Assembly: GCA_963718615.1 (NCBI GenBank)
Contig: OY970368.1
Coordinates: 1,344,001 to 1,408,000 of the forward strand
Origin: an uncultured cyanobacterium
GTDB lineage: Bacteria; Cyanobacteriota; Cyanobacteriia; PCC-9006; JAAUQQ01
Reading direction: 5' to 3'
DNA length: 64,000 bases
Made by a program: the position numbers and the translations under genes. Shown here piece after piece: positions 1 through 64,000 of the stretch. How positions within the stretch are numbered: the stretch's first letter is position 1; each line of letters opens with the position of its first letter. The notes beneath the pieces are model-generated. The model saw only the letters and a program-made list of their open reading frames with translations, made no database searches and had not been told where the DNA came from.

Positions 1-428
1 TCTTCTAGGGCAGAAGTGGTTCTTTCTCGATAAAACAAAACAGGAATTGAGGCCAAACCTGAGGGGCGACACCGTTTCCACAGGGCCAAATAGGGCCGGT
101 AATGTAACAATGTAGCTAAAGTGATGCAAGTATTGCCGATCAGACAACAGCCTGGATCACCCTGGACTAATAGATGGATGCTTGAAACAGAATGCAGCTT
201 GTCCAAAATGGCTGTAATTTGCAGAAGACCATCTTGATTGCGCGCCAGCTCGATGCCAACCATATCAGGCCAAGCACTATCCTCTAGATCGATTGAGCCT
301 TGTATTCTCGAATCCACAAAGACAATTGGGATTGGGTGGGTGGCAGGCTCTGGCAAGACGGGTTTGTGGGCTGGTGCCGCTAAGACATTACGCCAGCTTT
401 GCAAGGTATTTATCCGTAGAAACTGCAT
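1..428 (-). CDS. DUF4347-domain protein, 3' end runs off the window (not in the ORF track)
   Basis: Manual translation from ATG at 428 has no stop before base 1: MQFLRINTLQ...PIVFVDSRIQG...ARNQDGLLQITAILDKLHSVSSIHLLVQGDPGCCLIGNTCITLATLLHYRPYLALW. This fits the DUF4347 pattern IVFVDS..DGLxQI..IHxxSHGxPG. Confidence 0.65.
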   Translation of the reverse strand, partial: MQFLRINTLQSWRNVLAAPAHKPVLPEPATHPIPIVFVDSRIQGSIDLEDSAWPDMVGIELARNQDGLLQITAILDKLHSVSSIHLLVQGDPGCCLIGNTCITLATLLHYRPYLALWKRCRPSGLASIPVLFYRERTTSALE

Positions 429-726
429 GGGAGAAGGAGCTCTTAAACGAGGAATGCTTTAGCCTGAGCGAGGGAAAGAAGCCCATCGATAAATTGACTC
501 TAAATTGACTCATTTAAGCGACGCTAAAGTCAATTCGATTGTCACAATACCTTGATGATGTCATTCATTCTTCAAGACATCGCTGCAAGACATCACTGAG
601 AAGAATTGAGATTATAACCAGACTGCATTCCTGATGCTCCTTCAAACCGTAGCATTTGCTAACATAGTTTTCTTTTTGCAAAATAAATTGTGATGAATCC
701 AATTGTTTTGTTACGGTTTGCAGTAA

Positions 727-762
727 TCCAATGCCTCCCATGTCTCCAATGCCTCCCATGTC
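727..762. repeat. Perfect 18-bp tandem duplication (TCCAATGCCTCCCATGTC x2)
   Basis: Read directly at 727-744 and 745-762. Confidence 0.9.
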
Positions 763-813
763 AGTCATGGTCATAAACGGCAATCTTGTGTGGATTTTAT
801 AAAGAAACAAGAG

Positions 814-843
814 TTTAAAGTGGACTTAACAAACTCTTAAGCT
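814..843 (+). promoter_or_regulatory. Pho box (SphR/PhoB binding site), three 8-mers at 11-bp spacing
   Basis: TTTAAAGT (814), CTTAACAA (825) and CTTAAGCT (836) resemble the cyanobacterial YTTAAYYW-N3 repeat. They lie ~165 bp upstream of a phosphatase/nucleotidase gene. Confidence 0.75.
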
Positions 844-1007
844 TCCCGTGGGACGCTGGTTGCGAAAAACTACTGATCCTTACGAAATAAAAGCTTCAGC
901 TCGCTGAGTTGATCGAAACAGGGTTGGGTGTGCATTGAGCCAAATCTTTCAGAGCGATCGCCTTGCGCGACTCAACACTTTACCCATTTCCGATTCCCCC
1001 CAATACC

Positions 1008-4000
1008 ATGTCACTTTTGCTTAATCCCATTGGAACCTACGCCAGCGGCGCATTTGATCAAGGCGCAGCGGAGATCAATGCGTTTGATCCCCTTTCTCAG
1101 CGTTTGTTTGTGGTGAATGCCCAGACGGTAACCGTCGATATTTTAGATTTGAGTGACCCGACTCTTCCCACTAAACTGGGCACCATTGATGCGACGTCCT
1201 ATGGGGGCGTGGCCAATAGCGTGGCCGTGAAAAATGGAATAATTGCCGTTGCGATCGAAGCCAATACCAAGACCGATCCAGGGCAAGTGGTGTTTTTCGA
1301 AGCCAGCACCGGTAATTTTCTAAAGGCTATCACCGTCGGGGCTTTGCCCGATATGGTGACGTTTACGCCGGATGGAACCAAGGTTTTGGTGGCCAACGAA
1401 GGCGAGCCAGGATCTATGGATCCCGTGGGTTCAATCAGTATTATTGATTTATCCTCGGGCGTCGCCAGCGCGACGGTTCAAACCGCTGGGTTTGACAATT
1501 TTATCGGACAGGAAGCCAGCTTGCGAAGTCAGGGCGTGCGGATCTTCCCCAATAAAACCGCTGCTGAGGACTTCGAACCCGAGTATATTTCGGTTTCGCC
1601 CGATGGAACCAAGGCGTTTGTCACGCTACAGGAAAACAATGCGGTTGCTGTAGTCGATATTGCCAGCGCCACGGTGACGGAGATTCAGCCCCTCGGCACG
1701 AAGGATCATAGCCAGCCCGGAAATGGGTTAGATGCGAGCGATCGCGACAACGCCATCAATATCGTCAACTGGCCAGTTTCGGGGTTGTATATGCCCGATG
1801 CGATCGCCAGCTTTTCCGCCAACGGCCAAACCTACTACATCACCGCCAACGAAGGGGATGCCCGCAATGAAGATGTCCGAGTCAAGGATTTGACGCTCGA
1901 TCCGACGGTTTTTTCCGATGCCGCCATTTTGCAGGAAGATGCCATTCTGGGTCGCCTGACGGTATCGAGTCTTGATGGAGATCCCGATGGCGATGGCGAT
2001 TACGATCAGCTGTATAGCTACGGTTCCCGCTCCTTCAGCATTTGGGATGCCTCGGGCAATCAGGTTTACGACAGCGGCGATGCCTTTGAGCGGATCACAG
2101 CGGAGCGTTTCCCGACCCACTTCAACGCCAGCAATACCAATACCACCTTGGATAACCGCAGCGATGATAAAGGGCCTGAACCAGAAGGCGTTACCCTGGG
2201 CCAAATTGACGGGCGGACCTATGCCTTTATCGGTCTAGAACGCATTGGCGGCGTCATGGTCTACGACGTCACTGACCCGGCAAAGGCAGCGTTCGTCGAC
2301 TATTTCAACAATCGTGATTTTAGTGAATCTCCAGAACTGGCGTCAGGGGTCTCGAACCCAGCAGCGTTGGATTCCGGTCCCGAAGGACTCACGTTTATCA
2401 GCGCCGAGGACAGCCCCAATGGCACGCCGTTGCTCGTGGTTTCCAATGAAATCAGCGGGACGACGACGGTTTACGAAGTCAAGCCCAAAACCTTTACTCT
2501 ACAACTGCTCCATGCTTCGGACCAGGAAGGTGGAATTGCGGCCTTGGACGATGCACCGAATTTTTCAGCGGTGCTCAATGCCCTCGCGAACCAGGATCAG
2601 GATGGCGACGGTAACGCCGACTATGTCAACACCCTGCGACTGTCCTCAGGGGATGCTTATATTCCTGGCCTGTTTCTTGATGCTTCGGCGGATCCTTCCC
2701 TTGCGCCCTTGTTGGGAGCAACAGGTAAAGGTCGGGCGGATATTTTGATTCAAAATGAGTTGGGATTTGAGGCGATCGCCTTCGGCAACCACGAATTCGA
2801 CCTGGGCACCGGCCTAGTTCAATCGGTGCTCACAGCGGATGGCAACTATCCCGGCGCTGCCTTTCCCTATCTCAGTTCCAACCTCAACTTTAGACCCGAT
2901 GCCAACCTTGCGCCCTTGGTGACTCTCGATGGTCAAGAAGCCAGCACGATTCCCGGCAAAATTGCCAAGAGTGCGATCGTCACGGTCAACGGTGAACCCA
3001 TCGGGATTGTCGGCGCAACCACGCCAACCCTAGGCACCATCTCTAGCCCTGGCGATGTTGGTGTTAGCCCTTTTCCCTTTGGCGGCTCTCCTAGTTCCGC
3101 TGAACTCGATGCCTTGGCCGCAGAGATTCAGACCACGGTCGATGCTCTATTGGCTGCAAATCCGGCGTTGAACAAAGTGATTTTGTTGGCCCACATGCAG
3201 CAGATTGGCATTGAACAGGAGTTGGCTCAGCGCCTGCGCAATGTCGATATCATTATGGCGGGTGGCTCGAATACGCGCTTGGTGGATAGTGATGATCGCC
3301 TTCGGGCCGGGGACACGGCTCAAGGGGTTTATCCGATTGTTCAAACCGATGCTGATGGCAAGCCGGTGGCGATCGTCAACACCGATGGCAATTACAAATA
3401 TGTCGGTCGGTTGGTGATTGACTTTGATGCCAACGGCAATATCATTCCCGAAAGCTATAACCCCAGCATCAGCGGAGCCTATGCAACGGATGCCGCAGGC
3501 GTTGCCGCAGTCGGAGGAACTCCAGACCCGGAAATCGTCGCCATTACCGATGCCCTGCGAGAGGTCATTACCCGTCTTGATAGCAACTTCTTTGGGGTCA
3601 CCGATGTTTTTCTCAATGGCAATCGGGCCGGGGGCGGTACCGATGGGGTGCGCAATCAGGAGACCAATTTGGGAAATTTAACCGCCGATGCGAATTTGGC
3701 GATCGCCCAACAAGTCGACCCCACCGTTGTGATTTCCCTCAAAAATGGCGGCGGTGTCCGCGCCAGCATTGGCCGCATCGAAACCCCAACCGGAGCCGTG
3801 GAGCCGGAGCGGCTCCCCCCCGCAGGCAATGACCTCACCGGCAAGCCCGAAGGTGGGATTTCGCAAATCGATGTACAGAATACGCTGGCGTTCAACAATG
3901 GGTTGAGTTTGGTCACCGTCACCGCAGTGGAGCTCAGGACGTTAATTGAGTACGGCATTGCGGCCAGTACCCTAGACCCGGCCAGTGCTGAAGGGCGTTT

Positions 4001-6746
4001 TCCCCAGGTGTCTGGGTTTTCCTTTAGCTTTGATTTGAGTCAACCGGAAGGGCCACGGATTCAGTCCCTGGCGATCGAAGATCCGACAGGAAAAGACCTC
4101 GATGTGGTAGTCCGCGATGGCCAAATTGTGGGTGATCCAAGCCGAACTTTTCGGATGGTCACCCTGGATTTCTTGGCGAGCGGTGGCGATGGTTATCCAT
4201 TCGAGACCTTGGCTAATCCAAATCGCCTTGACATCACTGCGGCGGCAGCGGATCCGAAAACCGGCACGGCTACGTTTGCGCCAGATCATTCGGAACAGGA
4301 TGCCTTGGCGGAATACTTAGCCGCCAACTTTACTGAGGCCAATCCCTACGATCGCCTCGACACTCCCCGCGAATTGGATACCCGCATCCAAAACTTAGCC
4401 TTCCGCAACGATCTCGTACTCGATACTCCCACAATCACCAAAATCCACACCATTCAGGGCAATGCCACAACCCAAACCAGCGGCGGAGCCCATGATGACG
4501 TCAGCCCGCTCAATGGCCAAACGGTCACCCTCGAAGGGGTTGTCGTTGCGGGTTTTCAAAACGGGGATCAGCTCCGGGGCTTTTTCCTACAGGAAGAAAC
4601 CGCCGACCAGGACAGCGACAGCAGCACCTCCGAAGGCATCTTTATCTTTACCGGCAATAGTCCCCTGTTGGATGTGCAAGAGGGACAAAAGATTCGGATC
4701 ACGGGTAAAGTCAGCGAGTTTTTCGGAATGACCCAGATCGATGCTACAGCAACGGGTAGCGCCATCAGTCTCGTCGATAGCGGCAATAACATCGGCCAAG
4801 TAACAACAGCAACCTTGGCGTTGCCCGTGACGGGCGATCTGGATGACTACTACGAACAGTTTGAAGGCATGCGGGTGCAGTTCGCCGACAAACTCTATGT
4901 GTCGGAATACTTTGAAGTGGCACGCTATGGGCAAATTGTGTTGACGGAAGGCGATCGCCCCTTCCAATACACCCACCTCGACGACACCCCCACGGCAGCG
5001 GAGTTCACCGCCTTCCAGGAAAACTTGGCTCGACAGCGAATCATTCTGGACGATGACAACAATCTCCAGAATCCTCCCCTCCCCGATGGCACCTTCTTCT
5101 ATCCCCAGCCCGATGGATTGAGTACGGGTAGCCAAGGCAGCGACTTCTTCCGAGGGGGCGATAGTATCAGCAACTTAACCGGTATTTTACACTGGTCCTT
5201 TGCGGGACAGAGCGGCACCGATGCTTGGCGAGTTCGACCGACGGAGGCCAGTCCGGTTGTCTTTACACCAGAGAACCTACGCCCCGAAACACCCGAGGCC
5301 GTGGGTGGCAATCTCAAGGTCGCCAGCTTCAACGTGCTGAACTATTTCACCAGTATCGACGATGGCAGCAACACTGCTGGACCCAATGGCGACCAGGAAG
5401 GCCGAGGTGCCGACAGTGCCGATGAGCTCACCCGCCAAACCCAGAAGCTGGTGCAGGCGCTCAAGGGCATTGATGCAGATATCTTCGGCTTGGTTGAGCT
5501 GGAAAACAATGGCGGAGATGCCGATGGTGGTGCGATTCAGGCAGTTGTGGATGCCCTGAATGCCGAGGTTGGAGCCGGGACCTACGACTCCATTAAGACT
5601 GGGGACGTGGGCACTGATGCGATTACCGTCGGGTTCATTTACAAGGCTAGCGTTGTGGCCCCCAAGGGGAATTTTGCGGTTCTGGATGATCCAGCGTTTA
5701 CCGATCCAAATGGAACAGGGACCCCGCGAAATCGACCGGCGATCGCCCAAACCTTCGAGGTCATCGATCCCAACAATCCTGATTTTGGCGAGGCCCTAAC
5801 GGTCGTCAACAACCACTTTAAATCCAAGGGGGCTTCTGGCCTGACGGCAGGAGGTTCAGAACCCGACGCGGACCAAGGCGATGGCCAAGGCTTCTGGAAT
5901 GACACCCGTGCCAAAGCGGCGACCTATCTGGCTCAGACCTGGCTGCCCAGCGATCCCACAGGCCAAGGGGATGAGGATTTTCTGATTATTGGCGACCTCA
6001 ATTCCTATCGCGGTGAAGCACCGATTACCGCGTTCAAAAATGCAGGCTATACGGATTTGGCCGCGAGCCTCATCGGCGACGATGCCTATAGCTATGTGTT
6101 CAATGGCCAACTGGGTTATCTGGACTATGCCCTCTCCAGTCCAACGCTAACGCCCCAGGTTACTGGCATCACCGAATGGCATATTAACGCCGACGAAGTG
6201 CCGGTGTTTGACTACAACAACACCCTCGACGACGGGGCGGGAGAAGCCAGCTTTGAAGCTAAACCCACGGGCAACAATCTCTTTGAGGTCAATGCCTTCC
6301 GGACTTCGGACCATGATCCAGTGATTATCGGTCTTGACCTGGGCAGCGCCATCACCGAGATTCTCGGAACCGACCAGCGGGAAACCCTGACCGGCAGTGC
6401 TGGCCCAGACCGAATGATTGGCAACGGCGGCACGGATCAGCTCACGGGCAATGGCGGGGCCGATGAATTTGTCTACCGCAAGTTAGGCGATGGTCGCGAT
6501 ACGATTACCGACTTTACACCCGGTGAGGATAGATTGGTGTTGACGGAGTTATTTGCCGGTTCTGAGTTGGATTATGCGGGGGCGATCGCCAACCAATACC
6601 TCAGTTTCGGCAGCCGCAATGGCGATAGTTATGTGTTGGTGGATTTGGATGGTGCTGCTGGCAATCAGAATCGACCGATCGCGATCGCCGTTCTCCAAGG
6701 GGTTGCCCAAGAAGCCTTAGCGGACAGTCGTAATTTCATTCTCTAG
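1008..6746 (+). CDS. Secreted multi-enzyme: atypical alkaline phosphatase (choice-of-anchor I propeller) + 5'-nucleotidase (UshA-like) + ExeM/NucH-type endonuclease + RTX/type I secretion tail
   Basis: Phosphatase motifs ANEGEP, ANEGDAR, RSDDKGPEPEG. Metallophosphoesterase motifs LLHASDQE, SGDAYIPG, FGNHEFD, RNQETNLGNL, NGGGVRASI. EEP nuclease motifs ASFNVLNYF, NHFKSKG, IGDLNSY, RTSDHDPV. C-terminal GNGGTDQLTGNGGAD repeats. Likely start ATG 1008; no Sec signal visible. Confidence 0.9.
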   Translation: MSLLLNPIGTYASGAFDQGAAEINAFDPLSQRLFVVNAQTVTVDILDLSDPTLPTKLGTIDATSYGGVANSVAVKNGIIAVAIEANTKTDPGQVVFFEASTGNFLKAITVGALPDMVTFTPDGTKVLVANEGEPGSMDPVGSISIIDLSSGVASATVQTAGFDNFIGQEASLRSQGVRIFPNKTAAEDFEPEYISVSPDGTKAFVTLQENNAVAVVDIASATVTEIQPLGTKDHSQPGNGLDASDRDNAINIVNWPVSGLYMPDAIASFSANGQTYYITANEGDARNEDVRVKDLTLDPTVFSDAAILQEDAILGRLTVSSLDGDPDGDGDYDQLYSYGSRSFSIWDASGNQVYDSGDAFERITAERFPTHFNASNTNTTLDNRSDDKGPEPEGVTLGQIDGRTYAFIGLERIGGVMVYDVTDPAKAAFVDYFNNRDFSESPELASGVSNPAALDSGPEGLTFISAEDSPNGTPLLVVSNEISGTTTVYEVKPKTFTLQLLHASDQEGGIAALDDAPNFSAVLNALANQDQDGDGNADYVNTLRLSSGDAYIPGLFLDASADPSLAPLLGATGKGRADILIQNELGFEAIAFGNHEFDLGTGLVQSVLTADGNYPGAAFPYLSSNLNFRPDANLAPLVTLDGQEASTIPGKIAKSAIVTVNGEPIGIVGATTPTLGTISSPGDVGVSPFPFGGSPSSAELDALAAEIQTTVDALLAANPALNKVILLAHMQQIGIEQELAQRLRNVDIIMAGGSNTRLVDSDDRLRAGDTAQGVYPIVQTDADGKPVAIVNTDGNYKYVGRLVIDFDANGNIIPESYNPSISGAYATDAAGVAAVGGTPDPEIVAITDALREVITRLDSNFFGVTDVFLNGNRAGGGTDGVRNQETNLGNLTADANLAIAQQVDPTVVISLKNGGGVRASIGRIETPTGAVEPERLPPAGNDLTGKPEGGISQIDVQNTLAFNNGLSLVTVTAVELRTLIEYGIAASTLDPASAEGRFPQVSGFSFSFDLSQPEGPRIQSLAIEDPTGKDLDVVVRDGQIVGDPSRTFRMVTLDFLASGGDGYPFETLANPNRLDITAAAADPKTGTATFAPDHSEQDALAEYLAANFTEANPYDRLDTPRELDTRIQNLAFRNDLVLDTPTITKIHTIQGNATTQTSGGAHDDVSPLNGQTVTLEGVVVAGFQNGDQLRGFFLQEETADQDSDSSTSEGIFIFTGNSPLLDVQEGQKIRITGKVSEFFGMTQIDATATGSAISLVDSGNNIGQVTTATLALPVTGDLDDYYEQFEGMRVQFADKLYVSEYFEVARYGQIVLTEGDRPFQYTHLDDTPTAAEFTAFQENLARQRIILDDDNNLQNPPLPDGTFFYPQPDGLSTGSQGSDFFRGGDSISNLTGILHWSFAGQSGTDAWRVRPTEASPVVFTPENLRPETPEAVGGNLKVASFNVLNYFTSIDDGSNTAGPNGDQEGRGADSADELTRQTQKLVQALKGIDADIFGLVELENNGGDADGGAIQAVVDALNAEVGAGTYDSIKTGDVGTDAITVGFIYKASVVAPKGNFAVLDDPAFTDPNGTGTPRNRPAIAQTFEVIDPNNPDFGEALTVVNNHFKSKGASGLTAGGSEPDADQGDGQGFWNDTRAKAATYLAQTWLPSDPTGQGDEDFLIIGDLNSYRGEAPITAFKNAGYTDLAASLIGDDAYSYVFNGQLGYLDYALSSPTLTPQVTGITEWHINADEVPVFDYNNTLDDGAGEASFEAKPTGNNLFEVNAFRTSDHDPVIIGLDLGSAITEILGTDQRETLTGSAGPDRMIGNGGTDQLTGNGGADEFVYRKLGDGRDTITDFTPGEDRLVLTELFAGSELDYAGAIANQYLSFGSRNGDSYVLVDLDGAAGNQNRPIAIAVLQGVAQEALADSRNFIL

Positions 6747-6786
6747 GTCTTGTTCTAGACCTTTCTCTAGATCTTCTCTAGATCTT
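6742..6786. repeat. Short imperfect tandem repeat (TCTAGRYCTT-like unit x4)
   Basis: tctaggtcttgt tctagacctttc tctagatcttc tctagatctt, overlapping the stop codon of the upstream gene. Confidence 0.7.
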
Positions 6787-6844
6787 GTCTTCAGGTTTTT
6801 TCGTGATCTTTTTGAGTTTTTCATTGCAATTTTCGGAGTTCTTC

Positions 6845-7465
6845 ATGTCATTCTCAGTTCGTTCATTGGGATTTAAGTTTGCGCTTTTGGCGACTTGTAC
6901 CGGCTTCGGCTTCAGTGCTGCGCCATCGGCCCGAGCAGCGGCGATTGACTTTAATGCTGCGCCCTGGAGCAGCAGGGGTAGCGTGAGTTTTCCGGACCTA
7001 GGTCAAGCCGCCAGTCTCTCAACGGGAAGCGGAGCAACGGAGCAACTTTCATCGCCAGATCTGACAGATTTTCTAGGCTTAGCGGGTGGGGATCTAGATC
7101 CCAGTTTCTTGGATAATGCCTATGAAGGTTCAGCGCTCAAGCGTTTGGTTCAAGCTGGTGATCAAATCAGCTTGGACTGGAACTTTAGCCTCTTTTCCGA
7201 TGGGTCTAGTAGCGATTTAGATTATGCCTTTGTCCTCCGAGATGGCGTTGTGCAAACCCTGACGGGGAGCAGTGGCAGTTTCGCGACGACCTTTGCGAAT
7301 TCGGGTTGGTTTGCGATCGGAGTGGTCGATGTCAATGATGATCAAGGCGATTCTGTCTTGGCACTCAGCACGGGCGATTTTCAGGCGGTACCGACACCGG
7401 GTTTGTTGCCTGCCCTGCTGGGATTTGGGGTGAGTTGCTGGCGCAGGCGGCGATCGGCTCACTAG
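6845..7465 (+). CDS. PEP-CTERM-like (PTPA-CTERM type) surface protein
   Basis: Signal peptide ending ..SAAPSARA. C-terminal AVPTPGLLPALLGFGVSCWRRRR has the motif + TM helix + basic tail layout of cyanoexosortase substrates. Confidence 0.8.
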   Translation: MSFSVRSLGFKFALLATCTGFGFSAAPSARAAAIDFNAAPWSSRGSVSFPDLGQAASLSTGSGATEQLSSPDLTDFLGLAGGDLDPSFLDNAYEGSALKRLVQAGDQISLDWNFSLFSDGSSSDLDYAFVLRDGVVQTLTGSSGSFATTFANSGWFAIGVVDVNDDQGDSVLALSTGDFQAVPTPGLLPALLGFGVSCWRRRRSAH

Positions 7466-7643
7466 GGCGATCGGCTGACGGATTGATTCAGGCATTGAGC
7501 TGATAAACCCTGGCGGGGGTGGACCTGGCGAGAAGCGATGTCTTTTCGTGGGGATCATTCCCGCCCCTGCTTTGTTAAGCTAATCCAGGGGAACCGAATG
7601 GTTCGACTCCCCGCTCACGTCCCACCGATCGCCTGTAAAGCTC

Positions 7644-8297
7644 ATGATGCCTCGACGCTACCACCGGATTCGTCAAGTGCTGGACAAGCGCCAGCCTGAC
7701 CTGACGGTGATGATGGAAAATGTCCATAAACCCCATAACCTTTCGGCGATCCTGCGGACCTGTGATGCGGTGGGGGTATTTGAGGCCCATGCGGTTAGTG
7801 ATAAGGGGGCCGTGCAGACCTTTAATAGTACTGCCCAAGGGAGTCAGAAGTGGGTGCGGTTGACCATACATCCCGACACGGAAATGGCGATTCAGCAGTT
7901 GCAGGAGCGAGGTTTTCGGGTGTATGCGGCGCATTTGTCAGAGCGGGCGATCGACTATCGTCAAGTCGATTTTACCCAACCCAGCGCGGTCTTACTCGGG
8001 GCAGAAAAATGGGGCGTAAGTGAAACAGCGGCGAAGTTGTGCGATGAACATATCATTGTGCCGATGGTGGGCATGGTGGAGTCGCTGAATGTGTCGGTGG
8101 CGAATTCGGTTATTTTGTTTGAAGCCCAGCGGCAGCGGATGCTAGCAGGGTTGTATGACCACCCGCGTTTGGAGCCGGAATTGTATGAGCGCACGCTTTT
8201 TGAATGGGCCTATCCCCGCTTAGCGGCACGCTATCAGGCGAAGCAGGAGTGCTATCCGGTTTTGGATGAGGAGGGACAGCTTGTGGGGCGGGGCTAG
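7644..8297 (+). CDS. trmH: tRNA (guanosine(18)-2'-O)-methyltransferase TrmH
   Basis: SpoU motifs KPHNLSAILRTCDAVG, LLGAEKWGVS, PMVGMVESLNVSVA. Confidence 0.93.
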   Translation: MMPRRYHRIRQVLDKRQPDLTVMMENVHKPHNLSAILRTCDAVGVFEAHAVSDKGAVQTFNSTAQGSQKWVRLTIHPDTEMAIQQLQERGFRVYAAHLSERAIDYRQVDFTQPSAVLLGAEKWGVSETAAKLCDEHIIVPMVGMVESLNVSVANSVILFEAQRQRMLAGLYDHPRLEPELYERTLFEWAYPRLAARYQAKQECYPVLDEEGQLVGRG

Positions 8298-8383
8298 GGC
8301 AGCGGTTGAGGACGCGAGCTGTGATCCTTGAGGGAAATCTTTTGCTTTTATCATAGAGATAGACCCGTCAGCGCAGGTTCACC

Positions 8384-10357
8384 GTGGTTGATTCGCCCGC
8401 AAACACTCCCGCCCCCGTCCCCCCGCCCCTCGAAAACGATCGCCTCCCTCTGCTCAAACAGCCCGATCGCTTAGAGCAACGCCTGCGGGAAATTCCGCCG
8501 GAGCCGGGGTGTTATTTCATGCGCGATCGCGATGACAACATCCTCTACATCGGCAAATCCAAACAGCTTCGCTCCCGCGTCCGCTCCTACTTCCGCGAGG
8601 CCCGTCAGCTCGCACCCAAAATCGAGCTGATGGTGCGTCAGGTCGTGGAGATTGAGTTCATCGTCACGGATACAGAGGCCGAGGCCCTGGCCCTAGAGGC
8701 GAATCTGATCAAGCGGCATCTGCCCCATTTTAATACGCTGCTTAAGGACGACAAAAAGTATCCCTATCTTTGTATTACCTGGTCTGAGGACTATCCCCGT
8801 ATTTTTATTACCCGCAAACGGCGACAGGGCAAGGCGCGCGATCGCTACTACGGTCCCTATGTCGATACCGGCCTCCTGCGCAGTACGCTCCACCTGGTCA
8901 AACGCATTTTTCCCCTGCGGCAACGACCCAAACCCTTGCACAAAGACCGCACCTGTCTAAACTACGACATTGGTCAATGTCCCGGCGTCTGTCAGCAAAA
9001 AATTAGCCCGGAAGACTACAAGAAAATCGTCCAAAAGGTGGCCATGGTCTTCCAGGGACGAACCGATGAGCTGGTGCAGATCCTCACGGCGCAAATGGAA
9101 AAGGCGGCGGAGCGGTTGCAGTTTGAGCAGGCGGCGGCGTTGCGCGATCGCATTCGTGGCCTAGAATCCCTCGGTGCCGATCAAAAAGTCGCGTTGCCCG
9201 ATGATACGGTGTCTCGGGATGCGATCGCCCTCGCCCTCGACGACACCCATGCCTGTATCCAACTCTTTCAGGTGCGGGCTGGTCGGCTGGTGGGACGGTT
9301 GGGTTATTTGGCCGATGCCCAGTCGGGAACAGCGGGGGCCATTTTGCAGCGGGTCTTGGAGGCCCACTATGACCAGGTGGATCCGGTGGAAATTCCCTCG
9401 GAAATTTTAGTCCAGCATGAGTTGCCGGAGAGCGAAGTCCTAGAAGCGGCGCTGAATGAGCGACGGGGACGGAAGGTAGCAATTGTGAATCCGCAACGGC
9501 AGCAAAAGGCAGAGCTGATCGCCATGGTGGAGCGCAATGCGGAGTATGAGCTGGCCCGGACCCAGCGATCGGCGGACCGCAACTTGCAGGCCGTGCAGGA
9601 TTTGGCGGAGATTTTGGATTTACCCGAACTACCCCGCCGCATCGAGGGCTATGACATTTCCCACATCCAGGGCTCCAATGCCGTGGCCTCCCAAGTGGTA
9701 TTTATCGACGGCATGCCTGCGAAGCAGCACTATCGCCGCTACAAAATCCGCAATCCCGACATTCAAATTGGCCATTCCGACGACTTTGCCAGTATGGCCG
9801 AGGTGATTCGCCGCCGCTTTCGCCGCCACGCCCAAGCCAAGGCCCAGGGGGCGATTTTGACCACGAGTGAAACGCGGGCTTCGAGCTTGCTCAGTCCGGG
9901 CGATCTGGCGGATTGGCCCGATCTAGTGATGATCGATGGCGGTAAGGGTCAGCTTTCGGCAGTGGTAGCGGTGTTGCAAGAGCTGAATTTGCTCGAAGAT
10001 CTCCATGTGGTCAGTCTTGCCAAGAAACAGGAAGAAATTTTCCTGCCGGGAGAATCACTACCGTTGAAGACTGAAAAGGAGCAGCCTGGGGTGCAGTTGT
10101 TGCGGCGGTTGCGGGATGAGGCCCATCGGTTTGCGGTGAGTTTCCATCGGCAGCAGCGGAGTGAAAATTTGCGGCGATCGCGCCTAGACGAGATCCCCGG
10201 CCTCGGCCACCAGCGCCAAAAGGAACTCCTCGGCCATTTCCGGTCCATCGACTACATCCGTCTGGCAACACCGGAACAGCTCCAGGTCGTTCCCGGTATT
10301 GGTCCACAATTGGCCCAGCAGATCCACGATTATTTCAATCCCAATCCTGGAACTTGA
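8384..10357 (+). CDS. uvrC: Excinuclease ABC subunit C
   Basis: GIY-YIG ([16 protein letters not shown]), UVR domain, [26 protein letters not shown]-terminal HhH. Confidence 0.97.
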
Positions 10358-10532
10358 CAATTCCTTTAAGGTTATGGCGGAAAATCTATTAAACTCTTTT
10401 TATCTTTTCGCTTGCGATGGTCTCTTACTTCGCATTAGTGCATTTTGTGTGTCTACATCATTTAGATTCAAAACGAGGATAAACGCTGCCGAAATGTAGC
10501 GGACTCAGGGAGCATGTTGGAATAGCAAGAGC

Positions 10533-13500
10533 ATGGAATTAGATTTGGACGTTGCTTGGCTAGTCGGTTGTGCGGGACTGGTCTTTATGATGCAGCCCGG
10601 ATTCATGTGTCTAGAGTCTGGGCTGACGCGTTCGAAAAACAGCATCAATGTGGCAGTCAAAAATCTGACGGATTTTGCCATTTCCGTGATGGTTTTTTGG
10701 CTATTTGGCTACGGCCTGCTGTTTGGGACCTCGCTGGGAGGCTGGATCGGGGGGGCGGGGTTTGTGCCGGAACTGTCGGATTCGGCGCGGCTGGCGGCGT
10801 TTTTTCTGTTTGAGGCGATGTTCTGCGGCACCGCTACGACGATTGTGTCCGGTGCGATCTCCGAGCGGATGCGCTACAGCGTTTATTTGGTGATCTGTTT
10901 AATTATTTCTGGGTTGATTTATCCCCTGTTTGGTCATTGGGCTTGGAATGGGATTGAAGCGGGTATTGCGGGGGGATGGTTGCGATCGCTCGGTTTCCTA
11001 GATTTCGCTGGCTCCACAGTGGTGCACAGCATCGGTGGCTGGGTCTCCCTGGCAGCACTCCTCGTCATCGGTCCCCGCATCGGTCGGTATAGCGAAGGCC
11101 GCGTCAACGAGCTCAATCGCTCCAGTCTACCCCTGTCGGTGCTCGGAACCATGCTCCTGTGGTTGGGCTGGATGGGGTTCAATGGCGGCAGCACACTGGC
11201 GTTTAACGACCAAATCCCCCGCGTGATTGTCCAAACCATTTTGGCCGGGTCGTCAGGGCTACTCTCGGCGGTGGCCTTGGGCTGGTCGCGGCGCAAGCTG
11301 CCCCAGGTGGAGGTGATGATCAATGGTTCCCTGGGGGGCCTGGTCTCAATTACGGCGGGCTGCAATGCCGTCTCAACGCCCCATGCAGCTTTAATTGGGG
11401 CCATAGGCGGCGTTGTCATGCTCTTGGCGACGGATCTGATGAACCGCTGTCGCATTGACGATGGCGTAGATGCGGTGGCCATCCATGGGTTTTGCGGCGT
11501 TTGGGGCACGCTAGCGGTGGCGCTGTTTGGGGATTTGGAGATTTTAGGGACGGGGTTGTCGCGGCATCAACAGGTAGCCGTGCAGTTGTTTGGCAGTGGC
11601 GTGGCGTTTGTTTGGGCCTTTGGGATGAGTTATCTCCTGCTCTGGGGACTCAATCGGCTCACACCGCTGCGGGTCTCAGCGGAGGAGGAAGAGCTGGGCC
11701 TCAATGTCTCGGAACATGGGGCCAAAACGGAGCTGTACGACCTCTTTCGGGTGATGGATGACCAGGCGCAGACGGGAAATTTTAGCCTGCGGGTGCCGGA
11801 AGTGCCCTATACGGAAGTGGGAAAAATTGCCTATCGCTATAACCAGGTGATGGCGACGGTGGAGTCCTATGCCAAACGGCTACAACGGTTTAACAACCGC
11901 CTCGAACGCAAAGTTGCGGAGCGAACCTCAGAACTGGCTCAAGCCAATGCAGAACTGACGCGGCTCCATACGGTCAAAGACCAGTTTTTAGCGAACACCT
12001 CCCATGAATTGCGCACCCCCCTCCACGGCATTATTGGCCTAGCGGAATCCATGCTCGACGGCTCAACGGGGCTGTTGTCGGTGGCCCAACAGCAAAATTT
12101 GTCGTTGATTGCCCAGAGCGGTCGGCGATTGGCCCATTTGGTCAATGATATTTTGGATTTTTCGCAATTGAAGCGCGATCGCTTGCAAATTCATCCCGGT
12201 AGCGTCGATCTGCATACCGTTGTGGATTTAATTCTGACCATGACCGAGGCCACCATCGGAAAAAAAAACGTTGCCCTTAGGAACCAAGTGCCCCCCGGAC
12301 TGCCACCGGTTTGGGCCGATGCCAATCGGTTGCAGCAGATCCTCTATAACCTAGTGGGAAACGGCATTAAATTTACGAATTCTGGGGCTGTGACCGTTTC
12401 GGCGCAGCGGAGAGCGGATCGGATTGAGGTGGCGATCGCCGACACCGGCATCGGTATTCCTGCCGACCAACACAGCCGTATTTTTGAATCCTTTGAACAG
12501 GGGGATGGCACAACCGCTCGCCGCTACGGGGGAACCGGCTTGGGATTGGCCGTAACCCAACAGTTGGTGCTCCTCCATGGGGGCGAACTCACTGTGGAAT
12601 CAACGGTAGGTGTAGGTTCAACCTTTCGGTTTTCATTGTCCATTAGTCAAGGGGTACCGGAACCCATATTGCCCAGCGCCCTAGCCCCCGCCCCCCCTCT
12701 AAGCAGTGCCTTCGCCAACGCTCTGGATTATCCCGATGCCTTAGAAATTTTGGCGGAGGCGGAGTTGGCGGCGGTGCAACAAAATGGCCGTCGTTTCAAG
12801 ATTTTGGTTGTTGACGATGAGCCGGTTAATTTACAGGTGTTGGTCAACCAACTGAGTCTAGAAAACTACGAAATTATTCAGGCCATGAGTGGGTTTGAAG
12901 CCCTGGAGATCATTGAGCAGGGGCTACAGCCAGATCTGATTTTGCTCGATGTGATGATGCCGCGCATGACGGGCTATGAGGTCTGCCACCGGCTGCGGGA
13001 GCGCTTTCCGGCCAACGAGTTGCCGATTCTGATGTTGACGGCCAAATCTCAATTGGCCGATATTGTCGAAGGCTTCCAGGAAGGAGCCAATGACTATTTG
13101 AATAAGCCCATTCAAAAACAGGAACTGCTGGCGCGTATGCGCACCCATTTGTATTTATCCAATCTCAATATTGCCTGTAGCCGATTTGTACCACGCCAAT
13201 TTTTACAGATCCTCAATAAGGAAAGCATTTTAGATGTGACCGTTGGCGATCAAATTCGTCAGGAAATGTCGATTTTGTTCTCCGATATCCGTGACTTCAC
13301 AACCCTAAGCGAACAGATGACGCCCGAAGACAACTTTCGGTTTATTAATGGCTATTTGTCGCGCATGGAACCTGCGATCGTGGAGAACCAAGGCTTTATT
13401 GACAAGTATATTGGTGATGCAATTATGGCGTTATTTGAGGAAGGGGCCGATGACGCGGTGCGGGCGGCGATCGCCATGCTTCAAACCCTTGAGGCTTATA

Positions 13501-13991
13501 ATCGCGATCGCCAAGCCCTAAACCGCACGCCGTTACGCATTGGCATCGGCATCAATACAGGCGATCTGATGCTCGGTACCGTCGGGGGACAAAGTCGGAT
13601 TGACGGCACGGTGATTGGCGATGTGGTGAATTTGGCCTCGCGTATGGAAGGTTTAACAAAGCGGTATCGGGTTCCTTTACTCATTAGTGAATCGACGTTC
13701 ACTCGGTTACAGGATGTGAGTGATTATGCCGTTCGGAAAATTGATCGGGTGCAGGTGAAGGGCAAGTCGGAATGGGTGTCGGTGTATGAGGTGTTTGAGG
13801 CAGATGCGCCGCAGTTGCGGATGAAGAAGTTGCGATCGCAAGTCAAATTTGAGGCGGCGATCGCGACATTCCATGAGGGGAGTTATGGTCAAGCGCAGGC
13901 GCAATTTAGCCAATATTTGGTCGAGAATTCGGCGGATTCGGTGGCGCAGGTTTATCTAGAGCGATGTGAGCAGGCGATCGCGGTGCTGTGA
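10533..13991 (+). CDS. Ammonium transporter-histidine kinase-receiver-class III adenylate cyclase fusion
   Basis: Amt: GFMCLESG, DFAGSTVVH, WMGFNGGS, DDGVDAVAIHG. HAMP-like linker. HisKA SHELRTPL. HATPase NLVGNGIKF, DTGIGI, GGTGLGL. REC ILVVDDE, LLDVMMP, YLNKP. Cyclase FSDIRDFT, DKYIGDAIM, TVIGDVVNLASRME. Confidence 0.92.
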   Translation: MELDLDVAWLVGCAGLVFMMQPGFMCLESGLTRSKNSINVAVKNLTDFAISVMVFWLFGYGLLFGTSLGGWIGGAGFVPELSDSARLAAFFLFEAMFCGTATTIVSGAISERMRYSVYLVICLIISGLIYPLFGHWAWNGIEAGIAGGWLRSLGFLDFAGSTVVHSIGGWVSLAALLVIGPRIGRYSEGRVNELNRSSLPLSVLGTMLLWLGWMGFNGGSTLAFNDQIPRVIVQTILAGSSGLLSAVALGWSRRKLPQVEVMINGSLGGLVSITAGCNAVSTPHAALIGAIGGVVMLLATDLMNRCRIDDGVDAVAIHGFCGVWGTLAVALFGDLEILGTGLSRHQQVAVQLFGSGVAFVWAFGMSYLLLWGLNRLTPLRVSAEEEELGLNVSEHGAKTELYDLFRVMDDQAQTGNFSLRVPEVPYTEVGKIAYRYNQVMATVESYAKRLQRFNNRLERKVAERTSELAQANAELTRLHTVKDQFLANTSHELRTPLHGIIGLAESMLDGSTGLLSVAQQQNLSLIAQSGRRLAHLVNDILDFSQLKRDRLQIHPGSVDLHTVVDLILTMTEATIGKKNVALRNQVPPGLPPVWADANRLQQILYNLVGNGIKFTNSGAVTVSAQRRADRIEVAIADTGIGIPADQHSRIFESFEQGDGTTARRYGGTGLGLAVTQQLVLLHGGELTVESTVGVGSTFRFSLSISQGVPEPILPSALAPAPPLSSAFANALDYPDALEILAEAELAAVQQNGRRFKILVVDDEPVNLQVLVNQLSLENYEIIQAMSGFEALEIIEQGLQPDLILLDVMMPRMTGYEVCHRLRERFPANELPILMLTAKSQLADIVEGFQEGANDYLNKPIQKQELLARMRTHLYLSNLNIACSRFVPRQFLQILNKESILDVTVGDQIRQEMSILFSDIRDFTTLSEQMTPEDNFRFINGYLSRMEPAIVENQGFIDKYIGDAIMALFEEGADDAVRAAIAMLQTLEAYNRDRQALNRTPLRIGIGINTGDLMLGTVGGQSRIDGTVIGDVVNLASRMEGLTKRYRVPLLISESTFTRLQDVSDYAVRKIDRVQVKGKSEWVSVYEVFEADAPQLRMKKLRSQVKFEAAIATFHEGSYGQAQAQFSQYLVENSADSVAQVYLERCEQAIAVL

Positions 13992-14046
13992 ACTACGATG
14001 AACCATTTTGTTTTAGGGGGTTTGTCTGTGTGTTTGTATGGCAACG

Positions 14047-14838
14047 CTAAAGGCTATCGGGATCAACTCCAAGCTCTCGAAGTTTTTGGGCTAAACGTTC
14101 AGCGCGTTGGGCTTCTTGCTCGGCGCATTGGGCTTCTTGAGCGGCGTACTGGGTTGCTTGGTGCGCTTTTTCTTCCTGAGTGGGGATCAGGGTATCGTCG
14201 AGGTTTGCCCAGCGAAGCCAAGTCGCTGTAACAGTGTGATAAATACCACTCCAGCGAACTAGCTTGAGGCCCAAACTGGGACTGAGGATGCTGCCATCTG
14301 GGGCGATGGGTAGAGGCTGATAGTGAGCATTTTGTAGGGTAAAACCAGCCCAATCTTCGGGGTTGAAGGGGTCGTACCAAAATTATTCTGAAATGCGCAT
14401 TTGGTTCTGATAAATATCGCGTTTTATGGTTTTATCTGCTGTGGCGGTGCTGTTGGAGAGGAGTTCAATCACGAGGTCTGGACTTTTTCCTTCTTCCCAC
14501 ACAACCCAGCTTAGACGCTCTTTCGGATCGACATCCAGGGCAATAAAGAAGTCAGGGCCTCGATAATCGCGATTCCTCACTTGTTCAAGGCTGAAATAGA
14601 CGAACATGTTACCGCTGACGTAGCTATTGGGGCGATGGAGACTGAGCCAAGTGTGGGCGGTTTCGATGAGCAGATCCCTCTGAAGCTTGTGACGCTGAGT
14701 TTCCATAGGAATATCATCACAACAGGGGAGGTCGTATTGGGTGGGAGGCAGTGAGGTCAGTCCCTCGGGTAACTCAATGGGAGGTGAGGGGGTGAAGGGG
14801 GTTGCAGTGGGACTGGTGGTGGGGTTGAGACCTGTCAT
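14047..14838 (-). pseudogene. Uma2 (DUF820) family nuclease-fold protein, disrupted
   Basis: Uma2 motifs PMETQRH, GPDFF, SWVVWEEGKSPDLVIELLS. An in-frame TAA at 14383-14385 reads RISE*FWYDP (normally EYFWYDP). A 1-bp deletion near 14300 shifts the frame to DGSILSPSLGLKLVRW...KLRELGVDP. Confidence 0.85.
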
Positions 14839-15046
14839 GGGATTTCCTGGCGATAAACCTTGAAATTGAACCTTGTGCCTACATGTCGCTATTGTAATGG
14901 ATTGGGTTGAGGCGATCTCAACGGGCGTAGATTAGCCATTCGAGGAATACAGATGTGTAGTGTCTAGGACAGAGGAAGATAAAGGTTCAAAGCGTTAGTT
15001 GACCCAAGCGAGTCGAAGAACGACAAGATGGTTGAAGCCGTCCTCA

Positions 15047-15784
15047 TTACTTCTTAATCGCAGTTAAGCGGATATTAAAGGCTAAAAATTTTGGATAAGA
15101 AATACCACTTTCCCAAGCTCTAAAACGGTTTAAATTTTGATGTATTCTTTGAGGCAGAAGATGCATTCGGGAGTCTATCGCAAGTATCCAAGTAAAGAAA
15201 GGCATAAACAAACCACAGTACTGCACTTTGGAAAGTGTAAACCTTTCTCCTAAAAGATTCTGTACTTCAGTGAAAGAAACATGTTTATGCCCTAATTCAA
15301 CTGGATCACTCGGAACATATCCACTGATCTTCATATAAAAACGGTAAATTCTAGAGAATCGACGTTTGAAATCCATTGGATCAGCCCAAGCAAATGCTCC
15401 TTGATAGGGAGCTGTAAAAATAAATAAACCACCTTTCTTTAAGACTCTATAAGACTCATTGATGACCAATTGTTTATTTTCATCTCCAACATGTTCAATG
15501 ACATCGGACAGCACTACTACATCAAATTCTTCACTTGGATAAGGCAAAGTTGCTGCAGTTTGATGTACTAAATTTAAATAAGGATAATTAACTGCTGCTT
15601 GCTTAAGGGCTTCCTCATGCATATCAATTCCATAAAGAGCTTTTGATTTGTCTTGTAGCTTGGCTAATGTCCATCCAAACGAGCATCCAACATCTAGAAT
15701 TTTGTTTACAGGAGTCTCAATCGAGTCGAGCACAAAGTCACTCCGATCGCCACCTAGATTTTTAAGACCAAGTATGAGCAACAT
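15047..15784 (-). CDS. Class I SAM-dependent methyltransferase
   Basis: ILDVGCSFG motif I, FDVVVLSDVIEHV, RVLKKGG. Likely start ATG 15784 after AAGGAAGG. Confidence 0.85.
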   Translation of the reverse strand: MLLILGLKNLGGDRSDFVLDSIETPVNKILDVGCSFGWTLAKLQDKSKALYGIDMHEEALKQAAVNYPYLNLVHQTAATLPYPSEEFDVVVLSDVIEHVGDENKQLVINESYRVLKKGGLFIFTAPYQGAFAWADPMDFKRRFSRIYRFYMKISGYVPSDPVELGHKHVSFTEVQNLLGERFTLSKVQYCGLFMPFFTWILAIDSRMHLLPQRIHQNLNRFRAWESGISYPKFLAFNIRLTAIKK

Positions 15785-15860
15785 GTAATACCTTCCTTTT
15801 CTACAAAACAACACTGTAATGACTAACTGTAACAATTTAGCTCTGAAGAACTTGCTGTGC

Positions 15861-16949
15861 TTACACACATATCCTCTGAAGAGCATGAGAGACTCGTTCT
15901 GATAAAAATTTATAATCAAAGGTCTTGATAGCAACTTGACATGCTTGATCTTTGGTTTTTGAAAACTGATTTTTTTCTATAAGCCAATCTAGTTCTTTTG
16001 CCAACCGTAGGGGATAATTCTCATCTTTTACCCCGTTGTAAGGCAAAAGGCTACCAATACCAGGTAATACATTCTTAGCTTCTCCTACATCTGTTGCAAT
16101 TACATATTTACCATAGGCTAAATACAAGGGTAGTTTCCCTGTTGTCCTAACCATGCCGACTAAATCATTAGATTGTGTAGAGATACAAATATCCATCGTA
16201 GCCAAGTACTTAGGAAGCTCAGAATACGAAACTTGACCAATAAACTTGAGTTTGCTTATAACTCCTAATTCTTTTGCTCGCTCCTCTAGAATTTTTCTAC
16301 CATTTCCATCTCCTACCAAAAGACCCATTATTGGTTTTTCTTTCAGGAAAGCCAACGCTTCAACAATATCCCAGCCATAGCACATTTGATAGCGCTCAGA
16401 CCAAGACATAGTTCCAATCATGCCAACAACAACTTGTTTTTCTAAGCCCAGTTCTGCCTTTACTACATTACTTTCAGGCTTAATAATATTACTAGTGACT
16501 ACTCCATCTGGAACAAATTCAACATTTTCTATACCCTGACCTTTCAGAAAATCCTTATGATAACTACCACGAACAATTAATAAATTAGAGTGATGGATTG
16601 CTAGATTCTCAATGAAGCTAATCAACTTTAGCTGTAGTGTAGAATAATTTCCCGTAGACTTGGCAAGCTCAAAGGCTACATCTCCTGTGTCAACGACTAG
16701 TTTACAGCGAAGCAATATCTTGACTAAGTACCCCGCTAGAACTCCTGCATAGGCGGTGTCCATTACATAAACAACATCTGGTCTAAATTTTAGACTAGAA
16801 AAAATAAATCGCCCAATACTCTTCCATTTAGGTATTCCTCTATATTCGAATAAAATTTTCCAGTGGGATGGGAAAAATTTGGAGAATGTTTGTGCTCTTA
16901 TCCCTGCTGAACTGGACTGAGAACCATTGATGAGAAAGATTATTTTCAT
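15861..16949 (-). CDS. Glycosyltransferase (GT4-like, GT-B fold)
   Basis: LLVGDGNGR, FIGQVSY, KLPLYLAYGKYVIATDVGE. Confidence 0.85.
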   Translation of the reverse strand: MKIIFLINGSQSSSAGIRAQTFSKFFPSHWKILFEYRGIPKWKSIGRFIFSSLKFRPDVVYVMDTAYAGVLAGYLVKILLRCKLVVDTGDVAFELAKSTGNYSTLQLKLISFIENLAIHHSNLLIVRGSYHKDFLKGQGIENVEFVPDGVVTSNIIKPESNVVKAELGLEKQVVVGMIGTMSWSERYQMCYGWDIVEALAFLKEKPIMGLLVGDGNGRKILEERAKELGVISKLKFIGQVSYSELPKYLATMDICISTQSNDLVGMVRTTGKLPLYLAYGKYVIATDVGEAKNVLPGIGSLLPYNGVKDENYPLRLAKELDWLIEKNQFSKTKDQACQVAIKTFDYKFLSERVSHALQRICV

Positions 16950-17027
16950 AGAGATAAATTAAAATATAATTATATTACGTGCTCTGAAAAGTGTCTCTAG
17001 TTCAAGACTTTAGCAAGATGTTATAAA

Positions 17028-17474
17028 CTATCTCTCCACATGGTTGTTAATAGGTCGTGCGGGTACACCCACAACGATTTGTCCAGGTAAAACGTTTTTA
17101 GTAACAACAGCACCAGCACCTACAATGGCTCCTTCTCCTATAATAAGGTCTTTGTTCTCTCTACTTACTATTGTTGCATTTGCCCCAATAGTTACGCCAT
17201 CATGAATAATAATTCTATAAGGGGAACCAATCCATGTTGATGTGGCTAGGGTCACCCTATGAAAAATAGTGACTTTTTTACCGATTTTCACATTGGGATG
17301 AATAACAACTCCTAAAGCAAAGTGTGCTAGGCAAATATCATCTTCAAAATCAGCCTCATAGGGCAACACCGCATGAAAAATGAGAAAGATAAGTGCTTTT
17401 ATTATTTTGGCGATTAACTTGAGATTATGCCTATAAGCAAGAGAACTGAGTTTCCAGAAAAATACAGGTTTCAT
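17028..17474 (-). CDS. Hexapeptide-repeat (serine O-acetyltransferase/WcaB-like) acetyltransferase
   Basis: HFALGVVIHPNVKIG, IGEGAIVGAGAVVTKNV, VGVPAR. Confidence 0.85.
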   Translation of the reverse strand: MKPVFFWKLSSLAYRHNLKLIAKIIKALIFLIFHAVLPYEADFEDDICLAHFALGVVIHPNVKIGKKVTIFHRVTLATSTWIGSPYRIIIHDGVTIGANATIVSRENKDLIIGEGAIVGAGAVVTKNVLPGQIVVGVPARPINNHVER

Positions 17475-17679
17475 GTATGAGCAGCAAATAACTTAGTTGA
17501 CTTTGCTAGGATGAAAAAATGAGTATTTGACTGATGCAAGACCCAGTCCTAGAAGTACACAAAACGGAATTCTACTAATTTAATCTTTAGTTATTGTTGC
17601 CTTAACAACGATCGTAAAAGATGCTTACTCGCTAAATATTTCGTATTTCATCGTAGTAAAAACTCCATACTTTCTCATC

Positions 17680-18750
17680 TTATTTATTAAACTCTAAGAC
17701 TGCTTGCTCATAAAATTTCTCATGAGTTATAGCAATATTTTTCCAAGAGAAAAGAAATGCACGTCTCAATCCCTTTTCTTCTAGATAACACCGCTTTTCT
17801 GAGTCTTTCAATAAGTCGATAATTGCCTGAGAGAATAATTCATCGGTTTTCATCATGCCGTACTCTCCATCTGCCAAAACATGTTCCGCTCCTTCATTTG
17901 GAGACGATACTATTGCGACTCCACTTGCAAGAGCTTCTAAATAAGGAATGCCAAACCCTTCGTATATACTAGGATAGGCAAAGATCCACGAGCTACGAAA
18001 TAAGACTGCCAGCTCTTGATCAGAAGGAAAACGAATATATGTTACATTGGGGTGTAAAGGACAATAATCAGACACCATATATAGCTGAGCAGCTGGAAAG
18101 CTCAATAGTATTTCTTCTACAAATTGCTGAAAAATAAACTTTCCTCTTTTACGTCCCTCCCATGTTCCAACAAACAGAATGGATGGAAATGTTGTTTTTT
18201 TACCGGGATAAAATACGGTTAAGTCAACGCCATTGTCAACGGTAGCTCTAGTATTGTATATTTTTTTGGTCTCTTTACCGATCGCAAGGGTTAAGGTTGA
18301 CAATCTTTTAGAGAAATGCTCTAAGCGATAGATTAAATACTGTGAGATTCTGCGTTTCAGCGATGTACTTGAATTAGCTTCCTTTAAAGCTGAGCCATGC
18401 ATTGTCCTTACTGTTGCTCTCTGACGATTCCAGAAAAACCAATCGTCTCCATGTAAATGAATAACGTCAAACTCCCTGAAATCTATAAAATTAAGCAGTA
18501 AGGGAAATAAAACTAGTCTTGCTATTCTTTTGAAATTACATGAGTCAAGGTAGGGGAATATATGAACATGGTTATATTTTGCATCTGGTGGGCATGATGT
18601 AGGACTAAAAACAGTTACTTCATTGCTCAAGGAAACTTCTACCAACGAATTGGCAAGACGGTGGATAGCAAAATCAACTCCGCCTATTTTTCGGTTAGAT
18701 TCAGGTACATGTAAGTCGGGTAATGAGCTAGCTATTATTGCGATTTTCAT
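17680..18750 (-). CDS. Glycosyltransferase family 4
   Basis: GGVD near the N-terminus, PSIYEGFGIPYLEALASG (E-X7-E). Likely start ATG 18750. Confidence 0.9.
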   Translation of the reverse strand: MKIAIIASSLPDLHVPESNRKIGGVDFAIHRLANSLVEVSLSNEVTVFSPTSCPPDAKYNHVHIFPYLDSCNFKRIARLVLFPLLLNFIDFREFDVIHLHGDDWFFWNRQRATVRTMHGSALKEANSSTSLKRRISQYLIYRLEHFSKRLSTLTLAIGKETKKIYNTRATVDNGVDLTVFYPGKKTTFPSILFVGTWEGRKRGKFIFQQFVEEILLSFPAAQLYMVSDYCPLHPNVTYIRFPSDQELAVLFRSSWIFAYPSIYEGFGIPYLEALASGVAIVSSPNEGAEHVLADGEYGMMKTDELFSQAIIDLLKDSEKRCYLEEKGLRRAFLFSWKNIAITHEKFYEQAVLEFNK

Positions 18751-18934
18751 GGTATGCAAATAAAATCTAGAAGAGAAATAACTAATATAATATCCGTTCA
18801 ATAAGTCTTGGAATTACTGACCTCAAACCCTTATGGAACAAAGAGCGGTTGTTCTATGAATTTCTTGGACTCTATATAACTAACTAAAACATTCAATACC
18901 TGTCTGCATAACTAAAATTAGACTCATGAAGTGA

Positions 18935-20047
18935 TTATATAAGTAGCTCTTGTACAGAAATAATAAATTGACTAGCATATTTTTCAGCAGAGAAATCTTG
19001 AGCTCGAATCAACGCATTGTAACCAACTTCGCTCATTAGAGATGGATGATCTAAATAGTTTAATATTGCTTTTTGTAAGCTCTTTACATCAGAATAAGGA
19101 ATAAGCGTTCCATAAAGATTCGAATCTATAATTTCTTTTGGACCTCCCTCATTAGTCGCAATAACTGGTTTACCCATTGCCATCGCTTCTACAATGACTA
19201 AACCAAAGGGTTCGTTCTTAGAAGCATGAATAACAATATCCATGGCATGCATCCACTCTTGAACATTTGTTTGTTGGCCAACCATGATAACTCGTTCAGA
19301 AATATTATATTTACAAACCAAGGATTTTAAATAATCTGTATATTCAGCCTCTAAGTCATGCTTTCCTCCTACAATAAGACAGTACGCAGAAGGATATTTC
19401 TCCAGAACAAAGGGCATTGCTTGAATTAAGACATGAATTCCTTTCCAGTGTTGCAACCTACCAACAATGCCGATAATAGGCACATCAGTAGGTAATTTGA
19501 GCTTTGTGCGTGTGTTTACCACACTTGTAAAAGCCTGTTTGTTAAATACTTCAAGATTGATTCCCGGTCTAACAACTCGGGTTGATCGATGTGGAAAAAA
19601 CTTTTGCTGCTCAATACTAGTTTCTCTCGAAACATTTAACACGCCTTTTGACGGTAAAAACGAGCTAAATCTATGAAGAAAACTCCCTAAGTCGGGATTA
19701 TCATGATTGTACCAGATCGATGGTACTCGTGCGATAAAGGACGCTATCCCAGCATATAAATGGGCTTTTGTTGCCCAACTTACTACTACATCTACATTTT
19801 CTTCTTTAAATAGGAAAGCCAATCGAAATACGGTTTGGCAAAACAAAAATACATTTCTTAGGCGGCCACTTTCTATAATCTCAGTCCTGACATGTAAACA
19901 GGTTATCTGATCACATAAGGTTCCGCTCTTTAAGAAAATTACTAGCCACTCATGTTGTTTGCACGAAACTTGTCTTAATAAATTGACGAGAGCAATTTCT
20001 GCTCCTCCCTTTTGCTCAGCAAAAGGTACTACGATAGCGATTTTCAT
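18935..20047 (-). CDS. Glycosyltransferase family 4
   Basis: GGAE, VGRLQHWKG, EPFGLVIVEAMAMGKPVI. Confidence 0.92.
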   Translation of the reverse strand: MKIAIVVPFAEQKGGAEIALVNLLRQVSCKQHEWLVIFLKSGTLCDQITCLHVRTEIIESGRLRNVFLFCQTVFRLAFLFKEENVDVVVSWATKAHLYAGIASFIARVPSIWYNHDNPDLGSFLHRFSSFLPSKGVLNVSRETSIEQQKFFPHRSTRVVRPGINLEVFNKQAFTSVVNTRTKLKLPTDVPIIGIVGRLQHWKGIHVLIQAMPFVLEKYPSAYCLIVGGKHDLEAEYTDYLKSLVCKYNISERVIMVGQQTNVQEWMHAMDIVIHASKNEPFGLVIVEAMAMGKPVIATNEGGPKEIIDSNLYGTLIPYSDVKSLQKAILNYLDHPSLMSEVGYNALIRAQDFSAEKYASQFIISVQELLI

Positions 20048-20053
20048 TATATT

Positions 20054-21484
20054 TCAACCTTGAAGATTGTACTTTTCTTGATTGCTACGATATTTATAGC
20101 CAGCAATAGCAAGACCAGAAATGCCCCAAAATAGAACACTAGGAAGTAAGATAAACATATTATTGCTAGAAAGAGTGGAAAACATTCCTACACTAGACAT
20201 TATAGAGGCCAGGATAAATGAATCTTTCCTATACTTCAGACACTGATTTAAAGTATAGAATATCAAGAAAATAGCACAAACATAGGGTGCTAGTCCTATC
20301 CATCCCAATATAGCTAACGGTTCGAGAAGGCCTGCGTCAACGGTGCCTGCTCCTCCCATACCTCGACCGATAACTTCAGATACGATTTGATTCAGTAAAT
20401 CTGCATAAATTCTTTGTCTAACTAATAGGCTACCGTCACTACCTACATTTAAAAATGTTTGTATTCTTTCTAAGACAGTATCTGTAAAATTTGAATTGAA
20501 TAAAAGAGGAGATGAAAACAAAAGACCGAGAAATATATTTCTAATCATGAACGATTTAACACGAAAATTGGAGAATATAAAAACACCAATAAAAGTTAAT
20601 CCCCAACCAAGCCATGCAGCTCGGACAAGAGATAAAAGAAAGGATATAAAACCAGGTAATATTGCCAAGATTGAGAATTTTCTATAATTTGAAAATACAA
20701 ATGTTAATGTTGTAATCATAGTTACAGAAAAAACCATAGGAGTGTTTACAGTACTCCAAACCCTTAACATATAAGGCTCTGGCCATCCGATAGAACTCTG
20801 AAGGTTGGGGGAGTTGTTCCACCAAAATACATCCCAAGCGGGAGCAAAAGCATACTGGTACATACCATATGCTCCCATTACAAGCGTCGCCCAGAAAAAG
20901 ACATCCTGAGTTATTTTCATATGAATTGGATAGTTTCTCCAATTCATATTTAAGTAGAATCCAATACTGATCGCTGGAAACCACATCAACACGCCTCTGC
21001 CAATTTCTAATAACGAGTATTCTCTTAAAAATCCCACGATAAAAGCATAAAGAATGGATGTAGTGGCCAACATATAAGGCAGTCCATCTTTTTTAACAAA
21101 CTGAGGCCCATAACGAAAAAGATATTCTGTGCAAACAAAAGAAACCAAGTATGGTGAAAGAATTATCATTTTAAACTCTCCACCAGAAGTTCCACTCTGA
21201 TATTCGACAATCCTAGAGACTAATGGTGATAAAAACCAAATCCACCAATTAAAGCCAATATAGAGAGATGGATATTTTGAATACAAAAATACTGCAATTA
21301 TGAAGCTTCCGGCAGGGAAAGCCAATTGAAGTATTTGACTTACATGTAATAAGATAGAGGAAATTATAAGTATTAAAAATACAAATATTAATGACCATGC
21401 CGTAGCTGGTTTTGGAATTAAAGAAAGTGTTTTTATGATTTTTCTTTTCTTTTTTCCTAGCATTGAACTTGAAACTGGATTCAT
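20054..21484 (-). CDS. Polytopic membrane protein, O-antigen ligase/Wzy polymerase-like
   Basis: About 11 hydrophobic segments, LSLVRAAWLG, periplasmic loop DGSLLVR..GRGMG, located inside a GT cluster. Confidence 0.75.
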   Translation of the reverse strand: MNPVSSSMLGKKKRKIIKTLSLIPKPATAWSLIFVFLILIISSILLHVSQILQLAFPAGSFIIAVFLYSKYPSLYIGFNWWIWFLSPLVSRIVEYQSGTSGGEFKMIILSPYLVSFVCTEYLFRYGPQFVKKDGLPYMLATTSILYAFIVGFLREYSLLEIGRGVLMWFPAISIGFYLNMNWRNYPIHMKITQDVFFWATLVMGAYGMYQYAFAPAWDVFWWNNSPNLQSSIGWPEPYMLRVWSTVNTPMVFSVTMITTLTFVFSNYRKFSILAILPGFISFLLSLVRAAWLGWGLTFIGVFIFSNFRVKSFMIRNIFLGLLFSSPLLFNSNFTDTVLERIQTFLNVGSDGSLLVRQRIYADLLNQIVSEVIGRGMGGAGTVDAGLLEPLAILGWIGLAPYVCAIFLIFYTLNQCLKYRKDSFILASIMSSVGMFSTLSSNNMFILLPSVLFWGISGLAIAGYKYRSNQEKYNLQG

Positions 21485-21549
21485 TTTTAGATCCTTAACT
21501 AAAGTGATTTCATGTCAAAATTAAATCTTTATAGACTTAAAATCATCAG

Positions 21550-22653
21550 TCAAAGTCTGCCCCTTAGTAAGGCATGTAAATGCTGAACTTGTTTATCTGT
21601 GCTATGATTTTTATACCAAATGTGTGCGCTGGTAGCAATATTTTGTAATTCATTTATAGGATAACGATATAAACTTGCGTGTGTGGATACCAAATAATGT
21701 TTAAAATTCTGTAGGCCATCCATAGCTTCGGATGGTTTTGAACTTACGATCGGCAAGAGTCCGTGTGCACAATAAGCAGCGAAAACTCCTGACTTTGCAA
21801 GATAACGGCTATCTCCATAATTAATGAATCCAGCAAATGATTCAGATAAAACTTGACTGATTGAGAACGTAGATAAACATCCGAGTTTTGTGATTGCAAT
21901 CTTTCCTAACCTCTCTTTTTTTAGATTGAGTGGTGGTCCAATGTCAATAATTTCGTTGATATTTAGTTGCTCACACATTTTTTGAATGCTCTTGAACGAA
22001 TATTTGTACGCTCGCTCTCTGTTGCCAACTTGACCAAAAATAACTAGCGTTCTCTTTCGTTTCGTTAATGGTATAATTATTTGGGGCTCTCCGACATTAG
22101 ATATGACTGGCAAGTTTGATATTTCTTCCTTTCGCTCAGGTATTAAGCATTTTAGGTGTCGTGCGTGGATTTCAATATTTGTCAGATTGATATTGCTTAA
22201 ATCGAGCAAATTTTTAACTAGATTCTTTTGACAAAAATGGCTTATCAAGCTAAACTTATAGTCGATTTTAGGCTTAATATAGAGTTCATGAAACATCGTG
22301 ACTATTTGGATGTTTTGCATTTTTAAAGATTGCAATCCTTTTAATAGCCAGACTGGACATCCTTTCGAATCATAGCCATATCCAGATAAATGAACTAACA
22401 CTATGGATGTAGAATTTATTTTCGCTATTTTAAGTGTTTCTAGAAAACTAGATTCTGATCGCTGTTCAATGCGTAAGACTTGAAAGTCATCAATATTTTC
22501 AATTATCGGACTATATGGATCACAAACAATAAAGAATGTCGTGATCCCTGTCTCTATGCGTAGTTTTTGAGCAATGCAGAGAGCGTAATCACCCACACCA
22601 TCAATCGCAGGTGGTAAACGCGGTACAATACAAATAATTTTCCTATCTATCAT
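21550..22653 (-). CDS. Glycosyltransferase (GT-B-like)
   Basis: PRLPPAIDGVGDYA, VTMFHELY, LAKSGVFAAYCAHG; cluster context. Confidence 0.75.
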   Translation of the reverse strand: MIDRKIICIVPRLPPAIDGVGDYALCIAQKLRIETGITTFFIVCDPYSPIIENIDDFQVLRIEQRSESSFLETLKIAKINSTSIVLVHLSGYGYDSKGCPVWLLKGLQSLKMQNIQIVTMFHELYIKPKIDYKFSLISHFCQKNLVKNLLDLSNINLTNIEIHARHLKCLIPERKEEISNLPVISNVGEPQIIIPLTKRKRTLVIFGQVGNRERAYKYSFKSIQKMCEQLNINEIIDIGPPLNLKKERLGKIAITKLGCLSTFSISQVLSESFAGFINYGDSRYLAKSGVFAAYCAHGLLPIVSSKPSEAMDGLQNFKHYLVSTHASLYRYPINELQNIATSAHIWYKNHSTDKQVQHLHALLRGRL

Positions 22654-22734
22654 ATTTTTAGATTGATTAAGTAAATTCTACAGAAAAAAATTCTCAATTC
22701 GTTGAATAGAAAATAGAAGCGAGAGACAATTTCG

Positions 22735-23913
22735 TTAACTTAGTGGCACGATTCCCCTTTCTTTAAGAAATTCGAAAAGTCTTAAACTCAGCTTGTCCCA
22801 GGTATGATTTTTCGCAATCTCTAATCTTTCTTTTGCTAACCAATTAGGATTTCTAATTGCAAATCTTATGTTTTTTGAGTATTCTTCTGGACTATTAGCG
22901 ATTAATATTACTTCTTTCCATAGATTGATTTCTGGCACAGTATTATTACTAACTATTGGTCGAGAGGTTCCCATATAGTCCCAAAGTTTTGTCGGACATA
23001 TACTCATGTTAAAACCTGACTTAGAATAACAGGTTAGGAGTACATCAAATGATTGCAAGAAATCTCCGAGTTGTTCATGTTTGACTTCTCCAATGAAATG
23101 AATATTATTTAGCTTTCTTAGTTCTTGATAAGCCATCCACCATTTATGATTTCCATCTTGCTTTTTTGGATAATGTCCTCCCAAAACAAAACTGATATCT
23201 GGTAATTCTTGAGCAACTTGGAGAAAATAATCAAAGTCAAAACCAGAACGTAAGGTTCCAATATATCCAGCAATAGGACGTTTTATATAAGATATATCAG
23301 ATGGAAGTGGCAAAGGTGATGATAAGGCATCCGATACCATAAACATTGGAGTGCACCCATTTGGAAGATGAAAAATTTTTTTAGCCTGATCTGGAAAACA
23401 CTCTTTTAGGAAATCAGTCCTATATTTTGCTGTACAAATTGTAATATCGGTATTAATGATTGCTTCTTGTTCTAAGGAAATTATTTTGTCAGATGTGCGG
23501 GGCCAGTAATATTGGTAATCGTCAAAATTGTAATATACTGCCGGAATTCTTAATGCTTGTGCAAGTTTATAATAATGAGGATAGGAACATACCAAAAGAC
23601 AAGGAGAGTCTTTTGTAAAGTCTCGTATGCAATGAGATAAAACTTTCTCTGAGATCCCCCAAAATACTGTCATCCATCCAGGTGGAAAGCAAATTCTTTG
23701 CTCCCAGATATTATTATCAACTGGATAGGCGTGAAGATCAATGAAATACTTTCCGTACAAATCCTTAAATTGTTTATTATTCTTAGGATTTAAAAAGAGA
23801 ATATCAAATGTAGATTGATACTGAGAGAATAGTTGTTGTGTCCAGTAACAAACACCATCTAAGACAATTATTTTAGGAGTGGAACCTCTCATAGACGATT
23901 CGATATTTACCAT
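22735..23913 (-). CDS. Glycosyltransferase (GT4/TuaH-like)
   Basis: LPNGC, RPIAGYIGTL, NIHFIG, CPTKLWDYMGTSRPIVS. Confidence 0.8.
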   Translation of the reverse strand: MVNIESSMRGSTPKIIVLDGVCYWTQQLFSQYQSTFDILFLNPKNNKQFKDLYGKYFIDLHAYPVDNNIWEQRICFPPGWMTVFWGISEKVLSHCIRDFTKDSPCLLVCSYPHYYKLAQALRIPAVYYNFDDYQYYWPRTSDKIISLEQEAIINTDITICTAKYRTDFLKECFPDQAKKIFHLPNGCTPMFMVSDALSSPLPLPSDISYIKRPIAGYIGTLRSGFDFDYFLQVAQELPDISFVLGGHYPKKQDGNHKWWMAYQELRKLNNIHFIGEVKHEQLGDFLQSFDVLLTCYSKSGFNMSICPTKLWDYMGTSRPIVSNNTVPEINLWKEVILIANSPEEYSKNIRFAIRNPNWLAKERLEIAKNHTWDKLSLRLFEFLKERGIVPLS

Positions 23914-23968
23914 AAGATGTACTTCCTAATATCTTCAAGGGGTTTCTTGCAAAGAGTGTATAAAATAT

Positions 23969-24058
23969 TATAGCAGTTCTCATATTTATGAGAACGCCAT
24001 AAATCTCTGCTTGTAATGTTTATTAGGTTCATCGCTGTAGTCTATAGTTCTGACATCC
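23969..24058 (+). repeat. 90-bp repeat copy A (inverted partner of 27075-27164), containing palindrome TCTCATA-TT-TATGAGA
   Basis: Ungapped hand alignment to the reverse complement of 27075-27164 gives 75/90 identity. Confidence 0.9.
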
Positions 24059-24090
24059 GCTATGGTTATTTAATACATTTGTCCCTCTAC

Positions 24091-25077
24091 TTAATTGTTA
24101 AGATTTATCTTGCCTTTCTGTGTTTTGACGTTAAAATCTATGCCTGAATTTCCAAGTATCTTGAAACGATTATCTCTTTTAGATCTAACAAAATCTATTT
24201 TTGCCTTAAGTTTTCCTATTCTCATGTATTGATAGTGTTGAGTATTGAGAGTTTTTGTAAGATTTTTGATGACGCAAAAAAGCTTGTATAGAAAAATTTG
24301 AGCATAACTAGTTTTTTCCAGACCTCTCGCAAGATACAATAAATGATTGGAGTAAGCAACTGATTGTACTAGCCGGTTAAGATAAGATAATTCAAGACGC
24401 TTTGATGGAATTAGATGAACTAATTTTAATTTAGGAGATACACCGACACCAAATCCCATATCACATGCTGTTAAACCTATATCAGTATCTTCACTCGCGA
24501 GAAGTGAGTCTCCTTTTCTACCTAAAGATAAGCGAAGTGGATTTTTAGAAACGGTGAGAAAATATTCTTGAGCAACATCGCGACGAATTGACATTCCTGC
24601 TCCATGAGGTAAAGGAGCTTCTTTATAGTTATTGGAAAAAAATTCTTGCTCGACCTTACGAATTGCAAGAAAAGACCAGTATGCTTCCGTCAGATAATTA
24701 GGAACTTCTTCAAAAGCCGGCTCTATAGAACCGCTCCAAACAGCTACATTAGGAAACTTCTTGTTTAGCTTATCGATTTGCTCTAGATAATCATTTCCTA
24801 GAAGATTATCGTCATCAACAAAAACTAACAGATTACCTTTTGCCTCTCTTATTCCACGAATTCTTGCCATAGTCAATCCTATGCTACATTCAGAAATAAC
24901 TTTACAAAAAGTAGGAATCTGTAGGCTTGATAATTCAGTGATTGCGGGTTGGCTAGCATTATCAACGATGATGCATTCCCAAAACTCTTTATCGAGGGTT
25001 TGTCGACTTAAAGAGTCAAACACTTTGTTTAGATAATCAATTCTTGGATTGTTAGTGCACAAAATTACGCTTAGCAT
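24091..25077 (-). CDS. Glycosyltransferase family 2
   Basis: SVILCTNNPR, IIVDNAS, VFVDDD (DXD), SEDTD. Confidence 0.9.
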   Translation of the reverse strand: MLSVILCTNNPRIDYLNKVFDSLSRQTLDKEFWECIIVDNASQPAITELSSLQIPTFCKVISECSIGLTMARIRGIREAKGNLLVFVDDDNLLGNDYLEQIDKLNKKFPNVAVWSGSIEPAFEEVPNYLTEAYWSFLAIRKVEQEFFSNNYKEAPLPHGAGMSIRRDVAQEYFLTVSKNPLRLSLGRKGDSLLASEDTDIGLTACDMGFGVGVSPKLKLVHLIPSKRLELSYLNRLVQSVAYSNHLLYLARGLEKTSYAQIFLYKLFCVIKNLTKTLNTQHYQYMRIGKLKAKIDFVRSKRDNRFKILGNSGIDFNVKTQKGKINLNN

Positions 25078-25093
25078 ATATCCTCTCAATTAT

Positions 25094-25900
25094 TTAGTTT
25101 CTATCTGGAGACTGCTTAAATCTTTTCTTAATTGCTGATATCAATGCCTTTGTGCTACTAAAAAAACTAATAATATAAATCTCAATTTTCTGTCTGTAAG
25201 ACAAGTCTCTACGATATTTCTTGACAATAGAATCAATCCTATAATGCATATTGCCATTGCGCATATCCTGAAAGGTTTTGGTGCCTTTACAAAGCCGAAA
25301 ATTTCCCCAAACTTCATCAAAGTAGTAGACGTTTGCTTCTTGAATAGCTCTTAGAATGAAATCGAGATCCATAGCAAAATGCTCAGTTTCTAAGTAAACT
25401 CCAACCAAGCCATGAAGGGACTTATGATAGAAATATGCTGATGGGTTACAAGGATAGGGTGTAAGTTTAGGTAGTATTAATAGATCGCGGAGCTTTAATC
25501 TCGATGGTTTGTTGACAACAATAACTTCTCCCGATTCATTGACGATGTTGCAGTTGCCTACGACAAAACTAGGATCTTCTAATCCGTTGAAGATACTATT
25601 AATTCTATTGAGAATATCGGGTTCGTAATAATCATCGACGTTTAAGAAACCAAGAATATTTCCTTTAGATAAGCGAATTCCTTTGTTCATAGCATCTGAT
25701 TGACCTTGGTCTCGCTCTGAAATCCATCGTATATGTGTATTGTGACTAGCATAGCTCGCGATTATCTCAAGAGTTTTATCTGTTGAGCCTCCATCTATAA
25801 AAATATGTTCTAAGTTAGAGCATTTTTGAGCGACTACATTAAGAATGCATTGTTCAACGAAGCGTTCACCGTTATACACTGGGGTAATAATGCTTATCAT
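25094..25900 (-). CDS. Glycosyltransferase family 2 (WcaE-like)
   Basis: ISIITPVYN, IDGGSTD, ERDQGQSDAMNKG, LNVDD. Likely start ATG 25900. Confidence 0.9.
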   Translation of the reverse strand: MISIITPVYNGERFVEQCILNVVAQKCSNLEHIFIDGGSTDKTLEIIASYASHNTHIRWISERDQGQSDAMNKGIRLSKGNILGFLNVDDYYEPDILNRINSIFNGLEDPSFVVGNCNIVNESGEVIVVNKPSRLKLRDLLILPKLTPYPCNPSAYFYHKSLHGLVGVYLETEHFAMDLDFILRAIQEANVYYFDEVWGNFRLCKGTKTFQDMRNGNMHYRIDSIVKKYRRDLSYRQKIEIYIISFFSSTKALISAIKKRFKQSPDRN

Positions 25901-26289
25901 GAATTCTTGAAGAGAGTGATATCTTCGCATCGTGGATAAAGATATTGTCAATCAAGTTGATTTAAGAGCTTAATATATTTATTAAAAATGTTTGCTTTTC
26001 CAAAGAGTATAGCCCTACTGCTTAATTGCCAAATATCTACTAATGTTCATATCTTTTATGACTTTAACTTCTCTTTGTATACGTAGAGGCAGTCGATCTG
26101 AAGACTATACGTATGCAATAAATGCCTTATATTCCAGTGTAAATAGACAAAGATTTGCATGAAATCAATAGACTTTCTGTATGAATAGAAACTAGTGACA
26201 TGGCAACGATGGTTTTAGTTTTCAAATACGGATCTGTGCAAGAAGTCTAATATAGACATAGCTTTTATAACTTTCTGTCTAACAGAATG

Positions 26290-27027
26290 TTAGCACTCAA
26301 TAGGCGTAAAAATATAGTTTTCTTTTGAACTAGTAACGCGTATCATGTCTTCTAGTTTTTGGCATTGATAATTGAGGCTATACAGGAGGGATATAACTGC
26401 ATTAAGGTTATGATCTTTGACCTCGACAAGAATTGTAGGACGATAACGATTTAAGGTTTGCATTGCTCCTGTGAGTACTTCGAGCTCATGCCCTTCTACA
26501 TCAATTTTGATTAGTGAAGGTGATGAAATTTTGCAAGAATCAAGCGTACAAACTTGCACATGTTTTTTGATGTGTTCTTGAGTGTCCGGACAATTATTGG
26601 GTCTTAGGCTTGCCCATCCATAAAGATTTAATCCATTTCGTACCGGTATATAAAGAATCGCATTTCCATCTTTTGAGGATAATCCTTTGTGAATGATCTC
26701 AATATTGCCTGGATTATAAGCAGATAAATCATGAGTTAGATCGCTATTGACTTCAAAAGCATAAACTTTGGCAAAATGTTTCGACATTTTGTATGTAAAT
26801 AGTCCTTGATTTGCTCCAACGTCAATTGCCACATCTCCCTGTTTGACAATACTGTCTAAATGTTTCAATTCATTTTCATATTGACCTTCAATGAGATGAA
26901 TATGGTACAAAAAAGGTAGATTTAGTCTTTTGGGAATCAAGGGTAAAAAAAGTTTTCTTATAGTTTTTGAAATAACTATTCGGCAGTAGGAATAGAAGCC
27001 TCTTTTTAAGGAATACGAATCTACCAT
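26290..27027 (-). CDS. FkbM family methyltransferase
   Basis: AIDVGANQG, VYAFE, LIKIDVEGHELEVL. Confidence 0.92.
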   Translation of the reverse strand: MVDSYSLKRGFYSYCRIVISKTIRKLFLPLIPKRLNLPFLYHIHLIEGQYENELKHLDSIVKQGDVAIDVGANQGLFTYKMSKHFAKVYAFEVNSDLTHDLSAYNPGNIEIIHKGLSSKDGNAILYIPVRNGLNLYGWASLRPNNCPDTQEHIKKHVQVCTLDSCKISSPSLIKIDVEGHELEVLTGAMQTLNRYRPTILVEVKDHNLNAVISLLYSLNYQCQKLEDMIRVTSSKENYIFTPIEC

Positions 27028-27074
27028 ATGAATGAATTCTCCTAGGATTAGAGTAAATTAAAATGGATTATTCT

Positions 27075-27164
27075 GGATCTCAGAACTATAGACTACAGCA
27101 ATAAACCTCATAAGCTTTACAAACAGAGGCTTATAGCGCTCTCATATTTATGAGACCCGCTATA
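27075..27164 (-). repeat. 90-bp repeat copy B (inverted partner of 23969-24058)
   Basis: See copy A. Contains TATAGCGCTCTCATA-TT-TATGAGACCCGCTATA. Confidence 0.9.
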
Positions 27165-27772
27165 TTAAAATGAAAGACAGTGCTTCTTCGTAAATGATAG
27201 AGGGAATCTCATTGAGGTCATTGCTCTCCATTTTTGTCTTTGATTAGATGGTTGTACTCATGTAATGAAACTTCACATTACACAGACAGAGTTTTCCAGC
27301 TTCTGCGACTCTATAAGGGGTTAACAGCCTGTGTGGTTTAAACACATGCTGCATTATTGTGAATGATCGCGTCAAACCCTTTCTTGGTGAGGATTTTAGG
27401 CTTGCCCACAGGTGCTGGTGAGAAATATGAGATAAGCTGTTTGCCTCCACAATGGATGTTCGTTCAAAATCCTGAGTCTGCATGGATATACCCGAGCGTA
27501 TACCTTAAGGTATTTCCTTCTACTCAGGATATAGCTCAATATCAGGAAGAATACTCAACAACATTGTAGCCTTTGCAAAAAAATCGTCAAAACCACATAG
27601 ACGCCAGCGGTATAGGCATGGTCAGACCCTGTCGCCGATGTCCGACGGCGGCTTAGGAAATTGACTGTGAACCATCGCTCCTTGCTCCTAGCAAGTTCAG
27701 TGCTTTTGTACCATCCGCTTTTTGCGGGTGGGTGAGCCAATTTTCGCGGCACGACCCTGGCTGCTTACCGTT

Positions 27773-28459
27773 TTACTCAAGTGCTTCTGGGTCAACGCCA
27801 AGTTCTCGTAACTTGGCAGCAAATCGTTCTTTGGCTTGCTGTTCTTGGTCGGCTCGCTGCCGTTCTTGGTTAGCTCGCTGCCGTTCTTGGTCAGCTTGCT
27901 GAGACAGCTCAACCGTCGTGAAAAAGGCCCGACCGTCGGGGTAATAGACTTGGAGTGTCTCGTCTGTGAGAAGAAACCGAATCCCAAGATTGGGACTGAT
28001 CCAGTCGTTTATTGTATCAATGACGTCTAGATGTCCATCAACGCGCTGTAGACCGCTCAGGTCGTTCCGATCTGGATCGTAGATATAGTATTCTTCGACG
28101 CCGTGGCGATCGTAAAACTGAAGTTTTTTGGTCATTTCCGTGAGCCGATTGCCAGGAGACAGGATCTCGAAGACCACCTGGGGAACAATGTTATCCTCTT
28201 GCCACTGGCGATAGGAGCCTCTGTCTCCTTTCGGACGCCCGAGGGCGACCATGACATCGGGGGCTACGCGGATTTCGGGATGTCCTTCTAGGGGATACCA
28301 CAGTAGGTCTCCGGCTACAAAGACGTTGGGATTATTGGCATACAAACATTCGAGGTTTTCTTTGAGCAAGACAATCCACCGAAACTGCTGAGTATTGTCT
28401 GCCATGGGCTGTCCGTCGCTGTCGGGGTAGAGTATCTCACGGTCTACTGAAAGCACCAT
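27773..28459 (-). CDS. Uma2 (DUF820) family protein
   Basis: YPDSDGQPMADNT, VAPDVMV, VVFEILSPGN, GVEEYYIYDP, QERQRA coiled-coil repeats. GAGGAG RBS before ATG 28459. Confidence 0.92.
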   Translation of the reverse strand: MVLSVDREILYPDSDGQPMADNTQQFRWIVLLKENLECLYANNPNVFVAGDLLWYPLEGHPEIRVAPDVMVALGRPKGDRGSYRQWQEDNIVPQVVFEILSPGNRLTEMTKKLQFYDRHGVEEYYIYDPDRNDLSGLQRVDGHLDVIDTINDWISPNLGIRFLLTDETLQVYYPDGRAFFTTVELSQQADQERQRANQERQRADQEQQAKERFAAKLRELGVDPEALE

Positions 28460-28633
28460 GGCCGATATGCTCCTCTTGGGGCTGGGGTGGGGGAATTCCG
28501 AAGGAAGCTTGCTGCACCATCGCTCCCAACATTTTCCCATTTTAACAAGGGGGATTCTGAAGCCCTAGGGAACAGAGGAGCCGTGCTCGCAAACTTGGGC
28601 TCTGAAGAATCAATAAATGTAAGCCTCGCAATC

Positions 28634-28823
28634 CTAGTCTTCCTCAATCCCCAGCTCCCGCAGTTTTTCTGCCCGTTTTTCTGCCCGTTCTCGTTCCCGC
28701 TTAGCCCGAAAATCAGTCTGGTCGGCGCGCTCTTACTCTTGGTCGGCCCGTAGCCGTTCCTGCATCACTTCCTCCGCCAGCTCCACGGTGGTCAGAAACC
28801 GCCTGCCATCAGGTAATACACCA
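28634..28823 (-). pseudogene. 3' remnant of another Uma2 gene
   Basis: PDGRRFLTTVELAEEVMQERLRADQE*ERADQTDFRAKRERERAEKRAEKLRELGIEED* parallels the C-terminus of 27773-28459. Internal TAA at 28733; the 5' part is missing. Confidence 0.75.
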
Positions 28824-28859
28824 TTTCCGAGTGGTGATTCTTTCTCAGAATCCCTCATT

Positions 28860-28887
28860 GAGCGATCGCGATGAGCCGCGATCGCTC
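28860..28887. terminator. Hairpin with an 11-bp perfect stem whose arms each contain a HIP1 site, downstream of tal
   Basis: GAGCGATCGCG-ATGAGC-CGCGATCGCTC. The TTTT run is on the + strand, so a terminator role for minus-strand tal is uncertain. Confidence 0.4.
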
Positions 28888-28940
28888 TTTTGATGGGTCT
28901 AAACTCCAGCTTTAAGCAACGCCTCTTTTTGTCTTCGGCC

Positions 28941-30116
28941 CTAGACCTTGGCAAAATGCAAGAGCGCCCCTAGACCCGAGCCCAGCTCTTCAGGGGTAAT
29001 CTTACCATCTCGATTTTCGTCGAGTGCGTCAAAGACAGCATCGGTTCCCATCCACTCTTCGCGGGTGATAAACCCATCGCCATCCAGGTCATAGACGTGG
29101 AAAATGTCCTCTGCGGCATGACTGACGGTGGCTTCGCTAGACAGCTTGCTGAGGCGCTGGGCTAACAGGTTTTCCAGATTTTCCAAGGCTTTAGTAAACC
29201 CTTTGATGCCTTCGTCTAGCTTCTCCGAGGCCATGGCGTCCTCGGCGTGCATCCGATCAAACGTGGCCCGATCCATGGAGATTTTTTCGAGCGATGCATT
29301 TACCGCCGCTTTAGGATCTAGTTGACGGGGCAGGTCTGCTTCCGTGCTTTTCAGTTCTGCCAAAAACTGAGGTGAGATCGTGAGCAAATCGCAACCGGCC
29401 AGCTCGGTAATCTCGCCGGTGTTGCGGAAGCTGGCTCCCATCACCTCCGTGGCATAGCCAAACTTCTTGTAGTAGTTGTAGATTTGGGTCACCGACTGCA
29501 CACCAGGATCCTCGGCGGGGGGATAGCTGTCGCGGCCACTTTGCTTTTTGTACCAGTCGAGGATGCGACCGACAAAGGGGGAAATTAGGGTTACTCCGGC
29601 CTCGGCACAGGCGATCGCCTGATGCAACCCAAACAACAACGTCAAGTTGCAGTGAATCCCTTCCTTTTCCAGCACTTCAGCCGCGCGGATGCCTTCCCAG
29701 GTGGAGGCGATCTTGATCAGGATGCGATCGCGAGCAATCCCCGCCGCCTCATACTGGCCGATCAGTTCTCGGGCCTGCTGAATCGTAGCGTCTGTGTCGT
29801 AGGACAGCCGAGCATCGACTTCTGTGGAAACGCGACCGGGAATAATTTCTAAAATCTTGAGGCCAAAGGCAACGGCCAATCGCTGAAACGCGAGTTTGAC
29901 AATGTCGTCTTCCGATGCGTCACTTCCGGCATCGGCTTGAGCTTTCTGGAGCGTATCGTCCACAATGCTGCGGCATTCCGGCATTTGGGCGGCGGCGGTG
30001 ATCAGTGAAGGGTTGGTGGTGGCGTCGTGGGGGGTAAATTTCTCGATCGCCTGGATATCGCCGGTATCCGCCACCACGACGGTCATCTTGCGAAGCTGGT
30101 CTAGCAAATTGGACAT
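28941..30116 (-). CDS. tal: Transaldolase with C-terminal EF-hand domain
   Basis: [37 protein letters not shown]-hand loops [12 protein letters not shown] and [12 protein letters not shown]. Start ATG 30116. Confidence 0.95.
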
Positions 30117-30407
30117 GAGGGCGCTAACTCCTACCGATGTAACGTATGGGGGGTCTATTAAGGATCGTGCCCTGTAAATTTGAGTCTGGGCCACTTCTAG
30201 CAACAAACCGTAAATACTAGACGAGCGAGTCCTGGCTCGAAGTAGGGTTGTAACAACGAAACCTCAAGCGCTGGAAGGCGATCCCCGGATCAAATAAAGC
30301 CCTACCTCAACGAGATAGAGCTTTGAGATTCATGATGTTTGGGGTGATCCCTAACCGCAAATCAATTTGGGGAGTTCAGATTCGTGGTGTTTGGGACTGC
30401 GATCGCC

Positions 30408-30647
30408 CTAGCCATTGCTGGGGAGTACGCGGCTTGCAAACGCATCGGAAACCACAAACCCAGGGACACGATTGTTACTTTCTGTATCTTGAGCGGTCAC
30501 GGTCAGGGCAATGCGCTCAAAGCCTTGAGAATTCCAGTTGCGCTCGTGGATGGGCTTGGTTTGCTCGCCCCGGAAATAGGCTTGGGTGCCCAGGACTGCC
30601 GCTGCGACCCAACCGACGACGATGACTGCGAATAATACGGTGAACAT
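30408..30647 (-). CDS. Small single-TM cyanobacterial protein (Psb35-related family)
   Basis: TM helix followed by GTQAYFRGEQTKPIHERNW; AAGGAGG RBS. The family name is from recall. Confidence 0.7.
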   Translation of the reverse strand: MFTVLFAVIVVGWVAAAVLGTQAYFRGEQTKPIHERNWNSQGFERIALTVTAQDTESNNRVPGFVVSDAFASRVLPSNG

Positions 30648-30676
30648 GGAGACCTCCTTGAGGTATCGCTTGCTTT

Positions 30677-30715
30677 CTTGTTAACCAATGTAACGCAATT
30701 GTTTAGAAATGTAAA
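30677..30715 (-). promoter_or_regulatory. HLR1-like (RpaB) direct-repeat array
   Basis: Minus strand reads TTTACATT-TC-TAAACAAT-TGC-GTTACATT-GG-TTAACAAG, against HLR1 (G/T)TTACA(T/A)(T/A)-N2-repeat. Confidence 0.6.
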
Positions 30716-30796
30716 TTTTTTAGGTTCGGATCACCGCATCTCTTCCGAAAGGCTTAGTTTTCCATGACTGTCAAACCATAGATTTTGTCAAGATCA

Positions 30797-30823
30797 AGGG
30801 ACAGGACATTGCCCTGTCCCTAC
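30797..30823. repeat. REP-like palindrome
   Basis: AGGGACAGGACA-T-TGCCCTGTCCCT followed by AC, resembling cyanobacterial GTAGGG...CCCTAC short dispersed repeats. Confidence 0.65.
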
Positions 30824-30860
30824 AGGGTTTATCTCTCAAATCGGCAATGCCCTGGATTCC

Positions 30861-31439
30861 CTATGCTGAGCGTCCTGCGCTCAAAACTTGGGTTGCCGTT
30901 AGGGTCAGGGCTGGAAACAGCGGAGAAGCGATCGCCCCCTCTCCCTCATAAACTTGCTCCTCGTAGAGACCTTCCACCCATTCCAGGACCGTAATTTTCT
31001 GGGCGATCGGATCGACAATCCAGTATTCGGGAATATGTCGCCCCGCATATTCTGTCCGCTTATAGCGATAGTCGCGGTTTTCCTGCTGGGGACTGACCAC
31101 CTCAACGACCAATAAAGGGGGCGGCATCTCGTGGGTGATCAATCGTTGTTTCGCCCCTTCTAGCGCCAGGGCTGTCTCTTCCGAAAGGACAGTGAGATCC
31201 GGTTGTCTGGCATTGACCCGTCTACCGCTAACCGCAATCTGCGCCTTCATACTTAACCGATCAAAAGGAACGCCGAATTGCAAAAAACAGGCATACAAGA
31301 ACGAGGCAATGCGATCGTTTAGGTCACTTTCAGTAGGCATTGGAATTAACTGTCCATCCACAAGCTCATAGCGCGTATCAGTCCCATCCTCATAGCTGAG
31401 GTACTCTTCCAGGGTCATGGGTTGCGTCGCGATCGTCAT
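30861..31439 (-). CDS. Uma2 (DUF820) family protein
   Basis: MTLEEYL..RYELVDG, RQPDLTVL, LVVEVVSP, IPEYWIVDP. Confidence 0.92.
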   Translation of the reverse strand: MTIATQPMTLEEYLSYEDGTDTRYELVDGQLIPMPTESDLNDRIASFLYACFLQFGVPFDRLSMKAQIAVSGRRVNARQPDLTVLSEETALALEGAKQRLITHEMPPPLLVVEVVSPQQENRDYRYKRTEYAGRHIPEYWIVDPIAQKITVLEWVEGLYEEQVYEGEGAIASPLFPALTLTATQVLSAGRSA

Positions 31440-31504
31440 GGCAGGTTCTTCCTCGCAGTCCCTCCGCAATGGGTTTATCCTAGCGTTTCCTTGAGCATCC
31501 AGCC

Positions 31505-32830
31505 CTAGAGCACCCGCAAAATACTGGCAATTTCTTCAATGCTGTCTTGCTGTTCCAACTCCGCGATCGCCCCGCGAAACTTCCCTTCTGCTACATCATG
31601 GGTAACCACTGCGATTTCTGCTCGATCATTCTGGCGATTGGTTTGCACAACGGATTCCAAACTCACGCCGTGGTTGCCGAAGCAAGTACCCACATAGCCA
31701 ATCACACCCGGCTGATCTTGGGTCAGGAGCCGGACGTAGAACCGGGTTACCGTGGCTTCGATGGGGGCGATCGCACAATCATGCTGATGGGTGCAGGCCA
31801 AGAGTGGATCGAGCAAGGGCTTGCCTTCGGCGGTTTTGGCATTTCCCCGTTCGACTTGCAGCAAGGCCGCAATATTGAGCATATCGGCCACTACGGCGCT
31901 AGCAGTTGGCCCCGCACCTGCCCCTCGACCAAAGAACATGACCTGTCCCACCGGATCGCCTTCGACCAAAATGGCGTTATAAACATCATTCACACTCGCT
32001 AAGGGATGATCCTTGGGAACCAGTGTCGGATGAACCCGCAACTCTAGTTGCTCGGGCTCGTTCTCCTGTTGGGGTTGACGTTTCGCCATGGCTAGGAGCT
32101 TAATCACAAACCCCAGGTTATCGGCGTAGGCAATATCCGTCGCGGCGATGTTGCGAATGCCTTCGCTATAAACAGCTTTGCGATCCACCCGACCGCCATA
32201 GGCCAAGGAGGCCAAAATCGTAATCTTATCCGCTGCATCCCAGCCATCCACATCTGCTGTGGGGTCCGCTTCGGCGTAGCCTAGGCGCTGGGCATCCGCC
32301 AGAATATCCTCAAAGGCTCCTCCCTCGTTTTTCATGCGGGTGAGGATATAGTTGGTTGTGCCGTTGATAATTCCGGTAATGGCATGGATGCGGTTCGAGC
32401 AGAGGGATTGTTTGAGGGGTTCAATCACCGGAATGCCGCCCCCCACTGCCGCTTCCAGCAGGACATAAACCCCTGCCTCCGCCGCTGCGGCAAAAATCTC
32501 GTCGCTGTAGAGGGCGATCGCCGCTTTATTCGCTGTTACCACATGTTTGCCATGGGCGATCGCCTGGAGGATGAGCGAGCGAGCGGGTTCCAACCCCCCC
32601 ATAACTTCCACCACAATGTCAATGGCTGGATCCGTGACAATGGCCTCTAGGTCTGTGGTGAACAGATCTGCCGACAGCCCCACCTGACGGGGTTTATCGA
32701 GGGACCGCACCCCCACCCGCGCAATCTCTAGGTCCTTGACCAGGGGATGACGCTGGGCTGGATCGAGCAGGATTTGGGCGGTGCCCGTGCCGACTGTTCC
32801 TAAACCGAGGAGACCAACCTTAAACGTCAC
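31505..32830 (-). CDS. hom: Homoserine dehydrogenase with C-terminal ACT domain
   Basis: GLLGLGTVG, VVTANKA, EAAVGGGIP, GIINGTTNYIL, GYAEADP, GAGAGPTASAV. Confidence 0.96.
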   Translation of the reverse strand: MTFKVGLLGLGTVGTGTAQILLDPAQRHPLVKDLEIARVGVRSLDKPRQVGLSADLFTTDLEAIVTDPAIDIVVEVMGGLEPARSLILQAIAHGKHVVTANKAAIALYSDEIFAAAAEAGVYVLLEAAVGGGIPVIEPLKQSLCSNRIHAITGIINGTTNYILTRMKNEGGAFEDILADAQRLGYAEADPTADVDGWDAADKITILASLAYGGRVDRKAVYSEGIRNIAATDIAYADNLGFVIKLLAMAKRQPQQENEPEQLELRVHPTLVPKDHPLASVNDVYNAILVEGDPVGQVMFFGRGAGAGPTASAVVADMLNIAALLQVERGNAKTAEGKPLLDPLLACTHQHDCAIAPIEATVTRFYVRLLTQDQPGVIGYVGTCFGNHGVSLESVVQTNRQNDRAEIAVVTHDVAEGKFRGAIAELEQQDSIEEIASILRVL

Positions 32831-32911
32831 GACTTCTAGCTCATCAATGAAATGGACTCACCTATTGTACGAGGCTGGGTTGTCAGCTTCCATCCCAGAT
32901 TTTGCTCCCTG

Positions 32912-32950
32912 GAGCTCGGTACAAGAGCTCAGTACAAGAGCTCGGTACAA
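32912..32950 (+). repeat. 13-bp tandem repeat x3 (GAGCTCRGTACAA)
   Basis: gagctcggtacaa gagctcagtacaa gagctcggtacaa, between divergent hom and helicase genes. Confidence 0.9.
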
Positions 32951-32993
32951 TAGGGCAGACCGCCATCGCCTCGTCCGGACTCAGGGACTTCCT

Positions 32994-34598
32994 ATGCCTC
33001 GCCAGCCCACGCTCAGCTTTGATCGCGGCACGCTGATTTTGCATCCGCCCCCGCGCGGCAAAGTTTGGGTGGATTTTGTCGAATGGGACGATCGCATCGA
33101 GAAATTCCGCGTTCCCGCCATCCGCTACCGCGAACTCGTGGAAAAACTGCGCCACGCTAACACCCCCTTCGAAGACAAAGCCTGCCAGTTTGAAACCCTA
33201 GAATTAGACGCCCAAATCTCGATTCAGCCCTTTCCCCACCAAGCCGAAGCCCTGGCCGCCTGGAAAAAATCTGAGCGCTGTGGTGTTGTTGTTCTACCCA
33301 CTGGGTCTGGAAAATCTTATCTGGCACAGTTGGCGATCGCCTCCACCCCCCGCTCTACCCTGGTGGTGGTCCCCACCTTGGACCTAATGCATCAGTGGTA
33401 TGCCCAACTCGAAGCTTCGTTTCCTGGTGTGCAAGTGGGATTGCTGGGGGGCGGATCGCGCGATCGCACTCCCATCCTCGTCGCCACCTACGACAGTGCC
33501 GCCATCAACGCCGAAACCCTCGGCAGTCAGTATGCGCTGATTATCTTCGACGAATGTCATCATTTGCCTAGCGATTTTAACCGGGTCATTGCCGAATATA
33601 GTATTGCCCCTTATCGCTTGGGTCTGACCGCTACCCCCGAACGCAGCGACGGTCGCCACGAAGATCTAGGCACCCTCGTGGGCCCAGAGGTCTACCGGCG
33701 CACTGCCGAGGAGCTATCGGGCGAAACTTTGGCGGACTATGAAGTGCGGCAAATTAAGGTGAAACTGACGGAGGCCGAACGGGAGCGCTATAGCCAACTG
33801 ATCGAACAACGCAATGCTTTTTTGAAAAGTGCCAAAATTTCCTTTGGCAGTATTAATGGCTGGCAACGGTTTATTCAGGTGAGCGCCCGGTCTGAGGAAG
33901 GCCGAAAAGCCATGCGGGCCCACCATGAGGCGAAGGCGATCGCCCTCGGCAATGAAGGCAAAATTCAGATCCTGACCGATTTGTTGGCGGACCATCATCC
34001 CGAAAAAACCCTGATTTTCACCAATGATAATGCCACCGTCTATCGCATTTCTCTCGATTTTTTGATCCCTGCTATTACACACAAAACCCCTGTTAAAGAA
34101 CGCCATGAAATCTTGCAAAAATTCAAAGCGGGGGACTATAGAACTTTAGTGGTTGCCAATGTGTTGGATGAAGGGGTGGATGTACCCGATGCGAGTATTG
34201 CGATTTTCCTAGCGGGTACGGGCTCAACGCGACAATTTATTCAACGCCTAGGGCGGATTCTGCGGCGGGGGGCAAAGCCCGGAAAACGGGCGATTCTTTA
34301 CGAAGTGATTGCCGAGGATACAGTTGAAGAGCGGGTCTCTCAACGACGGCGCAAGACGCAAAACCACAAGCCCGAGAAGCGTGGTCAGTTGGAGCTCTTA
34401 CCGGGGGGTGGATTAACGCCCAAGGATTCTCCTGAAGAGGCTCAACCGACCCAACCTGTCATTGACAAACCCAAACCTGTTTCTCCCTATGAGCTTTATC
34501 CGTTGGCAGCGCCGAAGGCGGCGGAAGGGGGCGATCGCTACTCCTCCCAGCGTGACGAAGCAGAGGAAGCAGAGGAAGATAATGATACAGATTGGTAG
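32994..34598 (+). CDS. SF2 DEAD/DEAH-box helicase (XPB/Rad25-like)
   Basis: LPTGSGKS, DECHHL, GLTATPER, DEGVDVP, QRLGRILR. Likely start ATG 32994. Confidence 0.9.
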   Translation: MPRQPTLSFDRGTLILHPPPRGKVWVDFVEWDDRIEKFRVPAIRYRELVEKLRHANTPFEDKACQFETLELDAQISIQPFPHQAEALAAWKKSERCGVVVLPTGSGKSYLAQLAIASTPRSTLVVVPTLDLMHQWYAQLEASFPGVQVGLLGGGSRDRTPILVATYDSAAINAETLGSQYALIIFDECHHLPSDFNRVIAEYSIAPYRLGLTATPERSDGRHEDLGTLVGPEVYRRTAEELSGETLADYEVRQIKVKLTEAERERYSQLIEQRNAFLKSAKISFGSINGWQRFIQVSARSEEGRKAMRAHHEAKAIALGNEGKIQILTDLLADHHPEKTLIFTNDNATVYRISLDFLIPAITHKTPVKERHEILQKFKAGDYRTLVVANVLDEGVDVPDASIAIFLAGTGSTRQFIQRLGRILRRGAKPGKRAILYEVIAEDTVEERVSQRRRKTQNHKPEKRGQLELLPGGGLTPKDSPEEAQPTQPVIDKPKPVSPYELYPLAAPKAAEGGDRYSSQRDEAEEAEEDNDTDW

Positions 34599-34668
34599 TG
34601 GTTCAATGCAAGGTTATACGAAAGGTCTATCTCCAATTATCGAAGCCCACGAACAGCCCCGCGCCCAC

Positions 34669-34703
34669 AAAAAAGCCCCGCCTCCGCAGAGACCGGGCCT
34701 TTT
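34669..34703 (-). terminator. Rho-independent terminator of the 6S RNA
   Basis: Minus strand AAAAGGCCCGGTCTCTGCGGAGGCGGGGCTTTTTT. Confidence 0.7.
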
Positions 34704-34712
34704 CAAAATAAG

Positions 34713-34893
34713 ATTCACCGCAACGCCGTCTTACCTCAGTTTGTGACCTGGAAACTCCAGGGGGGGGCCGGTTAAAACTGATTTAAAGTTTCCGGGTACA
34801 AGCCCGGCCTACTGCCACCAGCAAGTTAGCTCCCAACTAAATCAAGACATAGATCAAAAAACATTGTTGGCAGTCACCAACGCCGCCGTGAAC
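34713..34893 (-). ncRNA. ssrS: 6S RNA (SsrS/SsaA)
   Basis: Complementary ends (GTTCACGGCGGCGTTG...CGGCGTTGCGGTGAAT), internal ACAAACTGAGGTAAGAC, TAGAAT -10 just upstream, terminator downstream. Position after purK is typical for cyanobacteria. Confidence 0.9.
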
Positions 34894-35012
34894 TTGTTCA
34901 TTCTAGCCACTGGTTTTGCCCCTGACCAGATGGGGATTTCCACATTGACAGGTGTCACAGCGCCGCTTGCTGGGAAATTGCTCGTACGCCGTTTGAACCA
35001 TATTGAATCGAC

Positions 35013-36188
35013 TTAGACCAGCGGGGGCCAGAGGCTGTCGATTTGGGCGATCGCCTCATCCGCCAGCCGTTGCCGTTTCTGCGGATCTGCCTCCGTCAAT
35101 GTCACCGTCACATGACCCAATTTACGTCTGGGTCGCGACTGTTTCTTTCCGTACCAATACACATGGGCATTGGGAATCTCCGCCAGTTTCTTCCGCTTTT
35201 CTTCATAGTTATCCGTCGCCGCTTCAAACCCCAGCAGATTGACCATCACGGCTCCCGGCACCGTCATCTCTGCACTCCCCAGGGGAAACCCACAAACCGC
35301 CCGTAGCTGCTGCTCAAACTGAGAGGTTTTACAGGCATCGAGGCTGTAGTGGCCCGAGTTGTGGGTGCGAGGTGCGGTTTCGTTGATCAGGATGCGATCG
35401 CCCTGCTGAAACAGCTCCAGCCCAAACACCCCCACCACCTCTAAGCTCTGAAGCAACGTCTCCGCCATGCGAGTCACCGCCGCTTGCACCCTGGGTGAAA
35501 CCGCTGCCGGGGCAATCACCCAACGACAAACCTGCTGCACCTGCCGGGTTTCAACCACGGGATAGACAACGACTTCACCGCTGGCGCTGCGGGCTGCCAT
35601 GACGGCGAGTTCGCGCTCGAAGGGGATAAATTCTTCGAGCAAAAATGGTTCAAAACCTTCTGCATCGAGAATCTGCTGCAACGCCCCAGCGGTTTTAATC
35701 ACCGTTGTCCCCTGGCCGTCGTAGCCCAGTCGCCGCGCCTTGAGAACGACCGGAAAACCAAAGGGATTTTGCCAATCGCCCCGGTCCGCAGCGGGAACAT
35801 CGCCGAGGGCCAGAAACATCGGTGTCGGTAACCCCGTCCGTTGGAAATAGGCCCGCTGCTCCGCCTTATCCAGCAAAGGCCGCAGGGCCGAGAGACTGGG
35901 CGCAAACCTCACCCCCTGCTGCGCTAGCGCCTCCAACGCCTCTAGATCGACAAATTCATTTTCAAACGTAATCACTTCGCTGTGGGCCGCCAGGGCCTGG
36001 GTCGTCCCCACATCCTGAATTGCGCCGAGAAAGGTTTCCTCGGCGATCGCCCCCGCTGGATCCTCCATGTGGGGCGTTTGCACGCGCAACTCCAGCCCTA
36101 ATTTTGCCGCCCCTGCTGCCATCATCCAGGCCAGTTGTCCCCCGCCAATCACCCCAACCTGTCGATAGCACCCACTGTCCTGAACCAT
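35013..36188 (-). CDS. purK: N5-carboxyaminoimidazole ribonucleotide synthase
   Basis: VGVIGGGQLAWM, ITFENEF, GYDGQG, NETAPRTHNSGH, RKLGHVT. Confidence 0.96.
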   Translation of the reverse strand: MVQDSGCYRQVGVIGGGQLAWMMAAGAAKLGLELRVQTPHMEDPAGAIAEETFLGAIQDVGTTQALAAHSEVITFENEFVDLEALEALAQQGVRFAPSLSALRPLLDKAEQRAYFQRTGLPTPMFLALGDVPAADRGDWQNPFGFPVVLKARRLGYDGQGTTVIKTAGALQQILDAEGFEPFLLEEFIPFERELAVMAARSASGEVVVYPVVETRQVQQVCRWVIAPAAVSPRVQAAVTRMAETLLQSLEVVGVFGLELFQQGDRILINETAPRTHNSGHYSLDACKTSQFEQQLRAVCGFPLGSAEMTVPGAVMVNLLGFEAATDNYEEKRKKLAEIPNAHVYWYGKKQSRPRRKLGHVTVTLTEADPQKRQRLADEAIAQIDSLWPPLV

Positions 36189-36315
36189 GATCCGAACGTC
36201 TCTACCGCTGCACTTTACGAGAAATTCATTCCGCCTCACTGTACAATGGCTCGCCGCCCTTGGGAACTTTAGGTCTAGTCTGTCTTCCCATCGTCGTGCG
36301 CTGCTGGAGGTCTCG

Positions 36316-37851
36316 ATGACAATCCCAGATCGGCTCGATCGAGTCGTTAATGACCTCGAACGAGATCAGAATCTGTCGCGGATTAGAAAGCTGCTTTACT
36401 GCACCTACCATGGCGTGTGGGAAGATGATCTCAGCCGTCTGGGTCGGGTGCCCCTGCGGGAGTTAGTCCAGGGGGTTTGGGAGCGATCGCCCACCCTCGA
36501 TGCCCTACAGTTTCAGCTCAACCGCATCGTCAAAACCCTGAATAAGCCCGTGGAATATGCCCATGTGGCCAATTCAATTTTGCGAGTAATGACGCCCCTC
36601 TACCGGGATGCCTACGACATTACGCGACCCCTCAGTCGTCCCGGCAAAGGTCTGGAGACGGGCGGGCATTTTCCGGCGCTAGAAGCCGAGCCCATGACCG
36701 CCCAGCTTGTGGCTCCACCCCCGGCTCCACCCCCCACCCATGCCACCCCCAACGCGACTCAATGGCTGGGCAGTGAACCGGCTGCCCCCTCGCCGCGACA
36801 GCTTGTAGACACCCAAGTAGCTCACGAGCTATCCCATCACGTCGATAATATTCGCCTCAAAAAGTTGCTGGTTTGTGTCTGCAAGAATTTTTGGGAAAAC
36901 GACCCGGCACGGCTGGTGGCCCTCGATTGGGGGGAGCTCCTGCGCGAAACCCAGCAGCTGATTCCGACGCTGGAAAATTTGGACTATGTCTTGCAGGCGA
37001 TCGTCAAGTCCTTGAGCAAGCCGCTGGAATATTTGCCCATCGCTAGTACGCTCCTAAACTTGCTGCGTCCCCTCTATGAGCAACGCCCTAAGGCTGCGGA
37101 TACTCAGTTTTATGGTTTGGAGAACAGCCCTAAGCCCACCGAAGCAACACAGTTCTATGGCGGGGATGGTAGCGGGAATGGTAGCGAGCATGGGAGAGCA
37201 GCCCCTGCCGTGACCTCTCGTGAGCCTGCTCCAGCCGTTGAGCCGGTGACGGCTGCCTATTGGAATCCTGCGCCTGCGCCTTCGGCTCTAGAGCAACCCA
37301 CCGGGATGCTGACGCCCGAGGCGGTGGATTGGAGCGATCGCGATCGGCCTGAATTGGCCAATGGACGTCCCAGTGACGAGCACGCTTCGCTGGCAGAATT
37401 GCCGAGCCCAGATGGGCAAGATGACTTTAGCCTGCGGTTGGAGATCATGCGCTATGCCAATCCGCTCATGGTCAAAATCGTGGTGTTTTCTGCCCTGCAT
37501 CGGCTATTTCGATTTTCTGAGCAGGACTGGCAGGATTTGCGCCAGTACAGCTTGGTCAGTTTACTGACGGGGTTGCGGCAAAGCTATCCCAACTTCATCG
37601 ATGTGGAAACCAAGCTTTGTCTGACGGCGGAACAGATTGAGCTAAGCGAAAACGCCATGAAAACCGTGGCCGCCATCTTGAAAGTGCTCAAGCCCTACTA
37701 CACCGATAGTGGTGCTGGAGCCCCAGTCCGTCAGTTTGCCTTGACCCAGGCGGTTGCCAGCTCCCTCGAAGATGATTTGGCAGCACTTGCGGCGGTGCTG
37801 GAAGAGGACGAACGTAAACATGAGAATAGCTGTCAGGTTTTTGAGTCATGA
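36316..37851 (+). CDS. Hypothetical protein with three copies of a helical domain and Pro-rich linkers
   Basis: GGAGG RBS. Repeats RIRKLLYCTYHGVWEDD..KPVEY and RLKKLLVCVCKNFWEND..KPLEY, plus a diverged third copy. ATGA overlap with the next gene. Confidence 0.75.
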   Translation: MTIPDRLDRVVNDLERDQNLSRIRKLLYCTYHGVWEDDLSRLGRVPLRELVQGVWERSPTLDALQFQLNRIVKTLNKPVEYAHVANSILRVMTPLYRDAYDITRPLSRPGKGLETGGHFPALEAEPMTAQLVAPPPAPPPTHATPNATQWLGSEPAAPSPRQLVDTQVAHELSHHVDNIRLKKLLVCVCKNFWENDPARLVALDWGELLRETQQLIPTLENLDYVLQAIVKSLSKPLEYLPIASTLLNLLRPLYEQRPKAADTQFYGLENSPKPTEATQFYGGDGSGNGSEHGRAAPAVTSREPAPAVEPVTAAYWNPAPAPSALEQPTGMLTPEAVDWSDRDRPELANGRPSDEHASLAELPSPDGQDDFSLRLEIMRYANPLMVKIVVFSALHRLFRFSEQDWQDLRQYSLVSLLTGLRQSYPNFIDVETKLCLTAEQIELSENAMKTVAAILKVLKPYYTDSGAGAPVRQFALTQAVASSLEDDLAALAAVLEEDERKHENSCQVFES

Positions 37852-38846
37852 ATCCCCAAGAGCTTCTGCGCCGCTATGATGCGGGCGAGACCGATTTCAG
37901 CGGGATCAATCTCACCAGTGTGAATCTGGCCGGGGTAGATCTGGTGGGTGCAATTTTTAAGCGGGCTGATTTTCGCAGCGCCAATTTAATTCTCAGTTTT
38001 CTCAATCGGGTAAATCTGCGCGGGTCCGTGCTAATGGGGGCTAGGCTCTGCGGTGCCAATCTGGCCCAGGCCAATCTCAGCGCAGCGCAGCTCAAGGATG
38101 CGGATCTCCATGGGGCAGTCCTGTCTGGGGCTGATTTGCGGGGCTCGAATTTGACCTTGGCGAATTTGATGGATGCCAATTTGGCCTATGCCGATCTGCG
38201 CAGCGCCAATCTTAGTGGGGCGAATTTGAGCGGGGCCTGTTTGTGGGGCGCAAATTTACGCTACGAAGCGCGGTCCTACGATGGGGCGAATTTGCGCGGG
38301 GCCAATTTGGCAGGGGCGGATTTACGCGGGGCGAATTTTTATGGCGCGGATCTGAGTCGGGCGAATTTGCGCGGGGCGAATTTGAGCGAGGCGAATCTGC
38401 GGGAGGTGGATTTGCAGGAGGCGGATCTGAGTGAGGCGATCGCCATCAACACCGCCCTCGGAGATGCCAATTTGATCAATGCCAATTTGATGGGGGCAAA
38501 GATTGTGCGATCGCGCCTCGAACGGGCGAACTGTACAGGCGCAAATTTCCGGGGGGCAGACCTTTCGGATACGACCCTAGCGGATGCAGTCCTAGACAAA
38601 GCCGATTTACGCAGTTGCCGACTGATCCAGACAAGGCTCAAGGGCGTCACCCTCAGCCATGCCAACCTTACGAAAGCGGATTTAACGCAGGCGACGCTGG
38701 TCTCTGCCTATTTAACCCGGACCAATTTAACCGGAGCGATTTTACGGGATGCCAACCTGGTGAAGGCCGAAATGAGCAGTGCCAATATCATTGGGGCAGA
38801 TTTTTCCGGGGCAACCATGCCAGACGGGTCAACCCATCCGGATTAA
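37848..38846 (+). CDS. Pentapeptide repeat protein
   Basis: MNPQELLRRYDAGETDF start, continuous A(D/N)LxX repeats, ends ATMPDG. Confidence 0.95.
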   Translation: MNPQELLRRYDAGETDFSGINLTSVNLAGVDLVGAIFKRADFRSANLILSFLNRVNLRGSVLMGARLCGANLAQANLSAAQLKDADLHGAVLSGADLRGSNLTLANLMDANLAYADLRSANLSGANLSGACLWGANLRYEARSYDGANLRGANLAGADLRGANFYGADLSRANLRGANLSEANLREVDLQEADLSEAIAINTALGDANLINANLMGAKIVRSRLERANCTGANFRGADLSDTTLADAVLDKADLRSCRLIQTRLKGVTLSHANLTKADLTQATLVSAYLTRTNLTGAILRDANLVKAEMSSANIIGADFSGATMPDGSTHPD

Positions 38847-38945
38847 ACCCTCCAGATCAAATCCCTCAAGCCATTGCGCTAGGCTAGGACTGTGCAAGGA
38901 CGAATGCGATTCGTCCCAATGTAATTTCCTTTCCTCGGTCTGGCT

Positions 38946-39818
38946 ATGAGCACCACCCCTTTTTCAACCCCTTCTTCTACGGCTGCACCACAGGGCGAGT
39001 CTGCTTCGGATTTGAGCAATTTGATCCAGGAGACGTTGGCGCTGACCCGTCGGCTGTTTATTCAGCTCCAGCGTCGCCCCACTACGCTGATTGCGGGGAT
39101 TATTCAGCCGGTGATGTGGCTGGTTCTCTTTGGTGCCCTGTTTCAAAATGCACCCCAGAATTTGTTTGGGGACGAAGTCAGCTATGGCCAGTTTCTTGGA
39201 GCTGGCGTGATTGTCTTTACAGCCTTTAGCGGGGCGCTGAATGCCGGATTGCCGGTGATGTTCGATCGTGAGTTTGGTTTTCTCAACCGCCTCCTAGTAG
39301 CGCCCTTGACCTCTCGCTTTTCCATTGTCCTGGCCTCGGCCCTTTACATCATGGTCCTGACGCTGCTACAAACGGCGGCGATTATGGCGATGAGTGCGGC
39401 CTTGGGTGCGGGCTGGCCTGGTGCGGCGGGGTTGGCGATCGTGGCGATGATTATCGTTCTAATGGTTCTCGCCGTTACAGCCCTCAGTCTAGGGTTGGCC
39501 TTTAGCCTGCCCGGTCACATTGAGCTGATTGCGGCGATTTTTATCACCAATCTACCGCTGTTGTTTGCCAGTACGGCCTTGGCTCCACTGTCATTTATGC
39601 CGGTGTGGCTGCGCTGGATTGCGAGCCTCAACCCGCTGAGTTATGCGATCGAGCCCATCCGCCATGTCTATTTGCATCCTGTCTGGCATTGGAGCGACGT
39701 TGTTCTCGCGGCTCCCTTTGCGAATATCACGATGGGGGGTGCAATTTTGGCACTGGCGGGATTTTGCGTAGCGGCAGTCCTGCTCATTCAACCGGCGCTG
39801 AAGCGAACGCTCATTTAA
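38946..39818 (+). CDS. ABC-2 type transporter permease (Ycf38-like)
   Basis: FDREFGFLNRLLVAP, NPLSYAIEPIR, six TM segments. Confidence 0.88.
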   Translation: MSTTPFSTPSSTAAPQGESASDLSNLIQETLALTRRLFIQLQRRPTTLIAGIIQPVMWLVLFGALFQNAPQNLFGDEVSYGQFLGAGVIVFTAFSGALNAGLPVMFDREFGFLNRLLVAPLTSRFSIVLASALYIMVLTLLQTAAIMAMSAALGAGWPGAAGLAIVAMIIVLMVLAVTALSLGLAFSLPGHIELIAAIFITNLPLLFASTALAPLSFMPVWLRWIASLNPLSYAIEPIRHVYLHPVWHWSDVVLAAPFANITMGGAILALAGFCVAAVLLIQPALKRTLI

Positions 39819-39863
39819 GGACCACAGGCGGATTGTGCTGAAGCCGACGATCGCGTAAATTAA

Positions 39864-39881
39864 AATGTAAAGAAATGTGAG
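39864..39881 (-). promoter_or_regulatory. Possible HLR1-like repeat upstream of the TPM gene
   Basis: Minus strand CTCACATT-TC-TTTACATT; one half-site is imperfect. Confidence 0.35.
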
Positions 39882-39904
39882 TACACGGTCTCATAAAGCT
39901 GCCC

Positions 39905-40708
39905 ATGCTCAATCGCCTCTTCCGACCTATCGCTGCGGGTCTGCTCTGTCTGCTAGCTTCCTTTGTGATTCTGGCCCCTCCAGCCTTTGCCTATGACAAC
40001 CCCGATCTGCTCCCCAACCAGAGCACCCCGATCATTGATCTAGCCCGTGCCCTAACGGATGTTCAAGAGGAGCAGTTGGCGAGCGAACTTGAGACGCTGG
40101 AATCCGATACCGGCTGGAAGTTGCGGGTGTTGACTCAGTTCGATCGCACGCCAGGTCGCGCCGTCCAAGAGTTTTGGAAGCTAGACCAAAAAAGTTTGCT
40201 CTTGGTTGCAGATCCCCGTGGTGGCAATTTGCTCAACTTTAATGTGGGGGGTGATTTTTACGAGATTTTCCCACGCACCTTTTGGATTGAACTGCAAACC
40301 CGCTTCGGCAATCAGTTTTACGTGCGGGATAACGGTGAAGACAGCGCTATCCTCGAATCGATCAAAACCCTGGATGGCTGTCTCCGCCAAGGCGGTTGTA
40401 GCGTCGTGCCAGGACTGCCCCGCGAGCAGTGGATTTTTACGCTGATTACGTCAGTTTTGGGCGGCGTGATTTGTGGGTTTGCGGCCCATCCCCGCAAGCC
40501 GGGTCAGATTATTGCTTGGCAGTGGGCGCTGATTCTATCGCCCCTATGGGGAATTTTGTTTGGGGCGTTTGGGATTGGTCCGGTGGTAACGAGGACTTCA
40601 GACTGGCTGCCGCTATTCCGCAATGTGCTGGGGTTTGCCGTGGGGGCCTTGGCGGCGTACCTAACCTACCAAATCCGAGAGGATAATTCCTCCCGTTCAG
40701 AAACCTAG
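39905..40708 (+). CDS. TPM-domain thylakoid/membrane protein
   Basis: Signal ending PAFA-YDNPDLLP, IIDLA, GWKLRVLTQ, ELQTRFGNQFYV, three C-terminal TM helices. Confidence 0.8.
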   Translation: MLNRLFRPIAAGLLCLLASFVILAPPAFAYDNPDLLPNQSTPIIDLARALTDVQEEQLASELETLESDTGWKLRVLTQFDRTPGRAVQEFWKLDQKSLLLVADPRGGNLLNFNVGGDFYEIFPRTFWIELQTRFGNQFYVRDNGEDSAILESIKTLDGCLRQGGCSVVPGLPREQWIFTLITSVLGGVICGFAAHPRKPGQIIAWQWALILSPLWGILFGAFGIGPVVTRTSDWLPLFRNVLGFAVGALAAYLTYQIREDNSSRSET

Positions 40709-40717
40709 CGATCGCCC

Positions 40718-41464
40718 ATGACCCCAGATTTATGGGCCAGAACCAGCGGCACTTGGATGAATGTCCTCACGGTCGCCCTAGGTTCTGGCCTTGGTTTGTT
40801 TTTACAGGAAAAATTACCCACCCGGATGCAGCGGGTCATTATCCAGGGAGTCGGTCTGCTGACGATTTTCCTGGGGCTGACGCTGGCGAGCAAACTGCTG
40901 GCGGTGCAGGCCGGACGGCTGGATGGCATCATCGTCGGGCTGATTGCCTTGGTCGCCGGTGGATTGCTGGGTGAAGGGCTGAAGCTGGAGGTACGGCTAG
41001 AGCAGCTAGGGGATTGGCTACAGCGGCGGTTTCGTGGGCAGGGCCGGTTTACGGAGGGGTTTGTGACGGCGAGCTTGCTGTTTTGCGTCGGGCCGATGAC
41101 GCTGATTGGCAGCTTAAACAATGGCCTCAGAGGGGACGATACCCTGCTGATGCTCAAGGCCGTAATGGATGGGATTACAGCGATCGCCCTCACGGGCAGC
41201 TATGGTCCCGGCGTCGCCTGCTCCTTATTCACCATTTTGCTCTATCAAGGCGGACTCTCCCTGGCCGCAGGGGCCTTGGCCCAGACCCTGCCTGACCCCG
41301 CCCAGGATCCCCATATTTTGATCGCCACCGGCATTGGGGGGCTGATGATTTTGGGGACGGGGTTAAATCTGTTAGACATGGCCAAAGTCCCTGTCGCCTC
41401 GTTTTTGCCCGCGTTGGTCTTAGGGCCGCTGGTCTTGGCGCTGGCAGTGGCGTTGAGCTCGTGA
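40718..41464 (+). CDS. DUF554 family membrane protein
   Basis: GTWMNV, EGFVTASLLFCVGPM, KAVMDG, LYQG. Confidence 0.88.
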   Translation: MTPDLWARTSGTWMNVLTVALGSGLGLFLQEKLPTRMQRVIIQGVGLLTIFLGLTLASKLLAVQAGRLDGIIVGLIALVAGGLLGEGLKLEVRLEQLGDWLQRRFRGQGRFTEGFVTASLLFCVGPMTLIGSLNNGLRGDDTLLMLKAVMDGITAIALTGSYGPGVACSLFTILLYQGGLSLAAGALAQTLPDPAQDPHILIATGIGGLMILGTGLNLLDMAKVPVASFLPALVLGPLVLALAVALSS

Positions 41465-41471
41465 GCTCCGG

Positions 41472-41699
41472 CTAGGGCGTATCCAGCAATTGCCACCAGC
41501 CCAAACTGGGGCCAATAAACCGAATCACTACCCAACCTGCCACCAAGCCGACAATCCCCACCCAAGCGCCCTTGGTGGAGAGCTTGATGAATTTTTCGGA
41601 CTGTTTTTTCGTAACGGGTAAGAACGGCAAGAGATAGTCTGGCTTCTCCTTCCCGTAGTCTTCTCCCAGGTTTTCCTGACGACGTTTGGCTTCTCCCAT
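41472..41699 (-). CDS. DUF2839 family protein
   Basis: MGEAKRR start, RFIGPSLGWW end. Confidence 0.85.
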   Translation of the reverse strand: MGEAKRRQENLGEDYGKEKPDYLLPFLPVTKKQSEKFIKLSTKGAWVGIVGLVAGWVVIRFIGPSLGWWQLLDTP

Positions 41700-41709
41700 G
41701 GTGCCTCTG

Positions 41710-42819
41710 TTAACGTAGATCTTTTAAGAGTTTGTCAATCTCCTCTAGCTTCTCACGGTTGCCCTGGTCTTTGAAGAGGCGGCTGGCGCGTTTGAACGCT
41801 TCAACAGCCTCAGACTTACGCTCCCGCGCCCGCAGGGCAATGCCTAAATCAAAGTAAGCTTCGGCATTTTGCGGATCCTTTTCGAGAATTTGTTTGTAAA
41901 CAATCATGGCCCGTGCGTAGTCCTGCTCCGCCATCAGCATCTTGCCAATGCGGGACTGGGCCTCTAAAAAATCTGGCTGGAGCGTCACGGCCCGCCGATA
42001 GGCTTCAAAGGCTTTTGGGTCATTGCCCATGGTCCGATAGACTTCGCCCAGTCGGTAGAAAATCTGGGCATTATTCCGGTCAATATTGGCCGCTTTTTCC
42101 AGGGCCGCCACGCCTTCATTGGGACGGTTGAGGCCGAGGTAGGCGATCGCCTTGCTCAACTGAATTTTGCCATTGCTGGGGGCAAACCCTTCGGCGGATT
42201 GGATGTAGGGCAGGGCCTCGCTATATTTGCGTTGCTCAATCAAAATTGCCCCGATCGCCTCATAGGGTCGCCAATCGCGGGGCTGCAGCGATTTAAGCTG
42301 TTCGTAGGCGGCGATCGCTTCTCCATAGCGCTTCTGCCGCTGGAGCAACGTTCCTAGGCCATAATAGGCTTCGTATTTTTTGCTGTCGTACTGGACAACC
42401 TGACGGTAGGCGCGGGTGGCACCGTCGTATTCTCCGAGCTTGCCGAGGGCGTAGGCCAGACCGTAGTAAAAATCGGAATTCTTGTTATCGAGAGCAATAG
42501 CCTGCTGGAACGCCGTGGCGGAGGCACGAAAGTCCCCTTTCTGGGCCTGGGCATAGCCGAGGGCGGAGTAAATACGGGGGTTTTCCCGGTCGTAGGCGAT
42601 CGCCTGCTGATAGGATTCGGCAGCCTTTTGGTAGTTCTGGCTCTTAATGGCATCCTTGGCACTGTCTAGCAGTTGATTCAGGAGAACATCTGTATCCTCA
42701 GGCTGCACGCCGGGATCAATTTGAACTCGAATCGGTTGGGCCTGGGCGGCAGCGGCACCGATCACGGGGGCAGCTAAAGCCAACAGGAGGGTCGCAAATA
42801 GAACAGTAGAACGAAACAC
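41710..42819 (-). CDS. Exported tetratricopeptide repeat protein
   Basis: Signal peptide (..AAAAQA) followed by about 8-9 TPR units. Confidence 0.88.
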   Translation of the reverse strand: MFRSTVLFATLLLALAAPVIGAAAAQAQPIRVQIDPGVQPEDTDVLLNQLLDSAKDAIKSQNYQKAAESYQQAIAYDRENPRIYSALGYAQAQKGDFRASATAFQQAIALDNKNSDFYYGLAYALGKLGEYDGATRAYRQVVQYDSKKYEAYYGLGTLLQRQKRYGEAIAAYEQLKSLQPRDWRPYEAIGAILIEQRKYSEALPYIQSAEGFAPSNGKIQLSKAIAYLGLNRPNEGVAALEKAANIDRNNAQIFYRLGEVYRTMGNDPKAFEAYRRAVTLQPDFLEAQSRIGKMLMAEQDYARAMIVYKQILEKDPQNAEAYFDLGIALRARERKSEAVEAFKRASRLFKDQGNREKLEEIDKLLKDLR

Positions 42820-42899
42820 AGTGATAACCCACTCCCAAGGAGAAGAGAAAAAGGGCGAACCCGGTAAAAACCTCTGTGATCAAGGCTTTTGGCCTGGGG

Positions 42900-42934
42900 T
42901 CTTGGACCAAGCTCTTGGACCAAACTCTTGGACC
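42900..42934 (-). repeat. 13-bp tandem repeat x~2.7 (minus-strand unit GAGYTTGGTCCAA)
   Basis: tcttggaccaagc tcttggaccaaac tcttggacc, between divergent TPR and YbjQ genes. Confidence 0.85.
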
Positions 42935-43089
42935 TGCGCGATCGCTTTTAAGTTCCATGGCTCCCCTCGGGGTATCCGGAAACTCAAAGATCCAAATGAC
43001 GAATTCCAATGCAAGGGACCCTCATTCTACAAGCTGTAAGTCCAGATCAACGCGTAGTATGCTGAAAGAAATTCGATTCCTAGGCCAGG

Positions 43090-43416
43090 ATGATTACAAC
43101 CACGACGGATTTTCTTCAGGGCTACGAAATCACGCAGTATCTCGGCCCGGTGACGGCAGAAGTTGTCTATGGAACCAATGCTCTGCGTGATTTTATGGCA
43201 GGGCTGCGGGATGTCTTTGGCGGGCGCACCGGTAGCTATGAACGGGTATTTGAAAAGGGCCAGCAGGAGGCCATTCGAGAGCTGGAGGATCGCGCCCAGC
43301 GGCTGGGGGCCAATGCGGTGGTTGGTATGCGATTGAATACGGATTCGATCAATATCGACAATGAAGGCGTTTTGTTTCTGATTACCGCCACGGGCACCGC
43401 TGTCACGTTACGCTAA
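43090..43416 (+). CDS. YbjQ/UPF0145 family protein
   Basis: MITTTTD..GYEI.YLG, RDVFGGRTGSYE, LGANAVVG, ATGTAV. Confidence 0.9.
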   Translation: MITTTTDFLQGYEITQYLGPVTAEVVYGTNALRDFMAGLRDVFGGRTGSYERVFEKGQQEAIRELEDRAQRLGANAVVGMRLNTDSINIDNEGVLFLITATGTAVTLR

Positions 43417-43434
43417 GCCAATGGGAGACAACTG

Positions 43435-44856
43435 GTGGGGTTAATTTTTAGCTTGTTGCTGGGGCTACTGGTGGGATTGCTGCTGGGGGCGATCGCCACC
43501 GCCCAACTCCTCAAAGCCCGTGAACAAACAAGGATTGAAAAGAACAAAGCCGATCTGGCTGCCGAACGAGCTACAACCCTAGAACGGTTGCAGCAACAGG
43601 ACCAACAAGCCCAACGGCTCAATGCCACCCTCCAAGAAAAACAGTTGCGGATTGAACAGGTGCAAACCGATAATACTGCTCTTAAAGCCCAAGTAGCGGC
43701 CCTTGAAGCTTACCTAGGGGAAACCCAAAAACATGCTGCCGAGAAGTTAGCGCTGTTGGAAGACGCCCAAACCCGGTTGTCGGAAACCTTTAAGCTGCTG
43801 TCTGCGGAGGCTTTGGACCGGAGCAATCAGTCGTTTTTGGCGATCGCCAAGAGCACCCTCACCCAATTTCAAGACCGCGCCCAGCAGGATCTGGGCTATC
43901 GCCAGGAGGCGATCGAAACCCTCGTGCGTCCCCTCGCGGTCTCCCTGGAAAAGGTCGGTCATAAGCTCCATGAAATCGAAACCGCTCGGGTATCGGCCTA
44001 TGCCAGTTTGACGGAGCAGGTCAAGTCTCTAGCGGTGACTCAGTCGCAATTGCAACAGGAAACGGGGAATTTGGTTAAAGCCTTGCGATCGCCCACCGTG
44101 CGCGGTCGCTGGGGAGAAATTCAGCTCCAGCGGGTTGTCGAAATTGCCGGAATGGTGGAATATTGCGACTTTGTTCAGCAGGCCACCGCCACGACGGACC
44201 AAGGGCGATTGCGTCCGGATATGGTGATTCAGTTGCCCAATCGCAAAAACATCGTCGTGGATTCTAAGGTCCCCCTACAGGCCTATTTGGAAGCCTTGGA
44301 AGCCCCCGATGAAACCAGCCGCAAACGCCAGCTCCAAGCCCATGCTAAACAGGTGCGGAACCATTTGGTGCAACTGGGCGCAAAATCCTATTGGGAGCAA
44401 TTCCAGCCCTCGCCGGAGTTTGTGGTGCTGTTTTTGCCGGGGGAAACGTTTTTTAGCGCGGCCTTAGAGCAGGACCCAAGTCTGATCGAGTTTGGGGTCA
44501 ATCAAAGCGTGATTCTGGCGACGCCAACAACACTAATTGCCCTGCTCAAAGCCGTCGCCTACGGCTGGCGACAGGAGCAAATGGCCGAAAATACGCAAAT
44601 GGTGCAGGATTTAGGCCAGGAACTCTACGATCGCACTCGCACCTTTGTCGGCCATTTTGTGAAGCTCCGCCGCAATTTGAATACCACCGTCGATTCGTTT
44701 AACAAAGCCGTGGGCTCCCTAGAATCCAGGGTCTTGGTCACGGCCCGGAAGCTCAAAGAAACCGGAGCCGCGACGGGCGAAGCGCTAGAAACGGTCGAGG
44801 GCATCGATCTCGTACCACGAGCCTTACAAACGGAGGAGACCGAGGAGGCGTCTTAA
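43435..44856 (+). CDS. rmuC: DNA recombination protein RmuC
   Basis: N-terminal TM plus coiled coil, RGRWGEIQL, RPDMVIQLP, VDSKVP, FVVLFLPGE, TPTTLIALL. Confidence 0.93.
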   Translation: MGLIFSLLLGLLVGLLLGAIATAQLLKAREQTRIEKNKADLAAERATTLERLQQQDQQAQRLNATLQEKQLRIEQVQTDNTALKAQVAALEAYLGETQKHAAEKLALLEDAQTRLSETFKLLSAEALDRSNQSFLAIAKSTLTQFQDRAQQDLGYRQEAIETLVRPLAVSLEKVGHKLHEIETARVSAYASLTEQVKSLAVTQSQLQQETGNLVKALRSPTVRGRWGEIQLQRVVEIAGMVEYCDFVQQATATTDQGRLRPDMVIQLPNRKNIVVDSKVPLQAYLEALEAPDETSRKRQLQAHAKQVRNHLVQLGAKSYWEQFQPSPEFVVLFLPGETFFSAALEQDPSLIEFGVNQSVILATPTTLIALLKAVAYGWRQEQMAENTQMVQDLGQELYDRTRTFVGHFVKLRRNLNTTVDSFNKAVGSLESRVLVTARKLKETGAATGEALETVEGIDLVPRALQTEETEEAS

Positions 44857-45782
44857 CCCAGCTTGCATTGGGCCTTGCCCCCTTGCTCAATCCAGCCGTG
44901 AATTAACCCCGAAGTAGACTGAGCCGCCCCGCAACGTCCTGCGCCATCAATGACAATCACGCCCCCATCCCCCTGGACCTTGGCCACGAGATAATCAACC
45001 CCGGCCTGGGCTGCCGCTGCTGCATCCATTCCTTTGAAGAGCACAAAATCAGAGATGGTTTTGGCAAAAACCGTCCGCAAAAACTGCTCCCCATACCCCG
45101 TCGCCGAGACTGCGCAGGTGTCATTGTCCGCAAACACCCCCGCCCCCACGATGGGCGTATCGCCCACCCGGCCCCAACGTTTGTTCACCAATCCCCCCGT
45201 CGAAGTTGCAGCAGCCAAATTGCCCTGGAGATCGCGGGCAACGGCCCCAACAGTCCCCAGCTTTTGGGCGGGTTTGACGCGCTCATAGTCAAGGGTAATG
45301 CGACCTGCGGCTTGGGCGGCTTGGAGCTGCTGAATGCGAGCTTCCGTGACAAAATAGTCGTCCGGGCACAGCTCCGCTTGACAAAACTTGGCAAATTCCA
45401 AGGCCCCTTCCCCGGCCAACAACACATGGTCTCCCTGCTCTAGCACTTGACGGGCGAGGGCGATGGGATTTTTGACCTGTTTTACACAGGTGACACCTCC
45501 CGCCTTGAGGTCGCTGCCGTTCATCAGCGCCGCATCCATTTCAACCTGGCCCTGGGCATTGAGGACAGACCCCCGTCCGGCATTGTAGAACGGCTCGTTT
45601 TCCAGCAGGACCACGCAATACTCCACCACATCCAGCGCACTGTCTCCGGCCTCAAGTCGCTGGCGGCCTTGTTCCAGAATGGTGATGACGCTGTGGTGAA
45701 AATCGGCCTCGCTGGCTTCAGCCTTCATATCCTCTAGGGCACCTGCCCCACCGTGGATCATTAATGAATAGGAATCAGACAT
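44853..45782 (-). CDS. iaaA: Isoaspartyl peptidase / plant-type L-asparaginase
   Basis: IHGGAG, NAGRGS, Ntn nucleophile GTVGAVA, TSTGG, GRVGDTP, SATGYGE. Confidence 0.92.
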   Translation of the reverse strand: MSDSYSLMIHGGAGALEDMKAEASEADFHHSVITILEQGRQRLEAGDSALDVVEYCVVLLENEPFYNAGRGSVLNAQGQVEMDAALMNGSDLKAGGVTCVKQVKNPIALARQVLEQGDHVLLAGEGALEFAKFCQAELCPDDYFVTEARIQQLQAAQAAGRITLDYERVKPAQKLGTVGAVARDLQGNLAAATSTGGLVNKRWGRVGDTPIVGAGVFADNDTCAVSATGYGEQFLRTVFAKTISDFVLFKGMDAAAAAQAGVDYLVAKVQGDGGVIVIDGAGRCGAAQSTSGLIHGWIEQGGKAQCKLG

Positions 45783-45807
45783 GGTTGTAGCGTTTAAGTT
45801 GTAGCGT

Positions 45808-47568
45808 TCAAAGGGATAGATCTTCCCCCGGCACCAGCTCTTCTAGGATCCGGTAGCGAATATGATTAATCGCCAGGTCTCCGAGCGACACGTCCTCCGG
45901 CTTATCCGCTGCTTTCATTTTTTCAAAACTGATTCCCTTACCAATTTCTGTGTGATACCAGGATAGACCCATGAAAAAGCGGGTGGGATAGGGTCCGCGA
46001 TCAATCACGTCATCGACGTTTGACTCCATCGGCAACCAACCGATCCCCGGCACATAAAACTCTAGCCATACATGGTTGAAGTCCGGTTCTAGGGGAATGT
46101 TGCGGCGATCGGGATGGGGCGGACATTTATAGCGTCCAATCGTGCGACAGGCGATGCCATTCAGCCGCGCCAGCGCCAACAACACCCCTACATATTCGCC
46201 ACAGGAGCCCACACCTCGGGCTAGGGCCACATCAGGGGTATCGATTCGGGGCTGGATGCCGTAGGAGAGGCGATCGTAGACATAATTGCGAATCTTCAAC
46301 ATTTTGCGCAGCACGTTGGTTTCCGTTCCGCTGGCAGCCTTGGCGGCTTCTTGAATGGTGCTAGTTTCCATGGCAAGCTCATCGTCGTCGACCAAGTAGC
46401 GCGCCTGAAACTCCGGCGATAGCGGCGGACTATCCTCCACATCCCTTGGGGATAGGTAATATTTGAGACTATACATTTCGACGATCGCCCGCCAGCCAAA
46501 CAGCCCGCCCTGATGGGGTTGAAGCTGATCAAACTTGAACACTGCGACCCGCTGTCCTTCCTGCTCTTCAATCACAAAGGGATGACCAATCGGTTCCACT
46601 TGGCGCACCCGCTGACGCAGCGTATCCGATGGTAAGGCAATCCGCCATTCTACTTGATTGATGGTGACGGCTTCGAGGGGCAGTAGTTCTTCCACGTAAG
46701 ATAGCTCCACCAGATAGCCATTGGAGAGGGTATAGCATTCCTCAGGGTTATGGTAGAGATTCAGCGGGTGGATAAAGGTGCGATCGCGAAAGGTCAACTG
46801 ATAGGGATAGGAACTATTGGGATCATCGCGAATGTAGGGCTCCTCATCGGCATAGGCCACATAGCAAATCGGGGTACTTGAGGCTTTCGGTGTGGTGCGG
46901 CGACCTTTGCCTTTGGGGTCCTTCGGTGTGTAGAAGGCAATACCGACCGGAGAACTAAAGGGGGTCAAGGCACTAAACCGCAGTTGCCCCGTGGCTCGAT
47001 CCAGGCAATAGATCGTTTGTTCGGTGCGATCGCACACCCAAAGCTCCTCCCCCATCACCGTCAGGGTTTCTGGCCCTATACCCGGTTGGGGAAATCGGGT
47101 CACAGCCTTGCCTGTACTGCGTTCAAAGACATGAATATAGCCGGACTTGTTGCAGGAGACATACACCGTGGATTCCCAAATGGCAATGCCATCCACCGGA
47201 TAGGAAAGTCGCGCAAAGAACTGAGGGGGGGGAATCTTCGAGGGGTTAGCCGATGAACGTGCCGATGAAGGTTTCGACGCAACCTGAGGCCATTCGCACC
47301 ACCAGACCTCCTCGCCCTTGGCAAACCAAAGACTCCCTGGACCCACCGCCAATCCCACCGCATCCTGCCAGTCTTCGACCTGATAGGGGTTCAAAATCCT
47401 CGTGTCGTTGGTCGTGGGATCAATGCTGACCAGATACCCTCGAATGCTATCCACGGCCAGCAAGCGATCGCCATCCGTGGCTAAACCAGAGAGTGCATAA
47501 ACACCAATGGGTCGAAGGGTTGTGTGCTGCAGCGACGCATCCGGAAACACACGGTCGGGGTTAGACAT
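45808..47568 (-). CDS. Transglutaminase-like domain protein with N-terminal beta-propeller
   Basis: GVGSCGEY (Cys), NHVWLEFYVPGIGW (His). Propeller-like GLAxD/LWVCD repeats at the N-terminus. Confidence 0.82.
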   Translation of the reverse strand: MSNPDRVFPDASLQHTTLRPIGVYALSGLATDGDRLLAVDSIRGYLVSIDPTTNDTRILNPYQVEDWQDAVGLAVGPGSLWFAKGEEVWWCEWPQVASKPSSARSSANPSKIPPPQFFARLSYPVDGIAIWESTVYVSCNKSGYIHVFERSTGKAVTRFPQPGIGPETLTVMGEELWVCDRTEQTIYCLDRATGQLRFSALTPFSSPVGIAFYTPKDPKGKGRRTTPKASSTPICYVAYADEEPYIRDDPNSSYPYQLTFRDRTFIHPLNLYHNPEECYTLSNGYLVELSYVEELLPLEAVTINQVEWRIALPSDTLRQRVRQVEPIGHPFVIEEQEGQRVAVFKFDQLQPHQGGLFGWRAIVEMYSLKYYLSPRDVEDSPPLSPEFQARYLVDDDELAMETSTIQEAAKAASGTETNVLRKMLKIRNYVYDRLSYGIQPRIDTPDVALARGVGSCGEYVGVLLALARLNGIACRTIGRYKCPPHPDRRNIPLEPDFNHVWLEFYVPGIGWLPMESNVDDVIDRGPYPTRFFMGLSWYHTEIGKGISFEKMKAADKPEDVSLGDLAINHIRYRILEELVPGEDLSL

Positions 47569-47926
47569 CAGGATTAGACGTAGAGTATGCACAACATGAG
47601 AATCACGGACCTGAAATGTTCTTTGGTTTCTGGCCTAGGGTGCGTTTGTTTTTATACGCCAAAGACCTAGAAATGATTTAAAGTTTAGTTAGCTTAGTCT
47701 AAAAAGGGGAGCTAATTCTGCAATAAAAACTACTCGCGCTAAGTTCACGCTTCGGTTCAGACCCTGAGTCTGACTTGCCCTAGCGTAAATCTTTTGCTTT
47801 AATCCCTCCTTTAATCCCCTATGATCGAATAAGTTTCCCATTGCAGCAAGTACCCTACAGGAAGAGATTCAAAACGGACTAATCCTCTAGGATACTGATT
47901 ATTCCAGTGCAAGGATAAAATATTTT

Positions 47927-48160
47927 ATGAGAGTGATTTACGATCCGGAGACCGATATTTTACAGATTTCTTTTCGTGAAGATTCAGTTGAAGAGACGAC
48001 TCAGATTGCGCCGGGACTAATTTTAGATTATGACGAAGACGGCAGCGTTATTGGCGTTGAATTGCGGAAAGCGTCCAAGAGAGTAGATAACCCCTATGGG
48101 ATTTCCTATGAGGTAGGTCAGACTAATGGCGACAAGCCCCAACCCAAAGCTAAGGATTGA
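47927..48160 (+). CDS. DUF2283 family protein
   Basis: YDPETDILQI, LILDYDEDGSVIGVEL..AS. Confidence 0.85.
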   Translation: MRVIYDPETDILQISFREDSVEETTQIAPGLILDYDEDGSVIGVELRKASKRVDNPYGISYEVGQTNGDKPQPKAKD

Positions 48161-48348
48161 GGATTGCTTGCCAATCGAACGGCTTCTACATCAGCGACTA
48201 GTGCTCTGTCAGTGCTAGATTTTCGGGTTAAGACAGATAATTACGTCACAGGGAATAGTAGGAACCCTAATGCCTAGGCTTAACGCTGCACTAACCTGAG
48301 ATCGCCAAGGTGTAGATGGACTTGACGATCTCAAGATGAGCCTCGCTC

Positions 48349-48576
48349 TTAGTCATTCAGCCAAGATTCCTGGCCCACTAGGTCGATCACATGGTCGCGG
48401 AGCAGGTAGTCATGGGCTTCGAGGAGCTGCTCGACGGTTTGCCATTCGCGATCGCTAAAAAACTTACCCAGCTCATAGATCCGATACTGCCGGCCCACGG
48501 TGCCCCGATCGATCAAGGCTCGCACCTCGTCTTGAACATCATGGATGGAATATTGACGTACTTTAGGCATAATCAT
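48349..48576 (-). CDS. DUF4327 family protein
   Basis: YSIHDVQDEVRAL..R..IY.L..REW..E..DYLLRD..DL..W.ND pattern. Confidence 0.82.
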   Translation of the reverse strand: MIMPKVRQYSIHDVQDEVRALIDRGTVGRQYRIYELGKFFSDREWQTVEQLLEAHDYLLRDHVIDLVGQESWLND

Positions 48577-49199
48577 GTCCCCGAGAAACGAAGCCGATTT
48601 TTACAAATCGGTGGAATGGATGGCTTGATGCAAGTCAGCCTGAAAGGCCGAGCCATTTCAACAGTAAAAATCTTTAGCAGAGGCAAACACTCAAGTGACC
48701 CAGAGGATTGTGGATGAGCTCTGACGGGGGCCAAACCGAACCTCGGTAGAGCCAAAGACAACTCAATCTCAGTCGCAGCCCATTCGGTAGTGTACAGCAC
48801 AATTATTGTAGAACATTGCTCAAGGAGAAGTACAATCTCATGACAGGGAAATAGTCACGAGTTGATGACATTGTGGTGAGCTCGAAGCGCAGATTCCCCA
48901 TCAAATCCATGACGGGATTGTGCGGTCGGAGCAGGCAAATACGAGGCCAATGGGTCACTCCTGGAAAAGGATTTTTGGGCATTGCCCAGGGTTTCTGTGA
49001 AAGAAGTTGATATTTCTTTGGATAGACTTCATATTTGGTAAATTTATTGGGAAAATTATTGGGAAAGTTTTGGTGATGGGCGATCGCTAATCCCTAGGAA
49101 AAACACCAGCCCATGCGGTATATGTAGAGCCAGATCTGCCTGGCTCAGGAAGGCCATTCAAGGTCGGATTAAATCAGACGGTTAAATGTTAGGTTCAAC

Positions 49200-51314
49200 A
49201 TGACTGACTCAGTGCGAATTTTAATGTGTCCACCCCATCATTACGATGTGGACTACGTAATTAATCCTTGGATGGAAGGAAATATCCATCGCTCATCGCG
49301 GGAGCGGGCGGAGGAGCAGTGGAACAAACTTTACCAAGTCCTAAAGACCTACGCGACGGTGGATTTGGTTGAACCCCAGCCCGGTTGGCCAGATATGGTA
49401 TTTACCGCCAATGCCGGGCTGGTACTGGATAATACGGTGGTACTGAGTCGGTTTTTTCATCCTGAGCGTCAAGGAGAAGAACCCCATTTTCAAAAGTGGT
49501 TTGAAGATCAAGGCTATACCGTTCACACCCTCCCCCAGAGTTTGCCCTTTGAAGGGGCCGGAGATGCATTGCTCGATCGCTCGGGTCGCTGGCTGTGGGC
49601 CGGATATGGTTTTCGCTCGGAGCTAGATTCCCATCCCTATTTGGCCAAATGGCTGGATATGGAAGTCCTATCGCTGCGTTTGGTCGATCAGCGGTTTTAT
49701 CATTTAGATACCTGCTTTTGTCCGTTGACCGAAGGATATTTACTTTACTATCCCCCTGCCTTTGATACCTATTCAAATCATTTAATTGAATTGCGGGTTC
49801 CGGCGGAGAAACGCATTGCCATTGATGAAGTGGATGCAATTAATTTTGCCTGTAATACGGTGAATGTCGATCGCGTTGTAGTGATGAATCAGGCCAGTGA
49901 GAGCTTGAAACAAACCCTGAGCGATCGCGGCTTTACCGTGGTAGAAACGCCCCTGGGTGAGTTTCTTAAGGCGGGGGGGGCTGCCAAGTGTCTGACTCTA
50001 CGGGTAACGGAACCTCGCCAAGCGTCGCCCCAGGTTTCTACGATTCAAACCAGGGTTGTGCAGCTAGAAGGGCATTTGCTCGATTCGGGACTCGTGAACC
50101 GCACCCTCGATACCATTGTTTCCGGTGGCGGCAGTTTCCAGGTGCTGAATTTTAATCTGGGATCACAACGACAGGACCGGTCCACAGCGGAAATCAAAGT
50201 CACGGCTCCCAATGGGGCGGTGATGGCGGACATTATGGGGCAGTTGATTGATCTGGGGGCGGTGAGTTTGGCCGATGCCTCGACCTCGGCATCGGCCTAT
50301 CTGGAAGCCATTACCCAGGCAGGTGTTGCGCCAGACGATTTTTATGTGACGACGATCTATCCCACCGAGGTCTTGATCAACGACCAGTGGATTCGGGTCC
50401 AGGGTCAGCGCATGGATGGGGCGATCGCCATCACCCAATCTGCCGAAGGACCGGTCGCCCGCTGCAAACTCCTACGGGATTTAGAACTCGGGGAAGCGGT
50501 GGTGGTGGGGAGTGAAGGCATCCGCACCCTGCGCAACGAAAGTTCGCTGAAAAAACGCACCCCGGAAGAGTTCAGCTTTATGGGCGCGGGAGTGTCGAGC
50601 GAACGACGGGTGGAGCTGGTGGTGGAACAAATTGCTTGGGATCTGCGCCAGATTCGCGATCGCGGCGGCAAGGTCGTCGTCACCGCTGGGCCGGTGGTCA
50701 TCCATACGGGGGGCAGCGAACACCTCACCCATTTGATTCGGGAGGGCTATGTTCATACTTTGTTGGGGGGCAATGCGATCGCGGTCCACGACATTGAGCA
50801 ATCCCTCATGGGGACTTCCCTGGGCGTGGATATGAAGCGCGGCACTTCGGTCCATGGGGGGCACCGCCACCACCTCAAGGCCATCAACACCATCCGCCGC
50901 TGTGGCAGCATCGCCCAGGCGGTCGAGCAGGGGATTCTGACCAGCGGCGTCATGTACGAATGTGTCAAAAATAACGTACCCTTTTCCCTCGCGGGCTCGA
51001 TCCGCGACGATGGTCCGCTGCCAGATACCAAAATGGACCTCATCGCAGCTCAGACGGAATACTCCCAACTCATTCAGGGAGCAGATCTGATTCTGATGCT
51101 GTCGAGTATGCTCCACTCCATTGGGGTGGGGAACATGACTCCGGCGGGGGTGAAAATGGTCTGTGTGGATATTAATCCGGCGGTGGTGACGAAATTGAGC
51201 GATCGCGGCTCTGTCGAATCCATTGGGGTGGTCACTGATGTGGGCTTGTTCCTGAGCCTGCTGGTGCAGCAGCTCGGCAAATTGACGGGGCAATACGCAA
51301 CAACTCAAGTCTAG
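49200..51314 (+). CDS. argZ: Arginine dihydrolase ArgZ/AgrE (amidinotransferase-fold N-terminus + LOR/SDH-like C-terminal region)
   Basis: YVINPWM, PDMVFTAN, EGAGD, FYHLDTCF, KAGGAAKCL. C-terminal GVSSERR, GGNAIAVHD, GSIRDDGPLP. Confidence 0.9.
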   Translation: MTDSVRILMCPPHHYDVDYVINPWMEGNIHRSSRERAEEQWNKLYQVLKTYATVDLVEPQPGWPDMVFTANAGLVLDNTVVLSRFFHPERQGEEPHFQKWFEDQGYTVHTLPQSLPFEGAGDALLDRSGRWLWAGYGFRSELDSHPYLAKWLDMEVLSLRLVDQRFYHLDTCFCPLTEGYLLYYPPAFDTYSNHLIELRVPAEKRIAIDEVDAINFACNTVNVDRVVVMNQASESLKQTLSDRGFTVVETPLGEFLKAGGAAKCLTLRVTEPRQASPQVSTIQTRVVQLEGHLLDSGLVNRTLDTIVSGGGSFQVLNFNLGSQRQDRSTAEIKVTAPNGAVMADIMGQLIDLGAVSLADASTSASAYLEAITQAGVAPDDFYVTTIYPTEVLINDQWIRVQGQRMDGAIAITQSAEGPVARCKLLRDLELGEAVVVGSEGIRTLRNESSLKKRTPEEFSFMGAGVSSERRVELVVEQIAWDLRQIRDRGGKVVVTAGPVVIHTGGSEHLTHLIREGYVHTLLGGNAIAVHDIEQSLMGTSLGVDMKRGTSVHGGHRHHLKAINTIRRCGSIAQAVEQGILTSGVMYECVKNNVPFSLAGSIRDDGPLPDTKMDLIAAQTEYSQLIQGADLILMLSSMLHSIGVGNMTPAGVKMVCVDINPAVVTKLSDRGSVESIGVVTDVGLFLSLLVQQLGKLTGQYATTQV

Positions 51315-51335
51315 GACGCTAGACGAACGACAAAG

Positions 51336-51415
51336 GCTCAGGCCAGACACCGGGTGTTTGCGAAAATCCCAAAGCTGTAGCCCAAACCCGACAAAAACAC
51401 CCGGTGTCTCCTCCA
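51336..51415 (+). repeat. 80-bp repeat copy 1 with 15-bp inverted arms (AGACACCGGGTGTTT...AAACACCCGGTGTCT)
   Basis: Arms at 51345-51359 and 51395-51409. A related copy lies at 53144-53223. Confidence 0.85.
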
Positions 51416-51554
51416 AAGAATGGCCCATCGAGTCATAAAAATTAGCGCATGTTCTGGAACGTCTCAGTATTCTCTGTATAAGTAGAAAAGATAATCGATA
51501 CTCAGACAACCTTGCCGGATCCGGAAACCCATAGCGCTCCACCCTCCCAACCTT

Positions 51555-53138
51555 ATGCCTCAAGAATTCACAAAAGGTTCAGCCGCGATCGCGACTGGCA
51601 CCACCACCGCCTGGGGAATTACGAGTACCTTTGGCAATATCGGTGTCGCCGCTGGAGGCACAGCTTTTGGTGTGGGTGCCGTACCGATTATGGGGGCTGG
51701 GGCGATCGCCGGAGTCGCTGCCTACGGGGCCTATCGAGGCTTTTCAGAGAGAGACCCTATCGCCTTAGGTTCCTTGGGTCTTGGGGCCGCCGCCGGAGCC
51801 GGAGTCTCAGCAGGGATTGGTGGCGTAGGCGTCGTGGGGGGCTTAGGGGGATTTGGACTTGGGCTTGGAGCTATGAGTACCCTGGGCGGTGTTGCTGGAT
51901 TAGGGCTTTATGGCATAGCCAAAATGTTAGATTCGGGTTCGAAGGAATCGTCTTTTGCAGCTTTTTCGCGCATGGAAGAGCGGATTGATGAAGACTTGGC
52001 TTATTCCATGGCCTATACCTCTGCTTTAATCGAACTGTTTCTGCCAGAAGACGATATTTTTCGTACGATTTTCGAGTACGATGTCGAAGCCGATTTAGAT
52101 GCACTTAAAGAAGAACTAGCAACAGCGAAAATCTCTGCTTCTCCGTTAGTTTTTTCCGAGCTGAAACCCATAGCGTTAGGGACTGATCTAAGCCAAGCTA
52201 CCTGGCTCAAGCTTCGGCAATTCAAGCCAAGTCAAACCGCAATCAATGACGTTGTCATTTATCATCAAGAATCACGTGTTTTAGTCGCTTGCGAGGATGG
52301 CTCTGTCATTGACTTGAACCTAAGCACGGGTAAGCGACGCTGTACATTCACTTCACCCAAATCGGTTTTAGCGATCGCCCTCAATCCCCATAACAACACT
52401 CTCATCTGCGGGGGACAAGAAAATAGCCTTAGCAATTGGAATTTAGAAACTCAACAGCTCATTGAAATGCCAAAAGCCAGCGAATTAGCACGGGGAGAAG
52501 CTCGGTTTACTTGTGCGCTTGCTTTTGGTCAAACCGGCAAATATTTTGCCAGTGCAGGTACAGATCAAGTGGTCACACTCTGGTGTCCCCATGAACTTTA
52601 CCCGTTGCGCTATCGAACTCGGCGATCGCTCAAGGGTCATCAGAATACCGTCCTTTCTCTTGCCTTCACACCCGATGAAAAAGCACTAGTCAGTGCCAGT
52701 GCAGATGCTACGATTCGCATTTGGGATTTAACCTCCTGGAATGCACCCAAAGTTTTGCTCGGTCATCGAGGTGCCGTTCATTGCATTGCGATTTGTCCTA
52801 CTCATCTCCTTCTTGTCAGTGCCGGTCAGGATGCCACACTGCGGTTTTGGGATTTGGAAACGGGAGAACTTTTAAAGACGATTCAAGCCCATGAACAAGC
52901 CATTCGATTTTTAGCTTTCAGCCCGGACGGATCGCGTTTGGTTAGCAGCGGCAACGACAACTTAACCAAGATTTGGCAGGTTGACGATCAAGAAATTTGT
53001 GGCGAGTCTCGGGAGATTATCGTCACTCGACAGGCTACGTTGACAGGCTCTGGACCGGTGGCGTTTTATGGCTCGGGAAGGATCTTAGTCCAGGGCGATC
53101 GCGCTGGCAAAATCACCCTTTGGCAGCTTCATTGGTAA
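51555..53138 (+). CDS. WD40 repeat protein with duplicated Gly/Ala-rich hydrophobic N-terminus
   Basis: GH..V.SLAF.PD..LVSASAD.TIRIWD repeats. Residues 1-125 are two Gly-zipper-like units. Confidence 0.88.
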   Translation: MPQEFTKGSAAIATGTTTAWGITSTFGNIGVAAGGTAFGVGAVPIMGAGAIAGVAAYGAYRGFSERDPIALGSLGLGAAAGAGVSAGIGGVGVVGGLGGFGLGLGAMSTLGGVAGLGLYGIAKMLDSGSKESSFAAFSRMEERIDEDLAYSMAYTSALIELFLPEDDIFRTIFEYDVEADLDALKEELATAKISASPLVFSELKPIALGTDLSQATWLKLRQFKPSQTAINDVVIYHQESRVLVACEDGSVIDLNLSTGKRRCTFTSPKSVLAIALNPHNNTLICGGQENSLSNWNLETQQLIEMPKASELARGEARFTCALAFGQTGKYFASAGTDQVVTLWCPHELYPLRYRTRRSLKGHQNTVLSLAFTPDEKALVSASADATIRIWDLTSWNAPKVLLGHRGAVHCIAICPTHLLLVSAGQDATLRFWDLETGELLKTIQAHEQAIRFLAFSPDGSRLVSSGNDNLTKIWQVDDQEICGESREIIVTRQATLTGSGPVAFYGSGRILVQGDRAGKITLWQLHW

Positions 53139-53143
53139 TTCCA

Positions 53144-53223
53144 GCTCAGGCTAGGTACCGGGTGTTTGCAAAAATCCCGAAACCACCCCCCCATCCGACA
53201 AACACAATCGATGTCTTCCTCCA
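53144..53223 (+). repeat. 80-bp repeat copy 2 (direct, degenerate)
   Basis: gctcaggctaggtaccgggtgtttgcaaaaatccc...ccgacaaacacaatcgatgtcttcctcca aligns with copy 1. Confidence 0.8.
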
Positions 53224-53329
53224 TCATCTTGAAAAATCCCTTGCAAGATTCCATCCTGGGGGAGAGAGATTTGAACCTAGAACCCAGTAGGTTAAGGTGA
53301 ATCTTTCGCAGACCCCGTTGAGGTCATCT

Positions 53330-55414
53330 ATGGAATCGATCTCAGAAACGCTGAGAGAACCAGTTGTTAGCTTTGTACTCCTTCTATCAGTTGTTTTTGT
53401 CATTCCACCAATCTTTGAACGGCTACGGGTGCCTGGATTGGTTGGTCTGCTGGTTGCTGGTGTTTGTTTGGGTAGTAGCGGTTTGGGTTGGCTCAATAGC
53501 GACTCAGATACAATGAAACTGCTGTCAGATATTGGCAAGATTTATTTGATGTTTATTGCGGGTTTGGAAGTTGACCTTGCTCAATTTCAACAAACCCGCA
53601 ATCGATCACTCGGCTTTGGTGGTTTTACGTTTTTGCTACCGCTATTAGGGGGAATTGGTGTCGGTCGACTGTTTGGATTTGATTGGAATGCCGCCTTTCT
53701 GATAGGTTCGCTGCTTGCGTCCCATACCCTGTTGGCCTATCCGATTTTACGACGATTGGGCGTTGTAGGGGATGAATCGGTTACCGTCACCGTGGGTGCG
53801 ACGATTTTTACGGATATTGGCTCACTGGTGATTCTGGCGGTGTGTCTTGGTGTGCAATCAGGGGAATTTTCGCTCGCAAAACTAGCCATTTTGTTGGGAT
53901 CTCTTGCCATCTATTCTTTTCTAATTCTCTGGGGAATTGTTCGCCTAGGAAACATCGTTTTACCCCACTTCAAGGGCGATGAAACCAATCAGTTTCTGTT
54001 CGTACTTTGTGCGGTTTTTCTGGCTGCGGTGGGAGCACAGTTGATCGGGGTTGAGAAAATTGTGGGGGCATTTTTGGCGGGGTTGGCGGTGAATCAGGCG
54101 TTGGGGCGATCGCCCGTCAAAGAAAAAGTAGAATTCATCGGCATGGCACTGTTTGTCCCGATCTTTTTCATTGATATGGGTCTGTTGTTAGATCTGAATG
54201 CCTTTGAGGATTTGTTGGGAGCGATTGGGTTGCCCTTGGCGGTTTTGGGTTGTTTATTCTTAACCAAGTTTGCCGCAGTTTTAATTGCGAAAATGCTTTA
54301 CCATTACAATTGGTTGCAAGCGATGCTTATGTGGTCGCTGTCATTACCTCAGGTGGCGGCAACCTTAGCAGCAGCATTGATTGGTTATCAGGCAGAGATT
54401 ATCAATGAAAATGTCTTTAATAGCGTCATCTTATTGATGCTAGTCACCGCCGTGGTTGGACCGTTGCTTACAGCTCAGTTTGGGGCTCGGCTGGCCACAG
54501 AAACAGCGTTGGCTGCCACTGAAACCCTACCTCCCGACTGGCTGGCTCCCGATTCTGCCGAAGTACTACCAACGCAAACGAAAGCTTTTTCCGTGGTGGT
54601 TCCGGTTTACAATCCCAAAACCGAGGGACATCTGGTGAAATTAGCGGCACTCCTGGCGGATCATGAGGCAGGTCGAGTGATTCCCCTGACAGTAGTCCAG
54701 GCTCAGGCGCGACTCGATACGCCCCAGATCGAACGCAGTCTTCAGCACAGTCAACAGTTGCTCGGGCAAGCAGAACTGATTTGTGAGGAGCTGGATGTGG
54801 AAGTTAAGCCAACCCTTCGCATTGAGCCCAATATTGGTTTTGCCATCAGCCATGTGAGTCGTGAAGTGGATGCAAGTTTGATTGTGTTGGGCATGACGCC
54901 CCCGTCGCAACGGCGATCTTCGCGTTTGTTTTCTTCCGTTACCGATGCAGTTTTGCGATCGGCCCATTGTTCCGTCGCCATTAGCGCACTCACCGAGTCT
55001 CCCCAATCGTTCAAGCGCATCCTAGTGCCCCTGTCCAACTTCTCGCCCGCTGCCCTGCGTCCTCTGCGCTTAGCCCTTATCCTGGGTGAACAAAACGCCG
55101 CCCAGGTCACATTGCTCCATGTGTGCAATCCGAATTTTCCTAAGGAACAAGTAGTACGGTTGCGACAGCATCTAGAAAACCGGATGGCGCAACTCTCGAC
55201 CAAGGCTTCCAAAATCAATCAAGTCGAAGTGATTCCCAGCCGCAATGTCGTCGAGACCATCAACCGCGTAGCGCGAGAGCACGATCTGCTAATCCTACAG
55301 ACTTACCGACAACGGGCGGGAATGAATAGCCTCGTCCTCGGCAGTCGCACCACGCCGATTGTGCAGCGGGCTAGGGGCTCGATGATTTTGCTGGGCGAAC
55401 CCCAGGCGGATTAG
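53330..55414 (+). CDS. Cation:proton antiporter (CPA2) with C-terminal universal-stress-protein domains
   Basis: LMFIAGLEVD, SHTLLAYP, IFTDI, GAFLAGL, PIFFIDMG. USP-like VVVPVYNP and RILVPL. Confidence 0.9.
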   Translation: MESISETLREPVVSFVLLLSVVFVIPPIFERLRVPGLVGLLVAGVCLGSSGLGWLNSDSDTMKLLSDIGKIYLMFIAGLEVDLAQFQQTRNRSLGFGGFTFLLPLLGGIGVGRLFGFDWNAAFLIGSLLASHTLLAYPILRRLGVVGDESVTVTVGATIFTDIGSLVILAVCLGVQSGEFSLAKLAILLGSLAIYSFLILWGIVRLGNIVLPHFKGDETNQFLFVLCAVFLAAVGAQLIGVEKIVGAFLAGLAVNQALGRSPVKEKVEFIGMALFVPIFFIDMGLLLDLNAFEDLLGAIGLPLAVLGCLFLTKFAAVLIAKMLYHYNWLQAMLMWSLSLPQVAATLAAALIGYQAEIINENVFNSVILLMLVTAVVGPLLTAQFGARLATETALAATETLPPDWLAPDSAEVLPTQTKAFSVVVPVYNPKTEGHLVKLAALLADHEAGRVIPLTVVQAQARLDTPQIERSLQHSQQLLGQAELICEELDVEVKPTLRIEPNIGFAISHVSREVDASLIVLGMTPPSQRRSSRLFSSVTDAVLRSAHCSVAISALTESPQSFKRILVPLSNFSPAALRPLRLALILGEQNAAQVTLLHVCNPNFPKEQVVRLRQHLENRMAQLSTKASKINQVEVIPSRNVVETINRVAREHDLLILQTYRQRAGMNSLVLGSRTTPIVQRARGSMILLGEPQAD

Positions 55415-57761
55415 TCCCGTTTGGATGAGCGGCATTTGGCTGAGTTGTGCTGACAAAGCCTCGCCGCTGACCATTCCGGGCAACTGGCTCCACTCGGAAC
55501 GTGACGCGATCGCTCCCTCCCTCTCCCCGAGCCTCCAACACCCAATCACCGACCTGAGGGGTCCATAGAATCATCGTGGCTGTTTCGGCCGTGCTGGCCT
55601 TTTGTAACGGCTGACCGTTGAGAAACCAGGTGACCGGGCGATCGCTCCGATTCAACAGTTCAAAACGCAACTTCTGGGGATTTTTAGGATCGAGATGGGC
55701 TGAATCAAGATTGGCTCTATCGAGGAGGAAGCGATCGCCCATGCGGGGAAACGTAATCTGAACGGATTTTTCGAAGGGGTTTTGAGCTTGAGTTTGGTTT
55801 TGGGTTTGGGTTTTAATGGCTAGAGGAGGGGCGATCGTAGCCTTCTCAAGGCTGTTCTGCTGGGGATACTGCGGATCCATAAATTCCAACACCACCGTTT
55901 GGCAATCCGCCTGGGGTGGCAGTCCCGTTGTGGCACAAACTTTTTCCTGGGGCCAGGCAGGTTTGGGGAATGGTTTAGGTTCTTGTCTTTCATGCAAATG
56001 CAACATGATCCGATGCCACAGCGGGGCTGCACCAGTTACGCCAGAAACGTTTTGCATCGCGCTGCCATCAAAGTTGCCGACCCAGGTGGCGACAGTGTAA
56101 TCGGTTGTATAGCCGACGGTCCAGGTGTCGCGATAGCCCGAGGAGGTCCCGGTTTTGACGGCAGCGGGGAAGGGGAGAGCTAGAGCGGAGTCGATGCCAA
56201 ATTCGCGGGCGCGGGCGTGGGGGTCGGAGAGGATGTGAGTGATGTAGCGGGCGGTTTGGGGATTCAGGGGTGAGGATGGGGCCAGCGTCGATTGGGCGAG
56301 GGTTTGGTAGGCGTGGGCCAGTTCCCAGAGGCTGACTTCGCCGCTGCCGAGGGCGAGCCCAAGGCCATAGTGGTCAGGGGGATGGGTGAGGTGTCGGAAA
56401 CCGAGGGATTGCAGTTGCTCTAAAAACACAGGCACGGTAACCTGTTCGAGGGTTTTGACGGCGGGGATGTTGAGGGAATTGCCGAGGGCGAGGCGCAGCC
56501 GAATGGGGCCGAGAAAACGATTGCTATAATCCACAGGACTATACAACTGGGCACCGGGAATGGCGTAGTAAACGGGACTGTCGTTGAGAATGCTGTTGGG
56601 TTGGAGTTTGCCGGTGTCGAGGGCGAGTTGGTAGAGGAAGGGTTTGAGGGTAGAGCCCGGTTGACGCAGGGCTTGAACACCGTCGTTGCGGCCCTGGCGA
56701 TCGCCCCAATAACGGGGTGAGCCCACATAGGCTAGGACTTCTCCGTTGTGATTGTCGAGGACGAGTGCTGCGGCCTGGTTGACATTGTGGGGGGCGAGGC
56801 TGGCGACGAGTTGACGGACTTGGGCGCTGACAAATTCCTGGAGGGGGCGATCCAGGGTGGTGGCGATCGGTCCAGTAATGGGAGCTTGGGGGAAGTTCCC
56901 TTGTCGTTGTTCGGCTAGCCAAAACAGATAGTGGGGTGCAATCAGCGGGTCGTCTTCGGGGAGACGCACGAATAAATCTTCAGCAGCGGCTTGGTGGGAT
57001 TGGGCGGGGCTGATGTTTCCCTCGGCGACCAGGCGCTGGAGAATATAGCGCTGGCGCTGGCGCAGACCGGGGCGATTGGCGTAGGGATTGAGATGGACGG
57101 GATCGTTGGGTAAGGCTGCGAGCAAGGTCGCCTGGGCTAAGGTCAAATCAGCAGCGGGGGTGTTGAAGTAATAGCGCGCCCCTGCTTCGATGCCATAGAG
57201 ATTGCCCCCCAGGGGCAGCCGGTTGAGGTAGGCGGCCAAAATTTCGGCTTTGCTCATACCGGCTTCCAATCGCCAAGCCTGCCAAATTTCCTGGGTTTTG
57301 GACCAAAGCGTACGGGGTTTTGGGTCCAGCATCCGTGCCAACTGCATCGAAATCGTCGAAGCTCCGCTGACAATCTGTCGCCTCTGAACCGCTTGGCCCA
57401 CTGCCCGCCCCAAGGCCCAAAGGTCAACCCCGTGGTGTTGATAAAACCGCTGGTCCTCGGCGGCAATGAGTGCAGCCGTCAGATGGGGCGAAATTTTTTC
57501 GAGGGGGACAACCTGGGTATGGTCCTGGTCCTGACTCAGAAGCGTGCCGAGGGGGAGACCGTTGCGATCGCGAAAACTTAAAGCCTGATCCTGCTGGGCG
57601 ATCGCCTCAGCCCGAATCGGAGCACCATAGGGCAACCCACGAATACCGACTAAACCTACACTAATCCAGAGCGGCAGCATTGCCTTTCCCATCCAGGGTT
57701 TCAGCACCAGCGGCACCTTGAATACCCCCGTCCAACGAGCAAAAGGTGAAGGCAAGATCAT
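55371..57761 (-). CDS. pbpC: Penicillin-binding protein 1C (start uncertain)
   Basis: Transglycosylase EDQRFYQHHGVD, GASTISMQLAR. Transpeptidase PGSTLKPF, SLN, KTGTS. C-terminal BiPBP_C-like domain. Confidence 0.9.
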   Translation of the reverse strand: MILPSPFARWTGVFKVPLVLKPWMGKAMLPLWISVGLVGIRGLPYGAPIRAEAIAQQDQALSFRDRNGLPLGTLLSQDQDHTQVVPLEKISPHLTAALIAAEDQRFYQHHGVDLWALGRAVGQAVQRRQIVSGASTISMQLARMLDPKPRTLWSKTQEIWQAWRLEAGMSKAEILAAYLNRLPLGGNLYGIEAGARYYFNTPAADLTLAQATLLAALPNDPVHLNPYANRPGLRQRQRYILQRLVAEGNISPAQSHQAAAEDLFVRLPEDDPLIAPHYLFWLAEQRQGNFPQAPITGPIATTLDRPLQEFVSAQVRQLVASLAPHNVNQAAALVLDNHNGEVLAYVGSPRYWGDRQGRNDGVQALRQPGSTLKPFLYQLALDTGKLQPNSILNDSPVYYAIPGAQLYSPVDYSNRFLGPIRLRLALGNSLNIPAVKTLEQVTVPVFLEQLQSLGFRHLTHPPDHYGLGLALGSGEVSLWELAHAYQTLAQSTLAPSSPLNPQTARYITHILSDPHARAREFGIDSALALPFPAAVKTGTSSGYRDTWTVGYTTDYTVATWVGNFDGSAMQNVSGVTGAAPLWHRIMLHLHERQEPKPFPKPAWPQEKVCATTGLPPQADCQTVVLEFMDPQYPQQNSLEKATIAPPLAIKTQTQNQTQAQNPFEKSVQITFPRMGDRFLLDRANLDSAHLDPKNPQKLRFELLNRSDRPVTWFLNGQPLQKASTAETATMILWTPQVGDWVLEARGEGGSDRVTFRVEPVARNGQRRGFVSTTQPNAAHPNGTNPPGVRPAKSSSP

Positions 57762-58198
57762 GTGAGGGATCCCTGAGCATTTGCTCCATCCTAGCCAGCC
57801 CCTGAGAAGGACGTCAGGCATAATTGCCCATTTCGTTACAAAGCCCCTGACCCAGCTCACATTACGAAACAAAACGAGGTGCCTGCTGTCGTAAGCACCC
57901 CTACGAAGGAGGGTATAGGCAGCCCCTTCTAGTTTTGGGCCTGAATCGACGATGATTAGCTCGGCTAATTTTCAGCGGATTTGCGTATCCTTTTTAGCAA
58001 ATTGCGAAAAATCAAGCGCTGAATTTCGGAAATAACATGGGAAAGTCATCCAGGAATCTGCTAATTTTCCCTTATAAGGATAAATTTTTTAAAGTCTTAA
58101 GATTACGGTCTTTAGATGGGGGTGTATGGCACCGGGGAAACGGGATCTCCGGGGTATAGGCTTGTACTGGCCTGAAAGGTTGGCCTGGAGGTGTTTTT

Positions 58199-58612
58199 AT
58201 GACGTTTATCCCCGCTGTTTTCACTCAAGTCTCAGACGAAACTCCAATGGTATTGGCCCTAAGGCAGCGGATTTTTGCGATCGCCACCTTCGATGCCAAC
58301 GGAATCCTAGAGCGGTGCGCCCTGGGGAAAGAGCGAAACAATCCCGTTTGGACCGAAGTGATTTTTTCGGCCATTGGACTCAAGGGGTTGCTCGATGCCT
58401 CGCTCGAACATCAGCCCTTTCACCATGCCAAGATCGATGGTGGCCATCAAGTCGCCCTGCTGATCCGTCGTCGTCGTCGCTACGTTGCGGCTCTGATGGC
58501 ACGACCGGCCTCCAGCGCCGAGGAGGAGGCAATGTGTCGATACTTACAGGAGACTCGCCTTGGTGATCTCTTTGCCCTTGTAGAACCCGAACCAACGCTC
58601 ATGGCCGGTTAA
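58199..58612 (+). CDS. Hypothetical protein, possibly roadblock/longin-like fold
   Basis: GGAGG RBS. Strand-strand-helix-strands pattern (IFAIATFDANG..WTEVIFSAIGL..VALLIRR..YVAALM). Confidence 0.55.
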   Translation: MTFIPAVFTQVSDETPMVLALRQRIFAIATFDANGILERCALGKERNNPVWTEVIFSAIGLKGLLDASLEHQPFHHAKIDGGHQVALLIRRRRRYVAALMARPASSAEEEAMCRYLQETRLGDLFALVEPEPTLMAG

Positions 58613-59766
58613 TAATCCACCCCCCGTTTGAGGTCAACGCCTCGCTCCGCATAGTGCTTGTGGCAGACCATTTCTGAATGCACCGTGGCCAGGTTGAAAT
58701 AGGCCGGGATTTGCTGACAGCGACCGGTAATGATCACCTCGGTTTCACGCGGTTTGCGCAGCAGGGCGTGGACGATGGGCTCTTGGGGCAACAGTTCTAA
58801 ATCCACGGTGGGGTTGAGTTCATCGAGGATGATGGTTTTGTAGAGCCCGGAGGCGATCGCCGTCTTGGCAATTTCCCAGCCCCGCTCCGCTTCCACATAG
58901 TCAATGGTTTGCTGCTGTCCCCGCCAGACGATGGCATCTCGCCCCGAGCGCTGATGGTCCACGAGATTGGGATAACTCTGCTGGAGGGCGGCGATCGCTC
59001 CATCCTCCGTATAGCCGCTGCCCCCCTTGAGCCACTGCAAAATCAGCACCCGGTGGGATTTGTCCTGACTAATGCCTCGGCCAATGGCCTGGAGCGCTTT
59101 GCCCAGGGCGCTGGTGGATTTGCCCTTGCCCTCCCCCGTATAGATTTCGATGCCGCCGACGTTGCCCGTCTGGGCCATTTGCGCCGCCAACCGCTGGGCC
59201 GCCTCGTGGTAGTGGGGACGCATTTCAGAATGTAGGTCTGCGATGTCCAGGAGTTGGGGCGGGGCTCCCCGTCCGGTGGCAATGATTTCTAAATGTTCGG
59301 GTTTTTGCTTGAGCGTCCGCACCACGTCAGACACCGGCAAAAGCCCTAGGTCCAATACCGGATTGAGTTCATCCAAAACCACCACTGAGTAGAGCCCTGA
59401 GGCGATCGCCCCCTTGGCCACATCCCAACCCCGCTGGGCTTCCCGCCGGTCGTAGCGCGTAATTTCATCCGCGCCAAAAAACTCCGCCCGTCCGGTGCGT
59501 ACCTGGTCAATCAAATGGGGAAAGCCTTTCTGAAGCGCCGCGATCGCCGCATCTTCATCGTAGGTTCGTTCTGGTCCCTTCAAAAACCGCAGCAGCAACA
59601 CCCTGGTCTGCCAGTTGGTTTTGATACCATAGCCAATCGAGCGCAGCACCACCCCCAGCGCCGCCTGGGACTTGCCCTTGCCCGCCCCATCGTAGACATG
59701 GATTTGGCCAACAGCTCGCCCTGAGGTCTGCTGTGCAGTGCGAATTCCAATTCCCACCCGGACCAT
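58609..59766 (-). CDS. cobA: Cob(I)yrinic acid a,c-diamide adenosyltransferase, tandem-duplicated domain
   Basis: Two P-loops (YDGAGKGKS, YTGEGKGKS), two LDELNP, two TGR, ends RGVDY. Also called BtuR/CobO. Confidence 0.9.
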   Translation of the reverse strand: MVRVGIGIRTAQQTSGRAVGQIHVYDGAGKGKSQAALGVVLRSIGYGIKTNWQTRVLLLRFLKGPERTYDEDAAIAALQKGFPHLIDQVRTGRAEFFGADEITRYDRREAQRGWDVAKGAIASGLYSVVVLDELNPVLDLGLLPVSDVVRTLKQKPEHLEIIATGRGAPPQLLDIADLHSEMRPHYHEAAQRLAAQMAQTGNVGGIEIYTGEGKGKSTSALGKALQAIGRGISQDKSHRVLILQWLKGGSGYTEDGAIAALQQSYPNLVDHQRSGRDAIVWRGQQQTIDYVEAERGWEIAKTAIASGLYKTIILDELNPTVDLELLPQEPIVHALLRKPRETEVIITGRCQQIPAYFNLATVHSEMVCHKHYAERGVDLKRGVDY

Positions 59767-59945
59767 GGCTGTTTCCTCGTTTGCTCTGTCTCGTTTGATC
59801 TGTATTGTCTGTATTGATTGACTGTATCGGATTTAGGGAAGCGACAAGAGGGAGTAGGCAGTCCTGCCGAGAGGCACTACAATGCAGGCGATCCGAGCCT
59901 GTTCCCTAAACAGGCCATTCCGCAGGCAACCGAGGAGCGAGACCG

Positions 59946-60494
59946 ATGGAGGAGCTTCAAACTTTAATCCTGCCCTTTCGAACCATGGTTTTGCAGGGGT
60001 TATTGCTGATCGTGGCGACGGCGATCGAAGCCGCTGTGATTCACAATCGCTTGGGCATTAGCAAACGAGGCAGTGTGCAGTATGCCTTGGCCCTCAACCT
60101 CACCTCCACCGTCATTGGCTGGACCTTATTGTTTACCTTAGAACCCTTTTTGTCGGAGCCTTGGCGACTCAATCTGATGAGCTATGTGTTGTTCAATCGC
60201 AGCTTTGGCCCTGTCTCTTCTGCTTCAACCCTGATGGTGGTGGGATTATTTGGGATGTATCTCGGGACTTTCTTGATTGAAACCCAGGCCATGAATATTT
60301 TGCTGCGAATCTGGGCTCCCCCCATTCCTCGGCAGGAATATGATACCTCTGAGGTGAAATATAACCGCACCCAGCGCTATAAAAGCTCCTGGACTGCCCG
60401 CTTTCGGTCTAATGCACTGCTGCGGGCCAATGCCATCAGCTATACCGCCATTTTGGTACTGCTATTCGTGCTCCAGCGCGCTCGCTTTATCTAG
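59946..60494 (+). CDS. fraC: Filament integrity protein FraC
   Basis: LPFR...Q.LL.VA.AIEA, SVQYA..LNL.STVIGW, LL.ANA.SY. First gene of the fraCDE arrangement. Confidence 0.8.
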   Translation: MEELQTLILPFRTMVLQGLLLIVATAIEAAVIHNRLGISKRGSVQYALALNLTSTVIGWTLLFTLEPFLSEPWRLNLMSYVLFNRSFGPVSSASTLMVVGLFGMYLGTFLIETQAMNILLRIWAPPIPRQEYDTSEVKYNRTQRYKSSWTARFRSNALLRANAISYTAILVLLFVLQRARFI

Positions 60495-60564
60495 GACTCG
60501 CTTTCTCTAGGAATAGGGCAATGCCCTCTCTTCCCAGGACCCTTCTTCTAACCGATCCAAATCC

Positions 60565-61572
60565 ATGAAAGAGCTGGCTCAATCCTTCTGGAATCACTTC
60601 TGGACTTTTCTCGGCCCTCGTCAGTTTTATGCTTGGCAGAGTGCGCTGTGGCTGAGTGTTTTGGCCTGGGTGCTGTCGCGGATTACGCGATCGCCCGTCC
60701 AACTGGATGCCCCGATCACGGCCTACAGCATTCTGATTACGTTTAGCTGGATCTTTTTGATTATTGCCGTGGGCTGGTTCACCACCGAGTACCCGATCAA
60801 GATTTTTGGGCAGAACCTTGGGCCTTGGCTCACGGGGATCCTAGTGTGTCTGTTTTTATTTGACCGAGGAGAAGCGCCGCTGGTGCGTCCTGCGCTCTTG
60901 AGCTGGCCCTTGATTTCGACGGCGATCGCCGCCTTCCCCGATTTTGTCAAAGTCGATTCGGGCTTTACGGTGCCTCGGGGCCTGCAAACGCGGCAGCGCC
61001 TGGTTGTCCTACTGCTGGCTAATCTACTGCTGACAAGCTGGATTTTTTTGGGGTTGAGGATCCAAACCTGGTTTGAGCAATATCCGGGGTTACGGGGTGA
61101 GCGCTTTAATGAAAGCCTCGTAGTCATGGAGCCCTGGTCCTGGCAACCGGACTATCGTCGGGCAGACGCCATTGTGGAAGAAATGAGTAACCAGCTCGTC
61201 CAGGACACGACGGGGGTGACCGTGCCCGAGGTCGAACGCTGGCTAATGGAGCGTCGGGAAAATCCCTATCTCTTCCGTGATGCGGTCATGAACCAACTGG
61301 CCAAAAATAACAGTGACCGTCGCCTCGACCAGGAATTTTGGCAGCTCCGAACCCTAGTGAGTGAACCCGATGGAACCCAAATAGCTCCCTTGGCCCTAGG
61401 CAGTCGTGCCGAGTACCAGGTCACGCTACAAGCCATCTGGACCGGCCCCCACAGTCATCAAGATGGCCATGGGCGGCAGCTTCAGTGCCAAATCAACGTG
61501 GCCAGTAGCAATCGGACCCAGGTGGTGTGCGATCGCGACATCAAAGCCAAGCAAACCGAATCCCAAACATAG
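60565..61572 (+). CDS. fraD: Septal junction protein FraD (DUF5357)
   Basis: Five TM segments (AWQS, PWLTG, WPLIS..IAAFP.F, RQ.L) plus a periplasmic domain (VERWL, FWQL, W.GP, two Cys). Confidence 0.8.
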   Translation: MKELAQSFWNHFWTFLGPRQFYAWQSALWLSVLAWVLSRITRSPVQLDAPITAYSILITFSWIFLIIAVGWFTTEYPIKIFGQNLGPWLTGILVCLFLFDRGEAPLVRPALLSWPLISTAIAAFPDFVKVDSGFTVPRGLQTRQRLVVLLLANLLLTSWIFLGLRIQTWFEQYPGLRGERFNESLVVMEPWSWQPDYRRADAIVEEMSNQLVQDTTGVTVPEVERWLMERRENPYLFRDAVMNQLAKNNSDRRLDQEFWQLRTLVSEPDGTQIAPLALGSRAEYQVTLQAIWTGPHSHQDGHGRQLQCQINVASSNRTQVVCDRDIKAKQTESQT

Positions 61573-61598
61573 GCATCAGGCAAAGACGGAGGAGAGAA

Positions 61599-62372
61599 AT
61601 GAATCTTCAACGGGTGTGGGTGATTGCAGCCAATGTTTTTCGGGAGGTCATTCGCGATCGCGTCCTTTACCTCGTCGGTCTATTTGCCCTGGTGCTGCTG
61701 CTGGCCAGTCGCCTCCTGCCGGAAATTTCCAGCGTAGCCGCAGAGAAAACCTTCACAGATTTGGGACTAGCGGCCATCGGCGTCTTTGGCCTCGTGGTGA
61801 CGCTCTTCGTTGCACCAGGCTTGGTGAATAAGGAAATCGACAAACGGACGGTCTTTATCCTGATTTCAAAACCGCTGAGCCGGGCTGAACTAATTCTCGG
61901 CAAGCATTTGGGCCTTTGTGGGGTGCTCGCTGTCTTGCTGGCGGCGATGGCAGGGATCTACATTCTGCTGCTCCAAAGCTATCAGATTGCCTTTCTGCCG
62001 GTGCCCCTAGCCCTGAGCTTGGTTTATTTACTGCTGGAACTTGCCTTACTCACCGCCTTTGCCCTGCTCTTTGGTAGTGCCACTAGCTCGCTGCTGGCTA
62101 CGCTCCTTACCTTGGCGATTTATTTGACCGGCCACCTCAGCCCAGACTTGGTCCAGCTTGCCAAGCTGACAGAGAACCCCAACCTTCAGCGAGTAGTTCG
62201 CAGTCTCTATTTGGTGCTCCCCGATTTGTCTCGCTTTAACTTTCGCAATGAGTCAGTTTATGGCATTCTCCCCAGTGCGAATGGGTTAATCACAACCGCA
62301 CTGTATGGCATTGCCTATACGTTTGTTTTACTGGTCTTAACCAGCTTTATTTTTTCTAAGAGAGAATTTTAA
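61599..62372 (+). CDS. fraE: ABC-type permease FraE
   Basis: RVWVIAANVFREVIRDRVLY, KEIDKRT, KPLSR, LPDLSRFN. GGAGG RBS before ATG 61599. Confidence 0.82.
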   Translation: MNLQRVWVIAANVFREVIRDRVLYLVGLFALVLLLASRLLPEISSVAAEKTFTDLGLAAIGVFGLVVTLFVAPGLVNKEIDKRTVFILISKPLSRAELILGKHLGLCGVLAVLLAAMAGIYILLLQSYQIAFLPVPLALSLVYLLLELALLTAFALLFGSATSSLLATLLTLAIYLTGHLSPDLVQLAKLTENPNLQRVVRSLYLVLPDLSRFNFRNESVYGILPSANGLITTALYGIAYTFVLLVLTSFIFSKREF

Positions 62373-62884
62373 GACAATCAAAACCGCGACAAAAATAGTA
62401 TAGAGAATGAGGATTTTATACACATATTTTGCAAGTATTAAGTCCTGATGGTCGCCCCCAAAACTGCTCCCCATTAGATTATAATTTTGTTGCAAAAGTG
62501 ACCTCCTTTGAGTCTTCACGGATACCGAATCAAAAGTTAGAAAAGCTACAGAAAATGGAGGTTGGCCCTCAATCTCAGCAGATTGGCTGTTGATTCGTTC
62601 CGCATCTACCTTACAATTTCATCACTTTAATTCTGGTCACGGAGGTCGCTGAGACAGCCTCTAGGGATTCTCCTGGGGAGATTTGTCTCACTTTTTCAAT
62701 CTACGGGTAAGAACTTGTAGATTTCGAAGAACCAATGTAGATTTATGGGGCCATGGAGCAGGTTCTCGCCAGAGATTAATCGAACCTTAAGAAAATTGCC
62801 GACGGTTTTTTCTAAGTGTAGGTTCTTTCTAATTTTCTGCTCATAGCTCAGCGTTCCTCTGTGTCTTTAACTTCCTGCAAGCCG

Positions 62885-63946
62885 ATGAGATCCTGGATGC
62901 CGCTCTTATTGCGAAGTCGGGTGTTTCTTGCGGTGGCTCTCCCCCTAGCCGCTGTGGCCACACCATTCCGGTTGCAAGCTGCTGATGTAGTGAATACCGC
63001 CTCAGGTATTGCTAATGGCTTTACGCAACCAACCAATTCCAACCCTGCAGTCATCTCTGCGGGACAGCCCGATTTGGAGCTGATTAAAACGGGCGATCGC
63101 TCTGCCGCAGAACCCGGTGATACGGTGGTTTACCGCCTGCTCTTTGCAAATCGAGGCGATGCATCCGCGACCTTGGCGAATGTTCAAGACACGCTACCGC
63201 GTGGACTCAATCTGAAGTCCAATTCTCTCAAGGCGGTGCTCACCAGTGCCTTAGGGAAAACAGCGATTGATATTGGTCCCGTCAATACGGCGGGTCGTGC
63301 CTTCTCGGCCAGCTTAAACAATGGCGCTGGGGTCATTATCCAGCCGGGTGATGTTTTGGATGTCGTCTATGCGGCGGAAGTCACTCCAGATGCGGTTCGA
63401 GGCAATGGACGGAACCTAGCCGTGGGTCAGTTGTTGAGCGGAACTTTAACCAATACGGCAGTTCACCGTCTACGGATTCGCCCCGGCATTCTCTCCGATT
63501 GCGGCACGATTTTGGGTCGCGTGTTTGTAGACACCAACATGAATGGATTCCATGAACCCGGTGAGCCCGGTGTGCCCTACGCAGTGGTGTTCATGGATGA
63601 CGGCAACCGCATCACCACCGACGAAGAGGGTCTGTATTCCCTTGCCAAGGTCATCGGCGGCAGACGGGTTGGAACCATTGATCTCTCCAGCGTGCCGGGA
63701 TATGAAATTTCGCCGGAACCCAACTTTATTGACCGCAAGAGCGTTTCCCGCTGGGTGCAGCTCGCGCCGGGGACGACCCGCGTCATGAACTTTGGCCTCA
63801 AACCCTTGCCCGAGCCCGAGCCGGAACCTATTCCTGAACCGGAACCCATTATCCCTGCGCCCCTACCCGAGCCAGAACCCATTCCAGAGCCTGAGCCGGA
63901 ACCCGAGCCTACCCAAGAAGCTGCTCCCGTTCCTGCGTTGTTCTAG
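62885..63946 (+). CDS. Exported DUF11 + SdrD-B-like domain protein with Pro-Glu stalk
   Basis: Signal peptide, LELIKTGDR.AAEPGDTVVY, VQDTLPRG, GRVFVD.N.NG...GEPGVP, (PE)n, C-terminal PVPALF. Confidence 0.8.
   Translation: MRSWMPLLLRSRVFLAVALPLAAVATPFRLQAADVVNTASGIANGFTQPTNSNPAVISAGQPDLELIKTGDRSAAEPGDTVVYRLLFANRGDASATLANVQDTLPRGLNLKSNSLKAVLTSALGKTAIDIGPVNTAGRAFSASLNNGAGVIIQPGDVLDVVYAAEVTPDAVRGNGRNLAVGQLLSGTLTNTAVHRLRIRPGILSDCGTILGRVFVDTNMNGFHEPGEPGVPYAVVFMDDGNRITTDEEGLYSLAKVIGGRRVGTIDLSSVPGYEISPEPNFIDRKSVSRWVQLAPGTTRVMNFGLKPLPEPEPEPIPEPEPIIPAPLPEPEPIPEPEPEPEPTQEAAPVPALF
63805..63910 (+). repeat. Coding low-complexity (Pro-Glu)n repeat
   Basis: LPEPEPEPIPEPEPIIPAPLPEPEPIPEPEPEPEP. Confidence 0.85.
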
Positions 63947-64000
63947 GACCGCACTCGGCGATCGCCCCTAATCTCCGACCGTCGAGTTTCGATGCTTTCG

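What the first reader, a model, noticed from the sequence alone, without database searches (positions are those of the whole stretch)
10533..13991. One-protein ammonium-to-cAMP signalling chain (Amt-HK-REC-adenylate cyclase)
Seen: a complete Amt channel that keeps the twin-His pair (STVVH, AIHG), the conserved Asp (DFAG) and the Trp/Ser/Phe positions. It is followed by a HAMP-like linker, a kinase with phospho-His (SHELRTP), a receiver with phospho-Asp (LLDVMMP) and a class III cyclase with both metal Asps, the ATP-specifying Lys (DKYIGD), Thr and Asn/Arg. No glnK is adjacent. Established: Amt-kinase and Amt-diguanylate cyclase sensors have been characterised in other phyla, and cyanobacterial CyaC is activated through an HK-REC-cyclase relay. 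Inference: external ammonium controls cAMP directly, a nitrogen input independent of PII/NtcA. I know of no characterised four-module example, but cannot confirm novelty without a search.
Basis: partly seen in the sequence, partly recalled or inferred. Interest (0 to 1): 0.8.

Follow-up and report, generated by a model that had tools for sequence, protein, structure and literature searches.

The report
Ammonium sensor fused to cAMP cyclase
A cyanobacterial gene joins an ammonium-channel-like sensor to a kinase relay and a cAMP-making enzyme, so outside ammonium could be turned directly into a cAMP signal; the design is real and shared by related cyanobacteria, but nobody has tested it.

Summary
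Window 10533-13991 (+) is one 1152-aa ORF with five Pfam domains in the stated order: Ammonium_transp, HisKA, HATPase_c, Response_reg, Guanylate_cyc. Every catalytic residue is present.

It is not an assembly artefact. 49 of the 120 best database clusters carry the same five domains, some on Mb-scale contigs. All 16 with an organism name are cyanobacteria.

The Amt module is of the receptor type. Its best solved relative is the ammonium receptor Sd-Amt1. It keeps all N1/N2 ammonium-site and switch residues, which the transporters Af-Amt1 and EcAmtB lack.

The HK-REC-cyclase part is a common cyanobacterial output cassette. It is 57% identical to that of a dCache-HAMP sensor. The cyclase is class IIIb (Lys/Thr).

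Most likely it is an ammonium receptor whose phosphorelay sets cAMP synthesis. That function, its sign, and independence from PII/NtcA are inferred, not shown.

Six literature searches found no description. I rate it a new variant of a known kind (AmR receptors), interest about 0.6.

The parts
10358..10532 (+). 175-bp spacer between uvrC and the gene; presumed promoter region
   Evidence: Sequence read. No GTA-N8-TAC (NtcA-type box; motif recalled) here: the window has 7 matches, none between 10 and 14 kb. No promoter-like hit in the spacer. No Rfam match at E<=1.
10533..13991 (+). Whole ORF, 1152 aa plus stop (P0001): Amt-like receptor, hybrid histidine kinase, class IIIb adenylate cyclase
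10554..11726 (+). Amt module, residues 8-398. Pore residues: W138, S220, F97/F216, D157, twin His H165/H318. Receptor-site (N1/N2) residues: Q21, F24, E28, N44, D47, T103, S106. Switch residues: K43, Y118. Exit-narrowing residue: N264.
   Evidence: Pfam and NCBIfam. Best solved relative is Sd-Amt1 (8qj3), E 1.9e-119, ahead of Ks-Amt5 at 2.6e-89, Af-Amt1 at 1.6e-59 and EcAmtB at about 1e-40. Residue mapping. All hydrophobic segments lie within residues 1-373.
11727..11882 (+). Juxtamembrane two-helix linker, residues 399-450 (HAMP-like)
   Evidence: Aligns to Sd-Amt1 residues about 403-453 without gaps; the single HMMER alignment runs to query 472 with one 2-residue gap. The Sd-Amt1 authors describe residues 404-450 as HAMP. 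Mean identity to P0001 across 30 family members is 64%. It is 58% identical, together with the Amt, in short cyanobacterial Amt proteins. Pfam HAMP does not hit it.
11883..12173 (+). Connecting helix (451-481) and HisKA/DHp domain (482-547) with phospho-acceptor H491
   Evidence: H491 is kept in 31 of 32 family members.
12318..12641 (+). HATPase_c catalytic/ATP-binding domain, residues 596-703
   Evidence: N, G1, F and G2 box motifs are visible in the translation.
12642..12788 (+). Variable Pro/Ala-rich tether between kinase and receiver, residues 704-752
   Evidence: Mean identity only 14% across the family, against 62-70% for the catalytic modules.
12801..13139 (+). Receiver domain, residues 757-869: D761/D762, phospho-acceptor D806, T836, K858
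   Evidence: D806 is kept in 31 of 32. K858 and P859 are at least 90% conserved.
13140..13256 (+). Receiver-to-cyclase linker, residues 870-908
   Evidence: 63% mean identity. The alignment to the photoactivated cyclase bPAC starts here (P0001 residue 883 to bPAC 127), upstream of the catalytic domain.
13257..13775 (+). Class III (subclass IIIb) cyclase domain, residues 909-1081: metal Asp D918/D962, substrate Lys K958 and Thr T1026, Asn N1033, Arg R1037
   Evidence: The best solved relatives are all class IIIb: CyaB 3r5g 2.6e-26, bPAC 5.3e-24, 2w01 9.5e-24, CyaC 1wc0 4.7e-20. Residue conservation is 31-32 of 32. Asp-to-Thr as the IIIb hallmark comes from a PMC2613629 passage.
13776..13988 (+). 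C-terminal tail, residues 1082-1152, no Pfam family
   Evidence: One search gave no significant family. Mean identity is 34%. The tail is shared with other cyanobacterial cyclase cassettes (alignment runs to residue 1145).
14143..14167 (+). Terminator-like hairpin about 150 nt after the stop codon (weak)
   Evidence: Such sites are no more frequent than in shuffles (7 found, 5.6 expected).

Best explanation
The gene encodes a membrane ammonium receptor of the AmR type (sensor Amt). Its cytoplasmic output is a complete intramolecular relay ending in cAMP synthesis.

Proposed mechanism:
1. External NH4+ enters the Amt pore from the periplasmic side (W138/S220, Phe gate F97/F216) and reaches the twin His (H165/H318).
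2. It occupies the lateral N1/N2 pocket (E28, N44, D47, T103, S106). The cytoplasmic exit is narrowed by N264.
3. As in Sd-Amt1, binding flips E28 and D47 and releases K43, with Y118 moving too. This shifts the C-terminal end of the Amt fold and the two-helix juxtamembrane linker.
4. Two of the three protomers of the Amt trimer pair their linkers and DHp helices.
5. The kinase autophosphorylates H491 and passes the phosphoryl group across a flexible tether to D806 of the fused receiver.
6. The phosphorylated receiver switches on the homodimeric class IIIb cyclase, as in CyaC. The cyclase makes cAMP from ATP.

Shown here: the single ORF, the domain order, the intactness and family-wide conservation of every catalytic and receptor-site residue, and the relationship to Sd-Amt1 and to cyanobacterial HK-REC-cyclase cassettes.

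Inferred: ammonium binding, coupling to the kinase, the sign of the response (I favour ammonium raising cAMP), the oligomeric arrangement, and the downstream targets.
For: (1) Real gene. It is one ORF on a 6.1-Mb contig. 49 of the 120 listed clusters, the query included, have the same five Pfam families at 47-69% identity. Some lie on contigs of 2.7 Mb, 1.04 Mb and 0.54 Mb.

(2) Receptor-type Amt.
- It scores far higher against Sd-Amt1 (403 bits) and Ks-Amt5 (304) than against the transporters Af-Amt1 (205) and EcAmtB (142).
- The ligands and switch residues named in PMC11152129 map to identical residues: Q21, F24, E28, K43, N44, D47, T103, S106, Y118 and N264.
- At the same columns Af-Amt1 has V, V, Y, L, S, S, A, T and S251. 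EcAmtB has Y at the E28 column, Q, V and T at the K43, N44 and D47 columns, and S at the N264 column.
- In 32 aligned family members these residues are kept 32/32, except S106 (31/32) and N264 (25/32).

(3) Precedent for coupling. In Ks-Amt5, His phosphorylation responds to NH4+ only in the full-length protein (PMC5764959 passages). In Sd-Amt1, NH4+ raises cyclase kcat/KM about tenfold (PMC11152129 passage).

(4) Intact relay. H491, D806, T836, D918, K958 and R1037 are each kept in 31/32. D962, T1026 and N1033 are kept in 32/32. All modules are about equally conserved (62-70% mean identity), while the HK-REC tether is free to vary (14%).

(5) The HK-REC-cyclase-tail cassette (residues 450-1145) is 57% identical, in one block, to that of a dCache_1-HAMP-HK-REC-cyclase protein. 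110 of the 150 best 50%-identity representatives match this part rather than the Amt. It therefore behaves as a portable output unit.

(6) CyaC precedent for receiver phosphorylation activating a IIIb cyclase (PMC3009899 passage).
Against: - There are no functional data of any kind.
- The N1/N2 residue set is not exclusive to receptors. The same paper places transport-competent plant AMT1 proteins in that cluster, so the module may still transport.
- N264 is replaced in 7 of 32 family members, and Ks-Amt5 has Thr there.
- Pfam's HAMP model does not recognise the linker. The HAMP assignment in Sd-Amt1 is itself a prediction.
- An Amt trimer has to drive kinase and cyclase units that work as dimers. 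How is unknown.
- The Ks-Amt5 response is biphasic, rising at low NH4+ and falling at high NH4+, so the sign here cannot be read from precedent.
- No conserved gene neighbourhood could be examined. Only one close locus was fetched, a 3.9-kb contig.
- No cAMP receptor, PII or nitrogen gene lies next to the gene.
- No structure model could be made.
Confidence: 0.6

Rival explanations
1. Transceptor or regulated transporter. The Amt module still carries ammonium into the cell. The fused modules either report flux or act backwards, with the cytoplasmic relay gating uptake as a built-in substitute for GlnK.
For: All pore residues of true transporters are present: W138, S220, F97/F216, H165/H318. 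The N1/N2 cluster of PMC11152129 also holds characterised plant AMT1 transporters. N264 is not universal in the family, at 25/32. No glnK is adjacent.
Against: The two solved proteins with this residue set and a fused transducer showed binding-type transients or loss of net transport, not steady transport (passages). The module is much closer to those proteins than to transporters. The outputs fused to this Amt lineage are classical signalling outputs: GGDEF/EAL, HK, PP2C, MCP. No mechanism is known by which a cyclase would gate a pore.
Confidence: 0.15
2. Same receptor and relay but opposite sign. Ammonium binding lowers kinase activity or favours phosphatase activity, or the phosphorylated receiver inhibits the cyclase. 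cAMP would then rise when external ammonium disappears.
For: Ks-Amt5 phosphorylation falls again at higher NH4+. Nothing in the sequence fixes the sign. From recall, not checked here: older reports of cAMP rising on nitrogen step-down in Anabaena.
Against: In both characterised AmRs the first effect of NH4+ is activation. In CyaC, phosphorylation of the proximal receiver activates the cyclase.
Confidence: 0.2
3. Branched network rather than a closed chain. The kinase mainly serves separate response regulators or Hpt proteins, and/or the fused receiver is fed by other kinases. Ammonium would then be only one of several inputs to this cyclase.
For: Hybrid kinases commonly feed phosphorelays. Related Amt hybrid kinases carry Hpt domains or two to three receivers (Hpt in P0252, P0268, P0282, P0306, P0318, P0321). 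The same cassette hangs behind many other sensors in cyanobacteria, giving scope for cross-talk. Class IIIb cyclases also respond to inorganic carbon (PMC2613629 passage).
Against: Kinase, receiver and cyclase stay fused and co-conserved in 31 of 32 aligned members. No Hpt domain is present in P0001. No response-regulator gene is adjacent.
Confidence: 0.1
4. Artefact or decayed gene: a chimeric assembly, or a fusion whose modules no longer work.
For: Only that one family member, P0114, is degenerate. It lacks H491, D806, D918 and K958 and has no Pfam receiver.
Against: There are 49 independent clusters with the same five domains from NCBI, ENA, JGI and Logan assemblies, some on Mb-scale contigs. 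The ORF is uninterrupted. All catalytic residues are intact and conserved. Conservation is even across modules.
Confidence: 0.01

Closest known systems
Sd-Amt1 of Shewanella denitrificans (Amt-HAMP-GGDEF ammonium receptor; PDB 8qj3, 8qj4, 8qpf; PMC11152129)
   Same: Closest solved relative: E 1.9e-119, aligned over P0001 8-472, so Amt plus juxtamembrane linker. It has identical N1/N2 ligands, switch residues K/Y and exit Asn. No signal peptide; the transducer is fused at the C-terminus.
   Different: Its output is a diguanylate cyclase attached directly after the HAMP helix, giving c-di-GMP. Here a kinase, a receiver and a class IIIb adenylate cyclase follow, giving cAMP after a His-Asp phosphotransfer step. 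Different phylum.
Ks-Amt5 of 'Candidatus Kuenenia stuttgartiensis' (Amt-histidine kinase; PDB 6eu6; PMC5764959)
   Same: An Amt-like receptor with a fused HisKA/HATPase kinase whose phosphorylation depends on NH4+. Same N1/N2 ligand set. E 2.6e-89.
   Different: Ks-Amt5 has no HAMP-type linker, no receiver and no output enzyme, and its response regulator is unidentified. It has Arg/Asn in place of the K43/Y118 pair and Thr at the N264 column. P0001 carries receiver and output in the same chain.
CyaC of Spirulina (Arthrospira) platensis and Anabaena (receiver-GAF-GAF-kinase-receiver-class IIIb cyclase)
   Same: Kinase, then proximal receiver, then class IIIb cyclase in one chain. [quoted passage not shown] The CyaC catalytic domain (1wc0) matches at E 4.7e-20.
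   Different: CyaC is soluble, with an N-terminal receiver and GAF inputs and no membrane sensor. P0001's cyclase is closer to CyaB 3r5g and bPAC among solved structures. Orthology to CyaC was not tested.
Uncharacterised cyanobacterial sensor-HK-REC-cyclase proteins (dCache_1-HAMP-..., CHASE-..., e.g. P0132, P0136, P0151, P0219)
   Same: The whole cassette from the helix before HisKA to the C-terminal tail is shared: 57% identity over P0001 450-1145 with P0132, and 60-66% over the cyclase part with many others.
   Different: Their input modules are periplasmic dCache or CHASE domains, not an Amt channel fold. I know of no functional study of them (recall; not searched specifically).
Dictyostelium adenylate cyclase R (7 TM helices, histidine kinase, two receivers, cyclase; PMC3009899)
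   Same: A membrane protein with kinase, receiver and class III cyclase in one chain (abstract and passage).
   Different: Eukaryotic, the membrane part is not an Amt, and no ammonium-site residues are known. This is a resemblance of layout only; no sequence comparison was made here.

Membership tests
Amt/Mep/Rh ammonium transporter family (PF00909, TIGR00836) | Full-length match to the family profiles above curated cut-offs | tested here: met
   PF00909 at 394.5 bits (cut-off 23.2), profile 1-397 of 399. TIGR00836 at 403.6 bits (cut-off 343.3).
Amt/Mep/Rh ammonium transporter family (PF00909, TIGR00836) | Pore signature: vestibule Trp/Ser, Phe gate, coplanar twin His, conserved Asp | tested here: met
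   W138, S220, F97/F216, H165/H318 and D157, by alignment to Sd-Amt1 residues W139, S225, F98/F221 and H169/H323. Kept in 30-32 of 32 family members.
Amt/Mep/Rh ammonium transporter family (PF00909, TIGR00836) | Eleven transmembrane helices with a cytoplasmic C-terminus | tested here: inconclusive
   A crude hydropathy scan finds about 10 separate hydrophobic stretches, all within residues 1-373. The gapless alignment to the 11-helix Sd-Amt1 fold implies the eleventh. No topology predictor or structure model was available.
AmR class: sensor Amt-like ammonium receptors (Ks-Amt5, Sd-Amt1) | N1/N2 ammonium-binding ligand set (Sd-Amt1 E29, N45, D48, T104, S107; Q22 nearby) | tested here: met
   E28, N44, D47, T103, S106 and Q21. 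Af-Amt1 and EcAmtB differ at these columns. Kept in 31-32 of 32 in the family. Caveat: the set also occurs in some true transporters.
AmR class: sensor Amt-like ammonium receptors (Ks-Amt5, Sd-Amt1) | Switch residues (Sd-Amt1 K44, Y119), a Phe in place of the channel-wall Tyr, and a narrowed cytoplasmic exit (Asn for Ser) | tested here: met
   K43, Y118, F24 with E28 (Tyr in Af-Amt1 and EcAmtB), and N264 (Ser in Af-Amt1 and EcAmtB). N264 is kept in only 25/32 of the family.
AmR class: sensor Amt-like ammonium receptors (Ks-Amt5, Sd-Amt1) | Cytoplasmic transducer module fused at the C-terminus | tested here: met
   HisKA, HATPase_c, Response_reg and Guanylate_cyc follow the Amt domain.
AmR class: sensor Amt-like ammonium receptors (Ks-Amt5, Sd-Amt1) | Ammonium-dependent output and no net transport | not testable with these tools
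   Needs biochemistry and electrophysiology.
HAMP domain (PF00672) | Match to the HAMP profile in the juxtamembrane linker | tested here: not met
   No HAMP hit for residues 395-485 even at E<=10. In short relatives, the Pfam HAMP hits lie downstream of the conserved linker. The linker does align to the segment of Sd-Amt1 that its authors call HAMP from an AlphaFold model. So it works like a HAMP but is not filed as a member.
HisKA-type hybrid sensor histidine kinase | DHp with H-box His, CA domain with ATP-binding boxes, fused receiver with acidic pocket, phospho-Asp, Thr and Lys | tested here: met
   PF00512, PF02518 and PF00072 are all above cut-off. H491; D761/D762, D806, T836, K858. Autophosphorylation and transfer were not tested.
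Class III nucleotidyl cyclase, subclass IIIb (adenylate-specific) | Two metal-binding Asp, substrate Lys plus Thr (Thr replacing the Asp of IIIa), transition-state Asn and Arg | tested here: met
   D918, D962, K958, T1026, N1033 and R1037. T1026 aligns with the Thr of CyaB and bPAC. The IIIb definition comes from a PMC2613629 passage. The roles of the other residues are recalled textbook knowledge. Activity and nucleotide specificity were not tested.
CyaC-type cyclase (kinase to receiver to cyclase activation) | N-terminal receiver and GAF inputs; kinase-receiver-cyclase order; activation by phosphotransfer | tested here: inconclusive
   The order kinase-receiver-cyclase is met. The N-terminal receiver and GAF domains are absent. 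Activation was not testable. Treated as 'works like', not as a member.

The most novel reading that the evidence does not exclude
The protein is a one-chain carbon/nitrogen integrator that bypasses the 2-oxoglutarate/PII/NtcA system. External ammonium, read at the N1/N2 pocket, sets the phosphorylation state of the receiver. Inorganic carbon acts directly on the class IIIb catalytic domain; all prokaryotic IIIb cyclases tested respond to Ci (PMC2613629). One cAMP output would therefore report both. In cyanobacteria cAMP is currently read as a high-carbon signal sensed by SbtB (PMC10117731 passages). In filamentous forms it triggers trichome aggregation and mat formation (PMC2853384 passage). 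The receptor would thus steer gliding or aggregation of benthic filaments towards ammonium sources. The wider cyanobacterial Amt-HK-REC core, with swapped outputs (cyclase, AAA_35 ATPase, PP2C, second kinase), would be a previously unrecognised family of direct ammonium sensors in a phylum thought to sense nitrogen only indirectly.
Probability: 0.15. Interest if true: 0.8.

Novelty: new variant of a known kind. Interest (0 to 1): 0.6.

Why it matters
Cyanobacteria are held to sense nitrogen status indirectly, through 2-oxoglutarate acting on PII and NtcA (title and abstract of PMC8042125, seen in the listing). A membrane receptor for external ammonium would add a direct input. It would also tie nitrogen to cAMP, which in this phylum is treated as a carbon and light signal.

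For the AmR field, only two receptors have been characterised. For one of them, Ks-Amt5, the downstream regulator is still unknown. This protein carries sensor, kinase, receiver and an enzymatic read-out in one chain. Signal-to-output coupling could therefore be measured with a simple cAMP assay or a cya- complementation screen.

The family also shows clean module swapping at two joints: after the juxtamembrane linker and after the receiver. That is useful for understanding and engineering how a trimeric sensor drives dimeric effectors.

Tried and rejected
- **Genome-contig scan.** It drew its patterns from the Amt domain. It therefore returned mostly non-cyanobacterial Amt sensors and only one close relative, on a 3.9-kb contig (L001).
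- **HAMP.** The Pfam model was tested and not found.
- **NtcA-type box, promoter consensus and Rfam.** Searches in the upstream spacer found nothing. This is weak negative evidence only.
- **Amt-plus-cyclase fusions outside the family.** None among 22 long Amt fusions from other phyla; I scanned 22 of the 29 read-through ORFs of at least 600 aa among 80 loci. None among 33 Amt-first representatives. The nearest thing is an unfused pair in a Treponema MAG.
- **Literature.** Six searches found no description of the architecture. The one supplementary file held for PMC11152129 has no mention of adenylate cyclase or cyanobacteria. Its figures, including the Fig. 7B lists of domain organisations, and its PDF supplements could not be seen and might list such fusions. 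The 2009 review by Tremblay and Hallenbeck on Amt as a sensor is not in the library.
- **Rejected: assembly artefact or pseudogene**.
- **Rejected: guanylate cyclase.** The Lys/Thr pair and the class IIIb relatives speak against it.

Full report
**Observation**

Window 10533-13991 (+) is a single uninterrupted ORF of 1152 codons starting at ATG. Its translation is P0001.

- Ammonium_transp, residues 8-398 (E 5.9e-118, covering 1-397 of the 399-position profile)
- HisKA, 482-547
- HATPase_c, 596-703
- Response_reg, 757-869
- Guanylate_cyc, 909-1081

NCBIfam's 'amt' subfamily model is passed at 403.6 bits against a cut-off of 343.3. The equivalog models for AmtB and for named hybrid kinases are all far below their cut-offs.

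**The Amt module is of the receptor type**

Scores against all solved structures:

| Solved protein | E-value | Bits |
|---|---|---|
| Sd-Amt1 (Amt-HAMP-diguanylate cyclase ammonium receptor, Shewanella denitrificans) | 1.9e-119 | 403 |
| Ks-Amt5 (sensor) | 2.6e-89 | 304 |
| Af-Amt1 (transporter) | 1.6e-59 | 205 |
| E. coli AmtB (transporter) | about 1e-40 | 142 |

The Sd-Amt1 alignment runs from residue 8 to 472, that is through the juxtamembrane linker.

The 2024 paper on Sd-Amt1 (PMC11152129; passages read) describes the following features:
- a lateral pocket for two ammonium ions (N1/N2) formed by E29, N45, D48, T104 and S107, with Q22 nearby
- a K44/Y119 switch
- a Phe (F25) where transporters have a channel-wall Tyr
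- an Asn (N269) that narrows the cytoplasmic exit where transporters have Ser

In the printed alignments these map to identical residues in P0001: Q21, F24, E28, K43, N44, D47, T103, S106, Y118 and N264.

Residues at the same columns in the solved proteins, read except where marked:

| P0001 | Sd-Amt1 | Ks-Amt5 | Af-Amt1 | EcAmtB |
|---|---|---|---|---|
| E28 | E | E | Y | Y |
| K43 | K | R | L | Q |
| N44 | N | N | S | V |
| D47 | D | D | S | T |
| T103 | T | T | A | not read |
| Y118 | Y | N | not read | not read |
| N264 | N | T | S | S |

Across 32 aligned five-domain family members, all these residues are kept 32/32, except S106 (31/32) and N264 (25/32).

The caveat, from the same paper, is that this residue cluster also contains transport-competent plant AMT1 proteins. 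The residues therefore argue for an ammonium-binding site, not against transport.

**The linker**

Residues 399-450 align with Sd-Amt1 residues of about 403-453. The authors describe 404-450 as a HAMP domain on the basis of an AlphaFold model.

The segment is as conserved as the catalytic domains, at 64% mean identity. It is also shared, together with the Amt, by many short cyanobacterial Amt proteins (58% identity over residues 5-445 with P0437). Pfam's HAMP model, however, does not hit it even at E<=10. I call it HAMP-like in function and do not file it as a HAMP member.

**The relay and the cyclase**

- Kinase: H491 lies in the H-box, and the ATP-binding boxes are visible.
- Receiver: D761/D762, D806, T836 and K858.
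- Cyclase: D918 and D962 (metal), K958 and T1026 (substrate), N1033 and R1037.

These residues are kept in 31 or 32 of 32 family members. The single exception throughout is P0114, a degenerate copy that also lacks a Pfam receiver.

The best solved relatives of the cyclase part are all class IIIb enzymes: CyaB 3r5g, bPAC, 2w01, OaPAC and CyaC 1wc0. T1026 aligns with their Thr. A passage of PMC2613629 states two things: class IIIb is marked by Thr replacing the substrate-binding Asp, and all prokaryotic IIIb cyclases tested respond to inorganic carbon.

The stretch between kinase and receiver (704-752) is only 14% identical across the family, while all functional modules lie at 62-70%. This is the pattern expected of a flexible tether between working domains.

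**Two portable halves**

The part from residue 450 to 1145 is 57% identical, in one block, to the C-terminal part of P0132, a cyanobacterial dCache_1-HAMP-HK-REC-cyclase protein.

A search with the cyclase part alone shows it at 60-66% identity behind several other inputs:
- CHASE2-PAS
- dCache_1-HAMP-HK-REC
- CHASE-HK-REC
- Ser/Thr kinase-GAF
- CBS
- a receiver alone

In the exhaustive search of 1.84 billion representatives, 110 of the best 150 match the HK-REC-cyclase part and 40 match the Amt part first.

Conversely, the Amt-plus-linker sensor is joined to many outputs elsewhere. I scanned 22 of the 29 long read-through ORFs found among the 80 fetched loci:

| Output | Count |
|---|---|
| GGDEF-EAL | 9 |
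| GGDEF | 3 |
| Kinase forms | 7 |
| PP2C (SpoIIE), Pelagibacteraceae | 1 |
| MCP signalling domain, Roseibium | 1 |
| PAS only | 1 |
| Cyclase | 0 |

Of 33 further Amt-first representatives, all are kinase forms and none has a cyclase. The window's gene is the meeting point of two widely used modules. That particular combination was seen only in one family.

**The family**

Of the 120 best clusters listed:
- 49, the query included, carry all five Pfam families at 47-69% identity.
- 34 replace the cyclase by an AAA_35 domain.
- 23 carry a PAS_3 domain and a second kinase and receiver.
- One has a PP2C domain.
- Others end after the receiver.

All 16 five-domain clusters that carry an organism name are cyanobacteria: Lusitaniella, Symploca, Leptolyngbya, Spirulina and unnamed bins. 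Members lie on contigs up to 2.7 Mb, and the window's own contig is 6.1 Mb. This excludes a chimeric assembly.

I built a FastTree of the shared core (residues 1-875; 118 rows, with P0110 and P0120 dropped as too short). One starred branch separates 56 rows (49 cyclase forms plus 7 others) from 62 rows (34 AAA_35, 23 PAS_3-kinase, 5 others). The tree is unrooted, so the order of swaps is open.

**Context in the window**

- Upstream on the same strand lie a SpoU-type methylase and uvrC.
- Downstream on the other strand lies a Uma2 gene, then a low-GC block of glycosyltransferase genes.
- No PII, CRP-type or nitrogen-assimilation gene is adjacent.
- fraC-like, ArgZ-like and Uma2 genes elsewhere in the window fit a filamentous cyanobacterium.
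- The 175-bp upstream spacer has no GTA-N8-TAC box, no consensus promoter hit and no Rfam match.

**Mechanism proposed**

Shown here: the gene, its modules, their intact and conserved residues, and the two homologies.

Inferred by analogy:
- Ammonium from outside reaches the N1/N2 pocket and flips E28 and D47 and the K43/Y118 switch, as in Sd-Amt1.
- The linkers of two protomers pair.
- H491 is phosphorylated, as seen for Ks-Amt5 at low ammonium.
- The phosphoryl group passes to D806.
- The phosphorylated receiver activates the class IIIb cyclase, as in CyaC.

The sign of the response, the handling of the third protomer in a trimer, and the cellular targets of the cAMP are open. Because IIIb cyclases respond to inorganic carbon, the output may combine carbon and nitrogen information. 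This is speculation.

**Comparison and novelty**

The protein meets every testable defining feature of the AmR receptor class, of a HisKA hybrid kinase and of a class IIIb cyclase. It works like CyaC downstream of the kinase but lacks CyaC's inputs.

Six full-text searches found no paper that describes an Amt fused to an adenylate cyclase or an ammonium receptor in cyanobacteria. Term searches found no mention of adenylate cyclase or cyanobacteria in the main text of the two AmR papers or of the 2023 Amt review. The one supplementary file held for PMC11152129 has none either. Figures and PDF supplements could not be seen.

Databases name the family 'ammonium transporter' or, in UniRef, after a circadian kinase. 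I therefore rate it a new variant of a known kind. The family is real, conserved and undescribed, but built from known parts. Its function is inferred only.

**Limits**

- No structure model could be made.
- Gene neighbourhoods of relatives could not be compared.
- Residue roles in the cyclase other than the Thr are from recalled textbook knowledge.

Noticed in passing
L051:10808-14778 (Treponema sp. MAG, contig JAISNI010000052.1): An unfused counterpart. An Amt-Hpt-HATPase_c protein (936 aa) is followed, with a 4-base overlap, by a PAS-Guanylate_cyc protein (387 aa). This is a second, independent link between a sensor Amt kinase and a class III cyclase, outside cyanobacteria.
   Followed up: partly
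Proteins P0048-P0119 (relatives, not in the window): The same cyanobacterial Amt-linker-HK-REC core carries other outputs instead of the cyclase: AAA_35 ATPase-like domain (34 clusters), PAS_3 plus a second kinase and receiver (23), PP2C/SpoIIE (P0117), and a PDE8A_N-like region (P0050). On the core tree the AAA_35 and PAS_3 forms sit on one side of a single starred branch.
   Followed up: partly
Proteins P0377-P0496 (relatives, not in the window): Many cyanobacteria (for example Acaryochloris marina, Synechocystis sp. LKSZ1, Geminocystis, Waterburya) encode 500-610-aa proteins. Each has the receptor-type Amt, the same conserved juxtamembrane linker and only a short tail. Some tails carry a weak Pfam HAMP hit further downstream. 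They may signal to separate partners. Some of the listed entries are fragments cut at contig ends.
   Followed up: partly
L030:10001-12292 (Roseibium aestuarii) and L014:10001-12112 (Pelagibacteraceae): Amt fused to an MCP signalling domain, a candidate ammonium chemoreceptor. Amt fused to a SpoIIE/PP2C phosphatase in SAR11-type genomes.
   Followed up: no
window 14000-28000: A low-GC block (0.34-0.44 against about 0.55 elsewhere) holding eight glycosyltransferase-family ORFs, two methyltransferases (Methyltransf_11 type and FkbM type) and a hexapeptide transferase, all on the minus strand. Uma2-family genes bracket it at 14383-14838 and 27773-28540. It looks like an acquired polysaccharide-synthesis island. 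A 93-nt inverted repeat (83% complementary) lies at 23966-24058 and 27075-27167.
   Followed up: partly
window 34711-34894 (-): 6S (SsrS) RNA gene, 95.7 bits against a gathering score of 46.4. It is the only Rfam hit in the window, and no tRNA genes were found.
   Followed up: yes
window 28941-30206 (-): Transaldolase with two EF-hand calcium-binding motifs fused at its C-terminus.
   Followed up: no
window 963-6746 (+): A 1927-aa protein with a choice-of-anchor I domain and a 5'-nucleotidase C-terminal domain, probably a large secreted or surface nucleotidase/phosphatase.
   Followed up: no
window 44853-45782 (-) and 49200-51314 (+): An isoaspartyl-peptidase/asparaginase-family gene and an ArgZ-like arginine dihydrolase gene lie within 5 kb of each other. 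Both fit cyanophycin/arginine nitrogen-store catabolism (this link is recalled knowledge). A 1.6-kb stretch at 47593-49199 has no ORF of 110 aa or more.
   Followed up: no
window 53297-55414 (+): Na+/H+ exchanger fused to two universal-stress-protein domains.
   Followed up: no
window 59946-62372 (+): A FraC-family filament-integrity gene followed by DUF5357 and ABC-2 membrane protein genes, resembling a fraC-fraD-fraE operon (operon identity recalled). It indicates a filamentous cyanobacterium.
   Followed up: no
window 38283-38439: A 15-nt periodic tandem array (about 10 copies, 70% matches) inside the pentapeptide-repeat protein gene 37848-38846. It is the DNA image of the protein repeat.
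   Followed up: no
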